From the sequence record MH752840.1: a stretch of DNA of 64,000 nucleotides; one strand, written 5' to 3'. Numbering within the stretch: the stretch's first letter is position 1; the number at the start of each line of letters is the position of its first letter. The notes beneath the pieces were generated by a model that saw only the letters and a list, made by a program, of their open reading frames with translations, was not told where the DNA came from and searched no databases. Of the stretch, positions 1-64,000 are shown piece by piece. The position numbers were made by a program, and so were the translations under genes. The DNA comes from Escherichia phage vB_EcoM-Pr121LW.

Positions 1-87
1 TCAGAGATATTTATAAAATTAAGCAAAAAGTCGATGCTATGCAAAAAGGTGATAATATAGTTATCAACTTCTTTGAGGATTTCTAAG
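1..87 (+). CDS. 3' end of upstream tail gene (5'-truncated by window edge)
   Basis: Frame 3 open from window start to TAA 85-87, directly followed by ATG 88 of next gene; no homology assessed. Confidence 0.3.
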
Positions 88-639
88 ATGATTAGAGCGC
101 CATTAGATAATTTATTTCTTGAGAAGCTGGAGCTTGATGGTGTTGAGATCTTAATTGCTGCAAAGCTAGAGCTACCGACAGGGACTGTCAGGGTGTGCTC
201 AGGCACTGGTGTTGTAGTAATTGAGGGTCAACATTTTATAGGGATAGGTGGATCAGCAACATTAACTGCTGTGTCTGAGAAAGATGCCACCAACTTCGGA
301 TCTGTGGTAGCAACATTGAACGGGTTTGATCCTAAGTATGTTGGTGATCTACTGAAGACGGAGTATTCTGGTTGTCGTGCCACGTTGTACATTACCGCTA
401 TGGAGAATGGTCTGCCTGTTACAACTAATGGTTTGTTTGACGGCCTTATAACAGATATGGCTATTCAGACAGGTGAGAACAGTGCTTTGTCCATATCCAT
501 CTCTTCCATCTTCAACAGTTGGTTAAGAGGTTTTCCTTATCGGTACACGGAGGAAAGCCACAGCTCAAGAAACGATAATGACAGATTTTTTAAATATGTG
601 GATCAGGTGGCGAGCCGCCCGATCATTTGGGAGGTTTAA
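88..639 (+). CDS. minor tail protein (tail-tip module, gpL-like position)
   Basis: ORF track 73..639 (TTG); ATG 88 preferred, GAGGA SD 8 nt upstream; two genes upstream of J-like gene. Confidence 0.5.
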   Translation: MIRAPLDNLFLEKLELDGVEILIAAKLELPTGTVRVCSGTGVVVIEGQHFIGIGGSATLTAVSEKDATNFGSVVATLNGFDPKYVGDLLKTEYSGCRATLYITAMENGLPVTTNGLFDGLITDMAIQTGENSALSISISSIFNSWLRGFPYRYTEESHSSRNDNDRFFKYVDQVASRPIIWEV

Positions 640-1064
640 TGAGCACACATCCTCGTTTAGTAGATTGGCAAGAAAGATTGTGGAAAGTGTTTGACGAAGA
701 GGCCACCATACCTTTTGAATGGGGATTCCACGATTGTTGCACCTTTGCAGCCAAGTGTGTTGATGCCCAGTACGGAACAGATTTTCTTTCTAACTTCGAA
801 GGAACGTATAAAACAGAGTTGGAAAGCAAAAGATGGTGCATGCTCCGTTTCAAAACCACACACCTGCCTACTATTTTTGATCTCTTTATGACTCGGCTGG
901 ATACTCATAAACAGGTTCAGCGTGGAGATATTGTCATTTTCGAAGGTCTGAACGGGCTCACCGCTGGTGTGTTCTGGAACAACCAGATTTGGGCGAAAGG
1001 TGATAAAGGGGTCTTTATGTTCGACATGAAAGATTCTATCGTTGTTGATGTCTGGAGGTATTAA
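639..1064 (+). CDS. tail-tip associated protein with HDCC cysteine motif (candidate phage NlpC/P60-like peptidase family)
   Basis: ORF track 627..1064; ATG 639 overlaps upstream stop (TAATG) and its stop overlaps J start; motif GFHDCCTFAAKC. Confidence 0.45.
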   Translation: MSTHPRLVDWQERLWKVFDEEATIPFEWGFHDCCTFAAKCVDAQYGTDFLSNFEGTYKTELESKRWCMLRFKTTHLPTIFDLFMTRLDTHKQVQRGDIVIFEGLNGLTAGVFWNNQIWAKGDKGVFMFDMKDSIVVDVWRY

Positions 1065-4000
1065 TGCCAATTGCAATGATTGATAACATCGTTGCTTCTG
1101 CAAGATCTTCAAGTTATGACTGGAACGCATCCAAGGCAGCTCTGGCTGACAGCCTGAACACTGTTACCACCAGAACTCTGGATAAGATTTTTGAGGGCAA
1201 CAAATCTTACAGAAGTCAGCAAGATAGACAAAAGCTTCTCAGATCTTCTGCTGCACCCTGCTCTGTAGTGTATGGGAAGACACGCACGTCTGGGCTGCTT
1301 GCGTTTTTGGAGCAGGACAGAGACAGAACCCTCCATTGTGCCATTGTTCTTGCTAATCATCCTCTGGAAGGTATAGAAGACATACTCATCGACGGTAATC
1401 CTATTTCCTCGTATGGAGATCTGGTATCGTGGGAGCTACATAACGACAGAAAAACATCTGATCCTTTCATGGGTACACACTGCCCATCGTGGTCACCAGA
1501 TATGATAGGCAGAGGTATCAGTTGGCTGCGTGCCAGCTTCAAGTTTGACCCCAGTAAGTTTCCTTTTGGGTTGCCAAACGTTACACTGGTCAAGGTTGGT
1601 AAAAAATGCTATGACCCCCGCATCAGTAAAGAGGTGTATACCAATAACGCGGCCTTGGTGATCCTGGACTATTTAAGAACGTACCTTAAATGTCCTGACG
1701 AAACCATCAACTGGGAGTCCTTTAGGGAGGCTGCCAATATATGCGACGAGGCGGTAAAAAACGCTGACGGAACCAGTGAGCGACGTTACACCATTAACGG
1801 TGAGTTTGACATGGATGAGGCCCCAGCAAGTATTATGGCAGAAATGCTGAAAGCTTGCGGTGCAGACCTTAGTTATGTTGCTGGTAAGTATGGTTTGCTG
1901 GTTGGTGCATACTATGGCCCAGCAACAATGACACTGAGTGAGGATTGTGTCTGTGGTGAGGTCAAGATCTATCCGGAAGCCTCCTTTGACAAGAGATCCA
2001 ACACAATAACTGGCAGATTCACTAGTCCGACCAAAGGGTATTCTGAAACAGATTTTCCATCAGTGTTTGTCCCAGAGTGGATAGAGAAGGATGGAGAAAG
2101 AAAGATAATTGATATAGACTATCGCTTTGTTACCAGTCCTTATCAAGCTCAGCGTGTTTCTGCAATCTTCTTAAGACGTGCTAGAGCTGGCAGGATTATT
2201 GAAGTCACCTGCAATATGCGAGGTTTTAAATTTAAACCTGGCCGTTACGTTACAATGGACCTTCCAAGTATTGGTATAGTAGGCCAAGAAATGAGGGTTC
2301 TTGAATGGGAGTTCACCAAAAAGGGCGGTGTCAAGGTAAAACTTCGTCAAGATGCTAAAGAGTGGAATGATGCCACAGGGCAACTTCCGGATTCTGGTGA
2401 TGTAGATATTCCGATATCTCCATCTGGTGTAGCTCAACCGCAAAACTTCAGATATTCCGTTCTCCAAGCCGGGGAAGTAACTCACGGTGTTTTGGCTTGG
2501 GACAACGTTGGAACTTACGCTCAAAATATTGTGCAGGTAAGAAAGAACGGAGAGATTGTTTGGACAGCACAGACAGTTGAGCAGTTTGTCCGAGTAGAAG
2601 GCTTGACCAAAGGATCATACACAGCAACCGTGGTTGCAACATCTTATAAAGGTGGTGTATCTCCAGAAGCGTACTGCGAGTTCAACATTCAGGCACCTGA
2701 AGCTCCTGTTTCTGTGGAGGTTAAGCAGGGATACTTTGCTATTACCCTGATCCCGCACAGCAGAGACTTGGCTAGTGTAAGCACCCAGTACGACTTTTGG
2801 ACATCTGGGATGACAAGATTGCCAGATACCAGTGATGTAACAGTTACTTCAAAAGCCACTCGTATGGGTGTTGGTTCAACTTGGACATCTGAAGGTCTGC
2901 AGAACGATAAGATTTATTACTGGTATATCAGGACAACAAATGCTTTTGGTTCATCTGCTTTTGTGGAGTGTGCAGCCCACTGTTACACATCCATAGAAGA
3001 TCTTATGCCACAGATTGATGCTGAGTTCAAAAAGACAGAGACTTATAAAGAGCTTACCGCCAATCTTGATAATGCAGTCAAGGAAATGGATAAAAATGTT
3101 GGTGCAGTCAATGACCGTGTTACTAGCATTTTTGAAGAGCTTGGGGATACAATAGAGGGTGTTGTCAGAGAGACGACAGAAAAATTTACAGGGGTTAATG
3201 GAGAAATTTCTGCCCTTAACAGTAAGCTGGTAGCAGCTCAGCAATCCTTTGACGATAAACTTGCAGCAGAGTCTGGTAGGCTTGGGTCACTAATCGAGAC
3301 AACAAATAGATCAACCGTTGATCTTGTTAATCGTAAAACTCAAGCATTGAGTGAGCAAATAACTGCAACTCAAGGTGCTCTGCGGGAAGAGTTGAAGAAC
3401 ACTGAGAGCAAACTTAACTCCTCTATTCAAGAAACCAACAAGGCAACAACCGATCTGCTAAATAAGACAACGGAAGCTATTAAGCAGGATCTGGTGGCAG
3501 CTACAGGGAAGATCACCAAGCTGGAAGATGATGTGCAGAAAGAGGTTGCCAATCTGCAAGCATCTATTCAAGAAACTAATAGTACAACAGTTGATCTTGT
3601 TAATAATACAGCCACAGCGATCCGTCAAGAACTTACCTCTGCAAAACAAGAAATTGTTGACGAAATGGGTAATATTGATGAGCTCAGGGCTACAGTATCT
3701 AATACCTCTAAAGCTGTAACAACACTTGAGGGTAAAATAGATGCTCAGTGGGGAGCTAAGATTCAGGTTGACAGCCATGGTAATAAATATGTGGCAGGTA
3801 TCCAGCTGGGCATGGAGGGGTCTGGAGGACAAGTTCAATCATACTTCATGGTTAGTGCAAACAACTTTGCGGTATACAACCCCGGAAATGGAACAGCAAC
3901 CCTTGCTTTCGCAATCAAGAACAACCAAGCGTTCTTGAAAGACGCTTTTATAGAGAATGGCACGATCTCCTCTGCCAAGATCGCACAAGAAATTTCGTCA

Positions 4001-4483
4001 AACAACTACGATGGCAACGGGTACCATAAATACGGTTGGTATATTAACAAGAACGGGCATGCCCAATTTATGGATGTGTGGGTGAAAGGCAACATCAACG
4101 CCAGTTCTGGTAACTTCACAGGGGCAGTTAATGCCACCAGTGGTACCTTCCGTGGAGATGTTTATGCCAATAATGGTAGCTTTAGAGGCACCATAGATGC
4201 AACCGGAGGTACATTCCGTGGTCGTGTAGAAGCTTCTGTTATCCGTGCTAACCAGTTCGAAGGTGCAATTGTTGCACACAGGACTTACGGAGATTGTGCT
4301 CCAGTGCATAACTCCCAGCAGAGGGTTTGCCGTTGGAGGTGGAGATACGTAGATAACGTTTCAGGTCAAGGTAAGAACGTAACATTCTTCTTTAAACTGA
4401 ACGGTACTCGTGCCAACTCCCAACTAAATGCGTGGATAGCTGGTCATCAACTCCTTGCTGGCAAGAAGTACGGGAACGGATAA
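1064..4483 (+). CDS. tip attachment / host specificity protein, lambda J-like central tail fibre; 3' end frameshifted by tandem duplication
   Basis: 1139 aa; FN3-like region and segment AKIQVDSHGNKYVAGIQLGMEG...FMVSANNFAVYNP recalled as resembling lambda gpJ; central coiled-coil; G-rich beta-repeat C-terminus. Confidence 0.85.
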   Translation: MPIAMIDNIVASARSSSYDWNASKAALADSLNTVTTRTLDKIFEGNKSYRSQQDRQKLLRSSAAPCSVVYGKTRTSGLLAFLEQDRDRTLHCAIVLANHPLEGIEDILIDGNPISSYGDLVSWELHNDRKTSDPFMGTHCPSWSPDMIGRGISWLRASFKFDPSKFPFGLPNVTLVKVGKKCYDPRISKEVYTNNAALVILDYLRTYLKCPDETINWESFREAANICDEAVKNADGTSERRYTINGEFDMDEAPASIMAEMLKACGADLSYVAGKYGLLVGAYYGPATMTLSEDCVCGEVKIYPEASFDKRSNTITGRFTSPTKGYSETDFPSVFVPEWIEKDGERKIIDIDYRFVTSPYQAQRVSAIFLRRARAGRIIEVTCNMRGFKFKPGRYVTMDLPSIGIVGQEMRVLEWEFTKKGGVKVKLRQDAKEWNDATGQLPDSGDVDIPISPSGVAQPQNFRYSVLQAGEVTHGVLAWDNVGTYAQNIVQVRKNGEIVWTAQTVEQFVRVEGLTKGSYTATVVATSYKGGVSPEAYCEFNIQAPEAPVSVEVKQGYFAITLIPHSRDLASVSTQYDFWTSGMTRLPDTSDVTVTSKATRMGVGSTWTSEGLQNDKIYYWYIRTTNAFGSSAFVECAAHCYTSIEDLMPQIDAEFKKTETYKELTANLDNAVKEMDKNVGAVNDRVTSIFEELGDTIEGVVRETTEKFTGVNGEISALNSKLVAAQQSFDDKLAAESGRLGSLIETTNRSTVDLVNRKTQALSEQITATQGALREELKNTESKLNSSIQETNKATTDLLNKTTEAIKQDLVAATGKITKLEDDVQKEVANLQASIQETNSTTVDLVNNTATAIRQELTSAKQEIVDEMGNIDELRATVSNTSKAVTTLEGKIDAQWGAKIQVDSHGNKYVAGIQLGMEGSGGQVQSYFMVSANNFAVYNPGNGTATLAFAIKNNQAFLKDAFIENGTISSAKIAQEISSNNYDGNGYHKYGWYINKNGHAQFMDVWVKGNINASSGNFTGAVNATSGTFRGDVYANNGSFRGTIDATGGTFRGRVEASVIRANQFEGAIVAHRTYGDCAPVHNSQQRVCRWRWRYVDNVSGQGKNVTFFFKLNGTRANSQLNAWIAGHQLLAGKKYGNG

Positions 4484-4605
4484 CGTTTCAGGTCAAGGTA
4501 AGAACGTAACATTCTTCTTTAAACTGAACGGTACTCGTGCCAACTCCCAACTAAATGCGTGGATAGCTGGTCATCAACTCCTTGCTGGCAAGAAGTACGG
4601 GAACG
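4352..4605 (+). repeat. perfect tandem direct repeat, 2 x 127 bp (4352-4478 and 4479-4605)
   Basis: Both copies identical base for base on manual comparison; junction creates TAA 4481-4483 in J frame. Confidence 0.95.
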
Positions 4606-4790
4606 CCAACGATGGCATGTGTGCAATTGGGATAACAGGTCTAGGTGAACAAACTATAGACATTATTATTGAAATCTACACCCCGTGGTCAACGTCAAAC
4701 GTGACAGGTGTCACAATCTCCTGTCCCACTGTGATCGTTAGTCGTTCTAACTCAAGCTTCCAGGGACCTTGGAACGAGTCTCACGACTAA
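4479..4790 (+). other. displaced out-of-frame C-terminal coding segment of J-like gene
   Basis: ORF track 4455..4790 re-reads repeat copy 2 in the frame J uses in copy 1, then continues 61 codons (ANDGMCAIGITG...NESHD) to TAA 4788-4790. Confidence 0.6.
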
Positions 4791-4797
4791 CCTTTAA

Positions 4798-4826
4798 AGC
4801 CCCGCTTCGGCGGGGTTTATTTTTAT
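4798..4826 (+). terminator. rho-independent terminator, CCCCGC-UUCG-GCGGGG hairpin plus T-run
   Basis: 6-bp GC stem with UUCG tetraloop (4800-4815) followed by TTTATTTTTAT. Confidence 0.7.
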
Positions 4827-4833
4827 GCTCAGA

Positions 4834-4862
4834 TTGACTATTGTTACAAAATTTGGTAAAAT
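4834..4862 (+). promoter_or_regulatory. sigma70-like promoter TTGACT-17-TAAAAT
   Basis: -35 at 4834-4839, -10 at 4857-4862; 33 nt upstream of GTG 4896 with GGAGGA SD. Confidence 0.5.
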
Positions 4863-4895
4863 ACCTTGTAGAGATTTTCATACCGGAGGAGTGAC

Positions 4896-6386
4896 GTGGC
4901 TAAGTATGGATTGACAGAGGCTGGTTTCGTTATACCAACCCTAAATGACCTAATCGTTGAAACTAAGCAAAGCCTGATCCGTGCTTTTGGCGAAAACTTC
5001 AACGTACAGAGTAACTCCGTTGCAGATAAGCTGACCACTATCTTCAACGAGCGAGAGTATCAACTTATTCTTATGGCAGCATCTGTATACGCATCACAGA
5101 CGCTGTATGGGGCAGAAGGTATTTACCTAGACGAACTTCTTGGAAGACGGGGTATTTACCGAAGAGGCCGTTCTAAATCATCAGGTACCTGCCAGTTGAC
5201 GATCAACACAACTGTTCCGTACAATATGATTTACGATTCCAAAACTTATACGTTGGATAGTGGCAACTTTGTTCTTAGCAATGATGTGCAAGTAGCAGGG
5301 AATCTTATTGCTCACAGAATAAATGCTCCAGACCTAAGGATTGGTAAATACAACTTTCAAATTACCAACCAGACAGATGGAAGTATCAAAACAAAAAGTC
5401 TGGTTTTAACAGATAAGGCTCTGGACTCTTCTGATCTGCCAAGCTTTTACGGAGAGATTAAGCAATTCATTGTCGATAATACAACTCTGTTGAACGACGA
5501 TTTGATTCAGATCGATATGTTGACAGGAACGTTGTGGATAGGGTACAATTCGAATCTTGACCAAGTTGGACTTAATAGTAGGGTAGATTTCAGAGTATCC
5601 CCGATTGTAGGGGAAAGAACTATCACCCTAGATGTTATCGCTAACGAGGCTGGTGAGCTGTCAAGAGAGGCAGAAACCGTGACAACAATGTCACCTACTC
5701 CCAGTGGATTTATCAAGCTTACCAACCGAGAAAGATTCAATGAGGGAAGGGATGTTGAGAAAGACTCAGAGTACCGCTTAAGAGCTTCCAGCACAAAACA
5801 GTTAACATCTAAGGCTACCCGTCCTGCAATCCTTAGCGCTGTAAGCGAGGTGAAAGGTGTTGAGAAAGTGAGAGTGTTCTCTAACAATACCGATAAAACT
5901 GATGCTAAAGGTATACCTCCTTACAAGTTCCAAGTGGTTGTGTTTGGTGGTGCAACAGAGGACATTTGCCAAGCACTTTACCAAACTATAGCCTGTACGA
6001 ACAGGACTTATGGTAATATTTTCTACGATGTAACTACATCTGACGGTCAAACTGAAAGAATTTATTATTCCAAGGCAAATACCTACCGCCTGGATGTAAG
6101 AATTACCTACTCCGGTGCTGCGCTTTCCACAACCGAAAAAGATGCCATTGTAGAGGCTCTTTTGCAGGTTGTTAACGGACTGGATGTTGCAGATACGTTG
6201 TACAATATCCAATTGGTCGGTGCTGCATCTGCTGCTGTGTCGATAGGTAGATTTAATAGACTGGTAATTCAAGTTAAACCTGTGGGTGCTTCTGATGAAG
6301 CTTACACTGCAAACGATATTGTTGCAAACATGACCGAGGTGTTTGACCTCGATGAAAGTAATATAACTTTCCAACAAACTATTTAG
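4896..6386 (+). CDS. tail/baseplate structural protein (baseplate J-like candidate)
   Basis: 496 aa, GTG start with GGAGGA SD; position after J; N-terminal pattern loosely like baseplate J family. Confidence 0.5.
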   Translation: MAKYGLTEAGFVIPTLNDLIVETKQSLIRAFGENFNVQSNSVADKLTTIFNEREYQLILMAASVYASQTLYGAEGIYLDELLGRRGIYRRGRSKSSGTCQLTINTTVPYNMIYDSKTYTLDSGNFVLSNDVQVAGNLIAHRINAPDLRIGKYNFQITNQTDGSIKTKSLVLTDKALDSSDLPSFYGEIKQFIVDNTTLLNDDLIQIDMLTGTLWIGYNSNLDQVGLNSRVDFRVSPIVGERTITLDVIANEAGELSREAETVTTMSPTPSGFIKLTNRERFNEGRDVEKDSEYRLRASSTKQLTSKATRPAILSAVSEVKGVEKVRVFSNNTDKTDAKGIPPYKFQVVVFGGATEDICQALYQTIACTNRTYGNIFYDVTTSDGQTERIYYSKANTYRLDVRITYSGAALSTTEKDAIVEALLQVVNGLDVADTLYNIQLVGAASAAVSIGRFNRLVIQVKPVGASDEAYTANDIVANMTEVFDLDESNITFQQTI

Positions 6387-6397
6387 GGCGGTGAGAT

Positions 6398-7084
6398 ATG
6401 GCAGAGATTAAGTCGGATGTTAACCACATCCACACTCTGCCAGATTTTGTTCAGGGGGGTCTTGACTACCTGCCTGGAGATTTTCTGGCTGAGAAGGTTA
6501 ATTTAGTCACATTCTTAACCGTGTACCTTAAAAGGTTGGAGGATGTTGATAAGATGCTGGTAGGTTTGGCTGAAGGAAGATTGCTTAACAATGCCAGCGG
6601 AAGATACCTTGACGAAGTTGGTAATCAACTCGGTATTCTTAGGAATGGACTTTCAGATGCTGATTTTCGTGCCACACTAATTATTCAGCAGGCCGCAGCA
6701 TCAAGGGGCGGGACTCGCGAAGATGTCATCTCCACCTTGCGACAATTGTTCGGAAGAGACAATTTCGATACGTGGAAAGGAGACAACTTCAGGTTTGACA
6801 TAAATATTAGAAAAACTTGCTTTGACATATTGCAGTCTATTGATCAGATCTTAGACATGCTACCACTGCCTTGTCATTTGCGTCTTACAGAATCGCAAGG
6901 GCAAGCTTTTGGTTTTGAAGGTGACTCTACAGCTCTTGGCTTCGGATCAGTGTGGGAAGAAAACCAATTCGGAGTTGGTGGGCTGGCTACTTTGCTGTAT
7001 GTTCCTGACGTAAGACCTGATTGGGACACCACAACCATTTATTGTGAAAGCATTACAGTAAACGCAACTAGACAGGAGGGTTAA
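6398..7084 (+). CDS. tail/baseplate structural protein
   Basis: 228 aa; tightly packed within tail operon; stop overlaps next start. Confidence 0.5.
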   Translation: MAEIKSDVNHIHTLPDFVQGGLDYLPGDFLAEKVNLVTFLTVYLKRLEDVDKMLVGLAEGRLLNNASGRYLDEVGNQLGILRNGLSDADFRATLIIQQAAASRGGTREDVISTLRQLFGRDNFDTWKGDNFRFDINIRKTCFDILQSIDQILDMLPLPCHLRLTESQGQAFGFEGDSTALGFGSVWEENQFGVGGLATLLYVPDVRPDWDTTTIYCESITVNATRQEG

Positions 7085-9156
7085 TGGCAACAGCTGTTTT
7101 TAAACCTTACCGTGATTACTCTACAATGGCTGCACGGTTTCATTACCGCACAGTTCAGGATACTGCCGTTCCTGGTAGGGATTATGATCATGTTGAGGGC
7201 GATATAACTATCCCAGTTGGGGCAACCAGTATTGAGATTCCAGTGGAAATTGTTGACAAATTACCCAACAGGTTACCAAGAAGCTTCTTTATGGAGTTTT
7301 CATCAAAATCTCAAGGGGTGATGATTGGAACACAAAGGGCGAAATGCACAATAGTTTCAGATGAGAATCTTGACAGGATATCTTGGGATACTGTCGAGGA
7401 GAGAATGTTTCACCCAAGATATTGGGTTACAACTACTCAGCAGACTGAAAGTACCTGTATTGTTGCAGATGACAACTGTTGTATTAACCGTTTAGTGTCA
7501 AGAACATATGGAGGTATGGCTGGGTGCATTTGGGAAACAGTTGACAAGTATGACCATTTCGGTATTGGGTTTGATGATCACTATGAGATGAGAAACACCA
7601 AGCTTTGGTTCAGAATGTCAATAACCAATGCCAGCAACTTCTCCACTCCTGAAAAGATGATTATGACTGTAGACCTTGTTGATGGTACAATCATCTATGT
7701 TCCTTTAGCTCAATATGCTGTCAGCATCTCAGAGGATAAGAATGTTGCAGAGATTCATATTGATTTCGAGGACTGCGTCGGGATGGATCAGAACAACAAC
7801 ATGATGGGTGTTGATCCTCGACAGGTGAGAAGAATTTTAATACCGCTTATGCCTAAAGACTGGGTAAGTAATAGCACAGACCCGAGAACGGAAAATGTAG
7901 AGTGTGAGTTGCGCCTAGATCTGCTTCAGCCAGACACGGGCTGGAAAATGATGCAACTTAACAATATTCAGGTTAAAGAGCACGACGTTGGGATCTGCAC
8001 CGCATATGACGATATGTGGAACGTATCTCCTTTAAGGGTGTTGAACAATATCAAGCGTCTGGGCTATACCGGAACCATAAACCATTATGTTGGTATGAGT
8101 CATTATTATGACTACACATGGTCAGGAACCCAATGGTCTATAAACAGAACAGGGGCGCTAAACGCTGCAGCTTATAAATGGCATGATGATTTTATGTACA
8201 ATGCCAAACGACATAACTTCGACGTTATGCAGTCTGTAAGTTTTGAGCTTTACAGCGATGCCTGCCCGTTGGAATGGACCCAAAGAGACTGGAATGATAA
8301 CTACGCTAAAACAGGATATACACCTTGTAGCTACCTCCTGTCTCCAACCATTGAAGAGGGTATGAATTTCCTTACTGCAGTATTTAAGAATTTTGCATCA
8401 GCCGCTATGAGAAACAACCTGCCAGTGATTATGCAGGTTGGTGAACCGTGGTGGTGGTACAATACCGATACTCGTAGACCTTGTATTTATGATTACCCTA
8501 CAAAACAGGCGTTTTATGATGAGACAGGCGAGTATGCCTTAGATATTGGGACTATTGACGATCCTAAAACTGGAGGTGTTTACGACAAGTATGTAGCATT
8601 TTGTCGTGGTAAGCTTGGCGCTCGTATTGCGGCTATTTCAAAGGCAATAAAGGCGCATGCTGCATCAGCTAAGATGACAGCTCTGCTGTTTTTCCCAACC
8701 ATTATGGAAACCGAACTTACGCAAAAGCTTAACCTTGCTGACCAATATAAAAAAGAAGCAGGTGCTCTTGATTTCTTCTGCACTGAGTGCTACGATTGGG
8801 TGATGCAGGGAGGTATTGAAAAGGCAAAAGAGTCTGTAAACATACCTATCGTTAAGTTAGGTTGGCAACCGTCTGAAATACAATACCTTGCAGGGTTCGT
8901 TCCTAGTAAAGAGCTTGCTCCGGTATATGGATACGACCCAACTAGGAATTACCAAGAATTTTTATGGAGATGTATTTGCGGAAACATGGCAACTATAGAG
9001 TATAGATACCCTGAGGTAAAACAGTATGTGTGGGCATACCCGCAAGTAATGTCTGACAGCATCACTGTTACCGCTAGAGATTCTACCGTGCTTCATATGG
9101 GGCAGGTTGCTCTGAAAGGGTATGTAGAAGATGTTGTCCCGCCAGACTTCTCATAA
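7084..9156 (+). CDS. tail structural protein
   Basis: 690 aa; ATG overlaps upstream stop (TAATG); tail operon context. Confidence 0.5.
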   Translation: MATAVFKPYRDYSTMAARFHYRTVQDTAVPGRDYDHVEGDITIPVGATSIEIPVEIVDKLPNRLPRSFFMEFSSKSQGVMIGTQRAKCTIVSDENLDRISWDTVEERMFHPRYWVTTTQQTESTCIVADDNCCINRLVSRTYGGMAGCIWETVDKYDHFGIGFDDHYEMRNTKLWFRMSITNASNFSTPEKMIMTVDLVDGTIIYVPLAQYAVSISEDKNVAEIHIDFEDCVGMDQNNNMMGVDPRQVRRILIPLMPKDWVSNSTDPRTENVECELRLDLLQPDTGWKMMQLNNIQVKEHDVGICTAYDDMWNVSPLRVLNNIKRLGYTGTINHYVGMSHYYDYTWSGTQWSINRTGALNAAAYKWHDDFMYNAKRHNFDVMQSVSFELYSDACPLEWTQRDWNDNYAKTGYTPCSYLLSPTIEEGMNFLTAVFKNFASAAMRNNLPVIMQVGEPWWWYNTDTRRPCIYDYPTKQAFYDETGEYALDIGTIDDPKTGGVYDKYVAFCRGKLGARIAAISKAIKAHAASAKMTALLFFPTIMETELTQKLNLADQYKKEAGALDFFCTECYDWVMQGGIEKAKESVNIPIVKLGWQPSEIQYLAGFVPSKELAPVYGYDPTRNYQEFLWRCICGNMATIEYRYPEVKQYVWAYPQVMSDSITVTARDSTVLHMGQVALKGYVEDVVPPDFS

Positions 9157-9168
9157 TCAGGAGATAAA

Positions 9169-10209
9169 ATGTCAAAACCTAGTTTTCCATTAGAGATTTG
9201 GGCAGAGGAGGATCAGGTTCTGCCTAACACCCACAGACAGAACAGGCTACGCCCGATTGATGATTTGTGGAGAAAAGGTTGGGATCTTGGTCAAAAGCCC
9301 TCATGTGAAGAACTTAACTATATTTTCAATATGCTCGGAACTTGGGCAAAATATATTGCTGACGAGCAGATCCCCGCTCAAGAAGGCCGTTATCTGGTAC
9401 GCGATAATAACTTGAGTGATCTTTTGAACATTCCTGTTGCCCGTAGAAACCTTGGGATTATTACTAAGGAAGAGGCAGACGCCAGGTATGTAAAAGTTAC
9501 AGGTGATACAATGACAGGCCCACTGGGTTTGCAACGTATCAACTTTAAAGCTGCCGAGACAGATAAGGCTTGGATAGAGACAACTATTGGCCCAGATAAG
9601 ACAACTCTCGACTTTGGGTTAAGTGATAATACCGGGTCGTTTGATGATGGTGGTACATCTACAGTAGATGCGTTTCGTTGGAGATTCCAGCCAACTCAAC
9701 CGGATATCAATCCGGAGTTCACTTTGATGTACCTTAACGCGATCACGGCTAACCGTGCGCTGTTGAAAGTGATAGGCAATGTTGAAGTTGTCGATAACAT
9801 GAGGTGCAATAACCTTACTATCAGCAATACAGCAACATTCACCAACTGTAATGTGGCTAGTCAGTTGACGGCTGGGTCAGTGTATGTTAATGGTGGTACA
9901 AGTTGTGACAGTATGGTTGTAAGAAGTCAGCACTGTGTTGTCGGTAACAGAAATGTGGTGCGCTCTGTGAATGGAGTGACGGCTAACGGTAACGGTGATG
10001 TAACAATCACTATCCCGCAGACAGGTGTGCAAGACATCAGAATCGGTGCAAGACTTGTTGACGGCGTTTCTGAATCTCCAATTCGCAACGGCTACGTTGT
10101 CACAGGCTGGCATTTCGGTGACAAAAAAGAGATGCGTGGTTCAACCTACTGGGCAGGACCTTTACAAAAACTTGTAAATGGTCAATGGATCACTGTTAAT
10201 TATGCATAG
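9169..10209 (+). CDS. tail fibre protein, paralogue A
   Basis: 346 aa; GDTMTGPL motif; N- and C-termini (…KLVNGQWITVNYA) shared with 11224..12267; followed by Tfa-like gene. Confidence 0.7.
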   Translation: MSKPSFPLEIWAEEDQVLPNTHRQNRLRPIDDLWRKGWDLGQKPSCEELNYIFNMLGTWAKYIADEQIPAQEGRYLVRDNNLSDLLNIPVARRNLGIITKEEADARYVKVTGDTMTGPLGLQRINFKAAETDKAWIETTIGPDKTTLDFGLSDNTGSFDDGGTSTVDAFRWRFQPTQPDINPEFTLMYLNAITANRALLKVIGNVEVVDNMRCNNLTISNTATFTNCNVASQLTAGSVYVNGGTSCDSMVVRSQHCVVGNRNVVRSVNGVTANGNGDVTITIPQTGVQDIRIGARLVDGVSESPIRNGYVVTGWHFGDKKEMRGSTYWAGPLQKLVNGQWITVNYA

Positions 10210-10223
10210 ATCGGAGGACTAGC

Positions 10224-10808
10224 ATGAAAATACTTCAAGAGTTTAAACTTTACCAACCGGGATCTGGCGAATACCACCCTAACAAGGGAACCAAGGAGCT
10301 GACCCCTCAAGAGGTTGAGGATTACACCGCATACACTGGGTATTTTTTACGTAATGATGATGGCGATTGGTATGTGCAGTCACGAACATTGCGACAAGAA
10401 AATCCGGGTTGTATCTTCCTACTTGTTGACGAGAAGGGAATTCTTAAGACATCTACAGAAGAACCTGATGCCCTATGGCCTGCTCCAGGTCTTCGTGTGG
10501 TTATCGCCAAAAAAGAAGAGGTACCAGAAAACATTATGCTTCACCACGACGCTTTGCGTTTAGTTGGTGATGAATTTGTCACAGACAATGAATTCTTTGT
10601 TCAACAGGCAGAGGGTGTCATAGAGACAGAACTTGCTTGGGCTACTGCTAGAATTGGTGCCTATCAAGACATGATTGACCTTGAATATGATCTTACTGAT
10701 GACCAGAAACGTAACATCAGAGATTTGAAAATGTACAGGGTAAAACTTCTTGAAATAGATACATCTAAAGCCCCTGACATTTTCTTCCCGGAGCGACCTA
10801 CCCTCTAA
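10224..10808 (+). CDS. tfa: tail fibre assembly protein (Tfa-like chaperone)
   Basis: 194 aa; C-terminus QDMIDLEYDL…MYRVKLLEIDTSKAPDIFFPERP recalled as closely matching lambda Tfa C-terminal region. Confidence 0.8.
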   Translation: MKILQEFKLYQPGSGEYHPNKGTKELTPQEVEDYTAYTGYFLRNDDGDWYVQSRTLRQENPGCIFLLVDEKGILKTSTEEPDALWPAPGLRVVIAKKEEVPENIMLHHDALRLVGDEFVTDNEFFVQQAEGVIETELAWATARIGAYQDMIDLEYDLTDDQKRNIRDLKMYRVKLLEIDTSKAPDIFFPERPTL

Positions 10809-10819
10809 GAGGAGGTGTT

Positions 10820-11134
10820 GTGGAGTTGGATTTGGCGGCATTGTACGGTATCTGCATGGGTACCGTTGTCCCGATCTGTGTATGGGCTTTCAACCAGTGG
10901 CACACCAAATGGAAAGGCATTTCCAAGAGGTTGGATGAACTGGAGAAAGACCTCATCTTAGTGAAAAACAGTATGGTTACAAAAGATAAACTTGATTCCG
11001 TTATCGAGACCCGGTTAAGCAAGCTAGAGGCCGATATTAACGACCTTAAGCAGGATGTCAGGACAGATGTCTCCGGTATCCGAGCTGATGTACAAAAGAT
11101 TTTGCACATGCTCGTAGAGCATAGTAAAAGGTAA
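10820..11134 (+). CDS. small membrane-anchored coiled-coil protein
   Basis: 104 aa; GTG start 4 nt after AAGAGGAGG; N-terminal hydrophobic helix then heptad-like region. Confidence 0.45.
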   Translation: MELDLAALYGICMGTVVPICVWAFNQWHTKWKGISKRLDELEKDLILVKNSMVTKDKLDSVIETRLSKLEADINDLKQDVRTDVSGIRADVQKILHMLVEHSKR

Positions 11135-11144
11135 ACAAAGGTCA

Positions 11145-11176
11145 GGACGGAAAGGACTCCGTTCTTGCATTTTGTT
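11145..11176 (+). terminator. candidate rho-independent terminator
   Basis: 6-bp stem with one G-U pair (11145-11164), then TTGCATTTTGTT. Confidence 0.35.
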
Positions 11177-11223
11177 CACTAAAGTGTTAAAATAGTCCTA
11201 AGGAATTTTCTCAGGAGAACGTG

Positions 11224-12267
11224 ATGACTAAACCAGTTATCCCTCTTGATATTTGGGCCAATCAGGATGTTGTGCTTGAAAATACGGGAGAATTGAATAA
11301 GTCCCAACCAAAAAAAGAAGAGAGACTGAAAGGTTGGGATATGACACAAAGAGTGGCATGTGAAGTTGTTAACTTTGAACTTCACATGCTTTCTGCGTGG
11401 TTAAAGCATTTAACAGAAGATGTTGTCCCAGGATGGGATAATAGATTCTTAAGGGTCACTAATAATCTGGCAGACGTTCCAGACAAAGCTGCTGCACGTC
11501 AAGTTCTCAATGTATACTCGCCTGAAGAAATGGATGACCTTTATGTTGACAAGGCTGGAGACACAATGATCCAGACTCAAACTTTAGGTCTTCAAAGAAT
11601 CGAGTTTGCATCCGCGTCAACAGACAATGCGGCGATATACACCACCATAACTTCAGACAAGACGATGATGGATTTCTGGATTATGGACAACATCGGTGGT
11701 GCTGACGGCACAGACCTTGATGATCCCTCTCACCAAATAGACGGTTTCCGTTGGAGATTTCAACCTTCTGGTGGGCAGCCTGTGTTTTCAGCTATGAAGC
11801 TCAATGCTATAACTGCCAACCGTGCAAGACTGGCTATCCAAGGAAATCTTGAATGCAACGACGCAAAAAGTTCCTCTACAAATGCCAATGCAGCTACTAT
11901 ACCAAGAGCCACTGTTAATGGACAACAATCCTGTGGAAGCGCTCAAATAGGTGGAAGAGTTGATTGCAACGATGAAACCGTCAGGGGCCAATATGCAACA
12001 GTTGGTGGAAGAAACGTGGTCCGCAGGGTAAATGGTAACAGCGCAGACGGTAGTGGTAACCTTACTATCCCTATGCCCAGCAGAGGGGTTGATGATGTGA
12101 GGATAGCAAACCGTTTCAAAACCACCTACAGAGAGTCAAGAGTCTACCCTGGACATGTGATGTGCTCGGGTAACTACGCTTATAAACACCCTTATCAAGG
12201 TGATTACTGGACAGGTGCTATCCAAAAACTTGTAAATGGTCAATGGATCACTATATCTTATGCTTAA
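11224..12267 (+). CDS. tail fibre protein, paralogue B
   Basis: ORF track 11221 (GTG); ATG 11224 with CAGGAG SD; GDTMIQTQTLGL motif; termini paralogous to 9169..10209 (…KLVNGQWITISYA). Confidence 0.7.
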   Translation: MTKPVIPLDIWANQDVVLENTGELNKSQPKKEERLKGWDMTQRVACEVVNFELHMLSAWLKHLTEDVVPGWDNRFLRVTNNLADVPDKAAARQVLNVYSPEEMDDLYVDKAGDTMIQTQTLGLQRIEFASASTDNAAIYTTITSDKTMMDFWIMDNIGGADGTDLDDPSHQIDGFRWRFQPSGGQPVFSAMKLNAITANRARLAIQGNLECNDAKSSSTNANAATIPRATVNGQQSCGSAQIGGRVDCNDETVRGQYATVGGRNVVRRVNGNSADGSGNLTIPMPSRGVDDVRIANRFKTTYRESRVYPGHVMCSGNYAYKHPYQGDYWTGAIQKLVNGQWITISYA

Positions 12268-12278
12268 AAAGAGGGTAA

Positions 12279-12545
12279 ATGAAACTAACTCAGTTTTTAT
12301 GGGGACTGGTTGCGGCATCTGATGACCCTACGAAAGTGTCCCAATCTAAGCTATGGTCAAACATAGGTATGGCGGTGATGACTGGGGTGTTTATTCATAT
12401 GGGGTATAATGATACGCTTCCTGAATGGTATGCGTGGATATATGCGCCTTCGGTAGCTTGCCCCCAGCTTATTAGCAAATTCATCTCGCTCCGGTGGGGT
12501 TGCCAGCACCCTGACCACGTTAAAAACGAAGAGCAAAAAGCTTAA
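12279..12545 (+). CDS. small hydrophobic protein
   Basis: 88 aa; AAGAGGG SD; hydrophobic segments; downstream of fibre paralogue B. Confidence 0.45.
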   Translation: MKLTQFLWGLVAASDDPTKVSQSKLWSNIGMAVMTGVFIHMGYNDTLPEWYAWIYAPSVACPQLISKFISLRWGCQHPDHVKNEEQKA

Positions 12546-12554
12546 GGAGAGATC

Positions 12555-14300
12555 ATGGCGCAAGACATGACAAGCTTTGAGCAGGCGGTAGATCAAGTAA
12601 TTGTTGATTCTGAACGTTTGCACCTGATTGTCAACGGTAACGCTGTGGATGAGGTTGTCGTAGAGGATGGGACCACCATCCCTACGGTACGAAAAGCCAT
12701 GCTTGACACCCTTTATTTTAAAACGCCGCCGATCCCTTGGGCGTATGGTGCATCCACAACAGTTTTTAACCAGCTATATGAGTTTAAAGGGGACACAGGG
12801 CCCCAGTGGTGGTACGCTCCCGCAGCATCAAAATCTAACCCGGTTAGAATGCCAGCAGATCCTTCACAATCCCCAAACTGGAGATTATATACTGACTCTG
12901 CAGTAATGGCAAAATACTACGCAAAACTTAACAGCCCAAGGTTCGAAGGTGACCCGCGAGCACCTACACCCCCAATGGACGATAAGTCAGAGTCTATAGC
13001 AAACACAGAGTTTGTTGTTGACTATGTTGATAGCATATTTAAAGCCATGGAGGGGATGAAAGTTACTGTAGGATCTTTGGTGGTAAAAGGTCTTACAGAA
13101 CTCGCTAACACCATAGTTGGTGGCACCCTTACCTTACATGGACCTGTTAATGGGGCAGATTCTACTGCACGCTTTAGGAATCTAATCCTCACGGCAAATA
13201 CTTCTACACTTACTTTTGCGTGGAGCGATCCTAAGCATGCAGACTGGAGAAGTACAGAGCTGCAACCTCATGAAGTGTCCACCCACAGGGTTATAGCTGA
13301 CACTATAACTTCTGGGAAACCAGTGGCTAATAATAACGATGTACATTTTGATGGTCTGGGTAATAACTTTTTTGACTACGTGTACATTCGTGGTAATGCC
13401 ATGAAGGCAGCAACCGAACCGACATTGCAGGTCGATGGGACCACCAGGGTTAAGAACCTTGAGGTGACAGGTACCGTTACAGGGATAACCTACTCTGTTG
13501 ATGGCACCATGATCTACCCTAGCTATATCGAAAGCACGGGTGATGCATTGATAAATGGCGATTTGGAGGTTGGCGGGTCTGTAGTTATTCGAGGTACAGC
13601 CTCTATCCAAAATATAGCTCTGAATACTCTAAGGGTCAATGAGCGTGCAACTTTTGAAGGAGAAGGGCTTACAGCCAATAAAGGTACAATTACCGAGCTG
13701 ACCTCCACCACTTTGACTGCAACAACTGCAAACTCTGAAAACTGCAACATTACCAGAAACTTGCAGGTAAATGGAGATGTTAGTTTAAACGCCGCAGGGA
13801 CTGGCACCACCTACCTTCACAATCTTGAAATATCCGGCACAGTGACCGGGTGGCTGCCAGACTTCTCTAATGTCAACTTTGTCTGTAATGGTATTAACTC
13901 CAGTGGTAAGATAACCACCTCTCAAGAAATTGAGGCTGGTAAAACCATCACTGCCCCTACTTTCCACGCAGGGAAGGTAGATTTCGATTTAGAGGAGGTT
14001 GACGCGTCCAGTGGGACATGGACACCTAACGGGCAGGCCAGTATGTATGTTGTCCACGCTAAAGGGGATTTTACAATAGGGCAGTGGCCTGGGACATCAG
14101 CGGAAGATAAACCTTATCCATTTACTGCGGTTATCTATGTAATTCAGGATGCTGTAGGTCACAACGTGACTTTGCACGATAAGTATGCTATCCTGTCGGC
14201 AACACCTGTTATTAACAACAAGGCTAACAGTGTTACCTTGCTGCAATTAACGTATTGTGGTGTTGGTGATATCGTAGATGTAGTAATTGCACAACGTTAA
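12555..14300 (+). CDS. tail fibre / tail spike protein
   Basis: 581 aa; AAGGAG SD; N-terminal SPRFEGDPRAPTPP…IANTEFV fibre-like motif; repetitive beta-rich body. Confidence 0.6.
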   Translation: MAQDMTSFEQAVDQVIVDSERLHLIVNGNAVDEVVVEDGTTIPTVRKAMLDTLYFKTPPIPWAYGASTTVFNQLYEFKGDTGPQWWYAPAASKSNPVRMPADPSQSPNWRLYTDSAVMAKYYAKLNSPRFEGDPRAPTPPMDDKSESIANTEFVVDYVDSIFKAMEGMKVTVGSLVVKGLTELANTIVGGTLTLHGPVNGADSTARFRNLILTANTSTLTFAWSDPKHADWRSTELQPHEVSTHRVIADTITSGKPVANNNDVHFDGLGNNFFDYVYIRGNAMKAATEPTLQVDGTTRVKNLEVTGTVTGITYSVDGTMIYPSYIESTGDALINGDLEVGGSVVIRGTASIQNIALNTLRVNERATFEGEGLTANKGTITELTSTTLTATTANSENCNITRNLQVNGDVSLNAAGTGTTYLHNLEISGTVTGWLPDFSNVNFVCNGINSSGKITTSQEIEAGKTITAPTFHAGKVDFDLEEVDASSGTWTPNGQASMYVVHAKGDFTIGQWPGTSAEDKPYPFTAVIYVIQDAVGHNVTLHDKYAILSATPVINNKANSVTLLQLTYCGVGDIVDVVIAQR

Positions 14301-14307
14301 TATATCT

Positions 14308-14336
14308 AACCGCTCCTGACGGGGCGGTTTTCTTAT
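14308..14336 (+). terminator. rho-independent terminator
   Basis: 7-bp stem CCGCTCC/GGGGCGG with one G-U pair, then TTTTCTT. Confidence 0.55.
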
Positions 14337-14348
14337 CTGGAGAACACA

Positions 14349-17300
14349 ATGCTTCCAATCCCTTTGCTAAAACTTGGTCGTCATTTCCTCGATAAGAGGG
14401 GTGGAATTAAGGAACTTGCTGTTCTGTCATACCCAATAGACAACAGTGATGGTACAAGCAATACAGTATCCTATGTAAATAGCTTAGCTATACTTTTTGA
14501 TGATGGTCAGCTTAATATTACTGGCTATAATAGGTTCGGAGAGTGTCGGACTGGAGATCTTGATACAATAAACTATCCTAATGAGGCAGCTTGGAACGTA
14601 GACCATGTTTGGAGAGCTGACCGTGCATTTGTAATCCGCACATTCGATAATAAATTTTTCTATATTGGTTGCACAGCTGGTCTTATCGGATCTGAGGCAG
14701 CAGGTGGAAACGATGTTTGTGTCAGAGAGTGGACACCTTTGCCGGAACAGATTGTAACAGGGTTGCATTTGGACACCCATCCTGAGAGACTTGTTGAAGT
14801 AATGGGTGGCGTAAACAATACAGTGTGGGTAATTGCTGCACCAGAGGCTGATGGTATGCTTCACCTGTACGGCTCTGGCAATAATACTTACGGCTCTCTT
14901 CATGTTGACAAAAATCAACACGCTACTCCAGTTAAGATTGGTGAAACATCTGAAAGTCCAGAGACAGGTCCTTGGAAAAATCCAAGAATTAATTGTGAAG
15001 TTCATGACAACTCGGTTATTTTTGGTGGTCCTAACGGATTCTGGATTGCAGGTTACGATTTCTTAAGAAATAACAGCAAAAACGCACTAGTTTATCCAGC
15101 CGAGCATGTGACTCTTGACCAGTTTAAAGGCATCCCAGTGGGCGAGACATGGAAAGGGTTCATGTGTGGGCCTAATGGTGCAATTATAGCCACAGAAAGG
15201 ATGCACAAACCTGATGACCAACAGCTTGTTAATGTGTTTTATGGTCAGGATGTTTGGGGTGACGACACGTGGAGAAGCCTTAACATCACCTATACCCATG
15301 AAGTAATTATGGCTCGCGGGTACGGGACTAGTGGAATTTTCTTCAATAATGGTACAAAACAGTACCGTGGTTTCTCCAGAAACCTGTGTAACGATATTGG
15401 TGCTCAATCTGCTAATAATAATCCTAGGGCCAATTTTATTCATTACAGAGCGCTGGCAACAGCTAAGTTTGTTGAACAGACAGAGCCAGTAAGCTGGACA
15501 GAAAGCGTTTATTTTCAAGGGATCCACAGGGAAGGTTTCTTAGGCACATTTTGTGTGGTAAATGGAAAGCTTTGGTGGTCAGGAATACCACGTGGTAGTT
15601 TTTCAGGATCTAATAACCTCTTTGGCGGCAGACTTAACAGCCAAGGGTTCACAGAGATTCCGGAGAATTGGTATAAAAATGTCCCGGTAGATAGCTGGGG
15701 TATCGAAGACATCTTTGATGTCAATGGTGTGAGCAATGCTAGCAACATTTACATTGGAGATACTGTCAAGATGAAATTGAAACCTCAGCCGGAGGGTGCT
15801 ACGTTCATTATTGACAAGATTGAGTTGGTAAATGCTGCAGGCACTGTTGTTACAGATGCAAACTATCAGTTCTCCACTAACTGGAACCATGGTGGTGCTA
15901 ACGAAGTTGTGGTTACCCAGTATAACCGTAACATCAACAGACGTGGTTTGTATTCTATCAAGATCACCTACCATGACAAGCATGGCACTGGAAGAACCTA
16001 TACGACAAGGACTTTGAACTGGAACACTATAGTTCCTGCGTATCCGTCCGACGGCAAGTGGCATACCGTTGGTAGAAACAAGCAGTTCCATGTTAACGAT
16101 ACTGTATACTTTGGGCTGAATGGGACCCAGCCTGCAGTAGAAGGGGATACATCGTATATGGTCAGACTCCACAGAATGGATGCTGGATCAGTCACTTATG
16201 ATGTGACCCAAGAGATCTACGATCAAAGACGCGCCACGTATGACAATATTGTGAAAACACAAGCCTTGTGGGAGTTCAATCCCAATGGCAAGGGTGGTAA
16301 AATGTTGCAGGTTAATGAGCAGAACGGAACGTCGTTGACTGTTCACGAACACCCAGACCCTTGGCCTGATCCTGGAAAACCTCACCCGGGAGCTCGTACA
16401 CTGAAAATTGTCAGCCATGATGCAGGATATTTCGGAATACGCTGGGAAGCCACAGTAAGATATGCCGACGGGACAACAAACAACATAGGGATCACCCTTG
16501 GTGGCACTAGTGAGGATAACTCACTGAAAATTGCCTATACCCCTAGAGGCATCTCTATTGATAATATGGATGTTGTTCGCAACGGTTACGGTGATGTAAA
16601 TGTCAAAGTTACTCTTGGTGAACATCTCGGTGGGGAAAGGATCATCATGTATGCCTTTGATCATGATCCTCGCACCAACGGAACCTATGCAAATCAGGCG
16701 TGGAGTTACCTGATAAATGCACCTGAGCCGAATACTAAAGAGTTTTATTACGGTATGAAGCGGGATGTGTGCAAGAAAACAGGGACACATGATTGGATTG
16801 CTATCTGCGTTAAAGATGAACGAACCGCTTGGGACGAGCCTGTTAACCGATGGTTCATAGGGATTCCCACCAGAAGTGATAAGTATGTCGCAGAATATAT
16901 TGTGTGCATGGGCGGCACCAACCTGAACTTGTGTTGGAACGAGGATGCAAATAAATACTCTGATTATGACTATATGAGGGATATCTCTTGCAATCAGTGG
17001 TTTAGCCAATCAACAGGTTACCCTCCAAGACAGGCGAGAGTAAACCCTGCAATCTTCACAGACACGCAGGTTTTCTTGACAAAACAGGCCAACGAGGTTC
17101 AGACATTCAAGAATAAATACGATCCTAACAAGTGGTTCTACAACTGTTACGGCGCATTTTTCTGGGGACCTGGTGAGTTACCTGGTGGAGGATCTTGCTT
17201 GAATGAGGCAACTTACGCCAGTGACTACATCATGGGGCAGGTCAAGAAGTATAAGATAATCCCCGGTCCTGAGACTTTGGGCAATGCCGTTGACCCTTAT

Positions 17301-19985
17301 ATCATCATGACTGCACTGAGATCAAACATGGATGGGACATCCATGTCCATGCAAATTCCGGTAACAAACGGATACAAACGTGTTGTGATGATCATTAAGT
17401 GCGACCTGATAGGTAAACAAGTTCTTGCAGAAAACGGGACATCCACACATCCTTTTGAGATCGCTCTACACTATCAGTTTGCTGACTCACCTTTTGCAGG
17501 GGATAAGAGAATATCTGATACAGACGCACAGCGTTGTAAGAAAGTATTGTTGGGTGCAGGTTGGTGGTGGTATGAGTTTGATTTAACAGATAAATTCACC
17601 GACACGTCTAAAGTTGTAACAGGACTTCGTCTAGACTTTGGCGAGAACATGCACAAAGCTGTTTGTGATGGCACCTATGGTGACCCTACAATATACCTAA
17701 AATATGTTTCTTTTGAGCATCCGGAAGATGTTGTCTACGGTCCAAAACTGAGATTGTTTGGCAGCTGGATTGCAAAAGATAGGGTAGGTATGGGTAAGAA
17801 GGTAAGAGGGTTCTTGGTTGATGCAGGAACAGAAGACATGCTGGTTAATGCAGTATGGCCTGAATTACCTGGGACTCAGTGGGACAACTCAGCCAAATCT
17901 GTAAACTGGTTTAACATTCATAGGGCCATGTGGACCACTAACTGCTACTTGTGGAGAGAGCTTAACGATCAGGCCTTTGGCTTCAGCGATGGTAGAAGGA
18001 TGGCGATCATTTGCTGGACAACACTGCAAAGATGTTATGACCATAACTATGAGATTGGAGGCAGGGAATGGAAAAATATCAGGGACAGAATCATAACCAA
18101 TTTTGCAGACGACAACGGTGGCGGAGCACATAACTTTGGCACAAGCCGACTCATCCATTTGAACGGATCCTCAGCCTACAAGAAAGAAGGATACTCTGGG
18201 TCCATGATTGAGTGGGGTCTGGTAAAAGATGCTCGTGTGTTGATGGGTCAGCAACTTGCTGCTGCAATAGGGCCGAACGCAGTACAATCTGTTAAACCAG
18301 CGTGGTTCGATATCCCATTATGGTCATCTGGAACACCAGGAACTGCTGCAATCAACCCTGCCACTGGGGATTTGGAAATCTCCTGGGAAGACTTGAAGCA
18401 GGTCGGTGGTTGGGACAAAACAGGGTATCAGGTTCAGTGGTGGAGAGCTGACGGATCTTTAGCCGCTGATGAGTTTGTTAAGGACAATTTCTACACCATG
18501 TCCTCTGCAAAAGCACAGGAATTGTTCGGTCAGGCAACTCCGTCAACGATCACCATGTCCATGTGCTGTAAAGACAACAGGACTGGAGCTTTGGGGCCAA
18601 GGGTTGCTAAGGTTTTCTCAGGTATTAAATGGAATCCCTCTGTTCAAAGTGTTTCATGGAAGCAAATAGGTGATAACAAGCTGCTAGTTACCCCCGCCTG
18701 TCAGTTCAACGCAACTCTTAACGTTGATCCTGCTGCTGCGGCAAACTCAGCTAAAGCTTCTGACTTCTCTGTGTCTAACACTGCTATGGCAGATGTGAGG
18801 AAGATTGACACGCTGAACGCCAGAATTACCTGTAAAAACACTTATGGCACATTCCAGATCATCAACAACTTCACAGATGCTGATTCTAAGGTAGTGAGGA
18901 CAGCAAGCCAGACTCTGAGTTTAGGAACTCTGGCCTATGCAGCCCTGATCACTGAACAGTCGGCAACACTCCAAGGAGGTGGTGTAGGCAAGTCTATTAC
19001 AACACCTGTGTGGAAGCCAAATGAGTGGGTTGTGTTTGATTTGACTGTGGACTTCTCCAGTGATAATAACTGGACATGGGTAAGGGATTGCTTGTCACAA
19101 CTGATGGGTGGTCCAAGCTCCGTTAGTGATAGCCACGACTCCACTGACCCGAGTGTGTTTCAGGTGGGTAAAACTCACCCGGAGACTGGAGCAACTTTGC
19201 CTGACAGGAAGTATGCTTTGGTTTGCATCTCTTACGGAAAAGCAGATGTCACCTTCTCAGGAACACACACTTATAACGGTACATATAACTTCTCAAGGAA
19301 GTATAGTCTCAAGGCAGGGAACATTATAGATGAGGTTGGTCCGTTATATAACCCTGGCAACGGGATAGGGATTGTAGGCGGCAAACTGCAGATGCAGGAA
19401 CCTTCTATTACTCCTTCCAACGTGTCTGGGATCAGGAAGACTTGGGAAAGTAACAATACTGGCATCGCAACTGTGGATGCTACCACCGGACTGGTAACAT
19501 TTAAAGCTCCCGGTGATGTCACTATAACGTTTATAGTTACTGATGATGCAGGGCGCAAAACGTCTTCAACATCTTTTACTGTCAAACAGATGGCACCACA
19601 GTGGAGAATGTGGATAGGTACAGCAACAAACGGGGCATACCCTAATCCGGCAGGTACTTCTGGTATGAAGACTTTCTCTACAAGCGAACCGATGGAGTAC
19701 GGCAGCGGTCCTAAGGTAGGACAGATGGTATACTTTGGTGCGTATATTCCTGAAATTATAGGGCTTCCGAGAAGTCAGCTTCAGTTGCTGTTTGGGGCTG
19801 GTGTTGACGATCTTGCCACTTTCGGGTATAGCGACAACATCGAGGCTGCAAGGAGTTCAGGATGGGTAGGGTTCAGAATGGAGTCTGGAAAGGAAGGCAG
19901 GATTCTAGGGACAGCCTCTATAGGTGTTATGTTCCCTGGTGACCAGCAGTATCGCCTGAAAGCCTACGCAACTTTCTCTCTTTAA
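14349..19985 (+). CDS. large distal tail protein (1878 aa) with C-terminal Ig-like (Big_2-type) region
   Basis: Single long ORF; C-terminal segment VTFKAPGDVTITFIVTDDAGRKTSSTSFTV typical of bacterial Ig-like folds; last gene of late operon. Confidence 0.75.
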   Translation: MLPIPLLKLGRHFLDKRGGIKELAVLSYPIDNSDGTSNTVSYVNSLAILFDDGQLNITGYNRFGECRTGDLDTINYPNEAAWNVDHVWRADRAFVIRTFDNKFFYIGCTAGLIGSEAAGGNDVCVREWTPLPEQIVTGLHLDTHPERLVEVMGGVNNTVWVIAAPEADGMLHLYGSGNNTYGSLHVDKNQHATPVKIGETSESPETGPWKNPRINCEVHDNSVIFGGPNGFWIAGYDFLRNNSKNALVYPAEHVTLDQFKGIPVGETWKGFMCGPNGAIIATERMHKPDDQQLVNVFYGQDVWGDDTWRSLNITYTHEVIMARGYGTSGIFFNNGTKQYRGFSRNLCNDIGAQSANNNPRANFIHYRALATAKFVEQTEPVSWTESVYFQGIHREGFLGTFCVVNGKLWWSGIPRGSFSGSNNLFGGRLNSQGFTEIPENWYKNVPVDSWGIEDIFDVNGVSNASNIYIGDTVKMKLKPQPEGATFIIDKIELVNAAGTVVTDANYQFSTNWNHGGANEVVVTQYNRNINRRGLYSIKITYHDKHGTGRTYTTRTLNWNTIVPAYPSDGKWHTVGRNKQFHVNDTVYFGLNGTQPAVEGDTSYMVRLHRMDAGSVTYDVTQEIYDQRRATYDNIVKTQALWEFNPNGKGGKMLQVNEQNGTSLTVHEHPDPWPDPGKPHPGARTLKIVSHDAGYFGIRWEATVRYADGTTNNIGITLGGTSEDNSLKIAYTPRGISIDNMDVVRNGYGDVNVKVTLGEHLGGERIIMYAFDHDPRTNGTYANQAWSYLINAPEPNTKEFYYGMKRDVCKKTGTHDWIAICVKDERTAWDEPVNRWFIGIPTRSDKYVAEYIVCMGGTNLNLCWNEDANKYSDYDYMRDISCNQWFSQSTGYPPRQARVNPAIFTDTQVFLTKQANEVQTFKNKYDPNKWFYNCYGAFFWGPGELPGGGSCLNEATYASDYIMGQVKKYKIIPGPETLGNAVDPYIIMTALRSNMDGTSMSMQIPVTNGYKRVVMIIKCDLIGKQVLAENGTSTHPFEIALHYQFADSPFAGDKRISDTDAQRCKKVLLGAGWWWYEFDLTDKFTDTSKVVTGLRLDFGENMHKAVCDGTYGDPTIYLKYVSFEHPEDVVYGPKLRLFGSWIAKDRVGMGKKVRGFLVDAGTEDMLVNAVWPELPGTQWDNSAKSVNWFNIHRAMWTTNCYLWRELNDQAFGFSDGRRMAIICWTTLQRCYDHNYEIGGREWKNIRDRIITNFADDNGGGAHNFGTSRLIHLNGSSAYKKEGYSGSMIEWGLVKDARVLMGQQLAAAIGPNAVQSVKPAWFDIPLWSSGTPGTAAINPATGDLEISWEDLKQVGGWDKTGYQVQWWRADGSLAADEFVKDNFYTMSSAKAQELFGQATPSTITMSMCCKDNRTGALGPRVAKVFSGIKWNPSVQSVSWKQIGDNKLLVTPACQFNATLNVDPAAAANSAKASDFSVSNTAMADVRKIDTLNARITCKNTYGTFQIINNFTDADSKVVRTASQTLSLGTLAYAALITEQSATLQGGGVGKSITTPVWKPNEWVVFDLTVDFSSDNNWTWVRDCLSQLMGGPSSVSDSHDSTDPSVFQVGKTHPETGATLPDRKYALVCISYGKADVTFSGTHTYNGTYNFSRKYSLKAGNIIDEVGPLYNPGNGIGIVGGKLQMQEPSITPSNVSGIRKTWESNNTGIATVDATTGLVTFKAPGDVTITFIVTDDAGRKTSSTSFTVKQMAPQWRMWIGTATNGAYPNPAGTSGMKTFSTSEPMEYGSGPKVGQMVYFGAYIPEIIGLPRSQLQLLFGAGVDDLATFGYSDNIEAARSSGWVGFRMESGKEGRILGTASIGVMFPGDQQYRLKAYATFSL

Positions 19986-19991
19986 CAAGCG

Positions 19992-20030
19992 GTAAATAAA
20001 AAGGGGCCAAATGGCCCCTTTCTTTTTATA
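19992..20030. terminator. bidirectional rho-independent terminator between convergent operons
   Basis: AGGGGCC-AAAT-GGCCCCT hairpin (20002-20019) flanked by A-run upstream and T-run downstream. Confidence 0.75.
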
Positions 20031-20031
20031 A

Positions 20032-20232
20032 TTAGTAATATTCCCAACACGACCCATCTTCAGACGGCTGGACACGCTTGCCTTCATGATCGACATAGGT
20101 GTAACCGCAACCTTCGCAGATAACAGGTGCCGCATAACCTTCCTTCCACTGATCTTCTGTGATCAATCCTTCCAGATCTCTACAGTTAAAACCAAACAAC
20201 TCTTCAGAACAATCTTTGCAAAAATCAGCCAT
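20032..20232 (-). CDS. small zinc-ribbon protein
   Basis: 66 aa; CxxC…CxxC (CKDC, CEGC). Confidence 0.5.
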   Translation of the reverse strand: MADFCKDCSEELFGFNCRDLEGLITEDQWKEGYAAPVICEGCGYTYVDHEGKRVQPSEDGSCWEYY

Positions 20233-20235
20233 TTC

Positions 20236-20682
20236 TCAGTCCTCGCATTTAACAAATTTTTCTACAGATCCGCCAAGCACAGCTTGTTGCTTGATGGCAC
20301 TTGCTTCATCATAGTGGATAGACTTATGTTCCGTACCTCCAAACTTACCTGTGTGGAAGGTGTGCACCCAAATCTCTTTAGGAAGGGATTTATTCTCTTC
20401 CTCCACCAACTCCCACATACCCCACAAGTGATCTGTGATATCTTTGATGAAATATCCCTCTCCTAGGTTTGTATTCACACTATAGGCCGATTCGTGATTT
20501 CCGCAAATATAACGGAAGGCAGTGTACTCTTTTCCTGGTGTGAAGTGGGTATCCATTAGTATAGCTGTTAAAGAATAAGGGTCTCGAAAGCCCAAGAACT
20601 TTAGTTTAACAATTTCGACATTTACATCTGCAAGATTGTCCATGACGATCTCCTCTGTTTGGTTGGTGAGATAATCATACAT
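20236..20682 (-). CDS. hypothetical protein; candidate 2H phosphoesterase
   Basis: 148 aa; two H-x-T/S motifs (THFT at res 45-48, EHKS at 118-121) about 73 residues apart. Confidence 0.5.
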   Translation of the reverse strand: MYDYLTNQTEEIVMDNLADVNVEIVKLKFLGFRDPYSLTAILMDTHFTPGKEYTAFRYICGNHESAYSVNTNLGEGYFIKDITDHLWGMWELVEEENKSLPKEIWVHTFHTGKFGGTEHKSIHYDEASAIKQQAVLGGSVEKFVKCED

Positions 20683-20807
20683 AGATCTGATGTTAGGGTC
20701 AAGCTTAATTTTAAACTATTTTGGAGAGGTATTTTGTTCAGGAGGGTAATCACATAGGATAGGGCAATTTATGAAGGCACAGGCCTCTTTTGAGGCCTTA
20801 AAATCGA

Positions 20808-21188
20808 TTATGACACTTTGACGTAGCGCTCCGACAGAGCTGGAAAGCCAAAAGCAGTACCTATACTACCGTATGCTACCCACCATTGAAGTTCATCGTG
20901 ACACCATTTTCCGATCAGGAAGGTGCTGGGGTAGCGGGTCAGTATTTTGGCATAAGCTTTAGGGTCTGCATCCTCTGGGATAATGATGCTTGGAACATCT
21001 TTGTTATGACCACAGCAGCAGTTTAGAGTTTTCAGTCCTGCCGCCCATAGACTCATGATAGGCTTAGCCATGCACTTATCAAGGCACACACGTTTTTTGC
21101 CGTCTCGAAGTTTTTTAGGCACATCAACGATAACATTTGGATGCTTGGCACCTTTCACTTTCCAATTATAGGATTTACACTTGCACAT
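20808..21188 (-). CDS. Cys-rich hypothetical protein
   Basis: 126 aa; multiple Cys clusters (CKC, CLDKC, CCCGHN). Confidence 0.5.
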   Translation of the reverse strand: MCKCKSYNWKVKGAKHPNVIVDVPKKLRDGKKRVCLDKCMAKPIMSLWAAGLKTLNCCCGHNKDVPSIIIPEDADPKAYAKILTRYPSTFLIGKWCHDELQWWVAYGSIGTAFGFPALSERYVKVS

Positions 21189-21221
21189 CGTTTAATCAGT
21201 CTCCATCTAGAAAGCAATACT

Positions 21222-21392
21222 TTACTTAAAATCTTTGTCACCTATTACGATTGCACGAATCCACTCATTGTGATGTTCAATGGCGGTAAGGTGTAACATA
21301 ATGTAGTGATTGTCATTACTAAACACGGTGCGGTAAGCTTTAGCAGCACCATGATATAACTTCCACATCAGGTAATGATATCTTCGCCTCAT
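21222..21392 (-). CDS. small hypothetical protein (not in ORF track)
   Basis: 56-codon ORF; ATG 5 nt downstream of HAD gene stop; GGAG SD on minus strand. Confidence 0.25.
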   Translation of the reverse strand: MRRRYHYLMWKLYHGAAKAYRTVFSNDNHYIMLHLTAIEHHNEWIRAIVIGDKDFK

Positions 21393-21397
21393 GGCTC

Positions 21398-21868
21398 TTA
21401 CTCCGGTTCAGGATCTGGGTAATCTTCAATAATAAAGGTCCATCCGTTCCGCTTAGCCTCAGACTTATACTCAATCTCCTTCATTGCGAACTCTAACTGA
21501 TTTTTAGCCGGAATACATGCCGGAGAATCATCAATCCAAATATCCGGGTAGATATCAAACTGCGCCAGATAGGCTGCCTTCTGAACACCGCCAGTATAAA
21601 ACACACCAACATCGAGCTCCTTGCGCCAATACTCAATGTCCACGTTGTCTTGAGTGATGAATCGGGAAGTCACAAGGTATACTGTCCACCCTTCCTTTTT
21701 CAAGTCCCTAATCAGGCGGGAGAAGATGAAAGGACTCGCATTAAATGTTCCATCAAAGTCAATGGCAATGATGTGTGTGCCGTGGCGAGTCTCGTATGGA
21801 TTGCTTGTGGTAAGATTACTGTAGTTAAAAGGAACTTCTTCCCCGCAGTAGCTGTAGTCCATATTCAC
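21398..21868 (-). CDS. HAD-superfamily phosphatase (nucleotidase-like)
   Basis: 156 aa; HAD motif I IIAIDFDGTF, motif II VYLVTSR, motif IV IWIDDSP. Confidence 0.65.
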   Translation of the reverse strand: MNMDYSYCGEEVPFNYSNLTTSNPYETRHGTHIIAIDFDGTFNASPFIFSRLIRDLKKEGWTVYLVTSRFITQDNVDIEYWRKELDVGVFYTGGVQKAAYLAQFDIYPDIWIDDSPACIPAKNQLEFAMKEIEYKSEAKRNGWTFIIEDYPDPEPE

Positions 21869-22140
21869 ACCTTCTCGTTGATAAATTTACGGGCGGTTTG
21901 GTGAGTTGTTTCTGCTGTCTTCAGAATGATATTAATTTTATTGTCAAGATCATTCATCTCTGCAGTTAATTCAGGAATCTCTCCAGCATGCATAGTGAAA
22001 TCATACATAGACATGCCCAGAATCTCATTGATGCGACGGTTGCATTCTGCAGCACGCTGGTTCATTTTCCAAGCTAACACCAAAGCCTCCTGCGTAGCCT
22101 CTAGTGCAAAATCTAATACGTCTGCCTCTTCTTTCGTCAT
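21865..22140 (-). CDS. hypothetical protein
   Basis: 91 aa; overlaps downstream gene start by 4 nt. Confidence 0.45.
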   Translation of the reverse strand: MTKEEADVLDFALEATQEALVLAWKMNQRAAECNRRINEILGMSMYDFTMHAGEIPELTAEMNDLDNKINIILKTAETTHQTARKFINEKV

Positions 22141-22198
22141 CTCAGTCTCTCCTGTTGTATTGTTGGTAGGTGTATGAATACCTTATAACTCACCTTTT

Positions 22199-22765
22199 TT
22201 ATTCAAACTGCAATAGTAAGTCCACCACCGCGCTAGGTCTGTCAACAAATTCCCCAGGTCCACATGCCCACAGAGGGTATCCGTCCACATACCGCCAAAT
22301 CCAACCTGCAGTGTGGAGTTCGAGCAGGGCAGTACCGTCCTTACTGTCAACCACTCTTTCCCACAGTGTTGGGCAGCGAAGCTTGAGAATCGGATCACCT
22401 CCCTTATACCCGTCCATGTAGATACCTATTGCAAAGTTCAGCATCATCTTTTTGTGCACTGATCTCTTACTGAGGGTGCTCATCACTTCCTCTTTGTGAA
22501 TGTTTGTAAGCTTCTCTTTGGCTACCCGCAGATCGTTGCAACCATTGTTCAGCAGATCTTCCAGACACTTGATCCGGAGGTCGTGAATGTCTTTGTCGTG
22601 TACCGTTGGCACAGGGTCGTAGCGGTATAGCACTGTTGATACAAGGTTGCTCGGGTGTGGGTCTGACAGCAACCCATAACCCCAATACTCTTCTGTATCT
22701 GAAAGGACAAGACACCCAATGTCTCTGTCAAGCTTTCCTGTGTTGTAAGCCACATTGACCGCCAT
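22199..22765 (-). CDS. hypothetical protein
   Basis: 188 aa; longest ORF in interval, consistent operon strand. Confidence 0.5.
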   Translation of the reverse strand: MAVNVAYNTGKLDRDIGCLVLSDTEEYWGYGLLSDPHPSNLVSTVLYRYDPVPTVHDKDIHDLRIKCLEDLLNNGCNDLRVAKEKLTNIHKEEVMSTLSKRSVHKKMMLNFAIGIYMDGYKGGDPILKLRCPTLWERVVDSKDGTALLELHTAGWIWRYVDGYPLWACGPGEFVDRPSAVVDLLLQFE

Positions 22766-22767
22766 GA

Positions 22768-23013
22768 CTATAGCTCCACTAGCAAAGTGCTTTCAAAGTG
22801 CCGTTCATGCAGACCGTTGTAAGGGACCACTTCCACAACACCATCACGGACATACGGGGCCATCATCGTGGTATAATCTCCAAACGGGTTGGTATTGTCA
22901 CTAACCACAACCACCTTCTGCCCTTCCTTAGCAGAGTGCCAAATAGATCTACACTTCATCAGGTGTTCGAGAGCTCCAGGTAAAATTTTGTTACGTTCTT
23001 TACGGGTCTTCAT
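22768..23013 (-). CDS. hypothetical protein
   Basis: 81 aa; tight packing with neighbours. Confidence 0.45.
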   Translation of the reverse strand: MKTRKERNKILPGALEHLMKCRSIWHSAKEGQKVVVVSDNTNPFGDYTTMMAPYVRDGVVEVVPYNGLHERHFESTLLVEL

Positions 23014-23459
23014 AACAGATATAGCTCCTTATGAAAGTGGTCTTTTAATTTCTCACTGAGAAACTTCTTGATACCTTCCTCTAAAGTGTTTTCGATGTAG
23101 TCCAGCTTAACTGCTTCGATGGACATATCATAGATTGCCAGCTCTAAGCTGTCAAGTCCCATCATAGCATGAACCATAAGATTTTCATCTTCAGATACAT
23201 TCAGGGGACTTCCTATAACATCTGGAGGCAGAATAGTTTCCCAATTATTCTGGGTGGTAGTTCTCCCGCCATCTACTTTACGGCGCAGTTCGAATGTGTT
23301 CTTAGTGTAGAACACTTCATAAGAAACGATACGACTGTCACTCTCATAATAAACGAAGTTCAGGTAGGAGCCTAGCCGCAGTCGGCAAACTTCTACCCCA
23401 AACCATTGTTTCTTATAAGAATTCAGGCTAATGCTGTCGCATTCACGCTTGCTCAACAC
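23010..23459 (-). CDS. hypothetical protein
   Basis: 149 aa; 4-nt overlap with downstream gene. Confidence 0.5.
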   Translation of the reverse strand: MLSKRECDSISLNSYKKQWFGVEVCRLRLGSYLNFVYYESDSRIVSYEVFYTKNTFELRRKVDGGRTTTQNNWETILPPDVIGSPLNVSEDENLMVHAMMGLDSLELAIYDMSIEAVKLDYIENTLEEGIKKFLSEKLKDHFHKELYLL

Positions 23460-23475
23460 GGCTATCTCCTTTTTG

Positions 23476-23709
23476 TTAATCTTCGTAAATCAGGATTTCT
23501 GCTTTAGGTTTTCGTGCTTTCAAGTCCAGCTCTATCCAGTGCACCATGGCTGTTTCAAGAAAAACAGCTTGGATGCATCCGTCCTCAGCGTGCCCCACCA
23601 ACATAACAAGATCTTCACCTTCATCATCTGCATCACGAACATACAGAATCTCTCCAGATTCAAAGTCTTTCACAACCTGATTGCTGGATAATTTACGAAT
23701 TTTTGCCAT
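23476..23709 (-). CDS. hypothetical acidic protein
   Basis: 77 aa. Confidence 0.45.
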   Translation of the reverse strand: MAKIRKLSSNQVVKDFESGEILYVRDADDEGEDLVMLVGHAEDGCIQAVFLETAMVHWIELDLKARKPKAEILIYED

Positions 23710-23710
23710 A

Positions 23711-23974
23711 TCAGAAACCCTCTAAAAAGCTCTTGTAGAAAATAATTTCAGTGTCCACACCTGTCACGATCTTATCGTTTCGGATCTCATCTGTGAGGTA
23801 GGTATCGAAACGTAGTACTTGTGTGGTATTGTCACACATCCACTCAGCTGTGACCATAGCGAAAATCTTAGCATCTTCATTATCTGGTGTGAATGTTACC
23901 ACCTCGCCGCATTTAAACTTTTCGATAGGTTGTGTGTTAGCTTTCGGTTCTGCAATAGTGATTTTCGTGGTCAT
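23711..23974 (-). CDS. hypothetical protein
   Basis: 87 aa. Confidence 0.45.
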   Translation of the reverse strand: MTTKITIAEPKANTQPIEKFKCGEVVTFTPDNEDAKIFAMVTAEWMCDNTTQVLRFDTYLTDEIRNDKIVTGVDTEIIFYKSFLEGF

Positions 23975-24234
23975 TGCTCTTCCTCCATAGTTTCACCAAA
24001 TACTTCGATACGAGCATCGAGCTCGGTTGCTTTCAGCTCCCCAACAAAATATTTTAGTTCTTTCTCGTCCAGATCGTAAGCCCACACACAAGAAGAACAT
24101 GCCACAATCAGTAGCGTAGATACACGACCTGGCTCTGTGATCATGCTCACAATGGTTCCCACAGGGAACGTGTTGATAGCTTTTTTAACTGGGCGTTCAG
24201 CTTTAATTACTACCTCTGTTGCCATAAATAACAT
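23971..24234 (-). CDS. hypothetical protein
   Basis: 87 aa. Confidence 0.45.
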   Translation of the reverse strand: MLFMATEVVIKAERPVKKAINTFPVGTIVSMITEPGRVSTLLIVACSSCVWAYDLDEKELKYFVGELKATELDARIEVFGETMEEEQ

Positions 24235-24240
24235 CCTCTC

Positions 24241-25722
24241 TTACTTAGCGTACTCGATTAATTCCACAGTTTTACCAAAGCTAGGGATATAATTTTTATT
24301 ATACCCTTCGGTTAGAACCCATAAAGTATCGTACTTTTTCCACTTGTTGTCAACAGCCTTTTGTTCAAAGTTATGCTCAAAGTATAGGTCGGTCAGGACG
24401 ATGACATCTTTTGCATTCGGTATGTTAGCATCCAGATACTCGAACACGCAAGCAGCTGTTGTGCCCCATGTTGAGTGGACCTCATAGTTGATCATCTCGT
24501 CTATGTTGCCGCGAGTGTATACTTTAACCTCTCCAACCTCAGTTGACCAACAGAACATTGTAACCTTAAACTCTTTATACAGATTGCACAATCCTGTGAT
24601 TTCATTGAACATTTTCTTTAAAGTTCTTTGAGAGATCGAGCCAGAAACGTCCAAAGCCACCACAATATCTATAGTGTTTTCCGGATTACGACCAGGAACA
24701 ATAACGTGTTGGTTCTTGTTTATAGCTCCGACTTTTCGCATTGTGCTGGTCAAAGACCCAGATCGGCGACCAGGTTTTCTGTAGGTCAGTTCGGCCTTTC
24801 TTTTAGACAACATACGCTGCTTGATGATGTCTATATAATTGATTACAGGCTTACCTCTATTCTTGACAAACTCACGAACCGCCTCAGGGCAACGACCTCC
24901 GGAAGCTTGCATTGCTGCCTCAAGCATGTCACCAGAGTCCTGCATGGCCTGATCTTTATCAGATTGGCTGATTACAGGTTGTGGCTGATCATACCCCATC
25001 GCCTTTCCAAGATCATCACTAGTGCCACCGTTACCACTCATGTGATCGTCGGTTTGTCGTTTATCTCCTTGAGAGTTCTCGCCTTTACCGCTCTTACTTT
25101 TACCGTTATTCTGATCTCTTTGCTTATCAAGAACTGCATAAACGTTCTCAGCAATCCATCCATGAAACTTCATGTCGCAGTAGCAGCTGGCTAAGAAGCC
25201 AAAAGGCTTACCTTTCACGAACGTAGTGCTTTTCCCCTTCGGGAAGAAAACACAAGGAGGTTTGCTAAAGTCAACCACAAGGCCTGTGTTGATAACGTGA
25301 TCACAAGCAATATTGAACAGTTCCGGCTCAAAGCTTTTACCACGGACCAGGTGATCACAGATAATATGCCCCACCTCATGTGACAGAAGGAAGGCCACCT
25401 CTTTCACAGATTTTGGGGAATAGAAAACTTCAGCCATCTCAAACTGCTCGTCAGTTAGAGAAGCCTTAAGAATAGCCTTGCGTTCATCAGCCAATCCCAT
25501 AATGAACTCAGGACTGTAATAGATGCGTTTATGGTCGGTTGCCATGGTGGAGCACCATGTGTGGTTTTCTACGAACTGCAACCCTGACAGTAGTGTGCCA
25601 TAAAACGGCAGCTTTTCAAGGAGATACATACGTGCAGCCTGCAACATTCTCAGGGCATCATCTTTCTGTGAGGTAATGATTTCTGAACTTCTGCTATCCA
25701 TTAAAACTCCAGAAGGGGCCAT
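24241..25722 (-). CDS. VWA-domain protein with N-terminal HExxH metallopeptidase-like domain
   Basis: 493 aa; HEVGHIICDH zinc-binding motif; MIDAS-type VVALDVSGSIS in C-terminal half. Confidence 0.8.
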   Translation of the reverse strand: MAPSGVLMDSRSSEIITSQKDDALRMLQAARMYLLEKLPFYGTLLSGLQFVENHTWCSTMATDHKRIYYSPEFIMGLADERKAILKASLTDEQFEMAEVFYSPKSVKEVAFLLSHEVGHIICDHLVRGKSFEPELFNIACDHVINTGLVVDFSKPPCVFFPKGKSTTFVKGKPFGFLASCYCDMKFHGWIAENVYAVLDKQRDQNNGKSKSGKGENSQGDKRQTDDHMSGNGGTSDDLGKAMGYDQPQPVISQSDKDQAMQDSGDMLEAAMQASGGRCPEAVREFVKNRGKPVINYIDIIKQRMLSKRKAELTYRKPGRRSGSLTSTMRKVGAINKNQHVIVPGRNPENTIDIVVALDVSGSISQRTLKKMFNEITGLCNLYKEFKVTMFCWSTEVGEVKVYTRGNIDEMINYEVHSTWGTTAACVFEYLDANIPNAKDVIVLTDLYFEHNFEQKAVDNKWKKYDTLWVLTEGYNKNYIPSFGKTVELIEYAK

Positions 25723-25729
25723 TGGCCCC
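25713..25729 (-). promoter_or_regulatory. hairpin AGGGGCC-AAT-GGCCCCT spanning SD and start codon of VWA gene
   Basis: Near-identical to the bidirectional terminator palindrome at 20003-20019; start codon of 24241..25722 lies in the loop/stem. Confidence 0.35.
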
Positions 25730-25734
25730 TGTCA

Positions 25735-26775
25735 TTATTTAACGTGTTTGAAAATACCTGCCAACTCGGTCATTGTCATGCGGGTGGTCTTCATAAGATC
25801 TGTCATAGCTTTCTCCATAATTGGAGATACTACCATAAAGTTTCCTTTAGTGAAACCTTTATTCCAGTCGGTCACCAACAGTGGTTTAAGTCCAGCTCCG
25901 AGACGTTCACCAGTTAAAGCACAGCATTTGCGAATATACGAACTCTTAAATTGGCTGAACGACAGATCAACTTTCATACCTGCATCGTAGAACGTTTGAC
26001 AATAGAAAGTGTAAGCCTTAGCAATCTCAACATCATCAGGCAGTGCAGGAACCTCTTCTGCAATCCCCTCTTCGACCTCCTGAGGCTCTTTTTCCTCTTC
26101 AGAGTTCTGTTCTTCAACTTCTTCTGTCACAGTCTCGTTCACGATGTCTGAAATGTGTTTGTTGGCTGCACGATCAGCCATGAAATTTTTAAAGTCCTGC
26201 ATTGGTGACATATCTTCTTCCTCTTCGTCAAATAGTGCTAGTTTATCTTCTTCTGTCCCGTATTGCAAGATGAAATCTTCAAAAGTATAATCACCTTTCA
26301 ATTTCTCCATACGCTCTTCGCTCAGGTGGAGCATCATCTGCTGGACAATTTTTCGATCAGTTTTGTCTTTAATCAGGATTGCAGTCTTTTTATCTACCAG
26401 ACAGTCTTTCAGAGCATTGCACCTCAACCCTACCACACAACAATTGTCAATTGCGTAAGGACCTTCATCATCTATACGCTCCAAAGATGGGTAGAAAGGA
26501 TTTCCCAGCCCGTTTTCATCTGTGTGCATGTCAAAAGGTATAAGGGTATAGTCGCATACTCCATCTCCTAAAAGTTTTTTACCAAATAGGAGGTATTCTT
26601 CCCATGACAGGTTGAACTCTATATCTCGTTTCCGTGCATTATTCTGTTTGCGTCTATATTTTTTAAGCAGGCGCTCTAACTCTTCTGGTGTATAATATTT
26701 TTCAAGATTCATGCGTTGTCTCTCGTGCTCTGTAAGTGAAGAAATCGTATCAATTGTTTCAATAGATGTCAACAT
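25735..26775 (-). CDS. hypothetical protein with acidic linker
   Basis: ORF track 25735..26778 (TTG); ATG 26775 preferred; acidic EEEEDMSP/EEVEEQNSEEEKE stretch; first gene of minus operon. Confidence 0.55.
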   Translation of the reverse strand: MLTSIETIDTISSLTEHERQRMNLEKYYTPEELERLLKKYRRKQNNARKRDIEFNLSWEEYLLFGKKLLGDGVCDYTLIPFDMHTDENGLGNPFYPSLERIDDEGPYAIDNCCVVGLRCNALKDCLVDKKTAILIKDKTDRKIVQQMMLHLSEERMEKLKGDYTFEDFILQYGTEEDKLALFDEEEEDMSPMQDFKNFMADRAANKHISDIVNETVTEEVEEQNSEEEKEPQEVEEGIAEEVPALPDDVEIAKAYTFYCQTFYDAGMKVDLSFSQFKSSYIRKCCALTGERLGAGLKPLLVTDWNKGFTKGNFMVVSPIMEKAMTDLMKTTRMTMTELAGIFKHVK

Positions 26776-26785
26776 CAAAAACGTG

Positions 26786-26814
26786 TTGACTTTACTCTAA
26801 ATCTCCGATATAGT
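26786..26814 (+). promoter_or_regulatory. sigma70-like promoter TTGACT-17-TATAGT
   Basis: -35 at 26786-26791, -10 at 26809-26814, in the divergent intergenic region 41 nt upstream of ATG 26855. Confidence 0.6.
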
Positions 26815-26854
26815 GCACCCATTCGAAAGAAAACTAACATAGGAGCACTTACTT

Positions 26855-27754
26855 ATGGCAAATCTTAACAGTTTTAGTACGCGGTGGAAACAGGACATAA
26901 CAACCAATCTTTCAGCTGGGGACATCCTTTCTGCAATTTACGAGGCTTTAGATGATAAAGCTACTTCAAAAGCGGTTTGTACCAACCCACTAATTCCTGT
27001 AGTGATGAAGGTTATTGAGCGTAGATTGGTATCTGGGTCTGATAAGTGGACATATTTAGATAATGAAGGACACACCTATTCCAATGGGTATGTCGATATA
27101 AAAGTAGAATACGCGGTATCATACCGCCGGAGCGGTTCTGTAACTTTCAACTTCTCTGGAGGTTTTCGATCTCTGGCTACCTCACCTTTTGTTTCCTCAG
27201 AGGAGAAGTATGAGCTGCCATTTCTTTGGATGATGGCTAACGCGACAGGAAAAACCCCCGTTAGCATCCGAGTAAAATACAACTACAACGGATCTAGTAA
27301 GATCTATGCCGAAAGTGTCTCAGCAAGTTTTTATTTTGTGATGGGGGATGGAATCCTCAAACATATAAAGATGTGCGATATGCATGATGTTATAAATGAA
27401 GTGACTGATAAGAATGTTCTAGTGAAAGACCTCAACAATTTTTATACACCCGGAGACTATTACGTCAGCCGTCCACTGTGCATCTTTAATGCCGCACACC
27501 CTCTAGGTGAGTATTTGATCGCCAATAGCGATATTGCCAATAACCGCTTCGAGGTAGCAAGAGTTCAGAATGAGGTATTGACATCTTGCAAGAGCGGTGA
27601 TACGTTTACCGAAGAAGAGATGGGTGTTTTAGAAATGATGGGATATAAGTGTAGCCTTTGGGTAGATGAGGTGTTTAATGATTGCATCTATGGACAGGAT
27701 ATTTACCCATTAAAGAAGTATACTGATACAAGTTTAATTTATGCGAGGGTTTGA
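26855..27754 (+). CDS. hypothetical protein
   Basis: 299 aa; AGGAG SD; first gene of + strand early operon. Confidence 0.55.
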   Translation: MANLNSFSTRWKQDITTNLSAGDILSAIYEALDDKATSKAVCTNPLIPVVMKVIERRLVSGSDKWTYLDNEGHTYSNGYVDIKVEYAVSYRRSGSVTFNFSGGFRSLATSPFVSSEEKYELPFLWMMANATGKTPVSIRVKYNYNGSSKIYAESVSASFYFVMGDGILKHIKMCDMHDVINEVTDKNVLVKDLNNFYTPGDYYVSRPLCIFNAAHPLGEYLIANSDIANNRFEVARVQNEVLTSCKSGDTFTEEEMGVLEMMGYKCSLWVDEVFNDCIYGQDIYPLKKYTDTSLIYARV

Positions 27755-27756
27755 CT

Positions 27757-28029
27757 ATGATGAAGGCATGTGGTAATGTATATTACGTCGGTGAACATGT
27801 TCAGGCAGACAGTGTGTGGAAATCTATTAAGTCCACCACTGACGATGCCTTTCTGAGTGGACTATGTTTCCCCAATCCGGGAGACATCCTCCCTCATCCT
27901 GGAGATTTTGTTGTCAACAAGATGGACGGTTATACCGTGTGCCTGATGGTTGAAAAAATCTTTTTAGACACTAGACACAATCACCGTCTTGTGTTAAAAT
28001 TTCAAGAATGTAAAATGACAATTGCCTAA
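27757..28029 (+). CDS. hypothetical protein
   Basis: ORF track 27751 (TTG); ATG 27757 with GAGGG SD. Confidence 0.5.
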   Translation: MMKACGNVYYVGEHVQADSVWKSIKSTTDDAFLSGLCFPNPGDILPHPGDFVVNKMDGYTVCLMVEKIFLDTRHNHRLVLKFQECKMTIA

Positions 28030-28042
28030 GGAGACCTTACCG

Positions 28043-28399
28043 ATGTCTAAAGTTACTTATCGTGCAGCTATTTACTGCAATGAACACCCAATCAATAATG
28101 ATGGTCACTGCCTTTTCAAAGAAAATCAGTTGGGATGTATTGTCCTCCCTGATGAAGGGGAAGGTTATCTGATTGCATTAACAGGGTTTGAGCCTGAAGC
28201 TTTGGAAGCCAATCTGGACTACCTGGTAGAAGAGGGTGCTGCAGACCTGGTTGCCAATGGCTTCCCCGTAAGCCTTGACGAAGTGGAGCGCTTCATGGGC
28301 AATTACCGTGTAGTGCGTGAGTTTACTATCGAGGTGGAAACTCCAGAGTGGGGCAGCCATGAAACTAATGCCGAAGAAAAAGAAGAGGGGGTAGAATAA
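28043..28399 (+). CDS. acidic hypothetical protein
   Basis: ORF track 28022; ATG 28043 after AAGGAG; Asp/Glu-rich. Confidence 0.5.
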   Translation: MSKVTYRAAIYCNEHPINNDGHCLFKENQLGCIVLPDEGEGYLIALTGFEPEALEANLDYLVEEGAADLVANGFPVSLDEVERFMGNYRVVREFTIEVETPEWGSHETNAEEKEEGVE

Positions 28400-28656
28400 T
28401 GAAAGTGCAGATCTTGACTAATGCCGAGAAGATGTTTATCGAAGATACACCTTTTGAAGCTGGTGAGCTACAGTTCGTTTATTTTGTTGACTTAGATAAG
28501 GTGTTCCCTGCACTGAATCTGGGTCTGGATGAAGTTCCTCATAAGGTTTTGTGCCAAGTTGTTCGTGCATTAGCGGCAGATGGAGAGTTCCACACCCTTC
28601 AAGATGTCCAGACCTACGGGTATCTTGAACTACAACGAGAAGAAGAGGTGGACTGA
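28399..28656 (+). CDS. acidic hypothetical protein
   Basis: 85 aa; ATG overlaps upstream stop. Confidence 0.5.
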   Translation: MKVQILTNAEKMFIEDTPFEAGELQFVYFVDLDKVFPALNLGLDEVPHKVLCQVVRALAADGEFHTLQDVQTYGYLELQREEEVD

Positions 28657-28658
28657 TA

Positions 28659-29039
28659 ATGGCCCGGTGGAAGACAACAATTGACCTGCATGATCAGTGG
28701 TTAGGACGCATCACTGAAGACGGGAAACTAGTGGAGTGGGACAATAAGCATGTTAGCGAGTTGGCAAGCATTGTGGCTGGCAAGTTACGCTCCAAGTTCC
28801 CTGAACAACTGGATCCTGATAATTCAAAGTTCGATCCTGAGTTGGAGGATGTTGTATACTACTTCGATACCGTGGATGACTACGATGCGTGGTTTGCAGC
28901 ACGGGAGCTTTACCCACAAGGCTCTGCTATGCGCCAGATGGAAGAAGATTATCCTCCGTGCGAGCAATTTAATAGCGCAATGACTTGCCTCTACGATTGG
29001 GCAGATAAGAACCTTGTCTGGATTCGGACTGCATTTTAG
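28659..29039 (+). CDS. acidic hypothetical protein
   Basis: 126 aa. Confidence 0.5.
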   Translation: MARWKTTIDLHDQWLGRITEDGKLVEWDNKHVSELASIVAGKLRSKFPEQLDPDNSKFDPELEDVVYYFDTVDDYDAWFAARELYPQGSAMRQMEEDYPPCEQFNSAMTCLYDWADKNLVWIRTAF

Positions 29040-29083
29040 TGGGCAGGAATGGCGGCAAGGATGCTGCTTAAGGAGTAGTAGAG

Positions 29084-29353
29084 ATGTTATACCAGCAATA
29101 TGAACTTCGTGCAGAAAAAGAGTTAAATTTTGACAAAGATATTCACAGATATTATTATGGGAAAGTTAGAGGGCAAGCAAGAAAGTGTACTCCAACACTC
29201 TTTTATGCCAGCAGACGACTAGCGCCAGAAGAGGCAACAGCAGAAAGGGTTGCGTACAACTGGAGAGTCACGTATGATATTGACAGATCCGATGTGATAT
29301 CTGTTTTGGAAAACTTTGAAAACACTTACACACAAGTAGAGGACTTTTACTAA
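29084..29353 (+). CDS. hypothetical protein
   Basis: 89 aa; GGAG SD. Confidence 0.5.
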   Translation: MLYQQYELRAEKELNFDKDIHRYYYGKVRGQARKCTPTLFYASRRLAPEEATAERVAYNWRVTYDIDRSDVISVLENFENTYTQVEDFY

Positions 29354-30537
29354 TGTCAAGAAACGTATTTGAAAGTGGTCAAATCACTGTCCGTGAGTTG
29401 CCAGCTATCATTCAGTTTGCCCAGCGTCATAACCGATCTGTCCTGATTTTAGGACCAATGGGCGTGGGAAAGAGCCAAGTGATGAAGCAGATCGCCGATA
29501 ATATGTTCGGTGAGCGAGATGATAACTTGGTTGACGTGCGACTGTCAGATAAAGATCCTGCCGACTTATCTGGGCTACCTATCCCTGTAGAAGCGGATGG
29601 AACTACACGTACAGTATTTGCAATTCCAGAATTTTGGCCTGCGGATCCTGACTGGAGCGGAATTATCTTTCTGGATGAGCTCACTCATGCAGATAACTAC
29701 CTGCAAAAGGTTGCAATGCAAATTATGCTCGACCACAAGTGCGGTACCTATGCATTCCCTAAGGGTTCTGTTTTTGTGGCTGCTGGTAACCGTTCTACAG
29801 ATGGTGCGGTTCTTTCGGCGCTCGAAGCCCCTCTGGCTAACCGTTTTATCATTGTAGAAGTTACAAGCAATGCAGAGGTGTTTATTGAGGACTACGCATT
29901 CCTTAATGGGGTGCACTCCTCTGTAATTGGATATCTGAAAAGAGTTCCATCAGCTATCGATAATTATGAGGCCATGGCTGAGATTAATTGTCCATCTTTT
30001 GCCACACCACGATCTTGGGTTGCTGCATCTGATATCTTGCACGATTTTGACAGCGGTATTATTTCTGACGCTATGGCCCGTGTTCTTCTGCAAGGTGCTA
30101 TCGGTCACACTGCAGCGGTAGAGATCTGGACTTACCACACCAAGAAACGCAACTTACCGGAAATCGGTCGGATTATGGCAGGAGGTTGCAAAGAATATGT
30201 AGGTCCTAAACAGCCAGACATCTTGTGGATTCTTGGATCTGAAGGCTGTATCGCTATTCGTAATATGATGGAAAATGCAAGTATCTCCGACGAAGATCTT
30301 GTTAGCTGTGTGGCAAACTTCCTCGATTTCCTTTGGGAAAACTTCAAGGACGAGAACCGAGATTTTGTATTCTCGGTCTTTATGGCGATGATGAAACCTA
30401 ATGCCTTAGGAAATGCCTTGCTTATCGGTAAAGGTCGTGACAAGATTGTTGCTCAGCTGATCAAAGCATACCCAAACCTGATGAAGATTGTAAAAGAGTT
30501 TGGTGAAGAGTTTAGCGCCATTTTGGCTAAAGCTTAA
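29353..30537 (+). CDS. AAA+ ATPase, MoxR/AAA_5-like
   Basis: 394 aa; Walker A LILGPMGVGKSQ; Walker B IIFLDELTHA; sensor region AAGNRSTDG. Confidence 0.8.
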   Translation: MSRNVFESGQITVRELPAIIQFAQRHNRSVLILGPMGVGKSQVMKQIADNMFGERDDNLVDVRLSDKDPADLSGLPIPVEADGTTRTVFAIPEFWPADPDWSGIIFLDELTHADNYLQKVAMQIMLDHKCGTYAFPKGSVFVAAGNRSTDGAVLSALEAPLANRFIIVEVTSNAEVFIEDYAFLNGVHSSVIGYLKRVPSAIDNYEAMAEINCPSFATPRSWVAASDILHDFDSGIISDAMARVLLQGAIGHTAAVEIWTYHTKKRNLPEIGRIMAGGCKEYVGPKQPDILWILGSEGCIAIRNMMENASISDEDLVSCVANFLDFLWENFKDENRDFVFSVFMAMMKPNALGNALLIGKGRDKIVAQLIKAYPNLMKIVKEFGEEFSAILAKA

Positions 30538-30546
30538 GGAGGTTGT

Positions 30547-30927
30547 ATGGCTAAAGTAGGTAAGCGGGGGAACTACCTGGTGATATTGACCGAGGAGCCG
30601 GAGAAGGAGTATGAATGCAGCTCCACTTGCGTGATCGATATCCGAGAAAAAGATGTAGATGAAATCTGGTTTAAAATATTGGACGCTTGCGATAGCAGTG
30701 ATTATTTCTTCATCTATGTCAACGATAAGGCTGGGTTCTTCCATGACGACGGAGAGTTGCCGTATGAAATCTATGAACTTGTAGAGGCTTGCCATCGTGG
30801 AGATGCGGAGTTGTTTGGCTTACGGCTGAAAAGCGGTAAATTCTTCTATCAAGATGAGTGCATGAATCTTCATAACTTTGTAGAGGGAACTTGCAACGAT
30901 GGAGAGATTTTGGCACACTACGATTAA
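30547..30927 (+). CDS. hypothetical protein
   Basis: 126 aa; AAGGAGG SD. Confidence 0.5.
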   Translation: MAKVGKRGNYLVILTEEPEKEYECSSTCVIDIREKDVDEIWFKILDACDSSDYFFIYVNDKAGFFHDDGELPYEIYELVEACHRGDAELFGLRLKSGKFFYQDECMNLHNFVEGTCNDGEILAHYD

Positions 30928-30937
30928 TTTCTAAGAC

Positions 30938-30966
30938 CACCCCGCTTCGGCGGGGATTTTCTATTT
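30938..30966 (+). terminator. rho-independent terminator, CCCCGC-UUCG-GCGGGG hairpin
   Basis: Same hairpin core as 4800-4815, followed by ATTTTCTATTT. Confidence 0.7.
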
Positions 30967-30975
30967 GGAGTTATT

Positions 30976-31476
30976 GTGAAAATTAAGATCTTTGCTATTA
31001 TTTTGAGCGCATTTTTATCGCTGCCTGTTGTTGCAGCACCAAAACAAAAAGTATACCATACTTGCAAGCCATCAGATACTAAGGAAAACATTCTAGCATG
31101 CAATATCTACAGGGAAGCTAGAGGGGATGGCACGATGGGTATGCTGGCATCTGGGTTTGCCACCCTAAACAGGAAATCTCATCCCAAATACCCAGACACT
31201 ATAAGAAAGATTGTCTACCAACCTAATCAGTTTTCGTGGACAAACTACGGCAAAACTTTTAAGGTGACAGAAAAAGATTCATGGGATCACGCTAAAAGTC
31301 TTGCAAAGATGCTTCTAAAGGTCTATAATAACAACCATGTTGCATACATGGCTATGGATATAACAGGTGGAGCAACACACTACCATACAACCAAAGTACG
31401 ACCGAAATGGGCAAAAAAGATGCAGAGGACAGCTCAATTCGGGAGCCATATCTACTACAAGGAGCGCAATAAATGA
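30976..31476 (+). CDS. secreted cell-wall hydrolase, SleB/Hydrolase_2-like
   Basis: 166 aa; N-terminal signal peptide MKIKIFAIILSAFLSLPVVAAP; motifs CNIYREARGDG…MLASGFATLNR…YQPNQFSW. Confidence 0.7.
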   Translation: MKIKIFAIILSAFLSLPVVAAPKQKVYHTCKPSDTKENILACNIYREARGDGTMGMLASGFATLNRKSHPKYPDTIRKIVYQPNQFSWTNYGKTFKVTEKDSWDHAKSLAKMLLKVYNNNHVAYMAMDITGGATHYHTTKVRPKWAKKMQRTAQFGSHIYYKERNK

Positions 31477-33455
31477 TCGTAAACAGTAATGAAACTAAAG
31501 CGGTACTGACCGGGAATATGGAGGTAACCAGGGGATCAATTTCTCTGAACAAAGAGACTTTTGGGCTAATCATTAAAGGGATTTACGAAGATAAGGTGCT
31601 GGCAAGCTGCCGTGAACCAATCTTCAATGCTGTGGACTCTCATGTTGAGTCTGGACGTGGTGATGTACCGATCATCATTCACTCTCCTACAGACCTTGAA
31701 CCATACTTCTTTGTACAGGACGTTGGATTGGGCATGTCAGAAGAGATGGTCCGCAACACTTTCATGAACCTCGGGGAGTCAACCAAGCGCAACAGCAACG
31801 CTCTGGTAGGTAATAAAGGTGTTGGTTCAAAGGCTCCGTTCAGCATGGTGGACACTTTCGATGTGATCAGCGTGCATAACGGTGTTGAAAGCACATATCT
31901 ATTGTTCTTGGATCAGGGTATCCCAAACGTTACCAAGATCCGCGAGCGGAAGACTGAAGAGCACAACGGGGTAAAAGTTCAGTTCCATGTTAAGAAAGAG
32001 CATGTCCTGAAATATCGCACTGCTATTGCATCGTGCTTACGCTATGCGAAGTTTCCGTTCACCGTCACCGATCCCATGACCAGTAAGATGTTAGAAGGTG
32101 ACAAGGTTGAGGCACAGTATCGTTACGAGAAGGATGGCTGGAAAATGACCATCCTGAAAGGTTATACCAGTTCTGATGAGAGCCGTGTTGTGATGGGTCA
32201 CCAACCTTACCGCTCTAAGTTCCTGGAGACATTGACCGATTACCCTGCAATCTGCGTGGAAATTCCTATTGGGGATTGCAATATTAACCCTGGGCGTGAA
32301 TGGACCATAGAGGGCCATGACGACGGTGGATTCCAGGATCGCCTGGAGGCCTTTGTCAAAGAAGGTATACGTCTTCGCGGGGCAGAAGTTGTTGCAGAAC
32401 TGGAGACGGCAAAAACCTCCGCAGAAGCACGTGAAATGATGAAGAATAGTGGTGTGTTCGGACACATCTTCGGCAAAAACTTTATGTGGAACCGTTGGGA
32501 AGAAACAGGGCTTGGTGACTTAGGCGATTGTGAAATTTTCGCTGGCGGCTTAAATAAGGGCCGCATAGGCTATGCTCGTTACGGAAAGTCGGAGTTCTTA
32601 CGAGGTGTATACCTTGTATTTAACGACGGAGACGGCAAATATAACCGGAATAAGTGTAACTACTTAAGCGAGATCACCGGACGCAACGTTTTCTATTGCC
32701 GTAACACGGATCTGGTGGAAGAGTTTAAAGAAGCGGCACACCACCCGTTCTTTGCAGATACGGTCAAATTGTTATCAGAACTCCCTCGCCGACCTGTCAA
32801 GAAAGGTGAAACAAAAACTCGTTATGAGCCAGGCTATTGGGTTAAAAAACTTGAGAAGGATGGTTACTTCCGCCGTGAGCGTATTACTAAGGCAGAGTTC
32901 CGGAAGATTAAACACTGCATCCCTTATGAGGGTGATATCCAACGTGGAAGTTGTTGGCTGGGGCAGATGAGTAACATCTACCAGCAAAATTATGACCGTG
33001 TGCGTGCGGCACTTCAGATTCCTGAAGGTGAAGATCTGTACCTGGTATCAGAATCTCGTCTGCTTTGGACTGGTCCTGATTGCCAGTATGTTACAGAGAA
33101 AAATGTGGAACATTTGTTGAAAGAGGACGCCTGGCAATTCTTACTGACTCGCGCAGCAAATGAAACTTCATATGACAGCCTGTATAGACAATTAGGGAAA
33201 ATTATCCCCATGCAAGATTTTGGAAATTATCGGCCACATTTCCACAAGTGGGAAGGTAACACCGCGTGGAAGCACAGTGAGCTAAATCATCGTGCCAAAA
33301 TCTTAATCGCTAACCGAGTCAAGTGCGGGAAGGCCTATATTGCAAGATTGGAAAAGAAATATCCGCTTTTGAAGCATGTGGGCTTGAAATATTGGGACAC
33401 TCCTGCTATGATTGAATACCGTGAACTGATCGACGCAAAGAATAACACCAAATAA
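31473..33455 (+). CDS. rIIA: rIIA-like protein with GHKL-type ATPase domain
   Basis: 660 aa; N box REPIFNAVDSH, G1 box FVQDVGLGMS, G2 GNKGVGSKAPFSMVDTFDVIS; resembles T4 rIIA as recalled. Confidence 0.8.
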   Translation: MIVNSNETKAVLTGNMEVTRGSISLNKETFGLIIKGIYEDKVLASCREPIFNAVDSHVESGRGDVPIIIHSPTDLEPYFFVQDVGLGMSEEMVRNTFMNLGESTKRNSNALVGNKGVGSKAPFSMVDTFDVISVHNGVESTYLLFLDQGIPNVTKIRERKTEEHNGVKVQFHVKKEHVLKYRTAIASCLRYAKFPFTVTDPMTSKMLEGDKVEAQYRYEKDGWKMTILKGYTSSDESRVVMGHQPYRSKFLETLTDYPAICVEIPIGDCNINPGREWTIEGHDDGGFQDRLEAFVKEGIRLRGAEVVAELETAKTSAEAREMMKNSGVFGHIFGKNFMWNRWEETGLGDLGDCEIFAGGLNKGRIGYARYGKSEFLRGVYLVFNDGDGKYNRNKCNYLSEITGRNVFYCRNTDLVEEFKEAAHHPFFADTVKLLSELPRRPVKKGETKTRYEPGYWVKKLEKDGYFRRERITKAEFRKIKHCIPYEGDIQRGSCWLGQMSNIYQQNYDRVRAALQIPEGEDLYLVSESRLLWTGPDCQYVTEKNVEHLLKEDAWQFLLTRAANETSYDSLYRQLGKIIPMQDFGNYRPHFHKWEGNTAWKHSELNHRAKILIANRVKCGKAYIARLEKKYPLLKHVGLKYWDTPAMIEYRELIDAKNNTK

Positions 33456-33465
33456 GGAGACAGCT

Positions 33466-34671
33466 ATGATTTTCATCTACGAACATTTCAAAACTCGTAA
33501 AGAAGCACGCGACCGCCGTGCAGAACTTGAGAAGAAGGGTTTCACATGTGCTATTGAGAAAGGTACTACAACATGGACACTGGCAGTAGGTGCCCCAGAG
33601 CTGTTTGATCCTGACCGAGACAGTGTCTGCTATACCCGTGAGGATTTTGAAACCCGCGAAGAGGCCCGTTTATTCCGCTACGGACTGGAAGACAACGGTA
33701 AGTACGCCATGATCTTAGATTCAGGAGAAGGTTCCGTTAAACGTTGGAGTGTGGTATACCCACTGTGCGTTGTTCACGGTGTGGGGTTCACTGGAGTAGC
33801 AATCAAGTCAGAAGAACCTTCAGTAGAAGTCAAAGATCCGGTGCTGGAGGTGGTAAGCAGTGTTTCTCAACAACAGACTCGAAGCATAGAGCCTTTAGTA
33901 GTTATTTGTGGAGAACTTCTCCAAATCACCTGCAACGAAGGTATTTTTGAAATTCGCCGCAGTGAAAGTGAAGAAGTTTACCAGAAAGTCTTCGACCATA
34001 TCTCTGTTCAGAAATATGACGAGGCAATTGGTGAAATCCTTGTCTGGTTGGAACGCAAGAATGAGTTCACTACACTTGCAGACAACCTGATTATGAAAGA
34101 TGGTAAGCTCTATTACTACGGTGTAGAGATGCAATCTACCATTGCAAAGAAAATTGAGGAAGATTATGTAGATGGAACACTGGACGACCGATATGTTAAA
34201 TTCCTTGTCCGTCTGCTACGCAACCCGTCTGCAAAATCTGTGAACATGCTCTACGATTTCATGCAGGCTAATGACATCCAGGTTGCAGAAGATGGTCGAA
34301 TCATTTGCTATAAAGGGGTTCAGTTTAACGGAGGCAAGTGGGTGGATTGGCACAGCGGTAAAGTTCCACAATACCAGGGTGCTTTTGTATCCATGCCTCG
34401 TAACTTTGTAGAAGATGATCCGGAAGCTGCGTGTTCTTATGGCCTGCACTGCGCCAGCAAAGAGTATGCAGCTGGCTATGGCACCGTAATGATGGTTATG
34501 GTTGACCCTGCGGATGTGGTTAGTGTGCCATACCAACACAACAGTGCTAAGTGCCGTGCATGCCGCTACGAAATCGTAGCAGCACCGGAATCACGCAAAG
34601 ATGGCGATCCGATTGAATACGTAGTTGACCGTGATGGTAACATCATCGACATTATCTACGAGGAGGCGTAA
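33466..34671 (+). CDS. rIIB: rIIB-like protein
   Basis: 401 aa; C-terminal MLYDFMQANDIQVAEDG…SYGLHCASKEY…VDPADVVSVP…AKCRACRYEIV resembles T4 rIIB as recalled; adjacent to rIIA. Confidence 0.8.
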   Translation: MIFIYEHFKTRKEARDRRAELEKKGFTCAIEKGTTTWTLAVGAPELFDPDRDSVCYTREDFETREEARLFRYGLEDNGKYAMILDSGEGSVKRWSVVYPLCVVHGVGFTGVAIKSEEPSVEVKDPVLEVVSSVSQQQTRSIEPLVVICGELLQITCNEGIFEIRRSESEEVYQKVFDHISVQKYDEAIGEILVWLERKNEFTTLADNLIMKDGKLYYYGVEMQSTIAKKIEEDYVDGTLDDRYVKFLVRLLRNPSAKSVNMLYDFMQANDIQVAEDGRIICYKGVQFNGGKWVDWHSGKVPQYQGAFVSMPRNFVEDDPEAACSYGLHCASKEYAAGYGTVMMVMVDPADVVSVPYQHNSAKCRACRYEIVAAPESRKDGDPIEYVVDRDGNIIDIIYEEA

Positions 34672-36041
34672 TGGAAAAAGGGCAGTATGACGTAGGCACA
34701 GATGCTGCCCTCATTGCAATCATGAGCGGTGAGAATGTCTTCGTTTCAGGACCCGCAGGTTGTGGGAAGACGTATCTCATCAACATGATCCAGTCCATGT
34801 ATGGAGACTCTTGCATAACGGTTGCCCCGACAGGGGTAGCCGCATTAAACGTTAATGGAGCAACAGCACACCGAACATTCGATCTTGCAGCAGGTGTGAG
34901 CATGGAGTCGGACTGGACTGCAATAAGGGCAAAAACAGCAAAGCCTTTGAAAAGCAAGGCATTTACCATCCTAATTATCGATGAAATCTCTATGATCCGT
35001 GCTGATAAGTTTATAGAGATGGATAGGAAACTCCGCTTCCTTCGAAAAAATGACAAACCTTTCGGAGGCATACAGGTCATATTGTTTGGCGATTTTTACC
35101 AAGCACCTCCTGTTGTCTCTTCTATGGAGAAGGAAGCCTACTTCAACTTCTACCATACGGACCTGTGTTGCTATACCGAATCTTGGAAAGAGCTTGACCT
35201 CCACAACATAGCCCTAGTAGATCAGTTCCGACAGGAGTCTATTCGATTTGCCACAATGCTCAACTGTGTTCGTGAGGGTCGTCGCATAAAAGAGGTTGTA
35301 GCAGAACTTAATGCTCGTTGTTACAAAGGCGGTGTACCAACAGACGCTCTCACAATTTGCGCCACCAACAAACAAGCGGAGGAAGTGAACAGAAGGTTCT
35401 ATGATGCCATCAACGCCCCAGAAAAGGTATACACTGGTGAAATGAAGGGTAAGTTTCCCTCCACCCTGCCAGTTGAGCAGGAGATGAAGTTGAAAATTGG
35501 CATGAAAGTTATGATAACCGCCAACGATGTTGACCCGACGCACAAAGTACCTTATTATGTTAACGGAACACGTGCCACAATTGTTAAATTTAAGAACAAG
35601 GCGGTGGTGGTAGAGCTTGAAGATGGAACACAGGTTGACATAGAACAGAGGTTGTGGGAGAATAACGAGTATAAGCCATCTCAAAGATACAACATTGCAG
35701 AAAGGAAGATGGAGAAGTTTATAGAGAGGGTAGTGATTGGATCATACAAGCAACTTCCTCTGAAATCTGGGTATGCCGTAACATCTCATAAAAGTCAAGG
35801 ACTTACGCTAGATTGTTACAACCTGGACCTTGGAAAGAACGGAGCTTTCTCTCCTGGGATGACGTATGTTGCTTTGAGTCGAGTTAAGACAATACAAGGG
35901 ATAAACTTGTTGCGTCCACTAAGAGAAGTTGATATTATTGTTGACCCGCGAGTCGTAGAGTTTTACAATACAACATTCCCTGACTTAGACAAAATTGTCA
36001 GGAAAGATTTTGAAACCAGAGCAGAAGAGGGGGACGTATGA
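34671..36041 (+). CDS. SF1B DNA helicase, Pif1/RecD/Dda-like
   Basis: 456 aa; Walker A GPAGCGKTY; Walker B LIIDEISM; motif SHKSQGLTLD. Confidence 0.8.
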   Translation: MEKGQYDVGTDAALIAIMSGENVFVSGPAGCGKTYLINMIQSMYGDSCITVAPTGVAALNVNGATAHRTFDLAAGVSMESDWTAIRAKTAKPLKSKAFTILIIDEISMIRADKFIEMDRKLRFLRKNDKPFGGIQVILFGDFYQAPPVVSSMEKEAYFNFYHTDLCCYTESWKELDLHNIALVDQFRQESIRFATMLNCVREGRRIKEVVAELNARCYKGGVPTDALTICATNKQAEEVNRRFYDAINAPEKVYTGEMKGKFPSTLPVEQEMKLKIGMKVMITANDVDPTHKVPYYVNGTRATIVKFKNKAVVVELEDGTQVDIEQRLWENNEYKPSQRYNIAERKMEKFIERVVIGSYKQLPLKSGYAVTSHKSQGLTLDCYNLDLGKNGAFSPGMTYVALSRVKTIQGINLLRPLREVDIIVDPRVVEFYNTTFPDLDKIVRKDFETRAEEGDV

Positions 36042-36379
36042 GTTTGTGGAGAAATATAGTTAACTACGTGTGTGGCAATCCAACTCCTGAAGAGAAGGAT
36101 GTTGTGATTCACGATTTTACTAAAAGATCTCGTGAAAAAGACCTGCTGCTAACAAAGGTGGTTGATAAAGATCCTGCAGTCGGGGACTGGGCAGGTTTTG
36201 CGTTTACATCGGACAAATACACCTTTAACAAAGGTGACTATCTTGTTGTAGATTTTAACGAAGACATTGAGGGTGCTGAACCTTACTATCAGACCCTTAT
36301 TATTGCAGGGTGCGTTGATCTCTCTGCAGGAATGCACAGTTTGATTCTTTTTGAGCTTGACTCTGAAGACCTTCAGTAG
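36038..36379 (+). CDS. hypothetical protein
   Basis: 113 aa; ATGA overlap with helicase stop. Confidence 0.5.
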   Translation: MSLWRNIVNYVCGNPTPEEKDVVIHDFTKRSREKDLLLTKVVDKDPAVGDWAGFAFTSDKYTFNKGDYLVVDFNEDIEGAEPYYQTLIIAGCVDLSAGMHSLILFELDSEDLQ

Positions 36380-36439
36380 TAAGATGTTAGTCTAAAGGGG
36401 AGGCACTCCTCCCCACAAAAACTAAGGAAGCACTAAACG

Positions 36440-36742
36440 ATGAAACGTTATAAACCATACACTTTTGAAATCGATTTCGAACTTGACGATATGTTTACTG
36501 TGGAAGCTCAAGCAGTTGTCCAGTTGCCAGACTCGGAGTGCCGTGACTCTGATGTTGACTATTACGGATTTAGACAAATTACCGATGTGCGTGTTTACCA
36601 CAACGGTGAAGAGGTGGACTTCCACCAACTACCAAACGATATGCGCCACTCAATTTACAAACGTGCAGCCCGTGAACTAGAGTCCTATCTGGATGCAGCG
36701 ACGACAGCAGCTGCATTTGCTGAAGAAGTTGGAGGTTTCTGA
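36440..36742 (+). CDS. hypothetical protein
   Basis: 100 aa; AAGGAAG SD. Confidence 0.5.
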   Translation: MKRYKPYTFEIDFELDDMFTVEAQAVVQLPDSECRDSDVDYYGFRQITDVRVYHNGEEVDFHQLPNDMRHSIYKRAARELESYLDAATTAAAFAEEVGGF

Positions 36743-37137
36743 TGATTACAGGTGTAAAGATTATCCAATACCACTTAACCAAATTGGAAGATGCTGAAAA
36801 AGAGCTTGCAGAAGTTCTGAATAGTGGATATACTTTGCTATCATGCGCCTGCTCAGATACCTACGCTGTGTGGACACTTACCCGGAAGGAAGAGCCTGCA
36901 TGGGTCTTGGTGCCAAACCCTAAGATTATTAGTGAGGTGGATGACTACCCTCAGGACGGCCTGTCAGAAGACTGGGAAGTATGGGAAGGTGGTGAAAACC
37001 CTGCACCAGGTAAGTGGGTAAAATATAAACTACGTAGTGGTGCACAGTACGCTGACTACTCTGATAACCTAGACTGGAGTCATTCTTCACTAGGATCGTC
37101 TGCAAGTTCATATGATATCGTTGCTTTTCAGGAATAA
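36742..37137 (+). CDS. hypothetical protein
   Basis: 131 aa; start overlaps upstream stop. Confidence 0.5.
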   Translation: MITGVKIIQYHLTKLEDAEKELAEVLNSGYTLLSCACSDTYAVWTLTRKEEPAWVLVPNPKIISEVDDYPQDGLSEDWEVWEGGENPAPGKWVKYKLRSGAQYADYSDNLDWSHSSLGSSASSYDIVAFQE

Positions 37138-37149
37138 GGAGAAGGTGGT

Positions 37150-37632
37150 ATGTCAGATTTTATGTGGAAAGTTGGTTATTCCTCCCCTGAAATGTGTAAG
37201 GCCTGTTTTGTGAAAATAGGTCGCGAAGATATCGACAAAGTGATCCTTAAGTTTCGTGATGTGGCTGTGATCGGCAACCGAGTGCTTAAGCACTTAAAGA
37301 ATCTGAAGCTCACCAAAAAGAAATTCTTCGGACTTTTCGAAGAGAAAGTTGATGCTTGGACCCATTGCATTCAGGAAGCTAAATCTCACTACAGTGCTAT
37401 CGTTACCCCAGAACGGGTAGCCAAGATGGAAGGACTCATCAACAGCACAGAGTTTGAGTGTCTGAAAGCTGCACTCGATAGTTATCCGAAATGCCTCAAG
37501 CACTTGGACAAGTATGTAGAAAAGGATGGGGAAATGTATCTCACCCTGGACGCATACTATGAGATGCAAGAAATTTTAAATTTAGATTTGACATTGGTAT
37601 CCACCGAGTATACAATAGGTATCCGGGTTTAA
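37150..37632 (+). CDS. hypothetical protein
   Basis: 160 aa; AGGAGAAGG SD. Confidence 0.5.
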   Translation: MSDFMWKVGYSSPEMCKACFVKIGREDIDKVILKFRDVAVIGNRVLKHLKNLKLTKKKFFGLFEEKVDAWTHCIQEAKSHYSAIVTPERVAKMEGLINSTEFECLKAALDSYPKCLKHLDKYVEKDGEMYLTLDAYYEMQEILNLDLTLVSTEYTIGIRV

Positions 37633-37638
37633 CACTAG

Positions 37639-37666
37639 GCCCTGCCCGAAAGGGTGGGGCTTTTTG
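37639..37666 (+). terminator. rho-independent terminator GCCCTGCCC-GAAA-GGGTGGGGC plus T5
   Basis: GC-rich stem with G-U pairs, GAAA loop, TTTTT; identical hairpin recurs at 47785. Confidence 0.7.
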
Positions 37667-37683
37667 CATTAGGAGACAGCAAA

Positions 37684-38448
37684 TTGAAATTTATCTACAA
37701 AGAACACTACCACAAAGGTGTTGTGTGGAGTCTATTTGACGGGTCTGGTGGTGCAGTCATTGACTGGGCAAAAGCTGGGTACCTGTGCCTGTGCTTTAAT
37801 GCAGAAGGTGCTGATCACGGCAGTTATGCAGAGGTGATAACCGATCATCCCAACATTCACTATGTGGATTATTGGATTGACCCATGGTTCCCTCAGGAAA
37901 CTTTTTGCATGTACCCAGCTCCAGACTTTATTCTTGCATTTCCTCCGTGCACGCATTTAGCGGTATCAGGTGCTGCACATTTTAAGAAAAAGCTGGCTAA
38001 GGACCCTATGATCCAAATTAATGCTGTAAAGGATGCTCGGGTTGCGGAAGAGCTGGGAGAGATTTACGATTGCCCGTGGCATGTAGAGAATCCTGTAGGT
38101 GTTATGTCCACACTGTGGCGCAAACCTGATTACCGTTTTCATCCTTCTGACTATGGCGGGTATTTACCGGAGGATGATGTAAACCCTTGGTTTCCTGAAT
38201 TTATAGCTCCACGCGATGCCTATCCAAAAATAACTTGCGGCTGGATAGGTAATGGATTTATAATCCCGGCCACAAAACCTGTCCCGCAAATAGTTGACGC
38301 GGTTAGCGGGTATTCCATGCAACACGCTAAGCTAGGTGGAAAAAGTGCAAGGACGAAGATGATTCGAAGCCTCACACCCCGTGGCTGGGCAAAAGCCGTA
38401 TTCTTAGCAAACGAGCCTGTAGTAAGGAGCAGAATTAATGGGAAGTAA
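37684..38448 (+). CDS. C5-cytosine DNA methyltransferase-like protein (non-canonical)
   Basis: ORF track 37654 (GTG inside terminator); TTG 37684 preferred, AGGAG SD 8 nt upstream; motif I SLFDGSGG, motif IV-like FPPCTH, motif VI-like HVENPVG with canonical spacing; PCT replaces PCQ. Confidence 0.5.
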   Translation: MKFIYKEHYHKGVVWSLFDGSGGAVIDWAKAGYLCLCFNAEGADHGSYAEVITDHPNIHYVDYWIDPWFPQETFCMYPAPDFILAFPPCTHLAVSGAAHFKKKLAKDPMIQINAVKDARVAEELGEIYDCPWHVENPVGVMSTLWRKPDYRFHPSDYGGYLPEDDVNPWFPEFIAPRDAYPKITCGWIGNGFIIPATKPVPQIVDAVSGYSMQHAKLGGKSARTKMIRSLTPRGWAKAVFLANEPVVRSRINGK

Positions 38449-40516
38449 ATTTATGGCATCTGCATATAACCGTTTCGGTGAGCCAAACCCGAAAGCAACT
38501 AAGTATAAAAGTGGGGGAAGTGTGAAACGAGACTATCGTGATGAAAAAGAAGTTGAAACTGTAGAGACTGTTTTAGAAAATACTAAAATCGTCCCTGTCC
38601 CACAACAAAATATTGGTCTGATGGCTGCACAATATTTTGGTGTGCGATCAGCATTGTCCCAAGAAGACGGTGTGACAGTTACTGCAACATATTTCCCATA
38701 TTACGACCGCTACGGGAATCTGTCCGGTTTCAAAAAGCGTGACTGGACGATCCCCAAAGAGCAACGTGGGCACTTTACGACGGTTGGGATCGTAAAGGCT
38801 AACTCCCAGATGTTTGGGCAAAAGCTGTGTGCATCTTCTAACAACCGTAAGCAGATTAACGTTTGTGAGGGGGAAGGCGATGTTATTGCAGCATGGCAGG
38901 CTGCATATCAGATACAAGTAAAAGGGATTCTCACCAACGCTAAAGCCCCGGCAAAGGTGAAACAGTGGGCTAAAGAGGTCCAGGACGGGATCGATGCAGT
39001 TATCAACGGGGGTGATCTGGCAGGAAAACCCTGCCTACCTTTTGTTGGAATTAACTGTGGATGTGCAAACGCAGTAGATACTTTTGCAAACAATGAGAAA
39101 TTTATCCGTAGCTACGGAACAGTGGTCCTTGCAATGGACAACGATGCAGCTAACGAGGTAGAGAAGCAAAAACACGTTATCAAAGGTGTTGAAGCCACAC
39201 ATAATATCGCGGCATTTTTGATGGCTGATAACGTTTACCACGTGGAATACCCCAGCGAGGTAAACGATCCTGACGGTGTAAAAGATATCCGTGACATGCT
39301 GAAGGCTAAAAAGCTGGAAGATATTGTCAACATGTTCCGTCACCCAGTCAAATATGTGCCCGATGCTGTATCTGATTTAGAAGACTTCTCCATTGAATCT
39401 CTTCGTAAGAAGACTTCTAATGGCGTAGATATCAGCGCGGAGTTCCCTAAATTACAGAAGATGCTGAAAGGACTCCACAAAGGCACCTTGATGATGCTGA
39501 CAGGCCCATCTGGCGGTGGTAAAACAACTGTAGCCAAGAAACTAGAGCACTGCATTGCAAAATACTTGATGGATCCGACATGCCCTAAAGCCGATGATTA
39601 TGAAGAGGATGATCGCCTGTGTCTGATTCACCTTGAAGAGGACCCTGAGGAAGCAATTAACTCTCTGTACGCCAACCAGTTGGGGTTTGATGTTAAAGAG
39701 TTTGTTGAAGACCCTAGTCAGTTCCTGACTGATCAGGAGCATGCTGAGATTCACCAATCTTGGGCCAAGGCTGGAAAAATCAAAGTGTTCAAGCATTTTG
39801 GGTCTATTCCTGTAGATGAGTTGATCACTAAGCTTAAACAAATGGTGTGTCTGTATCACTGCCGTTACATTGTGCTGGATCACCTGTCCATGGTAATTTC
39901 AGGGCTTAATGTTAAGGATGAGCGCAAAGAACTTGACATGGCTATGACGCAACTAGCCGCGTTCTGTAAGCAGTTTAATGTATTTATCTTGGTGATCGCT
40001 CACCTGAAACGCACAGAGATTGTGCCTCCAAAGGACAAGGATGGGAATCCGTTACCTTTCTGGTATCCTGTACGAAAAGAGAACCTTCGGGGTAGTGCCG
40101 GATTGGAGCAACTTAGCTGGGTAGTTGTTGGGGTGGAGGCAGAAGAGATGGTGGATCGTTCCCGTGGACGTGTCCGACTGGTAGGTCTTAAAAACCGCCC
40201 AGCAAAAACGTTAGGCATTGCGGATACCTTAGTTATGGATCCCCACACAGGTAAGTTCCATGATGCCAGCAACTGGTACTGGGACAAAGAAATGCAGATG
40301 TTCACAGACGGCGAAGGTGGGGAAGTTGTTTGGAGACCTCAAGCTATGTTTGAGGATCAAGAGCACGCAGTTGTAGAAACACCTGTAGGTAGGGTTGTGG
40401 CTGATAAGGTTGTAACTCCTACTGTTAACCCTGTTGACACACAGGAAGACCTTCCGTATGATGATCCGTCCTCTGACCCTGTTCCTGGCTTTGAAGACGA
40501 TGAAACACCTTTTTAA
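38438..40516 (+). CDS. DNA primase-helicase (Toprim primase fused to DnaB-like helicase)
   Basis: 692 aa; Walker A LTGPSGGGKTT in C-terminal half; T7 gp4-like architecture. Confidence 0.85.
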   Translation: MGSKFMASAYNRFGEPNPKATKYKSGGSVKRDYRDEKEVETVETVLENTKIVPVPQQNIGLMAAQYFGVRSALSQEDGVTVTATYFPYYDRYGNLSGFKKRDWTIPKEQRGHFTTVGIVKANSQMFGQKLCASSNNRKQINVCEGEGDVIAAWQAAYQIQVKGILTNAKAPAKVKQWAKEVQDGIDAVINGGDLAGKPCLPFVGINCGCANAVDTFANNEKFIRSYGTVVLAMDNDAANEVEKQKHVIKGVEATHNIAAFLMADNVYHVEYPSEVNDPDGVKDIRDMLKAKKLEDIVNMFRHPVKYVPDAVSDLEDFSIESLRKKTSNGVDISAEFPKLQKMLKGLHKGTLMMLTGPSGGGKTTVAKKLEHCIAKYLMDPTCPKADDYEEDDRLCLIHLEEDPEEAINSLYANQLGFDVKEFVEDPSQFLTDQEHAEIHQSWAKAGKIKVFKHFGSIPVDELITKLKQMVCLYHCRYIVLDHLSMVISGLNVKDERKELDMAMTQLAAFCKQFNVFILVIAHLKRTEIVPPKDKDGNPLPFWYPVRKENLRGSAGLEQLSWVVVGVEAEEMVDRSRGRVRLVGLKNRPAKTLGIADTLVMDPHTGKFHDASNWYWDKEMQMFTDGEGGEVVWRPQAMFEDQEHAVVETPVGRVVADKVVTPTVNPVDTQEDLPYDDPSSDPVPGFEDDETPF

Positions 40517-40574
40517 TGTTTAACCAAGAGTGGGAGGGGTAGTACAACCGCCTCCCCTTTAAGGAGAACACTTT

Positions 40575-43352
40575 ATGAGTATGTATAGCTTCGATTTTGA
40601 GGCCTCTGGGCTTTTGGAAGATCCAGACCTTTATTATCACTGCGGCCTGTTTAAAGCGTTGAATAAGAACCGTTTTATGCTGTTCCTTCCTCTGAATGAC
40701 CGCACACACTACTCCGAGGAGGATATAGAGAAGGCTAAGAACTTTATTCTGGCAAAGAAAACTCTTTATAAGGATTTTGAAGTTCGCATAGCAGATTTTT
40801 CGGAGTTGGAAGGTTGGCTTACAGGAAATTCTGACTGGTCACCAACAGCTTTGAACTGCCATAACTGCTACAGTTATGACTTTATGCTGATGGAGAGATT
40901 GTCCGGTATTCATTTTGATATGTTCCGTGACCCTAAGTGTATGGGGACTATCAACGACCACCAGGTTAATCTGTTTGATACGTTGGCGATGAGCCGAATC
41001 TTGTGGCCTGATCGCCCTTTACCAAAAGGTTGTCCGGACTCTGTATTCAACCCGGTTACTAAGAAAATGCAGCCTGTTGGTCCTCACGGACTTATGGCAT
41101 GGGGCTACGCCCTTGGTAACCAGAAAGTTCAAATTGATGACTGGCGCGATCTTCCGTTGTGGAAGTATGTGGATCGTGTATTCGAGGACGTTATCATCCA
41201 GGAGCTGCTCTGGAAAGAGCTGGTAGCGGAATCAAAAGGTGTATTCTACGGCAAATCTGACATGCAGAACTTTATGTACGATCCTGCCAAAGAGAAGCCG
41301 AAAGGGTTCAAGAAGATCACCTGGAAGAACGCATTACGCCGAGGCATGCTGCAGCACTTCCTGATGGAACTGCAGGCCCGTCAGGGTGTGTATTTTGACA
41401 TAGATGGAGCTATTGCTTTACGTGACCGTTGCGATGCGTGGATGAAAGAAATCGCTGATCGTGTTGAACCTCAACTTCCTTTAAAAGAGTTATCAATATC
41501 TCAGCGGCCCAAGTTCCCTGAAAAGCCGTTTAACCAAGACGGGACAATCTCTAATAATGGTTGGAAATGGTTAAAAGATAAGCTTGGCTATCCTGTAGAC
41601 ATGAGCGCTTTAGATTTCAAATCCCCGCCTAAGCGAGCATTTACCTCTACAGGAGATGTCAGCAAGATGGGGATAAAATGGTGTGAAGAGATGGGCTGCA
41701 AAGACCCCGATAAGATGGCTGATTTCTTGAGAGGCTATATTAAGGGCACTTCCACACCTCACCCTTTGCCTAAAGAGCTGATGGATCAGGCAATAAGTGA
41801 TCTACAGCAGAAGCGAATGCCGGACTGCAAGATACCTATGAAAATCAGCAATCAGGACGACATTAAGCGGTATCTGATCAGTGCTGGCTGGCTACCGACA
41901 ATGTGGAGAACTAAGGATGTAACTAAAGATAGCAAGAAGAAAGCTCTACCTGATGCGGATGTTGATGCACGAGTATATGCATATATGGACGAGCTTTTAG
42001 AGTCAGAGTATTGTGACCTGATTATCAACTTCTGGAACAAAACTGATGCCAAGTTCCAGACAACTGTGCACAAGTTCCGAAGCTTTCCTAACTCTGAAAG
42101 GATTAAAAAGGAAGTATTCGGGAAAATACGTAGAAAAGCCAGAGCACTTATTACTTCTCCGCAACTGAAAGATACGTTTGGACACCTGTGTCCGAATCTT
42201 GAAAAATTGAACGGAGAGATGGCTAAAGATATCGTCTTGTGGTTATCATTGCGAAACCGCAGATCAGTCCTTGACCCAATCAAGGAGGATAAGGTTGATA
42301 CTGGTCTTCTTAATCACCCACGTTTGAAGATTGACCATAAGCTTCCTGCTAAAAGCTCTGGATTAACAAACACTTCCAGACAGAAACACAGTATTTGTGC
42401 AAACATGCCTAAACCATCCCCCAAAGTGGTTATGGGTAAAGAGATGCGCAGTCTGTGGGGTGTTCCTCCTGGATACTTTCAGATCGGTATTGACGGGTCC
42501 AACTTAGAGCAGCTTATCGGGGCTTGGGGTGCCTTTGAGTTCGACAACGGCTTGTATTATGATGTTGTAAGTAACGGGGACGCACACCAAAACAATGCTG
42601 AGGCATATACAAAAGTAGCAGGCAGAGAGGTGTCTCGTAACGACGGTAAACCTATCACGTATGGGGTTATGTACGGGGCACAAAAAGATAAAGTTGCAGA
42701 TATGCTGGACATCTCTCCAGAGTTGGGACAAAGGGTAATCGATGCACTCTGGGATGCCAACCCTGGTCTCAAGGGGCGCAAAGAGGATCTGGAGAAATTC
42801 TGGGAAGCAACTGGTAAGAAGTTTATCTACTCTTTTGATGGTCATGCTATCTGGACCAGATCTAAACACTCTTTACTTAATGCATACCAACAGAATGGTG
42901 GTGCATCGCTGTGTGACTTAGTTGGGATACTTATGCACCACCAGATGGTGAAGCGTGGGTGGTACGATGAAGGTGTTCGTCGTATTATCTATTACCATGA
43001 TGAGTACCAACTTCAGGTCCCTGACACTCCTAAGTATAAGACTGTGTACACCTTCGACACAATTGAAGAACTGGAAGCATTTAAGGCAGAGCAGGAGGCC
43101 AAACTTCATGTGTTCGACGGTCATAAGTACAAAAAGGCACGCAAGGATGAGGACGGAAACGAAGTGGTTGACAGAGACGGAAACACGGTGTACGATCCTA
43201 TCCTGAACGATGACGGAAAGCTTGAACTTATCTGGAGCCCTGTGGGTGAAATGGTGGTGCATTGCTTCTGGCAAGCTTCTAAAATGATGGGAGTCCCGTT
43301 CCAGATCACAGGTGAATACTTGTGTGGTCGTAACTGGGGTGATTGTCACTAA
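40575..43352 (+). CDS. family A DNA polymerase with 3'-5' exonuclease domain
   Basis: 925 aa; Exo I FDFEASGL; motif A-like IGIDGSNLEQ; motif B K…YGVMYGAQ; motif C YYHDEYQ. Confidence 0.9.
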   Translation: MSMYSFDFEASGLLEDPDLYYHCGLFKALNKNRFMLFLPLNDRTHYSEEDIEKAKNFILAKKTLYKDFEVRIADFSELEGWLTGNSDWSPTALNCHNCYSYDFMLMERLSGIHFDMFRDPKCMGTINDHQVNLFDTLAMSRILWPDRPLPKGCPDSVFNPVTKKMQPVGPHGLMAWGYALGNQKVQIDDWRDLPLWKYVDRVFEDVIIQELLWKELVAESKGVFYGKSDMQNFMYDPAKEKPKGFKKITWKNALRRGMLQHFLMELQARQGVYFDIDGAIALRDRCDAWMKEIADRVEPQLPLKELSISQRPKFPEKPFNQDGTISNNGWKWLKDKLGYPVDMSALDFKSPPKRAFTSTGDVSKMGIKWCEEMGCKDPDKMADFLRGYIKGTSTPHPLPKELMDQAISDLQQKRMPDCKIPMKISNQDDIKRYLISAGWLPTMWRTKDVTKDSKKKALPDADVDARVYAYMDELLESEYCDLIINFWNKTDAKFQTTVHKFRSFPNSERIKKEVFGKIRRKARALITSPQLKDTFGHLCPNLEKLNGEMAKDIVLWLSLRNRRSVLDPIKEDKVDTGLLNHPRLKIDHKLPAKSSGLTNTSRQKHSICANMPKPSPKVVMGKEMRSLWGVPPGYFQIGIDGSNLEQLIGAWGAFEFDNGLYYDVVSNGDAHQNNAEAYTKVAGREVSRNDGKPITYGVMYGAQKDKVADMLDISPELGQRVIDALWDANPGLKGRKEDLEKFWEATGKKFIYSFDGHAIWTRSKHSLLNAYQQNGGASLCDLVGILMHHQMVKRGWYDEGVRRIIYYHDEYQLQVPDTPKYKTVYTFDTIEELEAFKAEQEAKLHVFDGHKYKKARKDEDGNEVVDRDGNTVYDPILNDDGKLELIWSPVGEMVVHCFWQASKMMGVPFQITGEYLCGRNWGDCH

Positions 43353-43401
43353 TGTAAACTATCAGCACAGGGAGGTGCTGTCAAGCAAAGAGGAAACTTT
43401 T

Positions 43402-43686
43402 ATGGTAGTAGAACCAACAAAAACATTTACATCCATGACTATTCCTGTTATTATGCAGGTGGAGTGTGTTCAGGTATCTCAAGTGTGGCCTGGCACCAAA
43501 ATCCCAACAGGGCCTGATTTCTTTCAGGTTGGGAAAGTGTACAATGTCTGGAAGGCACCAGATTGTTACCCTTTCATTAAAGATGACCGTGGGATGCTGT
43601 GGTACCTTGGAAATGACTTGACACTGCACCTTGGGAATACTATTATTGCAGTATTCAGACTTAACAAGAAGGAGACCGATCAATGA
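43402..43686 (+). CDS. small protein, paralogue family member 1
   Basis: ORF track 43312 overlaps pol; ATG 43402 with AGAGGA SD; motif IKDDRGMLWY. Confidence 0.5.
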   Translation: MVVEPTKTFTSMTIPVIMQVECVQVSQVWPGTKIPTGPDFFQVGKVYNVWKAPDCYPFIKDDRGMLWYLGNDLTLHLGNTIIAVFRLNKKETDQ

Positions 43687-43910
43687 CGACTTTGGTTAAA
43701 GCTACCTTTGTAGAAGAAAAGATGACAGACCTGTCATTCTTTAAAGAAGGAAAGACCTACGAGGTTTATTACGATAAAGCTCGTGCAAACAAAATGATTA
43801 AAGACGAGGAAGGGGTTGCCTGGTATATCTCTCACCTGGCAAACGGTGAGTATCATATCTACGGGACCACTTTGCTTGCCAAGTTTGTAGTTGTTGAAGA
43901 GGACCTATGA
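43683..43910 (+). CDS. small protein, paralogue family member 2
   Basis: 75 aa; motif IKDEEGVAWY. Confidence 0.5.
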   Translation: MTTLVKATFVEEKMTDLSFFKEGKTYEVYYDKARANKMIKDEEGVAWYISHLANGEYHIYGTTLLAKFVVVEEDL

Positions 43911-44101
43911 AAGCAAAGTATCTTGCTGAAGGTATGAATAGGTATTTTACCCTTGGTGAAGAATATTGGCCCTTTACAAACAACGGCGATGTCTACGTGA
44001 AAGATAATTTCGGCACGCCGTGGTTTCTGCACTCTAATGGGCTGGGATACTCTATTTACTGCGGTGCAGTGAACAACACAACTCTTGCAGAGTTCGTTTA
44101 G
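43907..44101 (+). CDS. small protein, paralogue family member 3
   Basis: 64 aa; motif VKDNFGTPWF. Confidence 0.5.
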   Translation: MKAKYLAEGMNRYFTLGEEYWPFTNNGDVYVKDNFGTPWFLHSNGLGYSIYCGAVNNTTLAEFV

Positions 44102-44111
44102 AGGAGGTAGG

Positions 44112-44483
44112 ATGCTAGTAAAAGGTACCCACACAGTCAAACAACGTATTGAAGTTGAGATTGATGACTGTGAGCTGAAGCATATTTTACGGTCATGCTC
44201 CAACGTTTTGCTCCTTAGTATTCTTCAGGAGCGAGCGGAGAACGAGTTCTTAAATGCATTGGCAGGCCGTCCAGGTGACTTTTGTGTGCGTAAGCGTGGT
44301 GACAACAAGTCATGGTTGTGGGAAATCGATGCCGACTGGGATTACCACAAAAATGAGGGCATAGATGAGCCTATTCGTGAACTGACGGACAAAGAGATTC
44401 AGATGTACAATGAAGTTTGTCATTGGGCAACACGCCAACAAATTTACCTAGACCCTGTGTGGCTGATTGAAAATAGCCATTGA
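44112..44483 (+). CDS. hypothetical protein
   Basis: ORF track 44085; ATG 44112 after AGAGGAGG. Confidence 0.5.
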   Translation: MLVKGTHTVKQRIEVEIDDCELKHILRSCSNVLLLSILQERAENEFLNALAGRPGDFCVRKRGDNKSWLWEIDADWDYHKNEGIDEPIRELTDKEIQMYNEVCHWATRQQIYLDPVWLIENSH

Positions 44484-44559
44484 CAAGAAGTAAGATTAGA
44501 TATAAGATGCTTCACACAAACAAAGCGTTGATTTTTAAATAACTAAGGAGACTGCCAAG

Positions 44560-44814
44560 ATGAAAATTACTTTGAAGCCAGAATGCGTTGCAAATGACCG
44601 AGCTTTTAAAGATTGCACAGTCGGTGCAATCTATGAAGCAGAGTTTTGTGAGAACCCTCTGGTAAAAGCCCTTCTGGAAGAAGGGGCCCCTTTATCACAA
44701 GAAGAGATTGATGAGCTGGAAAACTCAGCACAGTGCCTTACCTTTAAAGATGATGAAGGAGACTCTGTCTGGTGCACTGTTAATGAGGTAGTTTTTGTAA
44801 AACCTGAACATTAA
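44560..44814 (+). CDS. small protein, paralogue family member 4
   Basis: 84 aa; motif FKDDEGDSVWC; AAGGAG SD. Confidence 0.5.
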   Translation: MKITLKPECVANDRAFKDCTVGAIYEAEFCENPLVKALLEEGAPLSQEEIDELENSAQCLTFKDDEGDSVWCTVNEVVFVKPEH

Positions 44815-44817
44815 TAC

Positions 44818-44846
44818 TTGACAACAGTGATAGGGCCTAATATAAT
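44818..44846 (+). promoter_or_regulatory. sigma70 promoter TTGACA-17-TATAAT with -10 inside a 9-bp-arm palindrome
   Basis: -35 at 44818-44823, -10 at 44841-44846; palindrome GATAGGGCC-N9-GGCCCTATC at 44829-44855. Confidence 0.65.
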
Positions 44847-44877
44847 GGCCCTATCAAAACGAAAGGGGACCACAGCA

Positions 44878-45150
44878 ATGACCAAACAATATCAACGAAT
44901 TAAAGCCAAGGTTAAGCCAGACTATCTGGAGAAAGACTCTGCTTTTCGGGACTGCACAGCCGACAAAGTTTACACAGGGGCCGTCCTGTTGAACGATGAA
45001 CTTGAAGTAGATATTCTGGGTAAAGAGGCCACTATTAAGGACGACCAAGGCGATTATGTTTGCTGCACCACACGTGAGCTAGAAATCTTAGAATACTTCG
45101 GTGAAATCTTCACCTCTCTTGATGATTACTTAGATGATGAGGAAGCGTGA
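44878..45150 (+). CDS. small protein, paralogue family member 5
   Basis: ORF track 44818 would include the promoter; ATG 44878 preferred; motif IKDDQGDYVCC. Confidence 0.5.
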   Translation: MTKQYQRIKAKVKPDYLEKDSAFRDCTADKVYTGAVLLNDELEVDILGKEATIKDDQGDYVCCTTRELEILEYFGEIFTSLDDYLDDEEA

Positions 45151-45539
45151 TGAAAAATATTTGGGATATCAATATCTTTGAAGCCTCTAAGCTTGATGGT
45201 GCTGATGGAGTGATTATGGTATCTGATGGCAAGGCAACACTAACTTCCGGAGATATCATCTATGCCTTGGACGAGCTGGCGCTTCTGAAATCTACCGGTA
45301 ACACTCTAGAGGAGCGTCTTCAAGGCTTCGCCTTCAAAGAAGGTACAAATACAGCCATGATGTGCACCACACGGACAGTTCAGATGGGTAACGGTGTCTA
45401 TATGATTATTGCTGTGTGTCCTAAATTCAGCAACGTCAACAAAGATGATGCTGACGCGGTGAACGATGTGGTTGTTCTCTTCGTGGGTGACGCTATGGCA
45501 GATCTGATGAATGCAGGGGAAGCAGCAAATGAAGACTGA
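45147..45539 (+). CDS. hypothetical protein
   Basis: 130 aa. Confidence 0.5.
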   Translation: MMKNIWDINIFEASKLDGADGVIMVSDGKATLTSGDIIYALDELALLKSTGNTLEERLQGFAFKEGTNTAMMCTTRTVQMGNGVYMIIAVCPKFSNVNKDDADAVNDVVVLFVGDAMADLMNAGEAANED

Positions 45540-45831
45540 AAACATCACCCCAGCAGGGTTCTTAAAAGTATACCGTGAACTGCTGTATACTACAGAGGAC
45601 AGTGTTCTAGAGTATCCAGAATATCTCTTGCTGTATAAGTATCTGCAGGAGGCTGGTGAAAATCTGCCAGTTAGTGCAGAAGGCGGTCCGAACTGGGTAT
45701 ACAGCGCATGGAGAAAGGTTGACATTATCCCAGACCCAGGCAAAGATATGGTAGTTTGGCAGCTTATCAACAACATCGGGATTCCAATCTTTGATGAAGC
45801 TGTTAAAATCTATTTTGAACTTGACGATTAA
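45529..45831 (+). CDS. hypothetical protein
   Basis: ORF track 45511; ATG 45529 preferred. Confidence 0.45.
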   Translation: MKTENITPAGFLKVYRELLYTTEDSVLEYPEYLLLYKYLQEAGENLPVSAEGGPNWVYSAWRKVDIIPDPGKDMVVWQLINNIGIPIFDEAVKIYFELDD

Positions 45832-45848
45832 TATCAGGAGACCTTAAG

Positions 45849-46094
45849 ATGACTGAAGTAGTTGCTCGCGCAGGACAGAAAGTACGTTGTGTTGAAGTAG
45901 GTTTTGGTGGCAAAGGGTGTCAAAACTTGACTCAAGGTAAGGAATACGCTGTTATCTCTGGTGGTGGCGACGAAAGTATTGTGTTCGAGGGCCACATCCT
46001 GGATGCTGAAAACTTTGAAATCTTTGACGACGATGGGGATCCGATCACCTGCCTGCTGGACGGGAATTGGGGAACTTTCGAAGTGATTGGCTAA
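45849..46094 (+). CDS. small protein, paralogue family member 6
   Basis: 81 aa; motif FDDDGDPITC. Confidence 0.5.
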   Translation: MTEVVARAGQKVRCVEVGFGGKGCQNLTQGKEYAVISGGGDESIVFEGHILDAENFEIFDDDGDPITCLLDGNWGTFEVIG

Positions 46095-46104
46095 CAAATA
46101 CCTA

Positions 46105-46133
46105 TTGTAATTTACAGAAGGGGATGCTAAAAT
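46105..46133 (+). promoter_or_regulatory. candidate promoter TTGTAA-17-TAAAAT
   Basis: -35 at 46105-46110, -10 at 46128-46133; upstream of ATG 46178. Confidence 0.4.
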
Positions 46134-46177
46134 AGTGTCTCCTTCTATGTTGTTCAAATAAAATCGGAGATTCCATA

Positions 46178-46543
46178 ATGGAACAAATGAACGATCAAGA
46201 GTCGGTTGCGATGAACGAGCAAGAACAACCTCAAGAATTTTTCTTAGGGTTAAGTAAAGATCAAGTGTCTCTTTTGCTAGTGCTTTCTTCTTTCATGGGA
46301 AGACTTCAGGAGCTCACACAACAACCGGAGGCTGAACAATTATTTCAGGCTCTGCGTGAAGAAGAAAAATATCGTCGTTTGGACTATGCCTTAGGTTGGG
46401 TAGCTCAACAACGAGATATGCTAATGGCCCTCTCTGGGACCACAAGTTTTGCAATGGGCCTATTGGCTCAAGTTCAGGACAAATTAATTCAAGCAGGGTT
46501 TGCACACACGGCAAACACTAACGAAGAACAAGGAGACAAATAA
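46178..46543 (+). CDS. hypothetical protein
   Basis: 121 aa; Gln/Glu-rich. Confidence 0.5.
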   Translation: MEQMNDQESVAMNEQEQPQEFFLGLSKDQVSLLLVLSSFMGRLQELTQQPEAEQLFQALREEEKYRRLDYALGWVAQQRDMLMALSGTTSFAMGLLAQVQDKLIQAGFAHTANTNEEQGDK

Positions 46544-47769
46544 TGAGCGTTATTCAACAATTTGCTAACCCGATGAATCCGCGTGAAACTGTTTTACTGG
46601 CTCACGGTATGATCAAGCGTGTTAGCATCAAACCTATTAAAGGAGCTGATCCTGCAACAGGTATTAAAACCACCGTGTGGCAAGGTAAGAAAATTGAATC
46701 CAGCCACACCATCTCTTTACTGATTTCTGAACTGGATTCCTCTGATAACCTACTTCAAGGCGGTGAAGAAGTCTGGATCAGCATGGGTGATAAGCTGCTT
46801 AAACCTGGCCATCAAGACTCTGTCTCTGTTAAGATTGATGACAAGTGGGAAACCGTAACGCCAGGATGGATCGTAAATATTCCTTTGAAGGCAAACGAGC
46901 ATAACGGTAAGACCTATTACAAAGGCTCACTGGCTAAGATGGTCAAGCTGGGTGCAGGAGAGGCTCCAGCAGCGACTCAGCAGCAAAAACAGCAACAAGG
47001 TGCACAATCACAAGGCCAGAAGCAGAAACCTCAGCAGAATGCCAATCAGGACGTTTTACGCATCTATGGCGATGTGACTCAGATTGTTGGCAACGTGGTT
47101 ACTGTTAATGACCACAAGATCGGCGAAGGTGCTATGGTTGTCACGGATGAGCAGCTTAAAGACCTGGTGGTAGGTGGTCGTGTTGCAGCCATTGTTGACA
47201 AAGACACCGGAAACATTATCAGTGGTTTCAAAGCCTATCCACCTAAGGCAGAGAACGGCACCCAAGGTTCTGGTGGCAAGCGTAAATCCTCTTACGACCC
47301 TATTGGTGTGGAGACTGGGCATAGCATCAATGCGTTGCAAATCATCCTGGATCGCGGGTTTAAGGTAGACGACCCACTAGGTGTGGCTAAAGCACTGCAC
47401 GTAGTCACCATTGAGCTTAAGAAAGAGTATGCTCAAGCCACCAACCGAACTGAAGATGAAGTAGGTGCCAGTGTCGGTAATGCGGTGTTGAACGCTTGTC
47501 GCCGTATTGACAAGAAAACGAAAGTTGATGATTTTGCAGCGGCAATTACTGCAGAAGCAAAAGATGTGTTGACTAATCTGGCTGAGCCGTTGTACGATTG
47601 GATCAAGAACGGTGCTGGGTCAACTGACCATCAAGAACCTCAGGCTGCCAAACAGGAAGCAGCTCCACAGCAAAACACTGTAGACGCTCCTCCTGTAAAT
47701 GATGGGGAAGACGACCCGATGGATCAGAATCCAGCACAGTACGCCTTTGATGATGACATCCCCTTCTAA
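46543..47769 (+). CDS. ssDNA-binding protein-like, C-terminus DDDIPF
   Basis: 408 aa; Gln-rich linker; acidic C-terminal tail ending FDDDIPF as in bacterial SSB; replication-module context. Confidence 0.5.
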   Translation: MSVIQQFANPMNPRETVLLAHGMIKRVSIKPIKGADPATGIKTTVWQGKKIESSHTISLLISELDSSDNLLQGGEEVWISMGDKLLKPGHQDSVSVKIDDKWETVTPGWIVNIPLKANEHNGKTYYKGSLAKMVKLGAGEAPAATQQQKQQQGAQSQGQKQKPQQNANQDVLRIYGDVTQIVGNVVTVNDHKIGEGAMVVTDEQLKDLVVGGRVAAIVDKDTGNIISGFKAYPPKAENGTQGSGGKRKSSYDPIGVETGHSINALQIILDRGFKVDDPLGVAKALHVVTIELKKEYAQATNRTEDEVGASVGNAVLNACRRIDKKTKVDDFAAAITAEAKDVLTNLAEPLYDWIKNGAGSTDHQEPQAAKQEAAPQQNTVDAPPVNDGEDDPMDQNPAQYAFDDDIPF

Positions 47770-47784
47770 CATCTAGTTAACATA

Positions 47785-47814
47785 GCCCTGCCCGAAAGGG
47801 TGGGGCATTTTTGT
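47785..47814 (+). terminator. rho-independent terminator GCCCTGCCC-GAAA-GGGTGGGGC plus T-run
   Basis: Second copy of the 37639 terminator hairpin, followed by ATTTTTGT. Confidence 0.7.
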
Positions 47815-47831
47815 ATAAGGAGATCTGAAAA

Positions 47832-48248
47832 ATGACATTAGAAGATATCATTGTTAAACCTGAGAACTATGACCAATACAACCTGTCAACTCAATCTGTA
47901 GACCTTGGATGCGCCACAGTCAGTGCGTGGCTGGTTAACGGAAAAGAGCTGGACAAGTGCTTAGAAGCTCACATGTCTGTTAACAAGTTTCTGGATGAAA
48001 ATACTCACTGGCTTGAGGGTGCTGGAGTATATGCTTCATGGTTGGAGAGCATGGGCTTTGACTATCAATCTGATGAAGGGTGGTGGAGCTATCTAGCTAT
48101 CTGTCCAGAAACACTGCAATGCTTCATGAAATATTCTGAAGATTTGGAGTACCGGGCGGTGGTTGATAGTGCTATTGCCCGTTATAGCCGTAAACCTTTT
48201 TCCCACGACATTAAAACTGTGGAAGAGTTTGTTGAAGTTTTCTGTTGA
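47832..48248 (+). CDS. hypothetical protein
   Basis: 138 aa; AAGGAG SD. Confidence 0.5.
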   Translation: MTLEDIIVKPENYDQYNLSTQSVDLGCATVSAWLVNGKELDKCLEAHMSVNKFLDENTHWLEGAGVYASWLESMGFDYQSDEGWWSYLAICPETLQCFMKYSEDLEYRAVVDSAIARYSRKPFSHDIKTVEEFVEVFC

Positions 48249-48343
48249 CACAGGTTGAAAGGTGTGCAATTATAACTTCATAGACTGGAGGACGTGATGA
48301 ACGAAGAAAACTGGGATGTATAACTAACAGGAGGCCACTGCCC

Positions 48344-48541
48344 ATGATTTATCGAATCCGTGTAAGAGAAGATGCACCAGGCTGTTACTTTGACTGGCGT
48401 GGGTGGTGGTTTCTCCACCCAATGGATGGACTCACAGATAGAATGCTGGATGCTGCCTTTTATACAGATACCGACATAGAATATAATCTCTATCTGAAAG
48501 ACGGTATAGATAACGGCCTGTTTGAAGCAATTCCTGTGTAA
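48344..48541 (+). CDS. hypothetical protein
   Basis: 65 aa; AGGAGG SD. Confidence 0.45.
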   Translation: MIYRIRVREDAPGCYFDWRGWWFLHPMDGLTDRMLDAAFYTDTDIEYNLYLKDGIDNGLFEAIPV

Positions 48542-48609
48542 GAGACTGTGATAGCTATGTTTTATGATCTTCCTGTAGCACCACCACCTGTTGAACCCGG
48601 AGAACTAAG

Positions 48610-49035
48610 ATGATCTATGAAATGCCAAAACTGATTCATGACGATGCCCAAAACGCTCACACCATTATTATGGGTAAGCGCATGGATATTATTTGTCATA
48701 AAGATTTCTGGGAAGGGAGTTACTTCACGGAATATTTTGGTAAACTGGATAATGGTCTGCTGATCCAGTTCTACACCGATGCGGAAAACAATATCTGCTG
48801 GGAGTTCGAAACTGAAGATATCCATAAACTTTTCACCTTCCTAGGTATTAAGGTTGAGGCCAAGTTCGAAGAAGGTGAGTGCGACGATTGTGGATTCTAC
48901 GAGGTAACAGATTTCTATCTCCCAAGTGGTGAGAACCTTTACTATGAAAGCCACTTCGGCAACTCAAATATGCCACAAGGTTGGGATGAGTTTTTTGAAA
49001 TTGTGGAAGAGGAGCTGGCATACCGTGATTATTGA
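48610..49035 (+). CDS. hypothetical protein
   Basis: 141 aa. Confidence 0.5.
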   Translation: MIYEMPKLIHDDAQNAHTIIMGKRMDIICHKDFWEGSYFTEYFGKLDNGLLIQFYTDAENNICWEFETEDIHKLFTFLGIKVEAKFEEGECDDCGFYEVTDFYLPSGENLYYESHFGNSNMPQGWDEFFEIVEEELAYRDY

Positions 49036-49483
49036 TACTGTAGAGGGAGATTTAATCTCCCTTTTTAAGAGCGGCGCTGGTCACCTGATCCACGGTTGTA
49101 ACTGCTTCCACACAATGGGCAAGGGGATAGCAAAACAGATTGCCCGTGAGTTCCCTCAAGCATTGGCAGCTGACAAAGAGACCAGACATGGTTGCCTAAG
49201 TAAACTGGGTGCGTTCTCCCGATGGGAGCACTTATCTCCGAGAGGTATTGTCTACGGAATCAATCTGTATACTCAGTTCTACCCAGGACCTAATGCTGAA
49301 TATTTCTCAATCCTGAAAGGCTTTGAGCTAGTCAATGAGGTATTCAGTGGATCGACTTTACCATTCTACATCCCTAAGATCGGGTGCGGCATAGGCGGTT
49401 TGAAGTGGGAGCACGTAGAGGACGTTATTAACCTTGCCACTTTTGATATGAATATTATCGTGGTGGAGTACAAAAAGTGTTGA
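49025..49483 (+). CDS. macro-domain protein (ADP-ribose binding/processing)
   Basis: ORF track 48926 overlaps upstream gene; GTG 49025 preferred; motifs HGCNCFHTMGKGIAKQIAREFP and PKIGCGIGGL. Confidence 0.65.
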   Translation: MIIDTVEGDLISLFKSGAGHLIHGCNCFHTMGKGIAKQIAREFPQALAADKETRHGCLSKLGAFSRWEHLSPRGIVYGINLYTQFYPGPNAEYFSILKGFELVNEVFSGSTLPFYIPKIGCGIGGLKWEHVEDVINLATFDMNIIVVEYKKC

Positions 49484-49508
49484 CAGCGGGTTTTTGAGAT
49501 GGTATAGT
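49480..49508 (+). promoter_or_regulatory. sigma70 promoter TTGACA-17-TATAGT
   Basis: -35 at 49480-49485 overlaps macro gene stop; -10 at 49503-49508. Confidence 0.6.
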
Positions 49509-49536
49509 CACCACAACGATTGAGAGAGGGAGCACT

Positions 49537-49707
49537 ATGGAGACTAAAATCTTAATTCTGGCTGTGATAGATACAACCGAAGGGGCTGTGTTCGAATCTG
49601 CAGGAGGGTATTTCTACCTACCCTACGGAAAAAGAACTGCTGAACCAGGTAAAGATTCAATCATCAAAGTGTTCCCGTGTGCTTTCTGGCTGGATATTTT
49701 GGTATAA
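49537..49707 (+). CDS. small hypothetical protein (not in ORF track)
   Basis: 56 codons; GAGGGAG SD; directly downstream of promoter. Confidence 0.3.
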   Translation: METKILILAVIDTTEGAVFESAGGYFYLPYGKRTAEPGKDSIIKVFPCAFWLDILV

Positions 49708-49733
49708 GATTGCAGAGGATTTGGGAGAGAATT

Positions 49734-49928
49734 ATGAGAAACAAGAGAGAGCTTTACTCTGGCGAGTGGATAAACGATCAACAGGTTGGAGAGGTAACCT
49801 GCTTCCGGTGTTTTACTCGGTACAATCTTAAAACTGCACCAAAAAGTGTTCCAAAGACTGATGGTTATTACATAAAAGAGCCTCATTGCCCGAAATGTAA
49901 ATGCCGAGTATACTGGAGTAACCTGTAA
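49734..49928 (+). CDS. small zinc-ribbon protein
   Basis: ORF track 49677 (GTG); ATG 49734 with GGAGAG SD; CFRC…CPKC. Confidence 0.45.
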   Translation: MRNKRELYSGEWINDQQVGEVTCFRCFTRYNLKTAPKSVPKTDGYYIKEPHCPKCKCRVYWSNL

Positions 49929-49932
49929 AAGA

Positions 49933-49960
49933 TTGACATCTGAAAACTGCGGTGTATAAT
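49933..49960 (+). promoter_or_regulatory. sigma70 promoter TTGACA-16-TATAAT
   Basis: -35 at 49933-49938, -10 at 49955-49960. Confidence 0.6.
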
Positions 49961-49991
49961 ACAAACATAAACTAGCAGAGAGGGATATATT

Positions 49992-50183
49992 ATGGTAATT
50001 TTTAATCGAGACGGTATCATAGTCAGGCAGCACCCATTCCTTGAATACTATCAAATTGAGCAATGGTGCTACGGAGATTGCAGTCACTCCTATGGGCAAA
50101 GTTGGGGATATCGCACAGTTTTTGAATCAACAGACCTTGACAAAGTAAGACAGAAAGTTTTAGAACTTATTAACAACAAGTGA
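49992..50183 (+). CDS. hypothetical protein
   Basis: 63 aa. Confidence 0.45.
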   Translation: MVIFNRDGIIVRQHPFLEYYQIEQWCYGDCSHSYGQSWGYRTVFESTDLDKVRQKVLELINNK

Positions 50184-50193
50184 GTATCGTGCC

Positions 50194-50526
50194 ATGGTAA
50201 CATTGGAAAGACGTAAAGCTATCGCCGCCACACTGGCAGACATCTTTTGGGATTGCAACTTAAAAGATACCCGAAATTGTGGCGCATCTGTAGATGTATT
50301 ATTCCCACGGCCTACCATTGTTGCAATGGGAAACCTGTCAAACGTAGTGTACGGAGCATGGGACAAAGAAGGTGGATTCTATATCTGGCAACCTGACTAC
50401 GGAGCCTGGAAAGAGGTAAGGGGTGCGGTTGACTTTGGGCCTACAAGTGCTAAGATGGATGGCTGGGAAATTTATGTTGGAAACGACATGAAGCTGAAAG
50501 GCGAGATTGTTTACTGGTTGCCTTAA
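50194..50526 (+). CDS. hypothetical protein
   Basis: 110 aa. Confidence 0.5.
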   Translation: MVTLERRKAIAATLADIFWDCNLKDTRNCGASVDVLFPRPTIVAMGNLSNVVYGAWDKEGGFYIWQPDYGAWKEVRGAVDFGPTSAKMDGWEIYVGNDMKLKGEIVYWLP

Positions 50527-50546
50527 GAACGTGCAGGAGATAAAGT

Positions 50547-50792
50547 ATGAACAAAGGGTGGACATTCGTAGACGGCGTTAAAAACATGCCTCTTGGAAAG
50601 TATATTGTAGCCATGGCAGATGAGAATGGCAAGGTGGATTTCGGAGTTTGCGAGGTTGTTCTTGCAGGATCTGGCGACTATGTGCACAAAACTGGGATAA
50701 TTAACGGTCATTTCTACTTTGATTACAACCCTGTTGTGGCGTATATGGCTATGCCAGAGTTTAAGTTCCCAAAGGAGGGTGCTGATGTTTAA
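50547..50792 (+). CDS. hypothetical protein
   Basis: 81 aa; AGGAG SD. Confidence 0.5.
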   Translation: MNKGWTFVDGVKNMPLGKYIVAMADENGKVDFGVCEVVLAGSGDYVHKTGIINGHFYFDYNPVVAYMAMPEFKFPKEGADV

Positions 50793-50982
50793 GCTTAAAT
50801 CCGCATGGAACATTGCTGTAGGTGACGAGATCCGTATTCCCGGTGGAGAAACTATTATGAAGATATCTCGTATCGAGTATGAAGGTGACCGTGTATTCCA
50901 CATCTTTGCAGAAGATGGTCGAGAAATTTATATACAGGCAGGCTCTCACATCTATATCCGTAAGAAAGGGGACGACAAATGA
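50785..50982 (+). CDS. hypothetical protein
   Basis: ORF track 50719; ATG 50785 after AAGGAGGG preferred. Confidence 0.45.
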   Translation: MFKLKSAWNIAVGDEIRIPGGETIMKISRIEYEGDRVFHIFAEDGREIYIQAGSHIYIRKKGDDK

Positions 50983-51311
50983 CAGAGATCATCGTTTCAA
51001 CTGCAGGGTATGTATTCCTGACAATCATTGCGCTGGCTATTCTGGTGGCGGTGTATGGATTTGTTATCCTGCCTATTCTTGAGACATTTAGTTTGTGTCG
51101 GTGTTGGAGAAAAGCTTACGGACCACAACCGTGGAAAGACTGGTTCCATTTGGTGCGTATAGCGTTCTCTTATGCCTATGACCACTCTAGCAGTGCATGC
51201 GTAACCGGGTACCATGCCTACAACTGGAACTGGGAAGGGTTGGGGAGATGGACTGTTACAAAAACTATACCCTTACGGTTGTACAAAGGAAAGAACAAAC
51301 TGGGCACCTGA
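50979..51311 (+). CDS. small membrane protein
   Basis: 110 aa; N-terminal hydrophobic helix FLTIIALAILVAVYGFVILPIL. Confidence 0.5.
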   Translation: MTEIIVSTAGYVFLTIIALAILVAVYGFVILPILETFSLCRCWRKAYGPQPWKDWFHLVRIAFSYAYDHSSSACVTGYHAYNWNWEGLGRWTVTKTIPLRLYKGKNKLGT

Positions 51312-51355
51312 TATTTTAAGTTATCAGGTTCCCAGAGATCAGGAGGATTTCTAAA

Positions 51356-51568
51356 ATGGATTTCCTCCTTTTGATATTTCACCGGACCAGATATTTTAAA
51401 ATTCTTAGAAAATCAGAAAATGGATCGAAAACTAAAATGGATTTTTTCAACACAGGCGCGGAAAATTGTGCCAATCTATCTAGCCGTTTGCACCATATTC
51501 GAAATCACCGTTCCAGATTTCCCACACATACACACCTCCCCGCCATACCTTTCTCCACTCACTCTTAG
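51356..51568 (+). CDS. basic His/Arg-rich hypothetical protein
   Basis: 70 aa; strong AGGAGG SD 7 nt upstream; sits inside repeat-rich region so coding status uncertain. Confidence 0.35.
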   Translation: MDFLLLIFHRTRYFKILRKSENGSKTKMDFFNTGAENCANLSSRLHHIRNHRSRFPTHTHLPAIPFSTHS

Positions 51569-51620
51569 TGATTTATGACGGAAAACCCATCACTATCAGT
51601 GAGTTGCGGTACAATTTTTC

Positions 51621-51800
51621 CAGTACTCGATCTACTTTTCATTTCATGGTTTGGATTTTCTGAAAATTTTTCTCGATAAATTTCTCAGTACTCGATCTGT
51701 TTTTCGTTTTCTGAATCGGATTTTCTGGAAATCGTTCCGGCTCTCGACCTGAAATTTTTGGGGACGAAATCGATTTTTCGTTTTCAGAAATGGATTTTTA
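51621..51800. repeat. AT-rich direct repeats with ~65-bp period (two good copies plus a degenerate third)
   Basis: CAGTACTCGATCT at 51621 and 51686; shared TTTTCnTTTTC…GGATTTTCTGRAAA tails. Confidence 0.7.
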
Positions 51801-51912
51801 AAATTTCTATATGGGAATATTTTATGGGGTACTGTTTTATAGGAAATTGTTACGGATGGTAATTAGCATGCTAATTAAATTTATTAAATGCGAGGAGTTC
51901 TCATTTAGAATT

Positions 51913-51931
51913 TTGAATGATAATCATTCTC
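51913..51931. promoter_or_regulatory. Fur-box-like palindrome (15/19 to GATAATGATAATCATTATC)
   Basis: ttgAATGATAATCATTcTC; core AATGATAATCATT is a perfect 6-1-6 palindrome. Confidence 0.35.
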
Positions 51932-51946
51932 GTTTGCAGAATAACG

Positions 51947-51969
51947 GGCAGGCCCGGTGATTGTCTCCC
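51947..51969 (+). repeat. GC-rich 23-bp element GGCAGGCCCGGTGATTGTCTCCC (copy A)
   Basis: Inverted copy at 61604-61626 (22/23 identical); variant at 52088-52121. Confidence 0.8.
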
Positions 51970-52048
51970 GGCCCCTACTGCCCCGGCTTGCTATTATAGT
52001 AACACACAGGACAAAGAAAGCAAGAAGTTTTTGCATAAATTTTTAGAC

Positions 52049-52067
52049 GATAATGATAATCGTTCTC
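52049..52067. promoter_or_regulatory. Fur-box-like site (17/19 to GATAATGATAATCATTATC)
   Basis: GATAATGATAATCgTTcTC; followed 20 nt later by GC element variant, repeating the arrangement at 51913-51969. Confidence 0.4.
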
Positions 52068-52087
52068 ATTTCATGCAGCGCCCATCC

Positions 52088-52121
52088 CCGGTGGTTGTCT
52101 CCCCCGTCACCGGTGCCTGCC
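52088..52121. repeat. variant GC element CCGGTGGTTGTCTCCC…CACCGGTGCCTGCC (copy B)
   Basis: Carries both halves of the 23-bp element in rearranged, partly inverted form. Confidence 0.6.
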
Positions 52122-52146
52122 GTCCTTTCGATAGGTATATTGTGCC

Positions 52147-52285
52147 ACCTGGCGGGGCCGCTGTCAACACTTTTCAAAAAATTTTTCTAACCTGATGCGC
52201 TAACCGCTGCAACCTGGCGGGGCCAGCCTGGCAGTACCTAACTGACCAGGTAGGAGAGAATGAAGGCTTGTAAACCTGGTGGGCC
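52147..52285 (+). repeat. three direct copies of ACCTGG(C/T)GGGCC at 62-65 bp spacing
   Basis: Copies at 52147, 52212 and 52274; related copies at 52451 and 59321. Confidence 0.6.
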
Positions 52286-52326
52286 TATGCTATAGGATAG
52301 GTAACAATTGAAGAGGAGGTACAAAA

Positions 52327-52503
52327 ATGAAAGGTAATATAATCCCCCTGGAAAATGTAGCTATTAATGACGCTGAGGCTATCGCCCTGGTTGAAAAGGC
52401 TATGGCGGGAGCGTTGGAACATAAAGAAGAGTACGAAAAAATGATGGTTAACCTGGCAGGGGCGGCGGCTGGAGAATTCTGCCCAAAAAATAATTTTACA
52501 TAA
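52327..52503 (+). CDS. small hypothetical protein (58 aa, not in ORF track)
   Basis: GAGGAGG SD 7 nt upstream of ATG; stop abuts next promoter. Confidence 0.45.
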   Translation: MKGNIIPLENVAINDAEAIALVEKAMAGALEHKEEYEKMMVNLAGAAAGEFCPKNNFT

Positions 52504-52506
52504 TGG

Positions 52507-52535
52507 TTGACAGCTCGGATAGTTCTTGTTATTCT
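52507..52535 (+). promoter_or_regulatory. sigma70-like promoter TTGACA-17-TATTCT
   Basis: -35 at 52507-52512, -10 at 52530-52535. Confidence 0.5.
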
Positions 52536-52587
52536 TATCCTCGCAAGGTGAACAACACCACACTAATTAACAAAGAGGATAAAAATC

Positions 52588-52785
52588 ATGAACGCATACG
52601 GAATCAAAGTACGTCGCAACACTCGCCAGGTGGTCACCGACCAAGTGATTTGCCGGGTGGATGTAACCATCAACAACGGGCAAGGCCTTTATAAATTTCG
52701 TCGCGGTCATAGCTATACCCTGCAACAGCTTAACCGTTGCGCCCTGACAAAAGGTCAGATCAACCACTGGTTTAATAAAAAATAA
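52588..52785 (+). CDS. small basic hypothetical protein
   Basis: 65 aa; SD/start context AAGAGGATAAAAATCATG. Confidence 0.5.
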   Translation: MNAYGIKVRRNTRQVVTDQVICRVDVTINNGQGLYKFRRGHSYTLQQLNRCALTKGQINHWFNKK

Positions 52786-52788
52786 ATA

Positions 52789-52817
52789 TTGACATATAGT
52801 CTGACACAAAATATACT
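52789..52817 (+). promoter_or_regulatory. sigma70 promoter TTGACA-17-TATACT
   Basis: -35 at 52789-52794, -10 at 52812-52817. Confidence 0.65.
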
Positions 52818-52849
52818 GAAATCACAAAAGACACTAAGAGGATAAAATC

Positions 52850-53248
52850 ATGAAAACCACAACCTTTAATTTTGATAATGCCGACTTCTCTTTTTCTGAT
52901 GTCAAGAACTGCCGCCGTGATCGTGGATTTTACAAGGCTTATAATCTGGTGGGCCTGGACGATGACAATAATTTGCACGAAGTAGCTGAGATCCGGTATT
53001 ATGCCGCCTCCAGCGGTAACACTCATTATTGCGTCTTTTGGATGCACGACAGCAAGAACAACAAGTACGGTTATACTGGTGGCAAGGCGAGCGGTCACGG
53101 TTATGATAAGGCCAATGCAGCACTTGAAAGCGCGTTAAATGCTATGGGGATCACTGCCAACGGCTGGATCTATGAAGATGAGTTTTTGTCAGCACTTGCT
53201 GCCCACCTGGGGTATAAAAAGCACATTGTGACATGCGCCCACGAATAA
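52850..53248 (+). CDS. hypothetical protein
   Basis: 132 aa; SD AAGAGGATAAAATCATG. Confidence 0.55.
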   Translation: MKTTTFNFDNADFSFSDVKNCRRDRGFYKAYNLVGLDDDNNLHEVAEIRYYAASSGNTHYCVFWMHDSKNNKYGYTGGKASGHGYDKANAALESALNAMGITANGWIYEDEFLSALAAHLGYKKHIVTCAHE

Positions 53249-53260
53249 AAAAAAAAAAAA
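53247..53260 (+). repeat. A14 homopolymer tract immediately upstream of promoter
   Basis: 14 consecutive A starting within stop codon of 52850..53248. Confidence 0.9.
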
Positions 53261-53263
53261 TTA

Positions 53264-53291
53264 TTGACACGCTGCAAAATTAAAGTAAACT
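53264..53291 (+). promoter_or_regulatory. sigma70-like promoter TTGACA-16-TAAACT
   Basis: -35 at 53264-53269, -10 at 53286-53291; A-tract upstream. Confidence 0.55.
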
Positions 53292-53301
53292 AGACACAAA
53301 A

Positions 53302-53320
53302 GGCGGGAATGTTTCCCGCC
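53302..53320 (+). promoter_or_regulatory. 5' leader hairpin GGCGGGA-N5-TCCCGCC
   Basis: 7-bp GC stem between -10 and SD; same stem recurs at 55813-55831. Confidence 0.6.
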
Positions 53321-53339
53321 AACACAAAGGAAAAAGATC

Positions 53340-53735
53340 ATGAATAAGAACGTACGCCGCATCATGAACGAACTGGCAAACGATGAAAAAATTATTGATA
53401 TGCATTTGGTCAACATTTGCCGCCGTTGTGTAACATATAACAACCGCGCCGCAAAAGCGCGTGAGATGAACGCAAAAGGCACCTTAAAGCCCTTTCAGGT
53501 GGTTGTAAAATCTATAGCTAATGCAGCAGGCCAGGCGCATGACCACAACAACGAGAGCACTAATATTGATCCGTCTTACGTAATGAAACGGATCCGGACT
53601 TGCAAGAATAAAGAGCAGGTGTATAACGTCATAGATTGGCTGGACTCCATGGGCGATGTGGTTTATAATAGGTTTTCTGCAGCTATCGAGATCCAGCTTG
53701 ACAGACTGGACGGGAAAGTACTGAAAACTTACTGA
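53340..53735 (+). CDS. hypothetical protein
   Basis: 131 aa. Confidence 0.55.
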   Translation: MNKNVRRIMNELANDEKIIDMHLVNICRRCVTYNNRAAKAREMNAKGTLKPFQVVVKSIANAAGQAHDHNNESTNIDPSYVMKRIRTCKNKEQVYNVIDWLDSMGDVVYNRFSAAIEIQLDRLDGKVLKTY

Positions 53736-53783
53736 GTTTATTTTTAGATGGCCTTGACTCCAGGGCCATCAATAAAGTAAACT
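53736..53783 (+). repeat. 45-bp repeated element copy 1: promoter with -35 TTGACT in loop of GATGGCC/GGCCATC inverted repeat
   Basis: TTTATTTTTAGATGGCCTTGACTCCAGGGCCATCAATAAAGTAAA identical at 54357 and 58075; -35 at 53754-53759, -10 TAAACT at 53778-53783. Confidence 0.75.
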
Positions 53784-53814
53784 AACCACAGTTGAGCGGA
53801 AAGGGGGCTTAAAG

Positions 53815-53934
53815 ATGAGTACTACACGCCAGCACACAAAGGTAACTATTATCGTTTGCATCATTGGTTACATCCTGGCGCAAATGTTGATGGGTAGCGC
53901 CAACGGTATCGCAAAATTTTTCTTAAACTTTTAA
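53815..53934 (+). CDS. small hydrophobic peptide (39 aa, not in ORF track)
   Basis: AAAGGGGG SD; predicted single TM helix IIVCIIGYILAQMLMG. Confidence 0.4.
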   Translation: MSTTRQHTKVTIIVCIIGYILAQMLMGSANGIAKFFLNF

Positions 53935-53962
53935 TTGACAAGCTAACTTAGATCAGTATACT
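53935..53962 (+). promoter_or_regulatory. sigma70 promoter TTGACA-16-TATACT
   Basis: -35 at 53935-53940, -10 at 53957-53962. Confidence 0.6.
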
Positions 53963-54012
53963 AAACACATAAACGGGAAAACTTCCCAGAACACACAAAA
54001 GGAGAAAACACC

Positions 54013-54354
54013 ATGACTACTATGACCGCCGCAGAAAAAGCTATGCAGATCGCTGCGCTGAAAAAACAGATCGCAGACCTTGAGAACAAGATCGATAACT
54101 TTGAAATCGACGAGGACAAGTACGACGAAAACTATGATGAATGGTTAGACGAGATCTACGGCGAAATTATGATCGGAAACATTTCTTTTCTTCCGTCGCG
54201 TATCCTCAAGGAGCTAGATCCTATCGCTTACCGCTGCGGATTTAGCGACTACATCGACAGCCTGGATATTGAGGACGATGAAGAATACCAGGAATTGCAG
54301 ACAGAGCTTGAAGAAGTGAAAGAAGAGCTTTCAGAGCTGGAAGAAAACGAGTAA
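54013..54354 (+). CDS. acidic coiled-coil hypothetical protein
   Basis: 113 aa; AAGGAG SD; Glu/Asp-rich C-terminus. Confidence 0.55.
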   Translation: MTTMTAAEKAMQIAALKKQIADLENKIDNFEIDEDKYDENYDEWLDEIYGEIMIGNISFLPSRILKELDPIAYRCGFSDYIDSLDIEDDEEYQELQTELEEVKEELSELEENE

Positions 54355-54402
54355 ATTTATTTTTAGATGGCCTTGACTCCAGGGCCATCAATAAAGTAAA
54401 CT
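54355..54402 (+). repeat. 45-bp repeated element copy 2 (promoter in inverted repeat)
   Basis: -35 TTGACT 54373-54378 between GATGGCC 54366-54372 and GGCCATC 54383-54389; -10 TAAACT 54397-54402. Confidence 0.75.
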
Positions 54403-54443
54403 TTACACTGTTAACACTGAACTAATACAGAGGAGTTAAAACC

Positions 54444-54689
54444 ATGGCCGCACTAATTACCAAATATTACGCCCCTACCAACACCAAAAGCGCCCGTATC
54501 ATGGTAAAAGGCTTCGGACGTAAAAAGGTTTACACCTGGGATTATTCCCTAGACATGGAAGACAACTACACCAACGCGATGACCGATTTTATTAACGAGC
54601 TGAATACGCGGATCTTAACAAATTATAAAATTACCGACATTGCTTATATAGGTGAAGGCGGGATCTGTTTTGTAGGCATTGTGAAATAG
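54444..54689 (+). CDS. hypothetical protein
   Basis: 81 aa; GAGGAG SD. Confidence 0.55.
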   Translation: MAALITKYYAPTNTKSARIMVKGFGRKKVYTWDYSLDMEDNYTNAMTDFINELNTRILTNYKITDIAYIGEGGICFVGIVK

Positions 54690-54737
54690 TTATTTTTTCG
54701 GTGGTCCTTGCTGCAGGGCCATCTATAAAGATAATTT
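54690..54737 (+). repeat. diverged copy of the 45-bp element with CTTGCT-17-GATAAT
   Basis: TTATTTTTTCGGTGGTCCTTGCTGCAGGGCCATCTATAAAGATAATTT; partial inverted repeat retained. Confidence 0.5.
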
Positions 54738-54764
54738 ACTAACACCATGAAAGGAGAAAGTAAC

Positions 54765-55118
54765 ATGATCAGCGGGGCTAGTTTTATTATTGGCGCTATT
54801 GCTACGGCTTTAATTGTAAACAAGATCCAGGATAAAAAGGAAAGAGGAAGTACCGCCCTTGCAGAATATCCATTTTGGACATTCAACGATAACGAAGATT
54901 ATATTGTAAAGTATAAAAATAAAGAAGGTTACCAAGTAACACCGCGACCGATCCCTGCTTACAAGATGCAGGAAACACTATACCGCCTGGAGGCGGGGGG
55001 CGCAAAAATTGTAGACTTTTGGGGATACGATCACACAGATCAGGAAGCTATAAAGCGACGTATCAGGGCTATTCAGGCCAATATTGAAGTTAGCAAGGGG
55101 GGAATATATGAAGATTAA
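54765..55118 (+). CDS. hypothetical protein with N-terminal hydrophobic segment
   Basis: ORF track 54747; ATG 54765 after AAAGGAG preferred. Confidence 0.5.
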   Translation: MISGASFIIGAIATALIVNKIQDKKERGSTALAEYPFWTFNDNEDYIVKYKNKEGYQVTPRPIPAYKMQETLYRLEAGGAKIVDFWGYDHTDQEAIKRRIRAIQANIEVSKGGIYED

Positions 55119-55305
55119 TTTTGAGAAAATTGTAAAGCGATCTCATGATTCCGAAGAGCTGCCGGAACGCCGCCAGCGTAACAATAAACTGAATAAGCCA
55201 AAAAGATTTGGGAAGATCTGGCGGAATCATTATGATCGTAAATTGCCGGGCCTCCTTTTGGAACGTGAACGGCAGGCGGAACGATACCGCCACAAAGGCA
55301 ACTAA
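55106..55305 (+). CDS. small basic hypothetical protein
   Basis: ORF track 55084; ATG 55106 after AAGGGGGG preferred; overlaps upstream stop. Confidence 0.45.
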
Positions 55306-55313
55306 CAACCAAC

Positions 55314-55342
55314 GCCCCGCCATAGTGCGGGGCTTTTTATTT
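55314..55342 (+). terminator. rho-independent terminator GCCCCGC-CATAGT-GCGGGGC plus T5
   Basis: 7-bp GC stem followed by TTTTTATTT. Confidence 0.75.
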
Positions 55343-55464
55343 CTATCCTACGAATAGCGCCCCTGGTTGGCCCTGTAAGCGCCAAAAAGCCCCCCCACCT
55401 ATGCAATCGCCCCCTTTAACCTGAAAACATCGCCCAGGGCCGTTTTATGGCGTTAAAAATATCA

Positions 55465-55492
55465 TTGACATCGTCAACAGGTTAGCTATACT
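55465..55492 (+). promoter_or_regulatory. sigma70 promoter TTGACA-16-TATACT
   Basis: -35 at 55465-55470, -10 at 55487-55492. Confidence 0.6.
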
Positions 55493-55524
55493 AACCACAT
55501 CAAAGAGAGAAAGGAGTAAACGCC

Positions 55525-55785
55525 ATGCGTAAATTAAAAAATTTTGATAAAGTTGATGTTATCCTGAATAATTTCTACTACTGCAACAACAAGGCTATTT
55601 GGTGGCGTGATAGTTCCACCGATAAAGTCAAGGCGCGCTTTCTTCAGGGGCATTGGCAAGGCCGCCCAGTGATTAAAATCATGGGGCAATTGGTAGCGTT
55701 TAAAAATTGCCGCCGTGTTGATGACGTTGAGGAGATTTTAAACATTTTGCGCCACAATAATTTAAAAAATAGTGTTGACAAGTAA
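55525..55785 (+). CDS. hypothetical protein
   Basis: 86 aa; AAGGAG SD. Confidence 0.55.
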   Translation: MRKLKNFDKVDVILNNFYYCNNKAIWWRDSSTDKVKARFLQGHWQGRPVIKIMGQLVAFKNCRRVDDVEEILNILRHNNLKNSVDK

Positions 55786-55802
55786 ATCTCAATAAGTATA
55801 AT
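55775..55802 (+). promoter_or_regulatory. sigma70 promoter TTGACA-16-TATAAT
   Basis: -35 at 55775-55780 overlaps upstream stop; -10 at 55797-55802; leader hairpin at 55813-55831. Confidence 0.65.
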
Positions 55803-55859
55803 TAAACACACAGGCGGGAAAACTTCCCGCCACCAACAAAGAAAACAGGAGAAAATATC

Positions 55860-56483
55860 ATGACCACCGTTAACATTACCACAGGTTACAATTTATCTTT
55901 CGACGTGCTGACCGACGAACAAAAAGAAAAAGCCGTTGAAATGGTCCGCGAAAGAGAAGAACACAGCGGGGATAACTTTTTTGCAGAAAGTGTAATTGAA
56001 TACTATAAAGAATATGTTTTTCCAGAGTACGGGCTTGAAGATACAGATGTACATTGGTCCGGCTTTTGGTGCCAGGGCGACGGCGCGTCAATTAGCGCTG
56101 AAAATGTAAACTTAGAAAAATTCTTGCGTAAAGTCAAGTCTTTGACTAAATTCCGCTCAATTCGTCACTTGTTCGGCACAATGCACGATGGCGAGCTATC
56201 CGCAAGCGTTGAGCGTATCCCGTTTAGCCATTATCACCACGAAAACACAATAGGCGGGTGCATCGATACCAATTGGCTAGACCTGACCACCAAGCAAGAG
56301 GATAAAGTTGAAGAGCTGGAAGAGCTGATCACCGAGACGGTACGGGAGCTATCCCGCAAGGTTTACGTAGACCTGGAGCAAGCCTATCTTGAACAATTCA
56401 CTACCGAAAACCTGATCGGCCTTATCGAGGCCAATGATTGGCGGTTTGATGTGGATGAATATGGCGAGATGACTTTTTCATAA
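55860..56483 (+). CDS. acidic hypothetical protein (207 aa)
   Basis: CAGGAG SD; Asp/Glu-rich. Confidence 0.55.
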   Translation: MTTVNITTGYNLSFDVLTDEQKEKAVEMVREREEHSGDNFFAESVIEYYKEYVFPEYGLEDTDVHWSGFWCQGDGASISAENVNLEKFLRKVKSLTKFRSIRHLFGTMHDGELSASVERIPFSHYHHENTIGGCIDTNWLDLTTKQEDKVEELEELITETVRELSRKVYVDLEQAYLEQFTTENLIGLIEANDWRFDVDEYGEMTFS

Positions 56484-56491
56484 ATAAAGTG

Positions 56492-56519
56492 TTGCAATAA
56501 CCTAAAAACCTGCTATATT
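56492..56519 (+). promoter_or_regulatory. sigma70-like promoter TTGCAA-16-TATATT
   Basis: -35 at 56492-56497, -10 at 56514-56519; leader hairpin G6CAA…TTGC7 at 56529-56551. Confidence 0.5.
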
Positions 56520-56576
56520 AAAACTCAAGGGGGGCAAGACGTTTGCCCCCCCACACAAAACAAAGAGGAAAACATC

Positions 56577-56957
56577 ATGAAAAACACTACTAAAGCTATT
56601 GACACCGTCATGTTTAACCTGGTTACCTTTCGCGAGGATATGAAAGATCTTCCACGTGAAACAGTGTGCGATCACATTGAAAACTATCGCAAACTAATCA
56701 AAGAGTTGCCTTTAAAACGTGACCAGTATGCGGCTAACGCTATGCTCAACGCCATGATCAAAAAGATGATTCAGTGTGATTTAACCATGGCCTATGATTA
56801 TGCAGGTGGTCGTTTTGCAGTATACAATCAGCCCGTGCCTGGTATGGGCACCACCGAAGAATTGCACGCGCTCAATCTAAAACAAGACGTGTGGGATAGT
56901 ATGCCCCGCGTGGTGGTGTGGGCAGAAAGCGGAAAGATTTACGGCGATAATTTTTAA
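56577..56957 (+). CDS. hypothetical protein
   Basis: 126 aa; AAGAGGAAAACATCATG context. Confidence 0.55.
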   Translation: MKNTTKAIDTVMFNLVTFREDMKDLPRETVCDHIENYRKLIKELPLKRDQYAANAMLNAMIKKMIQCDLTMAYDYAGGRFAVYNQPVPGMGTTEELHALNLKQDVWDSMPRVVVWAESGKIYGDNF

Positions 56958-56966
56958 TCAGGTAAC

Positions 56967-56992
56967 AGGCGGCATATTTGCCGCCTTATTGT
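56967..56992 (+). terminator. candidate terminator AGGCGGCA-TATT-TGCCGCCT
   Basis: 8-bp stem, then TATTGTT (weak T-run). Confidence 0.45.
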
Positions 56993-57021
56993 TAAACAGA
57001 ACTGCAAAAGAGGTACATAGA

Positions 57022-57393
57022 ATGGAATTTATTATTTTGGCTGTATTGGTTGCCTTGTTTAACGCCTGGATCGCTGGCAAGATAGGTAGATCCGCCTTTT
57101 TATGGTTTATTATATCTATTTTCCTGGGGGTGGTTGCAACTATTGTATTGGTTATCCTTGCAATTGTTGACAAGGGGAATAATAGAAAGGGTAAAGTATT
57201 TTCAGACCTGTACGACGCTCAAACGTTTGTCAACGCCTATTATAGTGATCTTCCAGTCTCCCTACGCTGCAGCCTGGCACAACAGGTTTTTGATGAGGCT
57301 AAAACCAGAGATCAAGCCCACGAGATATGTTTAACTGAGGCGGATCGCCTATTTGAGAGGAATAGAAAATATGTGGGCCAACCGTTTAAATAA
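57022..57393 (+). CDS. small membrane protein (two predicted TM helices)
   Basis: ORF track 56989; ATG 57022 after AAGAGG preferred. Confidence 0.5.
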   Translation: MEFIILAVLVALFNAWIAGKIGRSAFLWFIISIFLGVVATIVLVILAIVDKGNNRKGKVFSDLYDAQTFVNAYYSDLPVSLRCSLAQQVFDEAKTRDQAHEICLTEADRLFERNRKYVGQPFK

Positions 57394-57503
57394 TGCCACG
57401 TTAATTAATCCCTTTAGTGAAGATTTGAAGCCAGCCGCCTGGCGTGACGGATTCAATAACGAACGCTTTATTTTCAGGCCTGATCTTGAGGAATTTTATA
57501 ACA

Positions 57504-57629
57504 ATGGATCGAACAACAGCGGAGATAATTTTTCTTGTGGTGTGCGTCGTGATAGGACTCCTGGGGGCCATTGTAAACCACGTCACTACTACCAGAAGGA
57601 AAGGGGGAGACGATGACAACCAAGGATAA
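57504..57629 (+). CDS. small membrane peptide (41 aa)
   Basis: ATG 57504 after GAGGA; TM helix IIFLVVCVVIGLLGAIV then charged tail; conflicts with alternative frame 57371..57616. Confidence 0.35.
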   Translation: MDRTTAEIIFLVVCVVIGLLGAIVNHVTTTRRKGGDDDNQG

Positions 57630-57732
57630 GCCCAGCACCGATAAGGTGCGCCGGGTTATGGTATGGCTGGAGATCATCGCCCTTGAAATATTGTTAGGCG
57701 TAGGGATGTACTTTATCGCTGTAAGTAACTAA
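57613..57732 (+). CDS. small membrane peptide (39 aa, not in ORF track)
   Basis: AAAGGGGGAG SD; TM helix VMVWLEIIALEILLGVGMYFIAV; followed by terminator. Confidence 0.4.
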   Translation: MTTKDKPSTDKVRRVMVWLEIIALEILLGVGMYFIAVSN

Positions 57733-57737
57733 GAACG

Positions 57738-57766
57738 GCCCCCGATCATGGGGGCTTATCTTTTTA
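57738..57766 (+). terminator. rho-independent terminator GCCCCC-GATCAT-GGGGGC plus T-run
   Basis: 6-bp GC stem followed by TTATCTTTTT. Confidence 0.75.
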
Positions 57767-57787
57767 AAAAATTTTTCTTCCAGGGTG

Positions 57788-57815
57788 TTGCAATCCGGTC
57801 CGGAATGTGGATAAT
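57788..57815 (+). promoter_or_regulatory. sigma70-like promoter TTGCAA-16-GATAAT
   Basis: -35 at 57788-57793, -10 at 57810-57815. Confidence 0.5.
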
Positions 57816-57871
57816 GACAATCAACGGGGAGCTAATCCCCACCAACACAAAAACCAGAAAGGAGAAACAAA

Positions 57872-58072
57872 ATGAGCAACAATATCCGCGTTATTAACTT
57901 CAAAAAAGAAGAAAAAATTGCCGTGCTGATTGACGGTCAAGAAATCTTCAAGGGCGACTATGAAGATCATCAAACGGCGATTAGTATCACTCGCGTGATT
58001 GGTTACCATAATTTTTACCCCCAAGGCGCTGAGGCAGCGATTAAACGAATCAAAGAGATTGTAGGCCTGTAA
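57872..58072 (+). CDS. hypothetical protein
   Basis: 66 aa; AAAGGAG SD. Confidence 0.55.
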   Translation: MSNNIRVINFKKEEKIAVLIDGQEIFKGDYEDHQTAISITRVIGYHNFYPQGAEAAIKRIKEIVGL

Positions 58073-58073
58073 A

Positions 58074-58121
58074 ATTTATTTTTAGATGGCCTTGACTCCA
58101 GGGCCATCAATAAAGTAAATT
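58074..58121 (+). repeat. 45-bp repeated element copy 3 (promoter in inverted repeat)
   Basis: -35 TTGACT 58092-58097 between GATGGCC 58085-58091 and GGCCATC 58102-58108; -10 TAAATT 58116-58121. Confidence 0.75.
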
Positions 58122-58165
58122 TAAACCCTGTTAAAATACCACGCAGTTAACAAGGAGTGATAGAC

Positions 58166-58465
58166 ATGTTTATCCAGGCTAATAATCTTTATTTCTTTGA
58201 TGGTCAGATCGTAGATGGTGTGGAAGTGGAGATCACCGGGTGCCCTGGCGGTCAGGCTATGACTTTTCGGAATAATGCCTTTAATGATTCTCATATCGTT
58301 ATGAGAATGGAAGTTACGAAGCTGGATGACAAGAAAACACTTATTGACTATTCTGTGAAAGATCATCCAGACTACCACATGATCCATGGTGATTTGTGCA
58401 CTGTTGACCGTGACAAGGTGGGCGGCATCGTGATCGCTATTGTGAACGATGTTTTCTCAAACTAA
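58166..58465 (+). CDS. hypothetical protein
   Basis: ORF track 58157; ATG 58166 after AAGGAG preferred. Confidence 0.5.
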   Translation: MFIQANNLYFFDGQIVDGVEVEITGCPGGQAMTFRNNAFNDSHIVMRMEVTKLDDKKTLIDYSVKDHPDYHMIHGDLCTVDRDKVGGIVIAIVNDVFSN

Positions 58466-58482
58466 TTTCAACAGGTGATTTT

Positions 58483-58833
58483 ATGAAAGTTAAATTATAT
58501 TACCTTAATGAGCTTAACCCCCTTGCCCAGGTCCGCGCCCTAGCTAATACCTTGATTTGTGAGAAATCTGTATATTGTGTTGAGCTTAACGCTATGCGTG
58601 AACGTCTCAAAGGTGGTTACTTTAACATCCATGCTGCAATCAACGGCCTGAATATGGAATTTATCCGTTTACGTAACAGCCGCCGGAATCTGGCAAGAAT
58701 GGAACAAGATCCGGCCCACCTTCGTAAGCTGGTTATTGAAAATCATCTGATGTTTAATGCCGAGGGTGATTATTACCATTTTCACCGCAAACGCTGGTAC
58801 CGTGGCGGCAATACAGGCAAGAATGCAAAATAA
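58483..58833 (+). CDS. hypothetical basic protein
   Basis: 116 aa. Confidence 0.5.
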   Translation: MKVKLYYLNELNPLAQVRALANTLICEKSVYCVELNAMRERLKGGYFNIHAAINGLNMEFIRLRNSRRNLARMEQDPAHLRKLVIENHLMFNAEGDYYHFHRKRWYRGGNTGKNAK

Positions 58834-58870
58834 GGCCCCAGGCAGGGCCTACAGCGACCTAAACACTAGC

Positions 58871-58902
58871 AGGCTATGCAATCGCATAGCCTTTATTGTT
58901 TT
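58871..58902 (+). terminator. rho-independent terminator AGGCTATGC-AATC-GCATAGCCT plus T-run
   Basis: 9-bp stem followed by TTATTGTTTT; a second hairpin AGGCCC-CAGGCA-GGGCCT lies at 58833-58850. Confidence 0.7.
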
Positions 58903-58949
58903 GACGTTACAACGGCCCTAAGGCGCTTAAAAAATTTTTAAAGAAGTAC

Positions 58950-58977
58950 TTGCATCATTCCCGACAATATGGATAAT
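58950..58977 (+). promoter_or_regulatory. sigma70-like promoter TTGCAT-16-GATAAT
   Basis: -35 at 58950-58955, -10 at 58972-58977. Confidence 0.5.
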
Positions 58978-59035
58978 AAGAGTTGTCGAGGGGGGAGGCC
59001 CCCAATCATTGACCAGATAGATAGGAGTTAAAATC

Positions 59036-59320
59036 ATGGCTATTGTTACCGCTGGCGATGTAGTAGAAATGGAAGCAAAATACTTAAAAGAGGGTATGCA
59101 TATCCTACGGAATGATCAAGAGTTATTATTAACGATGGTTGACTATAATCCCGGCCAGGATTATCCAAGCATCGACTACTTTTTTGAGTATGTTAATGAA
59201 GAGTTGAAAGAGGATGAGGCCTACTGCGGTGAGTTCTGCAACTTCTTTTGTCCTGATGAGGTTGTAAAGGTTATTTATCAACCTGGCGTAGCTTTCCCGC
59301 TGCACGCTATCAATAAATAA
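59036..59320 (+). CDS. acidic hypothetical protein
   Basis: 94 aa; TAGGAG SD. Confidence 0.55.
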   Translation: MAIVTAGDVVEMEAKYLKEGMHILRNDQELLLTMVDYNPGQDYPSIDYFFEYVNEELKEDEAYCGEFCNFFCPDEVVKVIYQPGVAFPLHAINK

Positions 59321-59384
59321 ACCTGGCGGGGCCGAAAAGGCCCCTACAGCATAAAATTATGAAAATAAAGAGAGGTAAATCATC

Positions 59385-59618
59385 ATGATGGAACAAATTA
59401 AACGCACCGAGGCTATTAATGGCAATGTGATCTATTTTGTTAGCAAAAACGAAAAAGGCGTACCATATGCGGCGGTAATAGTACAACCTGACGGCGATTA
59501 TTGGTTTACTGTGTACGGCGCTTATTCTTTTGGGCGTCCAGTGCATGATAAAATTTTGAAAGTAGCGAACCCTACCGGGAAGAATATCACAGCAGAAAAA
59601 TTTTTTGAAAATAGTTGA
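59385..59618 (+). CDS. hypothetical protein
   Basis: 77 aa; AGAGAGG SD; ACCTGGCGGGGCC motif and GGGGCC…GGCCCC hairpin in leader. Confidence 0.5.
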   Translation: MMEQIKRTEAINGNVIYFVSKNEKGVPYAAVIVQPDGDYWFTVYGAYSFGRPVHDKILKVANPTGKNITAEKFFENS

Positions 59619-59642
59619 CATGACCATATAAAACTGTAATAT
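59615..59642 (+). promoter_or_regulatory. sigma70 promoter TTGACA-16-TAATAT
   Basis: -35 at 59615-59620 overlaps upstream stop; -10 at 59637-59642. Confidence 0.55.
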
Positions 59643-59693
59643 ATAAATCAAAGGGAGCAACAAGCCCCACCAACCACAAAGAGGATAAAAATC

Positions 59694-59873
59694 ATGGCTA
59701 TTATTGCAAAGACCGAGATCGTAGGCTTAGATTCTATTCTCCTCGCATATGAGGAAGCTATAGAAATGTATGTGGTTTCCTATGGTGAGTATATCCGTGA
59801 ATATGAATCTATTGATCTAGCTTTTGAATGTTATATTCGCCAGGTTAATAAAGCGTACGATGATTATCGTTAA
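59694..59873 (+). CDS. small acidic hypothetical protein (59 aa, not in ORF track)
   Basis: AAGAGGATAAAAATCATG start context identical to other array genes. Confidence 0.45.
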   Translation: MAIIAKTEIVGLDSILLAYEEAIEMYVVSYGEYIREYESIDLAFECYIRQVNKAYDDYR

Positions 59874-59965
59874 AATAGTTTGACAACAAACAACCATCTA
59901 ACAAAGCATAATACATAAGGTGGTAGAATGATCCGCCACCCCGGAACAAAGAAGAGGTAAACATC

Positions 59966-60211
59966 ATGAAAAGCAATAAAGGTTATAACGGTTACAAAAA
60001 CAAAACTCATTGGAATGTAAGCCTTTGGATTAATAACGATGAGTCATTGTACCGGTTGGCCCAAGGCTTTATTAACGCTAATGCTAATCGTAATGATGCG
60101 GCGCGGGATATGATGCTTTTTCTGGAGCTAACCGGACAAGATAAGACCCCGGACGGCTTCAAGTACAGCACTACGGCGATCCGTGCCGCGATGGTTGGAA
60201 TGAAACACTAA
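59966..60211 (+). CDS. hypothetical protein
   Basis: 81 aa; AAGAGG SD; leader hairpin GGTGG…CCACC. Confidence 0.55.
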   Translation: MKSNKGYNGYKNKTHWNVSLWINNDESLYRLAQGFINANANRNDAARDMMLFLELTGQDKTPDGFKYSTTAIRAAMVGMKH

Positions 60212-60288
60212 AAGCACATAGCCGCCTTACCCTGGGGCTGTGGTAGCGGCCCCATGAATAAGGTTACTAACAGAAGAGAATAAACACC

Positions 60289-60393
60289 ATGAAACAGAAA
60301 TTAATCGATGCAGTGATCTTGATTATTGCCCTGGGTATTGGCCTGATTGCAACCATGTCTAATATGATCTTGTCTTCCAACGGTATCGGGTGA
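60289..60393 (+). CDS. small hydrophobic peptide (34 aa, not in ORF track)
   Basis: TM-like AVILIIALGIGLIATM; weak SD GAAGAG. Confidence 0.3.
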   Translation: MKQKLIDAVILIIALGIGLIATMSNMILSSNGIG

Positions 60394-60402
60394 GGTTGGC
60401 AA

Positions 60403-60618
60403 ATGATCACTAACAAAACGGGCAAAACAGAATTTTTACGCAACTTACAGATCGGCAAGCCTGAGATCTGGTACTGCACTAAAACACCGCGTGACGAAAT
60501 GAAAGACTTCACCGCCACGCTGCAACGGGTAAAGATATCTATCACGCAGAAAAAGGCCTTACTAGTGGTGGAAGGGGAGATCCCCCAAACCGTTGTTATA
60601 GTTGAGCGTACCGCATAG
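60403..60618 (+). CDS. hypothetical protein
   Basis: 71 aa. Confidence 0.45.
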   Translation: MITNKTGKTEFLRNLQIGKPEIWYCTKTPRDEMKDFTATLQRVKISITQKKALLVVEGEIPQTVVIVERTA

Positions 60619-60709
60619 TTTAATTTATACCGATACCCGAAAATTAACCAACAAATCATAAACAGGCGGTTACCGCCGCCTTAAACGTAGCAGAAAGAGG
60701 ATAGGCACA

Positions 60710-61000
60710 ATGAAAAAGATGATCGCAGTGGTTGCCCTGGTTGTTGGACTTAGTGCGCCTGCAATGGCTAATGAGCTGGCAAAAGAGGTTAATCTAACGG
60801 ATATTCATGCCGTCAATCGAATCGGGGTTACTTATCGCTTATGCCTTGCCACTAAAACTTTTAGTGACGGTACAACAGAGTACTACGGATTCGAGGGTAT
60901 CCGGTGCGGTGAACTTGCTCGCGACCTTAAGGAAGATCCAGACCTGGAAGATTTGCCGATGACGGTAAACGGTAAAGCTTACGTAAACCGCCAACAATAA
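60710..61000 (+). CDS. secreted/periplasmic small protein
   Basis: 96 aa; signal peptide MKKMIAVVALVVGLSAPAMA; AAGAGGATAGG SD. Confidence 0.55.
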   Translation: MKKMIAVVALVVGLSAPAMANELAKEVNLTDIHAVNRIGVTYRLCLATKTFSDGTTEYYGFEGIRCGELARDLKEDPDLEDLPMTVNGKAYVNRQQ

Positions 61001-61016
61001 GTAAGGGAGATGTAAA

Positions 61017-61208
61017 ATGAATACTGAACAAGTTAGAAAGGTATTGGCGGTACTGCGTTATCATAATCATAGAAAGGTCATAGACGATCCTGATTATGTT
61101 GATTCAAGCCTGGAAGAGGATACACTACAAGCTATAAGTAACATGCACGAATTGCTAAAGCGCATGACAGAGAAAAACCGACCTGACTACATAGGGGGTA
61201 AAATATGA
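61017..61208 (+). CDS. hypothetical protein
   Basis: 63 aa; AAGGGAG SD. Confidence 0.5.
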   Translation: MNTEQVRKVLAVLRYHNHRKVIDDPDYVDSSLEEDTLQAISNMHELLKRMTEKNRPDYIGGKI

Positions 61209-61516
61209 TCGCTATTACGCCAACCGTTTTAGATTGGTATCGGCAACGTATAGCGCCACCGCTGGCTATCTTCAAAGATGCGGAAGCAAAACAACGCCGG
61301 ATCTCAATACATGAGATCATCAACCTTAACGCTGGAGGCACACCATACCGCCCAGGACCTGGCCGTGAGATGGACAATACATTGGCGATCCTGAAGATAC
61401 GCCGTAAACGGTCCTCCCTTACGCTGGATTCATTACACACAATGCAGTCTCCGTTCCAGGTGACTGGGAAACGGATCGCCAGGTCCTGGACAAAGGCCAA
61501 TGACCGGACCGTATAA
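61205..61516 (+). CDS. hypothetical protein
   Basis: 103 aa; ATGA overlap with upstream gene. Confidence 0.5.
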   Translation: MIAITPTVLDWYRQRIAPPLAIFKDAEAKQRRISIHEIINLNAGGTPYRPGPGREMDNTLAILKIRRKRSSLTLDSLHTMQSPFQVTGKRIARSWTKANDRTV

Positions 61517-61603
61517 ATAAAAAGTGTTTTGGTACTGATTTTGGGGTTGACTTGTTCGGCCCCTTTTGCTATTCTTATTAAACGGGCGGCACTTGGGAAC
61601 AGG

Positions 61604-61626
61604 GGGAGACAATCACCAGGCCTGCC
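61604..61626 (-). repeat. GC-rich 23-bp element, inverted copy C (reverse complement GGCAGGCCTGGTGATTGTCTCCC)
   Basis: 22/23 identical to copy A at 51947-51969 in opposite orientation. Confidence 0.8.
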
Positions 61627-61651
61627 TGTCATATAAGAACTATAAAAACCG

Positions 61652-61680
61652 TTGACATCTGCCATGGGGTGGGGTAACAT
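61652..61680 (+). promoter_or_regulatory. sigma70-like promoter TTGACA-17-TAACAT
   Basis: -35 at 61652-61657, -10 at 61675-61680; leader hairpin GGGCA…TGCCC at 61691-61704. Confidence 0.55.
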
Positions 61681-61733
61681 TATCTTGAAGGGGCAAAGGT
61701 GCCCACACAACAACCAGAAGAGAGGAAAACACT

Positions 61734-62006
61734 ATGTCAAGCTGGATTAATCAAGAAGTCGAATCACGTTTTAATGCTATTTGGGATCTCATCGAAAAAG
61801 AAGACGGCACATCAAGCCCCTACCTCAACAATTTGGAATTCCATTTTGTGGAAGCGATGAACGCAGAACATGATCACGAAGGTGGTGCGGACGAGTTCGC
61901 TAAAGGGTATGGCTTCAACAATGCCAATGAAATGATCGAGGCGGTTGTGCTCCAGGCTGAGGAAGATTATCAATTAAAAACGCTTGAATTCTGCCGCCGT
62001 AAGTAA
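61734..62006 (+). CDS. acidic hypothetical protein
   Basis: 90 aa; AGAGAGGAAAACACTATG context. Confidence 0.55.
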   Translation: MSSWINQEVESRFNAIWDLIEKEDGTSSPYLNNLEFHFVEAMNAEHDHEGGADEFAKGYGFNNANEMIEAVVLQAEEDYQLKTLEFCRRK

Positions 62007-62066
62007 TAAGATAATGACACGGGCCGGGAGGCCCACTAATCAGAACCACACAAAGAGGTAAACATC

Positions 62067-62330
62067 ATGAAACGTCTTGATCAGCTTAAACTAGTTCAGT
62101 ACATGGCCTACAAAGTTCTTGAAGTCCAAAAAGGTAGCAAAAAAGAGGTTTGCGAGAAAGCATATAAGATCTTTACCCGTAAAAAAGATGATTGGATGTT
62201 ACGCCAGACTAAAAAAGCCGATATCTTGGGGTACCTGGAAGAAGAGATCCGACTTGAAGAGCAAGAAGAGATCCGTCGCAGTGAGGCAGATTATCAGGCA
62301 GCTTGGGAAAACTGGATGAGTAACAAATAA
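62067..62330 (+). CDS. hypothetical protein (Lys/Glu-rich)
   Basis: 87 aa; AAAGAGG SD. Confidence 0.55.
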   Translation: MKRLDQLKLVQYMAYKVLEVQKGSKKEVCEKAYKIFTRKKDDWMLRQTKKADILGYLEEEIRLEEQEEIRRSEADYQAAWENWMSNK

Positions 62331-62397
62331 TACAACAAGTTACATGGTCAGGGGGCAATAAAGCCCCTTGATCGCATAAAAATTATGCCATCCTTGG

Positions 62398-62426
62398 TTG
62401 ACATGGATCGGCAGTTTTGCTATATT
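62398..62426 (+). promoter_or_regulatory. sigma70 promoter TTGACA-17-TATATT
   Basis: -35 at 62398-62403, -10 at 62421-62426. Confidence 0.6.
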
Positions 62427-62475
62427 CTTTTTTGAAGGGAAGTTGTAAGAAAATTAACTAAGAGGTAAAAACACC

Positions 62476-62895
62476 ATGAACATCAAATCTAATAATCCGG
62501 CATATAGCTTTGATAACGCTTTTTGTCACGGTCCGGCGGCGAAAGGATTCGAAATCGATGGTAAACTAATTATTGTCAATGTTGACGGGGAAGAGGTTGC
62601 AGTATATCCGGTGGCAGACGTAAAAAGCCGTTTGCAATGCCGCATGGATGTTACCGCCTATCAGCTTGATCCGGTCCGCATAGTTGCCCTGGTCCTGGAA
62701 GAAGAAATTAAAGCCATGCACCATAGCAACAGGTTTATTGGTGACGCACAGGATAATATGAAGGTATGCCGCCATAAAGTTAATGAAGTGCTTAAAGAAT
62801 ATGGCTTTAAAGATCTGATGATCAAACGTGAGGAAAAATTCCGCTACCGTAACGACCTGGCAAATCGAATCTATGAAATATACGAATCATTATAA
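62476..62895 (+). CDS. hypothetical protein
   Basis: 139 aa; AAGAGG SD. Confidence 0.55.
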   Translation: MNIKSNNPAYSFDNAFCHGPAAKGFEIDGKLIIVNVDGEEVAVYPVADVKSRLQCRMDVTAYQLDPVRIVALVLEEEIKAMHHSNRFIGDAQDNMKVCRHKVNEVLKEYGFKDLMIKREEKFRYRNDLANRIYEIYESL

Positions 62896-62913
62896 TTTCT
62901 TAACTAAACTATC

Positions 62914-62942
62914 AGGGGCTTTAAAAGGCCCCTTTCTTTTTG
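62914..62942 (+). terminator. rho-independent terminator AGGGGC…GCCCCT plus T-run
   Basis: 6-bp stem followed by TTCTTTTTG; last terminator before noncoding end region. Confidence 0.7.
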
Positions 62943-63549
62943 TCTGTATTTCTCCTACCACAAACGGCCCCACCTGGCAAGTGGAATAATTGACTAGCCA
63001 TCAATCCCACACACTGTACAAATATACATGTAAAATAGCTATTGCATAATCTTTCATTGTGTGGTAGCAGGGCCATTTTTACACGTTTTTCCTTCCAAAA
63101 TTGCACGTAATGCAGCTATTGCACAAAATTTAACCTGATGCATATCTTCAGTGTCCTGTCAACAACTAAAAATCTTTATAAGTCATACACTTACACAACC
63201 ACAAAAGCGTGTTCTACGTGAAAAATCGGGTATAACTATAGCCACTAAATTCCAGAATTCACGTAGCGTCACCATTCTATAGTCTGCTAAGCATTTATTC
63301 CAACCATAGAATAACGGAATAGTCAATACCTGCATAAAATAATTATTCGTTTAAACTGCATAACATAAATCAGCCAGGGTGTCAACATTTTTCGTAAACA
63401 GTCAGAAATTGTCACGGTTAGTTATCATAAACAGAGAAATATTTAGTTGTCTAATGTTTACTGTACATTACTATATTGACTGGAATCATTAGATGACTAA
63501 GAGAAAGATAAGAAATAATTAACAATACAACTATTTTATCCGTAACAAT

Positions 63550-63743
63550 AAGGCAACTATGCAAACGAATGGCATGGCGCGACGGAGTCGCGACATAATA
63601 TAAAAGCAGTAACCATCACCCCCGTGATAGTTTGTCTGCAAACTATTAATCAGATCATAGTTGCCTTGTATTTAGTTAATCATGACATAACAAGCAAGGC
63701 AACTATAGATCTGCTAATAGTTGCCCTGCTTTTATATTATGTC
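63550..63743. repeat. palindrome/iteron cluster: four copies of AAGGCAACTAT in alternating orientation, 18-bp inverted repeat pair, CGCGAC-GGA-GTCGCG palindrome
   Basis: Sites at 63550, 63657(rc), 63696, 63717(rc); GACATAATATAAAAGCAG at 63592-63609 and its reverse complement at 63726-63743. Confidence 0.8.
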
Positions 63744-63836
63744 ATATATTATTAACCTGTTAATTGTCAGCTTATTGGCTGTTAGCTTGTCAATTGTTAA
63801 CTTGCTAATTGTTTTCATGCAAACGAATGTCATGGC
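63559..63836. repeat. 20-bp direct repeat ATGCAAACGAATG(G/T)CATGGC (two copies)
   Basis: Copies at 63559-63578 and 63817-63836. Confidence 0.8.
63757..63815. repeat. short tandem AT-rich repeats (TTAATTGTCAGC / TTGTCAATTGTTAAC / TTGCTAATTGTT)
   Basis: Four imperfect 12-15 bp units in tandem. Confidence 0.6.
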
Positions 63837-63849
63837 TTATCATCTTTGT

Positions 63850-63895
63850 GTAAACTGTCAAGGTGTAAACTATCCAGGCGTAAACAGTCTATGCA
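63850..63895. repeat. three tandem GTAAAC-containing ~15-bp units
   Basis: GTAAACTGTCAAGG / GTAAACTATCCAGG / GTAAACAGTCTATGCAGG. Confidence 0.6.
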
Positions 63896-64000
63896 GGAAC
63901 AATCTATACGTGAACAGTGAAACATGAAATAATAACGATTGTTATTGTGTCATATTGTGCTGCAGTGTGTTATGTTGTGCCCAGTGTGTCCAGTATGTCA

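Follow-up and report, generated by a model that had tools for sequence, protein, structure and literature searches.

The 64,000-nucleotide stretch of Escherichia phage vB_EcoM-Pr121LW DNA that was analysed as a whole (record MH752840.1; hereafter the window) belongs to the genome of an rV5-like Vequintavirus of E. coli. Within it, a gene for a SleB-like hydrolase with predicted export is located on the forward strand, immediately upstream of homologues of rIIA and rIIB. The following features were assigned:

26786–26814, + strand: sigma70-type promoter TTGACT-17-TATAGT (10/12 matches), equivalent to rV5 P010
30940–30966, + strand: intrinsic terminator with stem CCCCGC/GCGGGG, UUCG tetraloop and T-rich tail, equivalent to rV5 t003
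30967–30970, + strand: Shine-Dalgarno sequence GGAG, 5 nt 5' of the GTG start, read from the sequence
30976–31476, + strand: coding sequence of the SleB-like (Hydrolase_2) hydrolase with predicted export, GTG start, 166 aa
30976–31035, + strand: predicted signal peptide, residues 1–20 (MKIKIFAIILSAFLSLPVVA), from hydrophobicity and the −3/−1 rule
31114–31116, + strand: codon of Glu47, the predicted catalytic acid, aligned with the Glu of YGESRGE in SleB (4F55/4FET)
31126–31458, + strand: Hydrolase_2 catalytic domain, residues 51–161 by Pfam limits, with the fold match starting at about residue 38
31460–31476, + strand: rIIA junction, with AGGAG at 31460–31464 and an ATGA stop/start overlap at 31473–31476
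31473–33455, + strand: rIIA homologue (PHROG 612, E 1e-123; Pfam HATPase_c_3), context, same transcript
33466–34671, + strand: rIIB homologue (PHROG 609, E 2e-60), context, same transcript
57022–57393, + strand: holin candidate, strongly hydrophobic in its N-terminal region and homologous to BASEL bas48_0115, by annotation only

For the encoded precursor a mass of 19.1 kDa was computed from the sequence, and for the predicted mature form of 146 residues a mass of 16.9 kDa and a pI of 9.9. According to profile matches, the neighbours of the gene code for a MoxR-type ATPase and a hypothetical protein as well as for rIIA and rIIB. The TGA that ends the gene shares bases with the ATG of rIIA, and this overlap, together with the preceding AGGAG, suggests translational coupling. 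Comparison with phage CarlMeissner revealed 10 synonymous vs. 2 non-synonymous codon differences, i.e. purifying selection. For rV5, the gene had already been published in 2013 along with its domain and with terminator t003 (Kropinski et al., DQ832317, PMC3606486); the gene described here is the same gene as rV5 gp2 in another isolate. The order SleB-rIIA-rIIB-helicase is kept in Vequinta- and Seunavirus, no rII neighbour was found at the Phapecoctavirus, T5 and PaP1 loci, and Certrevirus keeps the SleB-like gene in a genome without rII (PMC7344957). A functional coupling to rII was rejected because the adjacency is confined to part of one subfamily; judged by gene order, it is subfamily synteny only.

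The protein was matched to PHROG 938 and to Pfam Hydrolase_2 (PF07486; E 4e-19, 69.5 bits vs. a gathering cut-off of 27), covering positions 2–100 of the 100-position profile. The motifs IYREARGDG, MLASGFATLNR and YQPNQFSW are located at residues 44–52, 56–66 and 81–88, respectively. An AlphaFold model (pLDDT 92.7, pTM 0.83) gave only 4FET and 4F55 as PDB matches at E < 0.001, with TM-scores of 0.74–0.79 (normalised to target) and 18–24% identity. Glu47, which sits in a Y-x-E-[AS]-R-G motif, was invariant in alignments of 13 and 56 sequences and, along with nine other residues, over six lineages sharing only 32–52% identity. The SleB equivalog model TIGR02869 scored 47 bits vs. a cut-off of 236.5, and only its positions 83–201 were matched. 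An N-terminal peptidoglycan-binding domain was absent, the Pfam scan returning Hydrolase_2 only; residues 1–20 form the predicted signal peptide and residues 21–37 a short linker. By profile and modelled fold, the domain is a member of the Hydrolase_2 (SleB/CwlJ) family and not SleB proper.

The N-terminus, MKIKIFAIILSAFLSLPVVA followed by APKQK, displays the n/h/c layout of a type I signal peptide, with a predicted signal peptidase I cut between Ala20 and Ala21 (VVA/AP). The 12-residue Kyte-Doolittle maximum of the signal region was 2.7, and Pro, Val and Ala occupy positions −4, −3 and −1, respectively. Since Pro at +1 disfavours signal peptidase cleavage, a cut one residue further on is disfavoured. 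The h-region IFAIILSAFLSLPVV consists of I, L, F or V at 10 of 15 positions (Kyte-Doolittle 2.7–2.95). When aligned with an 81%-identical homologue (P0002), the signal region proved to evolve faster (10/20 identical residues vs. 125/146 in the mature part), the signal layout being kept despite this divergence. An export signal, either signal peptide or lipobox, was present in 119 of 121 homologues, the two exceptions being fragments; cleavage motifs were SFA, VLA, VVA, SQA and VDA, and both soluble and lipoprotein versions (lipobox LLSTAS/C) occur in the phage family. PaP1 gp029 has an N-terminal hydrophobic anchor without obvious cleavage site. Heuristics and conservation thus predict a signal peptide. 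Cys30 and Cys42 are both present in all aligned Vequintavirinae and Phapecoctavirus homologues; one could imagine a disulfide between them, which would support a periplasmic location.

The sigma70-type promoter is identical in sequence to P010 in Table S4 of the rV5 paper and forms the start of a long rightward early/replication unit containing the SleB-like gene; the stringent rV5 promoter list holds no other promoter between P010 and this gene (PMC3606486). On the + strand, no late-promoter-like motif was detected from 18.3 to 37.0 kb. The hairpin CCCCGC-TTCG-GCGGGG at 30940–30955, followed by ATTTTCTATTT, was the sole 6/6 G-C stem within the 10.5 kb scanned, with a local fold of −15 kcal/mol; rV5 t003 was published with a dG of −16.0 (PMC3606486). 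Over the whole region, 9 terminator-like structures were found vs. 8.6 expected, which is not above chance, so that the support for this hairpin comes from its own strength and its conservation. A terminator lies directly 5' of the homologue in 5/8 loci examined, analogous upstream hairpins accompany the Certre-, Seuna-, Phapecocta- and Pakpunavirus homologues, and GTG or TTG start codons are used in three lineages. The space between terminator and start codon is too short for a promoter. We infer that the terminator is leaky and attenuates expression of the SleB-like gene and of rIIA/rIIB, and the promoter and terminator sequences suggest early, low-level expression. Alternatively, the terminator could end the upstream unit, with an unrecognised promoter serving the SleB-like gene. 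Late expression is argued against by the context, i.e. the sigma70 unit from P010 and the apparent lack of a late motif.

An earlier note, made from the sequence alone, had described this locus in much the same way. The reading frame with the motifs quoted there, the SleB-like domain (with SleB-only structure matches), the gene's own upstream terminator, and the position directly before rIIA and outside a lysis cassette were recovered as described. Its classical cleavable signal peptide agrees with the n/h/c layout, the −3/−1 rule and the conservation among homologues, and its placement within an early module with the apparent sigma70-driven early/replication unit beside rIIA/rIIB.

Lysis functions were assigned elsewhere in the Vequintavirus genome: a lambda-R-type endolysin (E 1e-56 to PDB 1AM7) without signal sequence, an i/o-spanin pair and the holin candidate, all scattered and not in one cassette. 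In the rV5 paper, gp89 was considered the obvious lysin and gp129 the holin candidate, the latter differing from the bas48_0115 homologue (PMC3606486). PaP1 encodes a separate canonical endolysin, gp072 (PF11860, muramidase), with holin and spanin; this muramidase-holin-spanin cassette led us to reject the Pakpunavirus homologue as a sole endolysin. Separate canonical endolysins have also been reported in T5-like phages, Phapecoctavirus, Septuagintavirus and Mydovirus, as well as in Certrevirus (PMC7344957), and those of PaP1 and T5-like phages adjoin a holin. Between Vequintavirinae genera the canonical endolysin varies, and the SleB-like gene is more conserved. As to the features of a canonical holin-dependent endolysin, the SleB-like protein has an export signal, its gene does not lie beside holin or spanin genes, and it is not the phage's only muralytic lysis gene. 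A role as main endolysin was rejected, given the lambda-R homologue, spanins and holin candidate and the canonical endolysins in all other cultured lineages checked; with these separate genes present, it is very improbable that the phage relies mainly on the SleB-like protein for lysis. Of the earlier proposal of a Sec-exported endolysin, the export signal stood, as a prediction, and the main lysis route was weakened. A separate holin-endolysin cassette had been named as speaking against that proposal: endolysin, spanins and a holin candidate were indeed found, a cassette was not.

Homologues were collected by profile search, a word-index search alone having given 10 proteins. The domain is present in 1262 phage records, and the export signal is kept in at least seven lineages (Vequinta-, Seuna-, Certre-, Phapecocta-, T5-like and Pakpuna-viruses and an uncultured phage). 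In every lineage examined, early or replication genes surround the homologue; a partner gene conserved alongside it was not found. No membrane-protein neighbour was detected in Vequinta-, Phapecocta-, T5-like and Pakpuna-viruses or the metagenomic phage; the stop of the Certrevirus homologue is followed by a small, already published frame with two transmembrane segments (PMC7344957). A hidden lysis cassette around the homologue was rejected, this frame occurring in Certrevirus only among Certre-, Phapecocta-, T5-like and Pakpuna-viruses and the metagenomic phage. A virion-associated lysin is unlikely given the predicted cleavable signal, and the SleB-domain protein of PA5oct is missing from the virion proteome; the rV5 mass-spectrometry table, looked up by name, holds no "cell wall" entry (PMC3606486). 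What the present analysis adds is the cross-lineage pattern, read from sequence: in these seven or more lineages of large virulent phages infecting Gram-negative bacteria, a SleB-like enzyme with export signal is encoded outside lysis cassettes, and every cultured lineage has a canonical endolysin besides.

We consider it probable, with some reserve, that the protein is a periplasmic lytic transglycosylase, made at low level and independent of a holin, which serves as an accessory and not as the main endolysin. SleB itself has the chemistry of a lytic transglycosylase. Sec would export the precursor, and signal peptidase I would cut it after Ala20; the mature enzyme, basic and 146 residues long, would then break MurNAc-GlcNAc linkages of the host sacculus in the periplasm, with no holin needed. 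Transcription would proceed from P010 by read-through of the terminator 10 nt 5' of the ribosome-binding site, and translation would begin at the GTG start, with co-transcription and probable translational coupling with rIIA. The protein would thereby be made early or continuously, in amounts kept deliberately low; this would suit it, toxicity upon overexpression having been reported. Beside the canonical pathway of lambda-R-type endolysin, holin and spanins, the enzyme would then loosen or remodel the wall as an accessory. Such a role does not explain why the SleB-like gene is more strictly conserved in Vequintavirinae than the canonical endolysin. The searched literature yielded no enzymatic, localisation, timing or genetic data on this protein or its phage homologues, and no time course, by RNA-seq or proteomics, that resolves any homologue at the gene level.

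Three other explanations were weighed against this accessory role. An endolysin of the Lys44 type, exported by Sec, restrained in the periplasm until the holin collapses the membrane potential, and redundant with or a back-up for the lambda-R-type enzyme, appears unlikely to us. The export signal, the intact catalytic site, the toxicity in E. coli and the described implication of the CR3 homologue in lysis of the host (PMC7344957) would all suit such an enzyme, as would the two-transmembrane frame after the Certrevirus gene and the annotation of the adjacent rIIA/rIIB as membrane-integrity proteins. However, every cultured lineage examined has another canonical endolysin, holin-adjacent in PaP1 and T5-like phages; the SleB-like gene was never found in a lysis cassette, apart from Certrevirus it lacked a membrane-protein neighbour in the lineages named above, and it belongs to a sigma70 early unit in which no late-promoter motif precedes it. 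The name endolysin that PHROG and many GenBank records give to the homologue is an automatic annotation. Distinctly unlikely, in our estimate, is an early periplasmic effector unconnected with lysis, which would alter the sacculus to exclude superinfecting phages, counter envelope-linked defence or adapt the wall. This would accord with the predicted holin-independent export, the early/replication-module position in all lineages, a conservation stricter than that of the swappable canonical endolysins, the occurrence of soluble and lipoprotein forms as among bacterial Slt/Mlt housekeeping transglycosylases, and the apparently tight damping of expression. It is countered by the lack of a conserved partner gene in the lineages examined and by the restriction of rII adjacency to part of one subfamily; moreover, superinfection-exclusion proteins of this compartment, T4 Sp and Imm among them, are not known to be enzymes. 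The early periplasmic peptidoglycan remodeller considered in the earlier note fits the data; the specific link to superinfection control drawn there has no support.

A catalytically dead or vestigial domain, serving as a peptidoglycan-binding or inhibitor protein, or a mis-called reading frame, was regarded as highly improbable. The low TIGR02869 score and the missing N-terminal peptidoglycan-binding domain could be read in this sense, as could the substrate: Bacillus SleB needs muramic-delta-lactam, which E. coli peptidoglycan does not contain. Against this stand the invariance of Glu47 and nine further positions among such divergent lineages, purifying selection, the confident fold, the number of phage records and the reported toxicity. 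For the favoured accessory transglycosylase, the absence of muramic-delta-lactam from the host means that substrate recognition must differ from that of SleB; activity on E. coli murein is assumed.

In itself, the finding in this window is ordinary: the gene had been annotated before, and its phage genus is well sampled. Two muralytic enzymes occur together in many large virulent phages of Gram-negative hosts, one of them the SleB-like enzyme with predicted self-export; databases label both "endolysin", and SleB-like genes should not receive that name by default. Tentatively, and as a possibility that we would not yet lean on, exported SleB-type transglycosylases may constitute a widespread, unstudied phage class, always additional to the canonical endolysin, always outside the lysis cassette and expressed at low level in early/replication units, whose job would be sacculus remodelling during infection and not terminal lysis. 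The proposed class would span Vequintavirinae, Phapecoctavirus, T5-like phages, Pakpunavirus, jumbo phages and uncultured phages. If so, remodelling might prime the wall for fast lysis, exclude competitors or evade envelope-linked defence. If a wall enzyme that needs no holin is made from early transcripts, lysis biology has to ask what keeps the cell intact up to the programmed time of lysis; for enzybiotic screening, a small, basic, self-exporting transglycosylase, as predicted here, is an attractive scaffold. With the BASEL Vequintaviruses and the T5 gene T5.083, direct testing is feasible on E. coli K-12.

Among known systems, the closest is rV5 gp2 ('cell wall hydrolase'), or V5 'SleB': identity to the V5 protein is 98.8%, and length (166 aa), Pfam domain, upstream terminator (t003) and location ahead of rIIA all agree. 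For CB7_83 of Pectobacterium phage CB7, the Certrevirus orthologue, a signal peptide, conservation in all Vequintavirinae genera and toxicity upon expression in E. coli (data not shown) were reported (Buttimer et al. 2020, PMC7344957). T5.083, PaP1 gp029, the Phapecoctavirus 'SleB' and PA5oct gp368 share the domain, the invariant residues and the export signal; their genes, too, lie amid early or replication functions and away from the lysis cassette, and a canonical endolysin is present as well. They differ in showing only 32–43% identity and in having no rII neighbour. The spore-cortex enzyme SleB of Bacillus (4F55, 4FET) resembles the phage protein in the fold of the catalytic domain and the motif glutamate, but has an N-terminal PG_binding_1 domain that the phage protein lacks, and the phage carrying the latter infects a Gram-negative host.

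Lys44 of oenophage fOg44 and the SAR endolysins P1 Lyz and phage 21 R likewise reach the wall by a holin-independent route. Each is its phage's only endolysin and is encoded in a lysis cassette, whereas the SleB-like protein has a canonical endolysin alongside, an early-gene location and a different catalytic fold. Its N-terminus is not the weakly hydrophobic, Gly/Ala/Ser-rich anchor of SAR enzymes, the h-region being strongly hydrophobic and followed by Pro at −4 and a V-x-A motif (a heuristic distinction); a cleavable N-terminal signal peptide of the Lys44 type is indicated by its sequence features and their conservation. With Slt70 and MltA-E the likeness is functional only: these are exported murein cutters, in soluble and lipoprotein forms, which cause no lysis at low activity. 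Their SLT and MltA folds are unrelated to Hydrolase_2, and the enzyme described here is phage-encoded.

At window 30976-31476 the earlier note had recognised a 166-aa SleB-like Hydrolase_2 protein with three motifs, encoded directly before rIIA and not in a lysis cassette, and this description was borne out. The motifs were located at residues 44-52, 56-66 and 81-88, Pfam returned Hydrolase_2 (PF07486; E 4e-19, 69.5 bits against a cut-off of 27), and PHROGs returned family 938, labelled "endolysin". The TGA stop overlaps the rIIA ATG (ATGA, 31473-31476), and an AGGAG stands 9 nt ahead of the overlap. Upstream are genes for a MoxR-type ATPase and a small conserved hypothetical protein; a Dda/PIF1-type helicase is encoded further downstream. 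The features of the region are:

26786-26814: promoter TTGACT-17-TATAGT, unit start, in a region of divergent promoters next to the anti-sigma gene
30940-30966, + strand: terminator hairpin, CCCCGC-TTCG-GCGGGG then ATTTTCTATTT
30976-31476, + strand: SleB-like CDS, 166 aa, GTG start, GGAG 5 nt upstream
31473-33455, + strand: rIIA, directly downstream of the SleB-like gene
33466-34671, + strand: rIIB, downstream of rIIA

Gene, domain and terminator are already published: the gene is rV5 gene 2, a 166-aa "cell wall hydrolase" with PF07486 (Kropinski et al. 2013, PMC3606486), and is named SleB in the phage V5 GenBank record. The source is an rV5-like Escherichia phage of the genus Vequintavirus, and the 5.4 kb around the gene are 98.7% identical to MiataMamis and 96-97% to about a hundred other records. 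Among GenBank entries, 16-19 unannotated records titled 'Campylobacter phage' (MG0656xx, stated host Campylobacter jejuni) share ~96-97% identity with the window (e.g. 1-25000, 29300-34700), and their host attribution looks doubtful. A baseplate-module gene at window 639-1064 (+) carries the BASEL name 'cell wall hydrolase protein' (bas48_0030); its only matches were DUF6950 (Pfam) and an unknown-function PHROG, neither of which supports hydrolase activity.

Among solved structures, only 4F55 and 4FET, both SleB catalytic domains, had a sequence match; in the alignment, Glu47 of YREARGD pairs with the glutamate of YGESRGE, and the catalytic glutamate is invariant among the aligned homologues. 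An AlphaFold model built from 56 homologues was confident (pLDDT 92.7, pTM 0.83), with SleB as its only significant PDB neighbour (TM-score 0.79, normalised to target). Since 10 synonymous and 2 non-synonymous codon differences separate the gene from that of the relative CarlMeissner (BASEL Bas48), it is, judged by its codons, under purifying selection. Of the molecular identity alone we are highly confident; for the biological role our confidence is far lower. BFVD matches to the model included Hydrolase_2 folds inside phage proteins of >1000 aa (Rhizobium phage Palo, Agrobacterium phage Atu_ph03, Q8W6J4), where, on the models, the domain is used in another way, as part of a fusion.

In the N-terminal sequence, MKIKIFAIILSAFLSLPVVA|APKQK, a basic n-region is followed by a strongly hydrophobic core of 15 residues, Pro stands at -4 and Val/Ala occupy -3/-1, in agreement with the classical cleavable signal peptide claimed before. 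Signal peptidase I does not accept Pro at +1. Cleavage is predicted after Ala20, because a cut one residue later would leave Pro at that position; the predicted mature protein has 146 residues (16.9 kDa, pI 9.9). The signal was tested by its conservation across homologues: a profile search gave 543, of which 120 were listed, and in the set of 121 sequences examined an N-terminal export signal was found in 119, the two exceptions being truncated fragments. The signal sequence varies among lineages, its kind does not:

Certrevirus: ...TSFA|KE
Seunavirus: ...PVLA|KE
Phapecoctavirus: ...PVVA|KA
T5.083: ...SSQA|SH

An 81% identical homologue (P0002) shares only 10 of 20 signal residues but 125 of 146 mature residues, and nevertheless keeps the layout (...LPSFA|AT). 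This conservation argues that export to the periplasm is a trait of the family, which would make the enzymes independent of the holin. The signal peptide is missing from the deposited CDS of Salmonella phage SPLA5a (OR413583; locus 3959-4531), which begins at an internal ATG (4148); the frame is open from 3959, and a TTG start at 4001 restores MKIKAIILATACAFSLTTTPVLA|KE.

Around half of the homologues among the matches listed bear a conserved lipobox (LLSTAS|C) and are predicted lipoproteins; all of these come from phage-like contigs of uncultured origin. In this group (P0006, P0092 and about 60 others; 153-155 aa) the lipobox replaces the type I signal peptide. One member lies at 8001-8465 of a phage-like 96.7 kb metagenome contig (Ga0597512_0000094), among early and replication genes, with an integrase gene also present; its closest isolated-phage match is only 52% identical.

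The hairpin at 30940-30966, noted earlier as the gene's own terminator, outranked every other terminator-like site in a 10.5 kb scan, where the total of 9 such sites was not above chance (8.6 expected); it is the published rV5 terminator t003 (dG -16.0), and the promoter at 26786-26814 is P010, with none in the stringent rV5 list between P010 and the SleB-like gene (PMC3606486). The rV5 late-promoter motif TGGTAAAATA (<=1 mismatch) occurred 18 times in the window (6.4 expected; no shuffle reached 18), concentrated in the tail-fibre/baseplate module (10 on the + strand, window 1597-18229), with none on the + strand at 18.3-37.0 kb. Only 10 nt separate the terminator T-run from the ribosome-binding site, from which we infer that the gene and rIIA/rIIB would be transcribed by read-through. 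A G+C-rich hairpin with T-run, ~50-90 nt from the start codon, also precedes the gene in Certre-, Seuna-, Phapecocta- and Pakpunavirus, in unrelated intergenic sequences (5/8 loci examined, absent at the T5 and metagenomic-contig loci); GTG or TTG starts occur in three lineages. The Certrevirus orthologue CB7_83 was reported to be toxic in E. coli (Buttimer et al. 2020, PMC7344957). Taken with this toxicity, the terminators, GTG or TTG starts and read-through arrangement suggest selection for low expression. In Escherichia phage ESCO37 (Phapecoctavirus; locus 3880-3985), the hairpin GAGGGGGA-GAAA-TCCCCCTC leads straight into a sigma70 promoter with an extended -10 (TTGCAA-17-TATACT, the -10 preceded by TGT) and then a TTG start, which looks like a self-contained host-polymerase unit; the neighbouring genes are annotated general stress protein 16U and TelA-like protein.

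Early genes, or genes of nucleotide metabolism and replication, surround the SleB-like gene in every lineage looked at:

Vequintavirus: MoxR ATPase on one side, rIIA/rIIB/helicase on the other
Seunavirus: 5' of rIIA/rIIB
Certrevirus: 5' of helicase, without rII
Phapecoctavirus: adjoins general-stress protein and TelA-like gene
T5: early region, annotated promoters around
PaP1: adjoins DNA ligase and dCMP deaminase
Uncultured 96.7 kb contig: near endonuclease VII, ThyX and primase-helicase

CB7_83 was also reported to have a signal peptide and to be conserved in all Vequintavirinae genera (PMC7344957). Directly after the SleB-like stop of Pectobacterium phage PcCB7V (locus ~4530-4730), an unannotated frame of ~64 aa contains two hydrophobic stretches (...LLHWWLTPLFGSVW...VPLVMFFGGVLTGLMIVLNLFI...) and agrees with the description of CB7_82 as a class II holin candidate (PMC7344957).

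Several lysis genes of CarlMeissner lie away from the SleB-like locus:

i-spanin/o-spanin pair: adjoins terminase
bas48_0115, homologue at window 57022-57393, + strand: holin candidate (BASEL 'putative holin')
bas48_0210, CarlMeissner locus 44720-45190: "endolysin", beside DNA ligase, outside the window

The product of 57022-57393 (123 aa, strongly hydrophobic N-terminal region) belongs to an unknown-function PHROG; the holin candidate of the rV5 paper is a different one (gp129, 78 aa), and the rV5 counterpart of bas48_0210, gp89, was called "an obvious lysin" (PMC3606486). bas48_0210 matched phage lambda lysozyme (PDB 1AM7) over its whole length (E 1e-56) and is a member of PHROG 90, with no Pfam-A match at E <= 0.01, a gap that could mislead automatic annotation. 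In PaP1 (Pakpunavirus), a PF11860 muramidase (gp072), holin (gp073) and spanin (gp074) follow the tail-fibre genes, 33 kb from the SleB-like gp029, which adjoins DNA ligase. T5-like phages have an M15C peptidase adjoining the holin and a distant SleB ORF (PMC11180984, PMC3326045), and Phapecoctavirus a GH24 lysozyme besides Hydrolase_2 (PMC10793346); the canonical endolysin is an M15 peptidase or lysozyme-like enzyme in Certrevirus (PMC7344957), M15C in Septuagintavirus (PMC11370258) and a GH19 enzyme, active in vitro, in Mydovirus (PMC9862379). A separate canonical endolysin thus accompanied the SleB-like gene in each cultured lineage looked at; the canonical endolysin varies among lineages, and what stays the same is the exported SleB-like protein. 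The SleB-domain protein gp368 of PA5oct was not detected in virions.

Lytic-transglycosylase chemistry is established for SleB. By analogy, the reading we favour as reasonably probable is an exported SleB-type lytic transglycosylase with early, attenuated expression and an accessory wall role: the precursor would be exported by Sec and cleaved after Ala20, translation would be coupled to rIIA, and the periplasmic enzyme would loosen or remodel the wall beside the canonical holin-endolysin-spanin pathway. The Sec-exported endolysin proposed earlier is improbable as the main lysis enzyme, given the lambda-R-type endolysin, spanins and holin candidate encoded elsewhere in Vequintavirus; a Lys44-type Sec endolysin, restrained until the membrane potential collapses, would share the predicted export and is unlikely. 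Less probable again is an early non-lysis effector, acting for example in superinfection exclusion or defence evasion, to which the place beside early genes would be suited. A dead or vestigial domain, set against the invariant glutamate and purifying selection, is very improbable.

The SleB-like enzyme presents a cross-lineage regularity: it is always predicted to be exported, is never part of the lysis cassette, often has a terminator before it and, in cultured lineages, always co-occurs with a separate canonical endolysin. This regularity is an easily testable question rather than a discovery; the searchable literature yielded no study of the biochemistry, genetics or transcript timing of a phage Hydrolase_2 protein. 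Among known systems, the protein is a member of Pfam Hydrolase_2 but not a SleB equivalog on sequence (TIGR02869, 47 bits against a cut-off of 236.5; no peptidoglycan-binding domain). It falls outside the definitions of both canonical and SAR endolysins; with Lys44-type endolysins it shares the predicted export route, though probably not the role. The closest functional likeness, by analogy, may be to the bacterial periplasmic Slt/Mlt transglycosylases, including their lipoprotein versions, although the fold is different.

Follow-up and report, generated by a model that had tools for sequence, protein, structure and literature searches.

A putative minimal DNA cytosine-5 methyltransferase encoded in the replication module of an rV5-like Escherichia phage

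Introduction

Does the short gene in front of the primase/helicase gene of Escherichia phage vB_EcoM-Pr121LW (MH752840.1) encode a working DNA cytosine-5 (C5) methyltransferase, or only the relic of one? The question was raised by a preliminary description of a 64-kb stretch of this genome (64,000 nucleotides, hereafter the window), which recognized three C5-methyltransferase-like motifs in an unusually short product, and considered either an unusual DNA-modifying enzyme or an inactive derivative. The homology, fold, catalytic-residue conservation and genomic context described below are properties of the window protein itself, whereas its activity, biological role and sequence specificity we infer from them and from a relative. 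We propose that the protein is an active, stand-alone AdoMet-dependent DNA cytosine-5 methyltransferase of the phage-specific minimal family PHROG 757, termed "Dcm-like" in the BASEL collection, to which we assign a probability of about 0.82. The gene is known, annotated and conserved, and belongs to a large phage family of which one member has been characterized experimentally; in the literature searched, we found no experiment on the window protein or any Vequintavirus orthologue.

Gene organization and genomic context

At its longest, the open reading frame runs from 37654 to 38448 on the plus strand; however, the GTG at 37654 is an unlikely start, because the stem of an intrinsic terminator covers it. 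This hairpin (37637-37662), which precedes a TTTTT run, comprises an 11-bp stem and a GAAA loop and has a folding energy of -22.8 kcal/mol (z = -3.1). The TTG that had been proposed as the start just after the terminator is confirmed in that position (Table 1), and is also matched by an 80%-identical homologue (P0002), which starts at the equivalent residue. The same 765-bp coding sequence is annotated in phage LL12 (gp214, "DNA cytosine methyltransferase") and in phage rV5 (gp226, "DNA methyltransferase"). The promoter-like site within the end of the upstream reading frame corresponds to the annotated "Sigma70-type promoter; P231" of rV5, and the whole stretch from promoter through terminator and ribosome-binding site to TTG is identical in the window, LL12 and rV5. 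The promoter-like site ends only ~20 nt before the strong terminator hairpin, so that a transcript from there would reach the terminator almost immediately; LL12 and rV5 preserve this arrangement with 100% identity.

Table 1. Features of the methyltransferase locus (window positions; aa, residues of the window protein)
Feature	Position	Strand	Remarks
Sigma-70-type promoter-like site, TTGACA-17 nt-TACAAT	37588..37616	+	11/12 matches; within the end of the upstream ORF
Intrinsic terminator, hairpin and T-run	37637..37667	+	Separates the upstream ORF from the methyltransferase gene
Shine-Dalgarno AGGAGA	37671..37676	+	7 nt before TTG 37684-37686; RBS annotated there in LL12
C5-cytosine methyltransferase CDS (minimal)	37684..38448	+	TTG start, TAA stop; 765 bp, 254 aa
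Motif I, SLFDGSGG, aa 16-23	37729..37752	+	AdoMet-binding glycine loop after β-strand 1
Motif IV, FPPCTH, aa 86-91	37939..37956	+	Catalytic Cys89 (codon 37948-37950); Thr90 (codon 37951-37953) in the usual place of Gln
Motif VI, VENPVG, aa 134-139	38083..38100	+	Glu135 presumably protonates cytosine N3
Family-specific conserved segment, aa 150-189 (FHPSDYGGYLPEDD...PRDAYPKITCGWIG)	38131..38250	+	Replaces canonical motif VIII; holds Lys182
Short linker, aa 190-227, mostly coil	38251..38364	+	Occupies the canonical place of TRD and motif IX; basic KLGGKSARTK
Motif-X-like segment, IRSLTPRGWAKAVF, aa 227-240	38362..38403	+	Opens the C-terminal helix

The gene shares its last 11 nt with the beginning of a primase/helicase gene (38438-40516; 692 aa), which is followed by a gene for a 925-aa DNA polymerase (40575-43352); homologous methyltransferase genes also adjoin helicase or primase genes in several other phage families. 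A 4.2-kb region of the locus shares 99.3% identity with LL12 and 97.6% with rV5, of the genus Vequintavirus, and the methyltransferase region is conserved in at least 112 rV5-like genomes. The view of an unusual DNA-modifying enzyme stands as far as a short C5-methyltransferase lacking a target-recognition domain (TRD) is concerned, but not as to novelty, the gene being annotated in LL12, rV5 and many other phages.

Several differences among the rV5-like genomes were observed around the locus. LL12 carries an extra 276 bp at window position 42998/42999, inside the polymerase gene, and its DNA polymerase A is annotated as intron-interrupted, whereas the polymerase of the window is encoded by one uninterrupted 925-aa frame, which looks like a presence/absence polymorphism of a small intron. 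At window position ~36400, an additional gene of ~1.3 kb (L004:242-1567 in rV5) is present in rV5, O157 typing phage 5, JEP1 and "Campylobacter phage" records; in rV5, it is rv5_gp230, which encodes a 441-aa methyltransferase similar to adenine-specific methylases and is absent from the window and LL12. The site is a variable slot for a second methyltransferase and precedes the conserved C5 enzyme by a few genes. At least 16 "Campylobacter phage" records (MG0656xx), with Campylobacter jejuni given as host, match E. coli rV5-like phages at 93-98% identity in this region; such identity despite a distant host suggests that these genomes are mislabelled or contaminants.

Family membership and conservation

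The window protein matches PHROG 757 ("DNA methyltransferase") over residues 2-251 with an E-value of 5e-87, and fits the full-length family profile with its signature motifs PPCT, ENP, GGYLP.DD, RDAYxK.T and RSLTPRG. Homologues number 3,555 among 90%-identity clusters and fall into 2,063 clusters at 50% identity (E <= 1e-3), and 1,505 phage records gave tblastn matches; rV5-like, T1-like, Dhillonvirus, Webervirus, Chi-like and Vibrio phages are among the many groups represented. The unusual shortness pointed out before (~255 aa, by our count 254 aa) is shared across the family: almost all full-length members among the matches listed have ~210-260 aa, with a median of 233 aa among the proteins retrieved.

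Conservation was computed over 116 diverse family representatives. In the motif IV region, Pro87 is conserved in 92%, the catalytic Cys89 in 93% (108/116), Thr90 in 86% (100/116) and Gly96 in 99%; in motif VI, the values are 97% for Glu135 (113/116), 92% for Asn136 (107/116) and 98% for Pro137 (114/116). Conservation reaches 91-97% for Asp178, Tyr180, Lys182 (92%), Thr184 and Trp187 of the family-specific segment, and 82-92% for Arg228, Ser229, Pro232, Gly234 and Ala238 of the motif X region. The three motifs do occur in the order claimed for them (Table 1), and they are not chance matches, given the E-value of the PHROG 757 match, the more than 3,500 homologues, and the coincidence of the motif residues with the most conserved columns of the family. 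The reported Thr in the place of the canonical Gln after the catalytic Cys is likewise real; however, the inference of an inactive or aberrant derivative does not follow from it, as Thr is the family norm and PC-Thr is thus no mark of inactivation, and the active DNMT3B has PC-Asn at this position.

For the window protein, no relevant match to Pfam or NCBIfam was found even at E <= 10, which places it below the gathering threshold of PF00145, and a PADLOC scan gave no match at E <= 1; a SCO4226-like Pfam match (E = 0.11) was rejected as noise. PF00145 matched 20 of 28 family members at E <= 1, three of which (P0055, P0071 and P0072) pass its 22-bit gathering cutoff, and the matches were always confined to motifs I-IV. 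The Pfam and NCBIfam models therefore miss a very abundant phage family, with ~2,000 clusters at 50% identity and ~1,500 phage genomes. When the longer family members (300-450 aa) were scanned for fused domains, a single one was found in one protein, an HNH endonuclease domain (PF13391) at residues 250-298 of the 348-aa P0265, which may represent a homing-endonuclease fusion or an insertion into the methyltransferase gene.

Overall structure and comparison with canonical C5-methyltransferases

The AlphaFold2 model, built with the family alignment, has a mean pLDDT of 89.1 and a pTM of 0.89, and adopts the class I Rossmann-like fold of C5-methyltransferases. Motif I lies at the end of a strand (residues 13-17) that leads into a helix (residues 23-30), and its LFDGSGG aligns with LFAGLGG of M.HhaI by hhalign and with LFDGIATG of DNMT3B in the family profile. 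At motif II, the window protein has Asn39, as do K42 and KarlJaspers, where the wider family has Asp. The residues Glu135-Asn136-Pro137 of motif VI follow a β-strand (residues 132-136), and the C-terminal helix opened by the motif-X-like segment spans residues 233-251.

The region between motifs VI and X departs from the canonical layout. The QxRxR of motif VIII is absent from the protein, and its equivalent place is taken by the family segment RDAYPK(I/K)TC.W, with P154, D178, Y180, K182, T184 and W187 as the conserved columns of residues 150-189. As had been noted, there is no obvious TRD: only ~38 residues, mostly coil, separate the motif-VIII strand (residues 184-189) from Arg228, in a protein of 254 aa compared to 327 aa in M.HhaI. 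In the model, this linker contains only two short helices (residues 212-216 and 222-229); its KLGGKS.RTK stretch is conserved, and a canonical motif IX is missing or unrecognizable.

Structural similarity search using Foldseek retrieved DNMT3A/B with E-values of ~3e-6 and TM-scores of ~0.5. The structure scores of DNMT3B (13.7), HhaI (11.0) and HaeIII (10.6) all exceed that of DNMT2, and, as judged from the predicted model, the closest resemblance of the phage family is to DNMT3. At the sequence level, M.HaeIII was a marginal match and a ciliary protein an insignificant one in a single-sequence PDB search, and a search with the family profile gave only sub-threshold matches (E ~0.3), all of which were to DNMT3B or M.HaeIII and covered motifs I-IV. 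In this profile search, the family sequence PPCTDLA aligned on SPCNDLS of DNMT3B; since DNMT3B is active with PCN, a Gln after the catalytic Cys is not required. The hhalign comparison of the family with M.HhaI (using a sequence 327/327 identical to 10mh_A) covered motifs I-IV only, with Cys89 corresponding to Cys81 and Thr90 to Gln82, and at E = 0.011 and a probability of 3.8% it supports the register but is weak by itself.

A characterized relative in phages K42 and KarlJaspers

The gene bas06_0055 of phage KarlJaspers (Bas06, MZ501090), 711 bp in length and annotated as "Dcm-like C5 cytosine methyltransferase", encodes a protein that shares 54% identity with the window protein over 235 aa, at full length (E = 2e-86). 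The genome of phage K42 is 95.4% identical to that of KarlJaspers, and its dcm gene is likewise 711 bp (Wang et al., bioRxiv 10.1101/2023.08.16.553469; later Cell Rep 2024;43:114857). Escapers of K42 from the retron Ec86 had lost or silenced dcm, and 34/35 Ec86-sensitive phages encode Dcm (Wang et al.). When expressed alone, K42 Dcm was toxic only if the retron was present, and LC-MS detected high 5mC in the msDNA with K42 Dcm but low 5mC with the empty vector (Wang et al.). The quadruple mutant C82A/E128A/K175A/K176A gave low 5mC and did not trigger Ec86, and the authors assigned a substrate-binding role to Lys175 and Lys176 (Wang et al.). As 5mC is formed when K42 Dcm is expressed alone, no other phage protein is needed.

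In bas06_0055, the residues mutated in K42 Dcm, namely Cys82, Glu128, Lys175 and Lys176, land on the PPC, ENP and YxKK motifs; in the window protein, they correspond to Cys89, Glu135, Lys182 and Ile183. This bears directly on the suggestion of an inactive derivative. A catalytically dead or regulatory offshoot of a C5-methyltransferase, serving for example as a DNA-binding or decoy protein, could be read from the missing Pfam match, from the combined absence of the Gln after Cys, the canonical motif VIII arginines and the TRD, and from the Ser that replaces the catalytic Cys in 6/116 family representatives. However, the window protein retains the Cys, the Glu-Asn-Pro and all other highly conserved residues of the family, DNMT3B shows the Gln to be dispensable, and a 54%-identical homologue exists whose K42 equivalent makes 5mC in vivo and loses this activity upon combined mutation of the four equivalent residues. 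Given an active relative at this identity and the retention of all the highly conserved residues, the inactive-derivative reading is very unlikely. Instead, PC-Thr, EN-Pro and the TRD-less architecture represent a functional variant rather than decay.

A split enzyme with a separate recognition subunit, as in M.AquI, was also considered for the absent TRD, and was rejected because the neighbouring genes differ between phage families and K42 Dcm works alone.

Substrate, transferred group and specificity

An alternative reading is that RNA is the physiological substrate, with the protein acting as a tRNA m5C methyltransferase like DNMT2. Against it, the DNA enzymes outscore DNMT2 in the structure comparison, the gene lies within DNA replication modules, and the effect of the K42 enzyme was read on the DNA stem-loop of msDNA, where mutation of CCTGG in the DNA stem abolished the defence (Wang et al.). 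We consider an RNA substrate highly improbable, and favour DNA.

The transferred group might also differ from methyl. A carboxymethyl group from carboxy-SAM, a cofactor made by the CmoA of the host, as used by the phage enzyme CmoX, would leave 5-carboxymethylcytosine, or a mixture, in the virion DNA. The window protein model is structurally similar to CmoX, the Pro-Pro-Cys motif occurs in both, and Arg228 in the conserved motif X region is a candidate counterpart of CmoX Arg350, CmoX having an Arg in place of the motif X Asn. However, DNMT3A and DNMT3B, which the family resembles most, have an Arg in motif X as well, yet are genuine methyltransferases. Moreover, motif IV reads FPPC here instead of the defining SPPC, no cmoA or amide-ligase gene is annotated nearby in LL12, rV5 or KarlJaspers, and the LC-MS signal from K42 Dcm was clearly that of 5mC. 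A non-methyl transfer is therefore given only a slim chance, and methyl transfer from AdoMet is by far the preferred reading.

The CCWGG specificity of K42 Dcm was assumed by analogy with E. coli Dcm, with the loss of defence upon mutation of the CCTGG in the msDNA stem as its sole support, and msDNA from the dcm+ strain MG1655 contained little 5mC without the phage enzyme (Wang et al.). The low level in a dcm+ host is compatible with a specificity or substrate preference unlike that of host Dcm; if host Dcm can reach the msDNA, the phage enzyme does something that host Dcm does not. The 64-kb window contains 126 CCWGG sites at an observed/expected ratio of 0.79, neither strongly avoided nor enriched, which says nothing on specificity. 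Among 6-bp GC-rich palindromes with 4-9 occurrences expected in the 64-kb window, GGCGCC, CGATCG, CCGCGG and GACGTC are absent, and TGGCCA and TGCGCA occur once each; CTAG and GTAC are likewise depleted. This depletion fits restriction-site avoidance and has no evident link to the methyltransferase, and a guess at the specificity from such site statistics was dropped, since the depleted CTAG, GTAC, GGCGCC and CGATCG offered no interpretable connection to the enzyme.

A bolder reading is that the PPCT family represents the smallest natural DNA C5-methyltransferase, with a TRD-less mode of recognition unlike that of the characterized enzymes, and with a specificity or cofactor (carboxy-SAM) that departs from the CCWGG/"Dcm" label; we regard this combination as rather unlikely, albeit less so than the rival readings above. 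Recognition may involve a very short motif, read-out by an oligomer like that of DNMT3, or a structural feature, for example a hairpin or an intermediate of replication. A link to the TET-associated phage C5-methyltransferases, which are Pfam-annotated and have GpC specificity (Burke et al., PMC8256090), was also considered and set aside, as nothing was found that ties them to the PHROG 757 family.

Proposed mechanism and biological role

Based on the motif correspondence and the predicted fold, we propose that the Rossmann-like core would bind AdoMet via motif I and the motif-X-like Arg-Ser segment, and that the target cytosine would be flipped out of the DNA. Cys89 (C82 in K42/KarlJaspers Dcm) would then attack C6 while Glu135 (E128 of K42 Dcm) protonates N3; C5 would receive the methyl group from AdoMet, and the enzyme would be freed by β-elimination. 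Lys182 and its neighbours in the family-specific insert probably stand in for the canonical motif VIII arginines; Lys182 and Ile183 are the counterparts of K175 and K176 in K42 Dcm. With no separate TRD, DNA recognition would have to come from this insert together with the ~38-residue basic linker.

The position in the replication module and the promoter-like site of its own suggest that the gene is probably expressed with the replication genes. The enzyme would then methylate the phage DNA, and incidentally the host DNA, after replication; direct data on the methylation of rV5-like DNA were not found in the literature searched. The most plausible benefit would be resistance to certain m5C-sensitive restriction enzymes. 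In the BASEL study (PMC8594841), the Vequintavirinae were reported as "exceptionally susceptible" to the tested restriction-modification systems, and any protective effect must thus be narrow and site-specific. A putative cost is recognition of the methylation by defences, the retron Ec86/Eco1 among them, as is the case for the relative. Once mapped, the specificity would predict which restriction systems are blocked by the enzyme, as well as which methylation-sensing defences (retron Eco1, type IV enzymes) act against rV5-like therapeutic phages.

Comparison with known systems

The K42/KarlJaspers Dcm shares PPCT, ENP, YxK and RSLTPRG with the window protein and is of similar build (236 versus 254 aa), and in both cases a stand-alone gene of a lytic coliphage lies near replication genes. 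They differ in the type of phage, a Drexlerviridae siphovirus for K42/KarlJaspers and a Vequintavirus myovirus for the window; in addition, the window protein has an N-terminal extension of 8-10 residues, and Ile183 in the place of Lys176 of K42 Dcm. "Dcm-like" is an annotation label, and does not indicate that the protein is orthologous to host Dcm or specific for CCWGG.

Compared to M.HhaI, M.HaeIII and the Dcm of E. coli/Shigella, the phage protein has Thr instead of Gln after the Cys, and Pro instead of Val in ENV. The canonical type II enzymes have 327 aa or more, with a TRD of ~80-100 aa and the QxRxR motif, whereas the phage protein of 254 aa has neither. The 333-residue CmoX chain (PDB 8yf3; PMC12783734) is also longer than the window protein and contains a full target-recognition region; moreover, CmoX is genomically linked to CmoA and a ligase (PMC12783734), in contrast to the window gene, which is without such neighbours. 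The catalytic domains of DNMT3A and DNMT3B share 13-15% sequence identity with the phage protein, which is ~30-60 residues shorter, lacks recognizable motifs VIII and IX, and possesses a conserved insert of its own (residues 150-183).

Follow-up and report, generated by a model that had tools for sequence, protein, structure and literature searches.

Immediately downstream of the DNA polymerase gene of Escherichia phage vB_EcoM-Pr121LW (record MH752840.1) lies a cluster of six small open reading frames, here called A to F, whose translations share a short core built around K/F-D-D/E-x-G. A first-pass annotation read the cluster as a tandem family of six paralogues that arose by repeated duplication and diversifies in the manner of proteins that target variable host factors. 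Are the six genes one family, what fold and role might their products have, and is the family diversifying? We examined these questions in a 64,000-nucleotide stretch of the record (the window), which is 98.9% identical to phage LL12 and belongs to a Vequintavirus (rV5-like) coliphage.

The genes and their promoters

All six reading frames, and all six motif strings quoted for them, are present as annotated (Table 1), and the cluster does lie downstream of the polymerase, starting 50 nt past its stop codon. The description as a tandem array is only partly right: A, B and C are adjacent to each other, as are D and E, but three unrelated genes are interleaved and the array is not a strict one. 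A Shine-Dalgarno site lies upstream of each of the six genes, all six are annotated in every relative examined (gene A, for example, as a CDS in LL12, isim, NHEP1, JEP1, ECP26 and HeinrichReichert), and their dN/dS values are low. On this evidence the six are genuine, conserved protein-coding genes of Vequintavirus. Antisense reading frames at 43381-43683, 43859-44203 and 45834-46157 were rejected as spurious on the same grounds, the plus-strand frames being the ones under purifying selection.

Table 1. Features of the polymerase-proximal cluster and its surroundings, with one possible relative elsewhere in the window.
Feature	Coordinates	Strand	Length (aa)	PHROG	dN/dS	Remarks
Family-A DNA polymerase	40575-43352		925			Upstream neighbour of the cluster
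Gene A	43402..43686	+	94	phrog_12922 (rV5-type)	0.016	Shine-Dalgarno agaggaaa; pI 6.5
Gene B	43683..43910	+	75	phrog_12623		Central member of A/B/C
Gene C	43907..44101	+	64	phrog_12802	0.093	Third member of A/B/C
Unrelated gene	44112-44483					Interleaved
Sigma70-like promoter	44480..44508	+				Upstream of D; TTGACA-17-TAAGAT; promoter scan 10/12
Gene D	44560..44814	+	84	phrog_12544	0.104	pI 4.2
Perfect sigma70 consensus promoter	44818..44846	+				Upstream of E; TTGACA-17-TATAAT; promoter scan 12/12
Gene E	44878..45150	+	90	phrog_11936		
Unrelated gene	45150-45539					Interleaved
Unrelated gene	45529-45831					Interleaved; DUF7238
Gene F	45849..46094	+	81	phrog_4927	0.137	
Fourth unrelated gene	46178-46543					After F
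Putative SSB	46543-47769		408			C-terminus is SSB-type tail DDDIPF; putative SSB by JLBYU08 annotation
Possible dispersed relative	20236..20682	-	148	phrog_30425 (N-terminal domain)		Outside the cluster

The proteins are small (7-10 kDa), with pI values of 4.1-5.0 except for A. Sequence searches of Pfam, NCBIfam and the PDB gave no significant match for any of the six, and weak Pfam matches to DUF7127, DUF7244 and DUF2383 were discarded because all fell under threshold. A literature search on the BASEL locus tags and on rV5 paralogy or expression found no paper on these genes, and the rV5 genome paper makes no mention of paralogues (PMC3606486).

The cluster is part of the replication-gene transcription unit, for which the putative promoters are of the host sigma70 type. 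The -10 box of the promoter upstream of E sits in the loop of an inverted repeat (ATAGGGCC/GGCCCTAT, 44830-44854) that occurs once in the window. We found this promoter in 8 of 8 Vequintavirus loci, with an identical -35 box, a -10 box of either TATAAT or TACAAT, and one compensatory change in the stem. Sites of this sigma70-like kind are more numerous than expected (17 against 8.1 +/- 2.8), and consensus E. coli-type promoters have been described across the rV5 genome (PMC3606486).

Three sequence families

Genes A and B, and genes B and C, overlap by 4 nt in ATGA stop/start junctions. The A and B proteins are paralogous by blastp (1e-5) and hhalign (79%), B and C by blastp (7e-4 over 69 aa) and hhalign (21%), and A matches C by blastp at 0.04; residues F20, G23, Y26, D41, G44, W47, A66 and F68 (B numbering) are invariant across the A, B and C families. 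These three genes are a translationally coupled triplication. Gene A is distinguished by an N-terminal extension, a long beta1-beta2 loop and the motif FIKDDRGMLWY. Word-indexed homologue searches, whether started from B or from the six-way alignment, yielded no more than orthologues of the same genus, at 72% identity or higher.

D and E are likewise adjacent paralogues produced by duplication (blastp 1e-10, hhalign 97%, reciprocal PHROG matches at about 1e-5). D has an extra insert of ~15 aa between beta2 and beta3 (LVKALLEEGAPLSQEEIDELENS), which we infer to be helical and whose length differs among orthologues (indel variants P0057 and P0063), while E ends in an acidic tail, LDDYLDDEEA. Duplication, as originally proposed, is thus upheld for A/B/C and for D/E.

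Gene F belongs to a wider family. It matches the phrog_4927 HMM over its full length (E 7.1e-28, residues 3-81), and its relatives P0092 and P0098 match it too. The family consists of proteins of ~70-100 aa with the pattern GDKVKCV...LTxGKEYEV...FxIxDDxGDxIyC...WExV; by tblastn it is also carried by T1-like Klebsiella and Aeromonas phages, and an exhaustive search for relatives of F gave 11 diverse members. A possible dispersed relative is encoded outside the cluster (Table 1). The ~95 aa at its N-terminus are arranged as in the F family (VKLKF...HFTPGKEYTAF...LWGMWELVE) but lack the KDDxG turn, and by hhalign it scores 30.3 (73 columns, 56%) against the deep F profile (Fx) combined with D/E, and 33.0 (77%) against Fx combined with proteins of the T1-like phage Bas10. 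The same layout is common to scattered proteins of Bas10, among which bas10_0043, bas10_0065 and bas10_0081 are similar; bas10_0043 joins an F-type N-terminus (MKVKCVEN) to a turn of the A-E type (YKIKDESGQ).

As judged from their sequences, the six reading frames are three families: A/B/C, D/E and F. The idea of six paralogues holds within the first two (blastp, hhalign, PHROG) but has no direct sequence support six ways.

Links between the families

The shared core motif itself is commoner than chance. KD[DEN]xG occurs 5 times in our greedy gene set (19,646 aa) against 1.0 +/- 1.1 in shuffled sequences; four of the five occurrences are in B to E, and gene A, which lies outside the greedy set, supplies the fifth in the cluster.

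HMMs of the sub-groups do not detect one another (E > 1), and a direct hhalign comparison of A/B/C with D/E gives a probability of 1.5% over 11 columns around the motif only, a score that 5 of 200 shuffles reach. The deep F profile aligns with D/E at 57% (P 1e-4, 42 columns) and with A/B/C at 29% (P 6e-4), and none of 200 shuffles reaches either score. Enriching the profiles raises the match to A/B/C: Fx with D/E gives 60% (P 8e-5, 57 co-linear columns, 0 of 150 shuffles, this being the one enriched pair that was shuffle-tested), although column shuffles destroy beta-strand periodicity, so the significance of all these shuffle results may be overstated. With three Bas10 proteins added to Fx the probability is 80%, and enriched profiles overall give 48-80% over 54-59 co-linear columns. 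When Fx with D/E was compared with the real reading frames of the window, A, B and C ranked 6th to 8th of 83, with scores of 17.4-17.9 against a background of up to 15.9.

PHROG families that are themselves uncharacterised provide further points of contact. A, B and members of the F family match overlapping regions of phrog_3523, and B and F-family members match phrog_10169; the A and B matches are weak (E 0.002-0.02), and D and E reach these families only via hhalign to the F profile. By sequence, the three groups appear to connect at the level of remote homology only, with a thin margin over real reading frames.

Predicted fold

The model of B (pLDDT 90.4) is a small beta-barrel with seven DSSP strand segments and a short helix, and that of E (pLDDT 82.9) is a five-stranded SH3/KOW-like barrel followed by the acidic C-terminal tail. 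Both have the order beta1, short helix, beta2, beta3, DDxG turn, beta4 and terminal strand(s). Both models match SH3-like domains but not the same specific structure. Among the nearest known folds are SH3-like and KOW-like small beta-barrels, for example SH3 domains, the Ski2 insertion-domain barrel, the KOW domains of eL14 and eL27, and FeoA. Among the BFVD neighbours of the B model are many small Drexlerviridae proteins; a BFVD match to a 78-aa 'minor capsid protein' of isim lies outside the cluster and was set aside.

Taking models and sequences together, the three sets probably share one tiny beta-barrel fold. Its order would be beta1, a short helix or loop, beta2 carrying F-x-x-G-K-x-Y-x-V, a variable insert, beta3 ending in I-K-D-D/E-x-G, beta4 and the C-terminal strand(s). 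In both models the KDDxG motif falls at a tight turn, predicted to be that of the beta3-beta4 hairpin, so it would be a structural signature of the fold and not an obvious binding determinant.

Could the three families be unrelated neighbours whose shared hydrophobic-K-D-D/E-x-G string is convergent? Beta-hairpins are often built with a tight, Asp/Gly-rich turn behind a strand, and phage early regions are rich in small acidic beta-rich proteins. The mutual blindness of the sub-group HMMs, the direct A/B/C to D/E comparison, the thin score margins and the placement of the six proteins in six separate PHROG families all fit convergence, as does the fact that the E model looks like SH3/KOW barrels in general and the B model like one particular protein, Gp54. 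We nevertheless consider this explanation unlikely, if a serious competitor. The enriched profiles align co-linearly from beta1 to the last strand, the shuffle-tested one beyond any shuffle, and scores climb with profile enrichment as true homology predicts. Moreover, FxxGKxY is followed by KDDxG in the B model as in the E model, each motif on the corresponding secondary-structure element, PHROG hubs are common to A, B and the F family, and a second unrelated neighbour would carry KD[DEN]xG by chance at only ~0.004 per 80-aa protein. On this combination of remote homology and fold class it is plausible that all six arose from one ancestor, and with fair confidence we assign the three families to a single superfamily of stand-alone SH3-like small beta-barrels, within which they would have separated long ago and diverged strongly.

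Likeness to Gp54 of Bas11

The closest structural parallel is to Gp54 of Escherichia phage Bas11 (PDB 9AXB and 9ERV; PF25180, 'Phage antiviral trigger protein Gp54'), a non-essential protein with a rare six-stranded barrel that binds the bacterial immune sensor CapRelSJ46 directly and triggers it (Zhang et al., Nature 2024, PMC11578894). The B model resembles this rare small six-stranded barrel with its long beta1-beta2 loop, although DSSP divides it into more segments than the six strands reported for Gp54, and the A/B/C branch would accordingly carry the Gp54 barrel. Both Gp54 and the cluster proteins are stand-alone phage proteins encoded among small accessory genes, and Gp54-like size is ~65-75 aa. 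The FKKG of Gp54 (G24, a CapRel-escape site) aligns with FFKEG of B (the invariant G23), and the GxxW of Gp54 (W43) with that of B (W47), a register that is structurally expected. Gp54 differs in having YHSG in place of the KDDxG turn. Bas11, a T1-like siphovirus, encodes it by a lone gene, whereas the present 136-kb myovirus has three paralogues in tandem.

At the sequence level, none of the six proteins matches PF25180 even at E <= 1 (gathering score 27 bits; Gp54 itself scores 116 bits). By hhalign the Gp54 family aligns with A/B/C in the expected register over 41 columns, but marginally (score 16.5, 3.5%, P 0.013, a score reached by 4 of 200 column shuffles), and it gives no signal with D/E or with the F family. 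Triggering of CapRel is highly specific, a Gp54 homologue with 3 substitutions being inactive (PMC11578894), so trigger activity cannot be inferred for the cluster proteins.

Possible roles

Reasoning only from size, charge and fold class and by analogy, we tentatively suggest that the products are acidic, non-enzymatic barrels that act as protein-binding accessory modules on host or host-defence proteins. The 7-10 kDa barrels would be produced early or mid-infection, and each would dock on a different target through its exposed beta2-beta3-beta4 face. As with Gp54, laboratory growth would probably not require them, and they could be recognised by bacterial immune sensors. The combined explanation, of genuine genes in three families, one barrel superfamily and a protein-binding accessory role, has in our judgement slightly better than an even chance of being correct.

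The location of the cluster raises another possibility, that the proteins are replisome accessory factors, such as adaptors or replication regulators, with the DNA polymerase, primase-helicase or SSB-like protein of the phage as binding partner. The cluster lies between the polymerase and the putative SSB, is strictly conserved with a fixed copy number within the genus, and E ends in an acidic tail. Acidic C-terminal tails like that of E recall the interaction tails of SSB-type proteins. The transcription unit is also common to replication genes (PMC3606486). In other Vequintavirinae genera, however, where polymerases are 62-66% identical, no homologues are detectable downstream: in Seunavirus 4MG, Mydovirus VLCpiM5a and the phi92-like A7_1, HMM and hhalign searches of the region after the polymerase gave none that was significant. 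For this reason the cluster proteins are not a conserved part of this replisome. Gp54, the structural analogue, is not essential to Bas11, and F-family members occur in T1-like phages, whose replication machinery differs. A replisome role is, in our view, improbable.

A bolder reading sees in the cluster an enlarged set of Gp54-type 'unfoldable' mini-barrels, every one of them matched to its own host immune sensor or host hub protein. Each barrel would partly unfold and clamp a target domain, as Gp54 does on CapRel, and would act as an inhibitor or decoy of defence systems. We think this quite improbable; if true, the paralogue set would represent a widespread, unrecognised class of counter-defence or trigger proteins in Vequintavirinae and Drexlerviridae.

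Conservation and selection

All 117 Vequintavirus records show the ten-gene stretch, in synteny. Coverage of the stretch is at least 80% in 115 of them; the remaining pair are a 1.6-kb fragment and a record whose start falls within the cluster. Gene content and order are the same in those 115, so the comparison of relatives shows one copy number in every record that spans the cluster. Apart from the tail of E, which makes that protein 86 or 90 aa long, gene lengths are fixed. Orthologues share 91-98% identity, and dN/dS across 7 genomes is 0.016-0.143, the same range as for the unrelated neighbours. A 'distant' blastn search with the cluster found no match outside Vequintavirus. DNA-level repeats in the cluster amount to short chance-level matches, indicating that the duplications are old.

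The proposal of an actively diversifying arms-race family, with copy number and sequence tracking variable host factors, draws on the following. The paralogues have diverged to ~30-35% identity; small indels occur, both in the D insert and as a duplication of 11 aa at the motif of some A orthologues; and among B orthologues residues 21-49, which correspond to the Gp54 face that contacts CapRel, have 19 variable sites of 29, compared with 19 of 46 in the rest of the protein (Fisher p = 0.058). Copy number and order are fixed, however, selection is purifying as in unrelated genes, orthologues are closely similar and no DNA repeats remain. We see no sign of ongoing diversification, and this reading is disfavoured as the least probable we considered.

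Significance

The eye-catching KDDxG string is best seen as a hairpin-turn signature, and the cluster as stable and not rapidly evolving. The barrel topology of Gp54 was called very rare in the 2024 structure work (PMC11578894). Our results suggest that this fold is not rare in phages: on this reading, an rV5-like myovirus carries three tandem copies of a Gp54-like fold and probably three or four more distant relatives, and predicted-structure neighbours of the fold are frequent in T1-like phages. Orthologues of the cluster genes are found in BASEL phages (e.g. bas58_0078-0086), and the cluster offers a conserved, genetically tractable gene set for asking what Gp54-like mini-barrels do for the phage and whether other immune sensors detect them.

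Six conserved genes downstream of the polymerase

All six small open reading frames that the first-pass annotation reported downstream of the DNA polymerase (here A to F) were found where it placed them (table below), and so were the six motif strings it quoted. They are real genes, because a Shine-Dalgarno site lies 6-10 nt before every ATG, all relatives that we inspected have them annotated, and dN/dS across seven genomes is low (A 0.016, B 0.143, C 0.093, D 0.104, E 0.109, F 0.137), in a range matching that of the unrelated neighbour genes (0.02-0.13). The array is tandem in part, with A, B and C adjacent and D and E adjacent, but three unrelated genes lie between its members. ATGA overlaps couple the translation of A, B and C.

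Features of the ten-gene cluster, its surroundings and possible dispersed relatives
Feature	Coordinates	Strand	Remarks
DNA polymerase, family A	40575-43352	+	925 aa; cluster just downstream
A	43402-43686	+	94 aa
B	43683-43910	+	75 aa
C	43907-44101	+	64 aa
Unrelated interleaved gene	44112-44483		
D	44560-44814	+	84 aa
Promoter TTGACA-17-TATAAT with inverted repeat	44818-44855		Perfect sigma70 consensus; within the 63-nt D-E gap
E	44878-45150	+	90 aa
Unrelated interleaved gene	45150-45539		
Unrelated interleaved gene	45529-45831		DUF7238
F	45849-46094	+	81 aa
Unrelated gene after F	46178-46543		
Glutamine-rich protein	46543-47769	+	408 aa
Possible dispersed relative	20236-20682	-	148 aa; N-terminal ~95 aa with F-family layout VKLKF...HFTPGKEYTAF...LWGMWELVE
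Dispersed small proteins of phage Bas10 (at least five)	33845-34015, 42759-42944, 47187-47381, 47378-47851, 37664-38029		Coordinates in Bas10; layout FxxGKxY...KDExG...WExV

The D-E promoter is kept in 8/8 genomes. An inverted repeat in the same gap, ATAGGGCC/GGCCCTAT, holds the -10 box in its loop and occurs once in the window; in its stem, one compensatory double change (HeinrichReichert, GGACC/GGTCC) was seen along with three single changes, all of which retain G.U pairing. Read-through transcripts may thus form an RNA hairpin here, or the site may be an operator. In phage rV5, 33 promoters near the E. coli sigma70 consensus have been reported, and the polymerase, gp228, is part of the transcription unit of genes 10-1-238-164 (PMC3606486).

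The polymerase gene is uninterrupted in our window; an HNH homing endonuclease or an intron divides it in many close relatives, such as LL12 (annotated "intron-interrupted"), HeinrichReichert, FV3, APECc02, isim and JLBYU08. The 408-aa protein is Gln-rich and of low complexity at its centre, ends in ...AFDDDIPF and has no matches in Pfam or NCBIfam; in JLBYU08 it is annotated as a putative SSB. The E. coli SSB tail has the same acidic tip, and the protein is probably the phage SSB, with an end that mimics the host SSB interaction tail.

One family or three groups

Paralogy within A/B/C and within D/E, and hence the duplication proposed earlier, is upheld by blastp and hhalign (A-B, 1e-5 and 79%; B-C, 7e-4 and 21%; D-E, 1e-10 and 97%). 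By the same direct statistics F stands alone, so that the proposed single family resolves into three groups. PHROGs places the six in separate families with reciprocal cross-hits for A-B and D-E, and sub-group HMMs searched against one another gave no mutual detection. Between the ABC and DE profiles hhalign gives only 1.5%, a score reached by 5/200 column shuffles. The motif KD[DEN]xG is found five times in a gene set of 19.6 kaa (expected, 1.0 +/- 1.1); B-E account for four of these, and A, outside that set, adds one in the cluster.

Homologue searches started from B and from the six-way alignment gave within-genus orthologues only. When the F family was used for an exhaustive HMM search, 11 diverse relatives (69-102 aa) were recovered, and from these we built a deep profile, Fx. 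Fx aligns with DE (57%, P 1e-4, 42 columns) and with ABC (29%, P 6e-4, 35 columns), in both cases spanning both motifs and with 0/200 shuffles reaching the score. The signal between groups grows with further enrichment: Fx+DE against ABC gives 60% (P 8e-5, 0/150 shuffles; 57 co-linear columns, beta1 through the final strand), and Fx with three Bas10 proteins gives 80% against ABC and 48% against DE. Furthermore, phrog_3523 is matched in overlapping regions by A, B and members of the F family, and phrog_10169 by B and members of the F family. As a stricter control we used Fx+DE to rank real ORFs of the window, 83 in all; A, B and C came 6th-8th, scoring 17.4-17.9 against a background reaching 15.9. 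Because this margin is thin, we consider common ancestry of all six, as read from these profiles, probable but not established.

The N-terminal domain of the ORF at 20236-20682 scores above A-E against F-family profiles (hhalign 30-33, 53-73 columns, 56-77%) and matches phrog_30425, while its C-terminal 45 aa match phrog_3955. Judged by sequence, this ORF may be a further relative, the seventh, located away from the cluster.

Distribution and evolution

All 117 Vequintavirus (rV5-like) coliphage records contain the ten-gene stretch, 115 of them covering at least 80% of it and the exceptions being truncated. LL12 is 98.9% identical over the 2.9-kb stretch and 116 further records are 88-97% identical, including some deposited as "Campylobacter phage". 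Sixteen such records (MG0656xx), which give Campylobacter jejuni as host, match the coliphage cluster at 94-97% identity; they probably represent Vequintavirus coliphages, the records being mislabelled or contaminated. In 4MG, Klebsiella VLCpiM5a and phi92-like A7_1, the region after the polymerase yielded no detectable homologues. Members of the F family are present in Vequintavirus, in Klebsiella/Aeromonas siphophages of ~46-48 kb and in a Klebsiella Vequintavirinae phage.

No DNA-level repeats remain in the cluster, so the duplications are old. The first-pass annotation read the cluster as repeatedly duplicated and diversified, a pattern of families that target variable host factors; the fixed copy number, together with purifying selection, contradicts the picture of active diversification. 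Overall, what it observed is confirmed in part. Local plasticity is hinted at in three genes only. In B, variable sites cluster in residues 21-49 (Fisher p = 0.058). Some A orthologues (P0039, P0040; KAPDCHPFIKE/KAPNCYPFIKDD) have 11 aa duplicated in tandem within the protein, precisely at the motif. D orthologues P0057 and P0063 differ by deletions of 10 aa and 2 aa within the beta2-beta3 insert.

Predicted folds and comparison with Gp54

AlphaFold2 predicts small-barrel folds for B (A/B/C alignment, pLDDT 90.4, pTM 0.79; strands 2-10, 25-31, 36-40, 46-48, 51-53, 56-60, 64-70, short helix 12-16) and E (D/E alignment, pLDDT 82.9; strands 5-12, 31-37, 50-54, 60-64, 68-78, helix 14-19, residues 38-49 forming a floppy insert, and a tail that is acidic). 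In both models FxxG/C-x-x-Y runs into beta2, and I-K-D-D/E-x-G forms the end of beta3 and a tight turn to beta4. Because this turn position is common to both models, the recurring motif is, as modelled, a hairpin-turn signature.

Foldseek of the B model against BFVD returned many small T1-like Drexlerviridae proteins (TM 0.7-0.8), often several per genome, and proteins of Cronobacter CR9 and phAPEC8. Another neighbour (TM 0.66-0.68) is a 78-aa "putative minor capsid protein" of Vequintavirus isim (MN850597), encoded outside the cluster. The dispersed Bas10 proteins share one layout (bas10_0043, for example, is MKVKCVEN...YKIKDESGQ), so mini-barrel-type proteins are numerous within one genome. 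The T1-like IsaakIselin/Bas10 also encodes a homologue, bas10_0057, of phage Bas11 Gp54, through which we obtained the Gp54 sequence.

Gp54 directly binds and activates the fused toxin-antitoxin CapRelSJ46, partly unfolding in the process; the authors of that study suggest, as speculation, that inhibition of a further defence system may be among its roles (PMC11578894). The Pfam model that Gp54 defines, PF25180, matches 0/6 of A-F, and the Gp54 family aligns marginally with ABC (P 0.013, 4/200 shuffles reach the score), with Gp54 G24 and W43 in the structurally expected register with B G23 and W47. New here is a confident prediction that a tandem triplet of an rV5-like phage has a Gp54-like fold, along with evidence placing this "rare" barrel in a superfamily of small phage proteins that is widespread but loosely connected. 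Since three substitutions are enough to leave a Gp54 homologue unable to trigger CapRel (PMC11578894), we infer nothing about trigger activity of A-F.

Possible role

A to F are conserved, acidic proteins of 7-10 kDa (pI 4.1-5.0, but A 6.5), encoded with replication genes and preceded by sigma70-type promoters. We propose that they would work without enzymatic activity, as modules that each dock onto a partner of their own, be it a protein of the host, of a defence system or of the phage; by analogy with Gp54, immune sensors could detect them. A rival and less likely explanation is that they would be replisome adaptors, in keeping with their location among the replication genes and with E's acidic tail.
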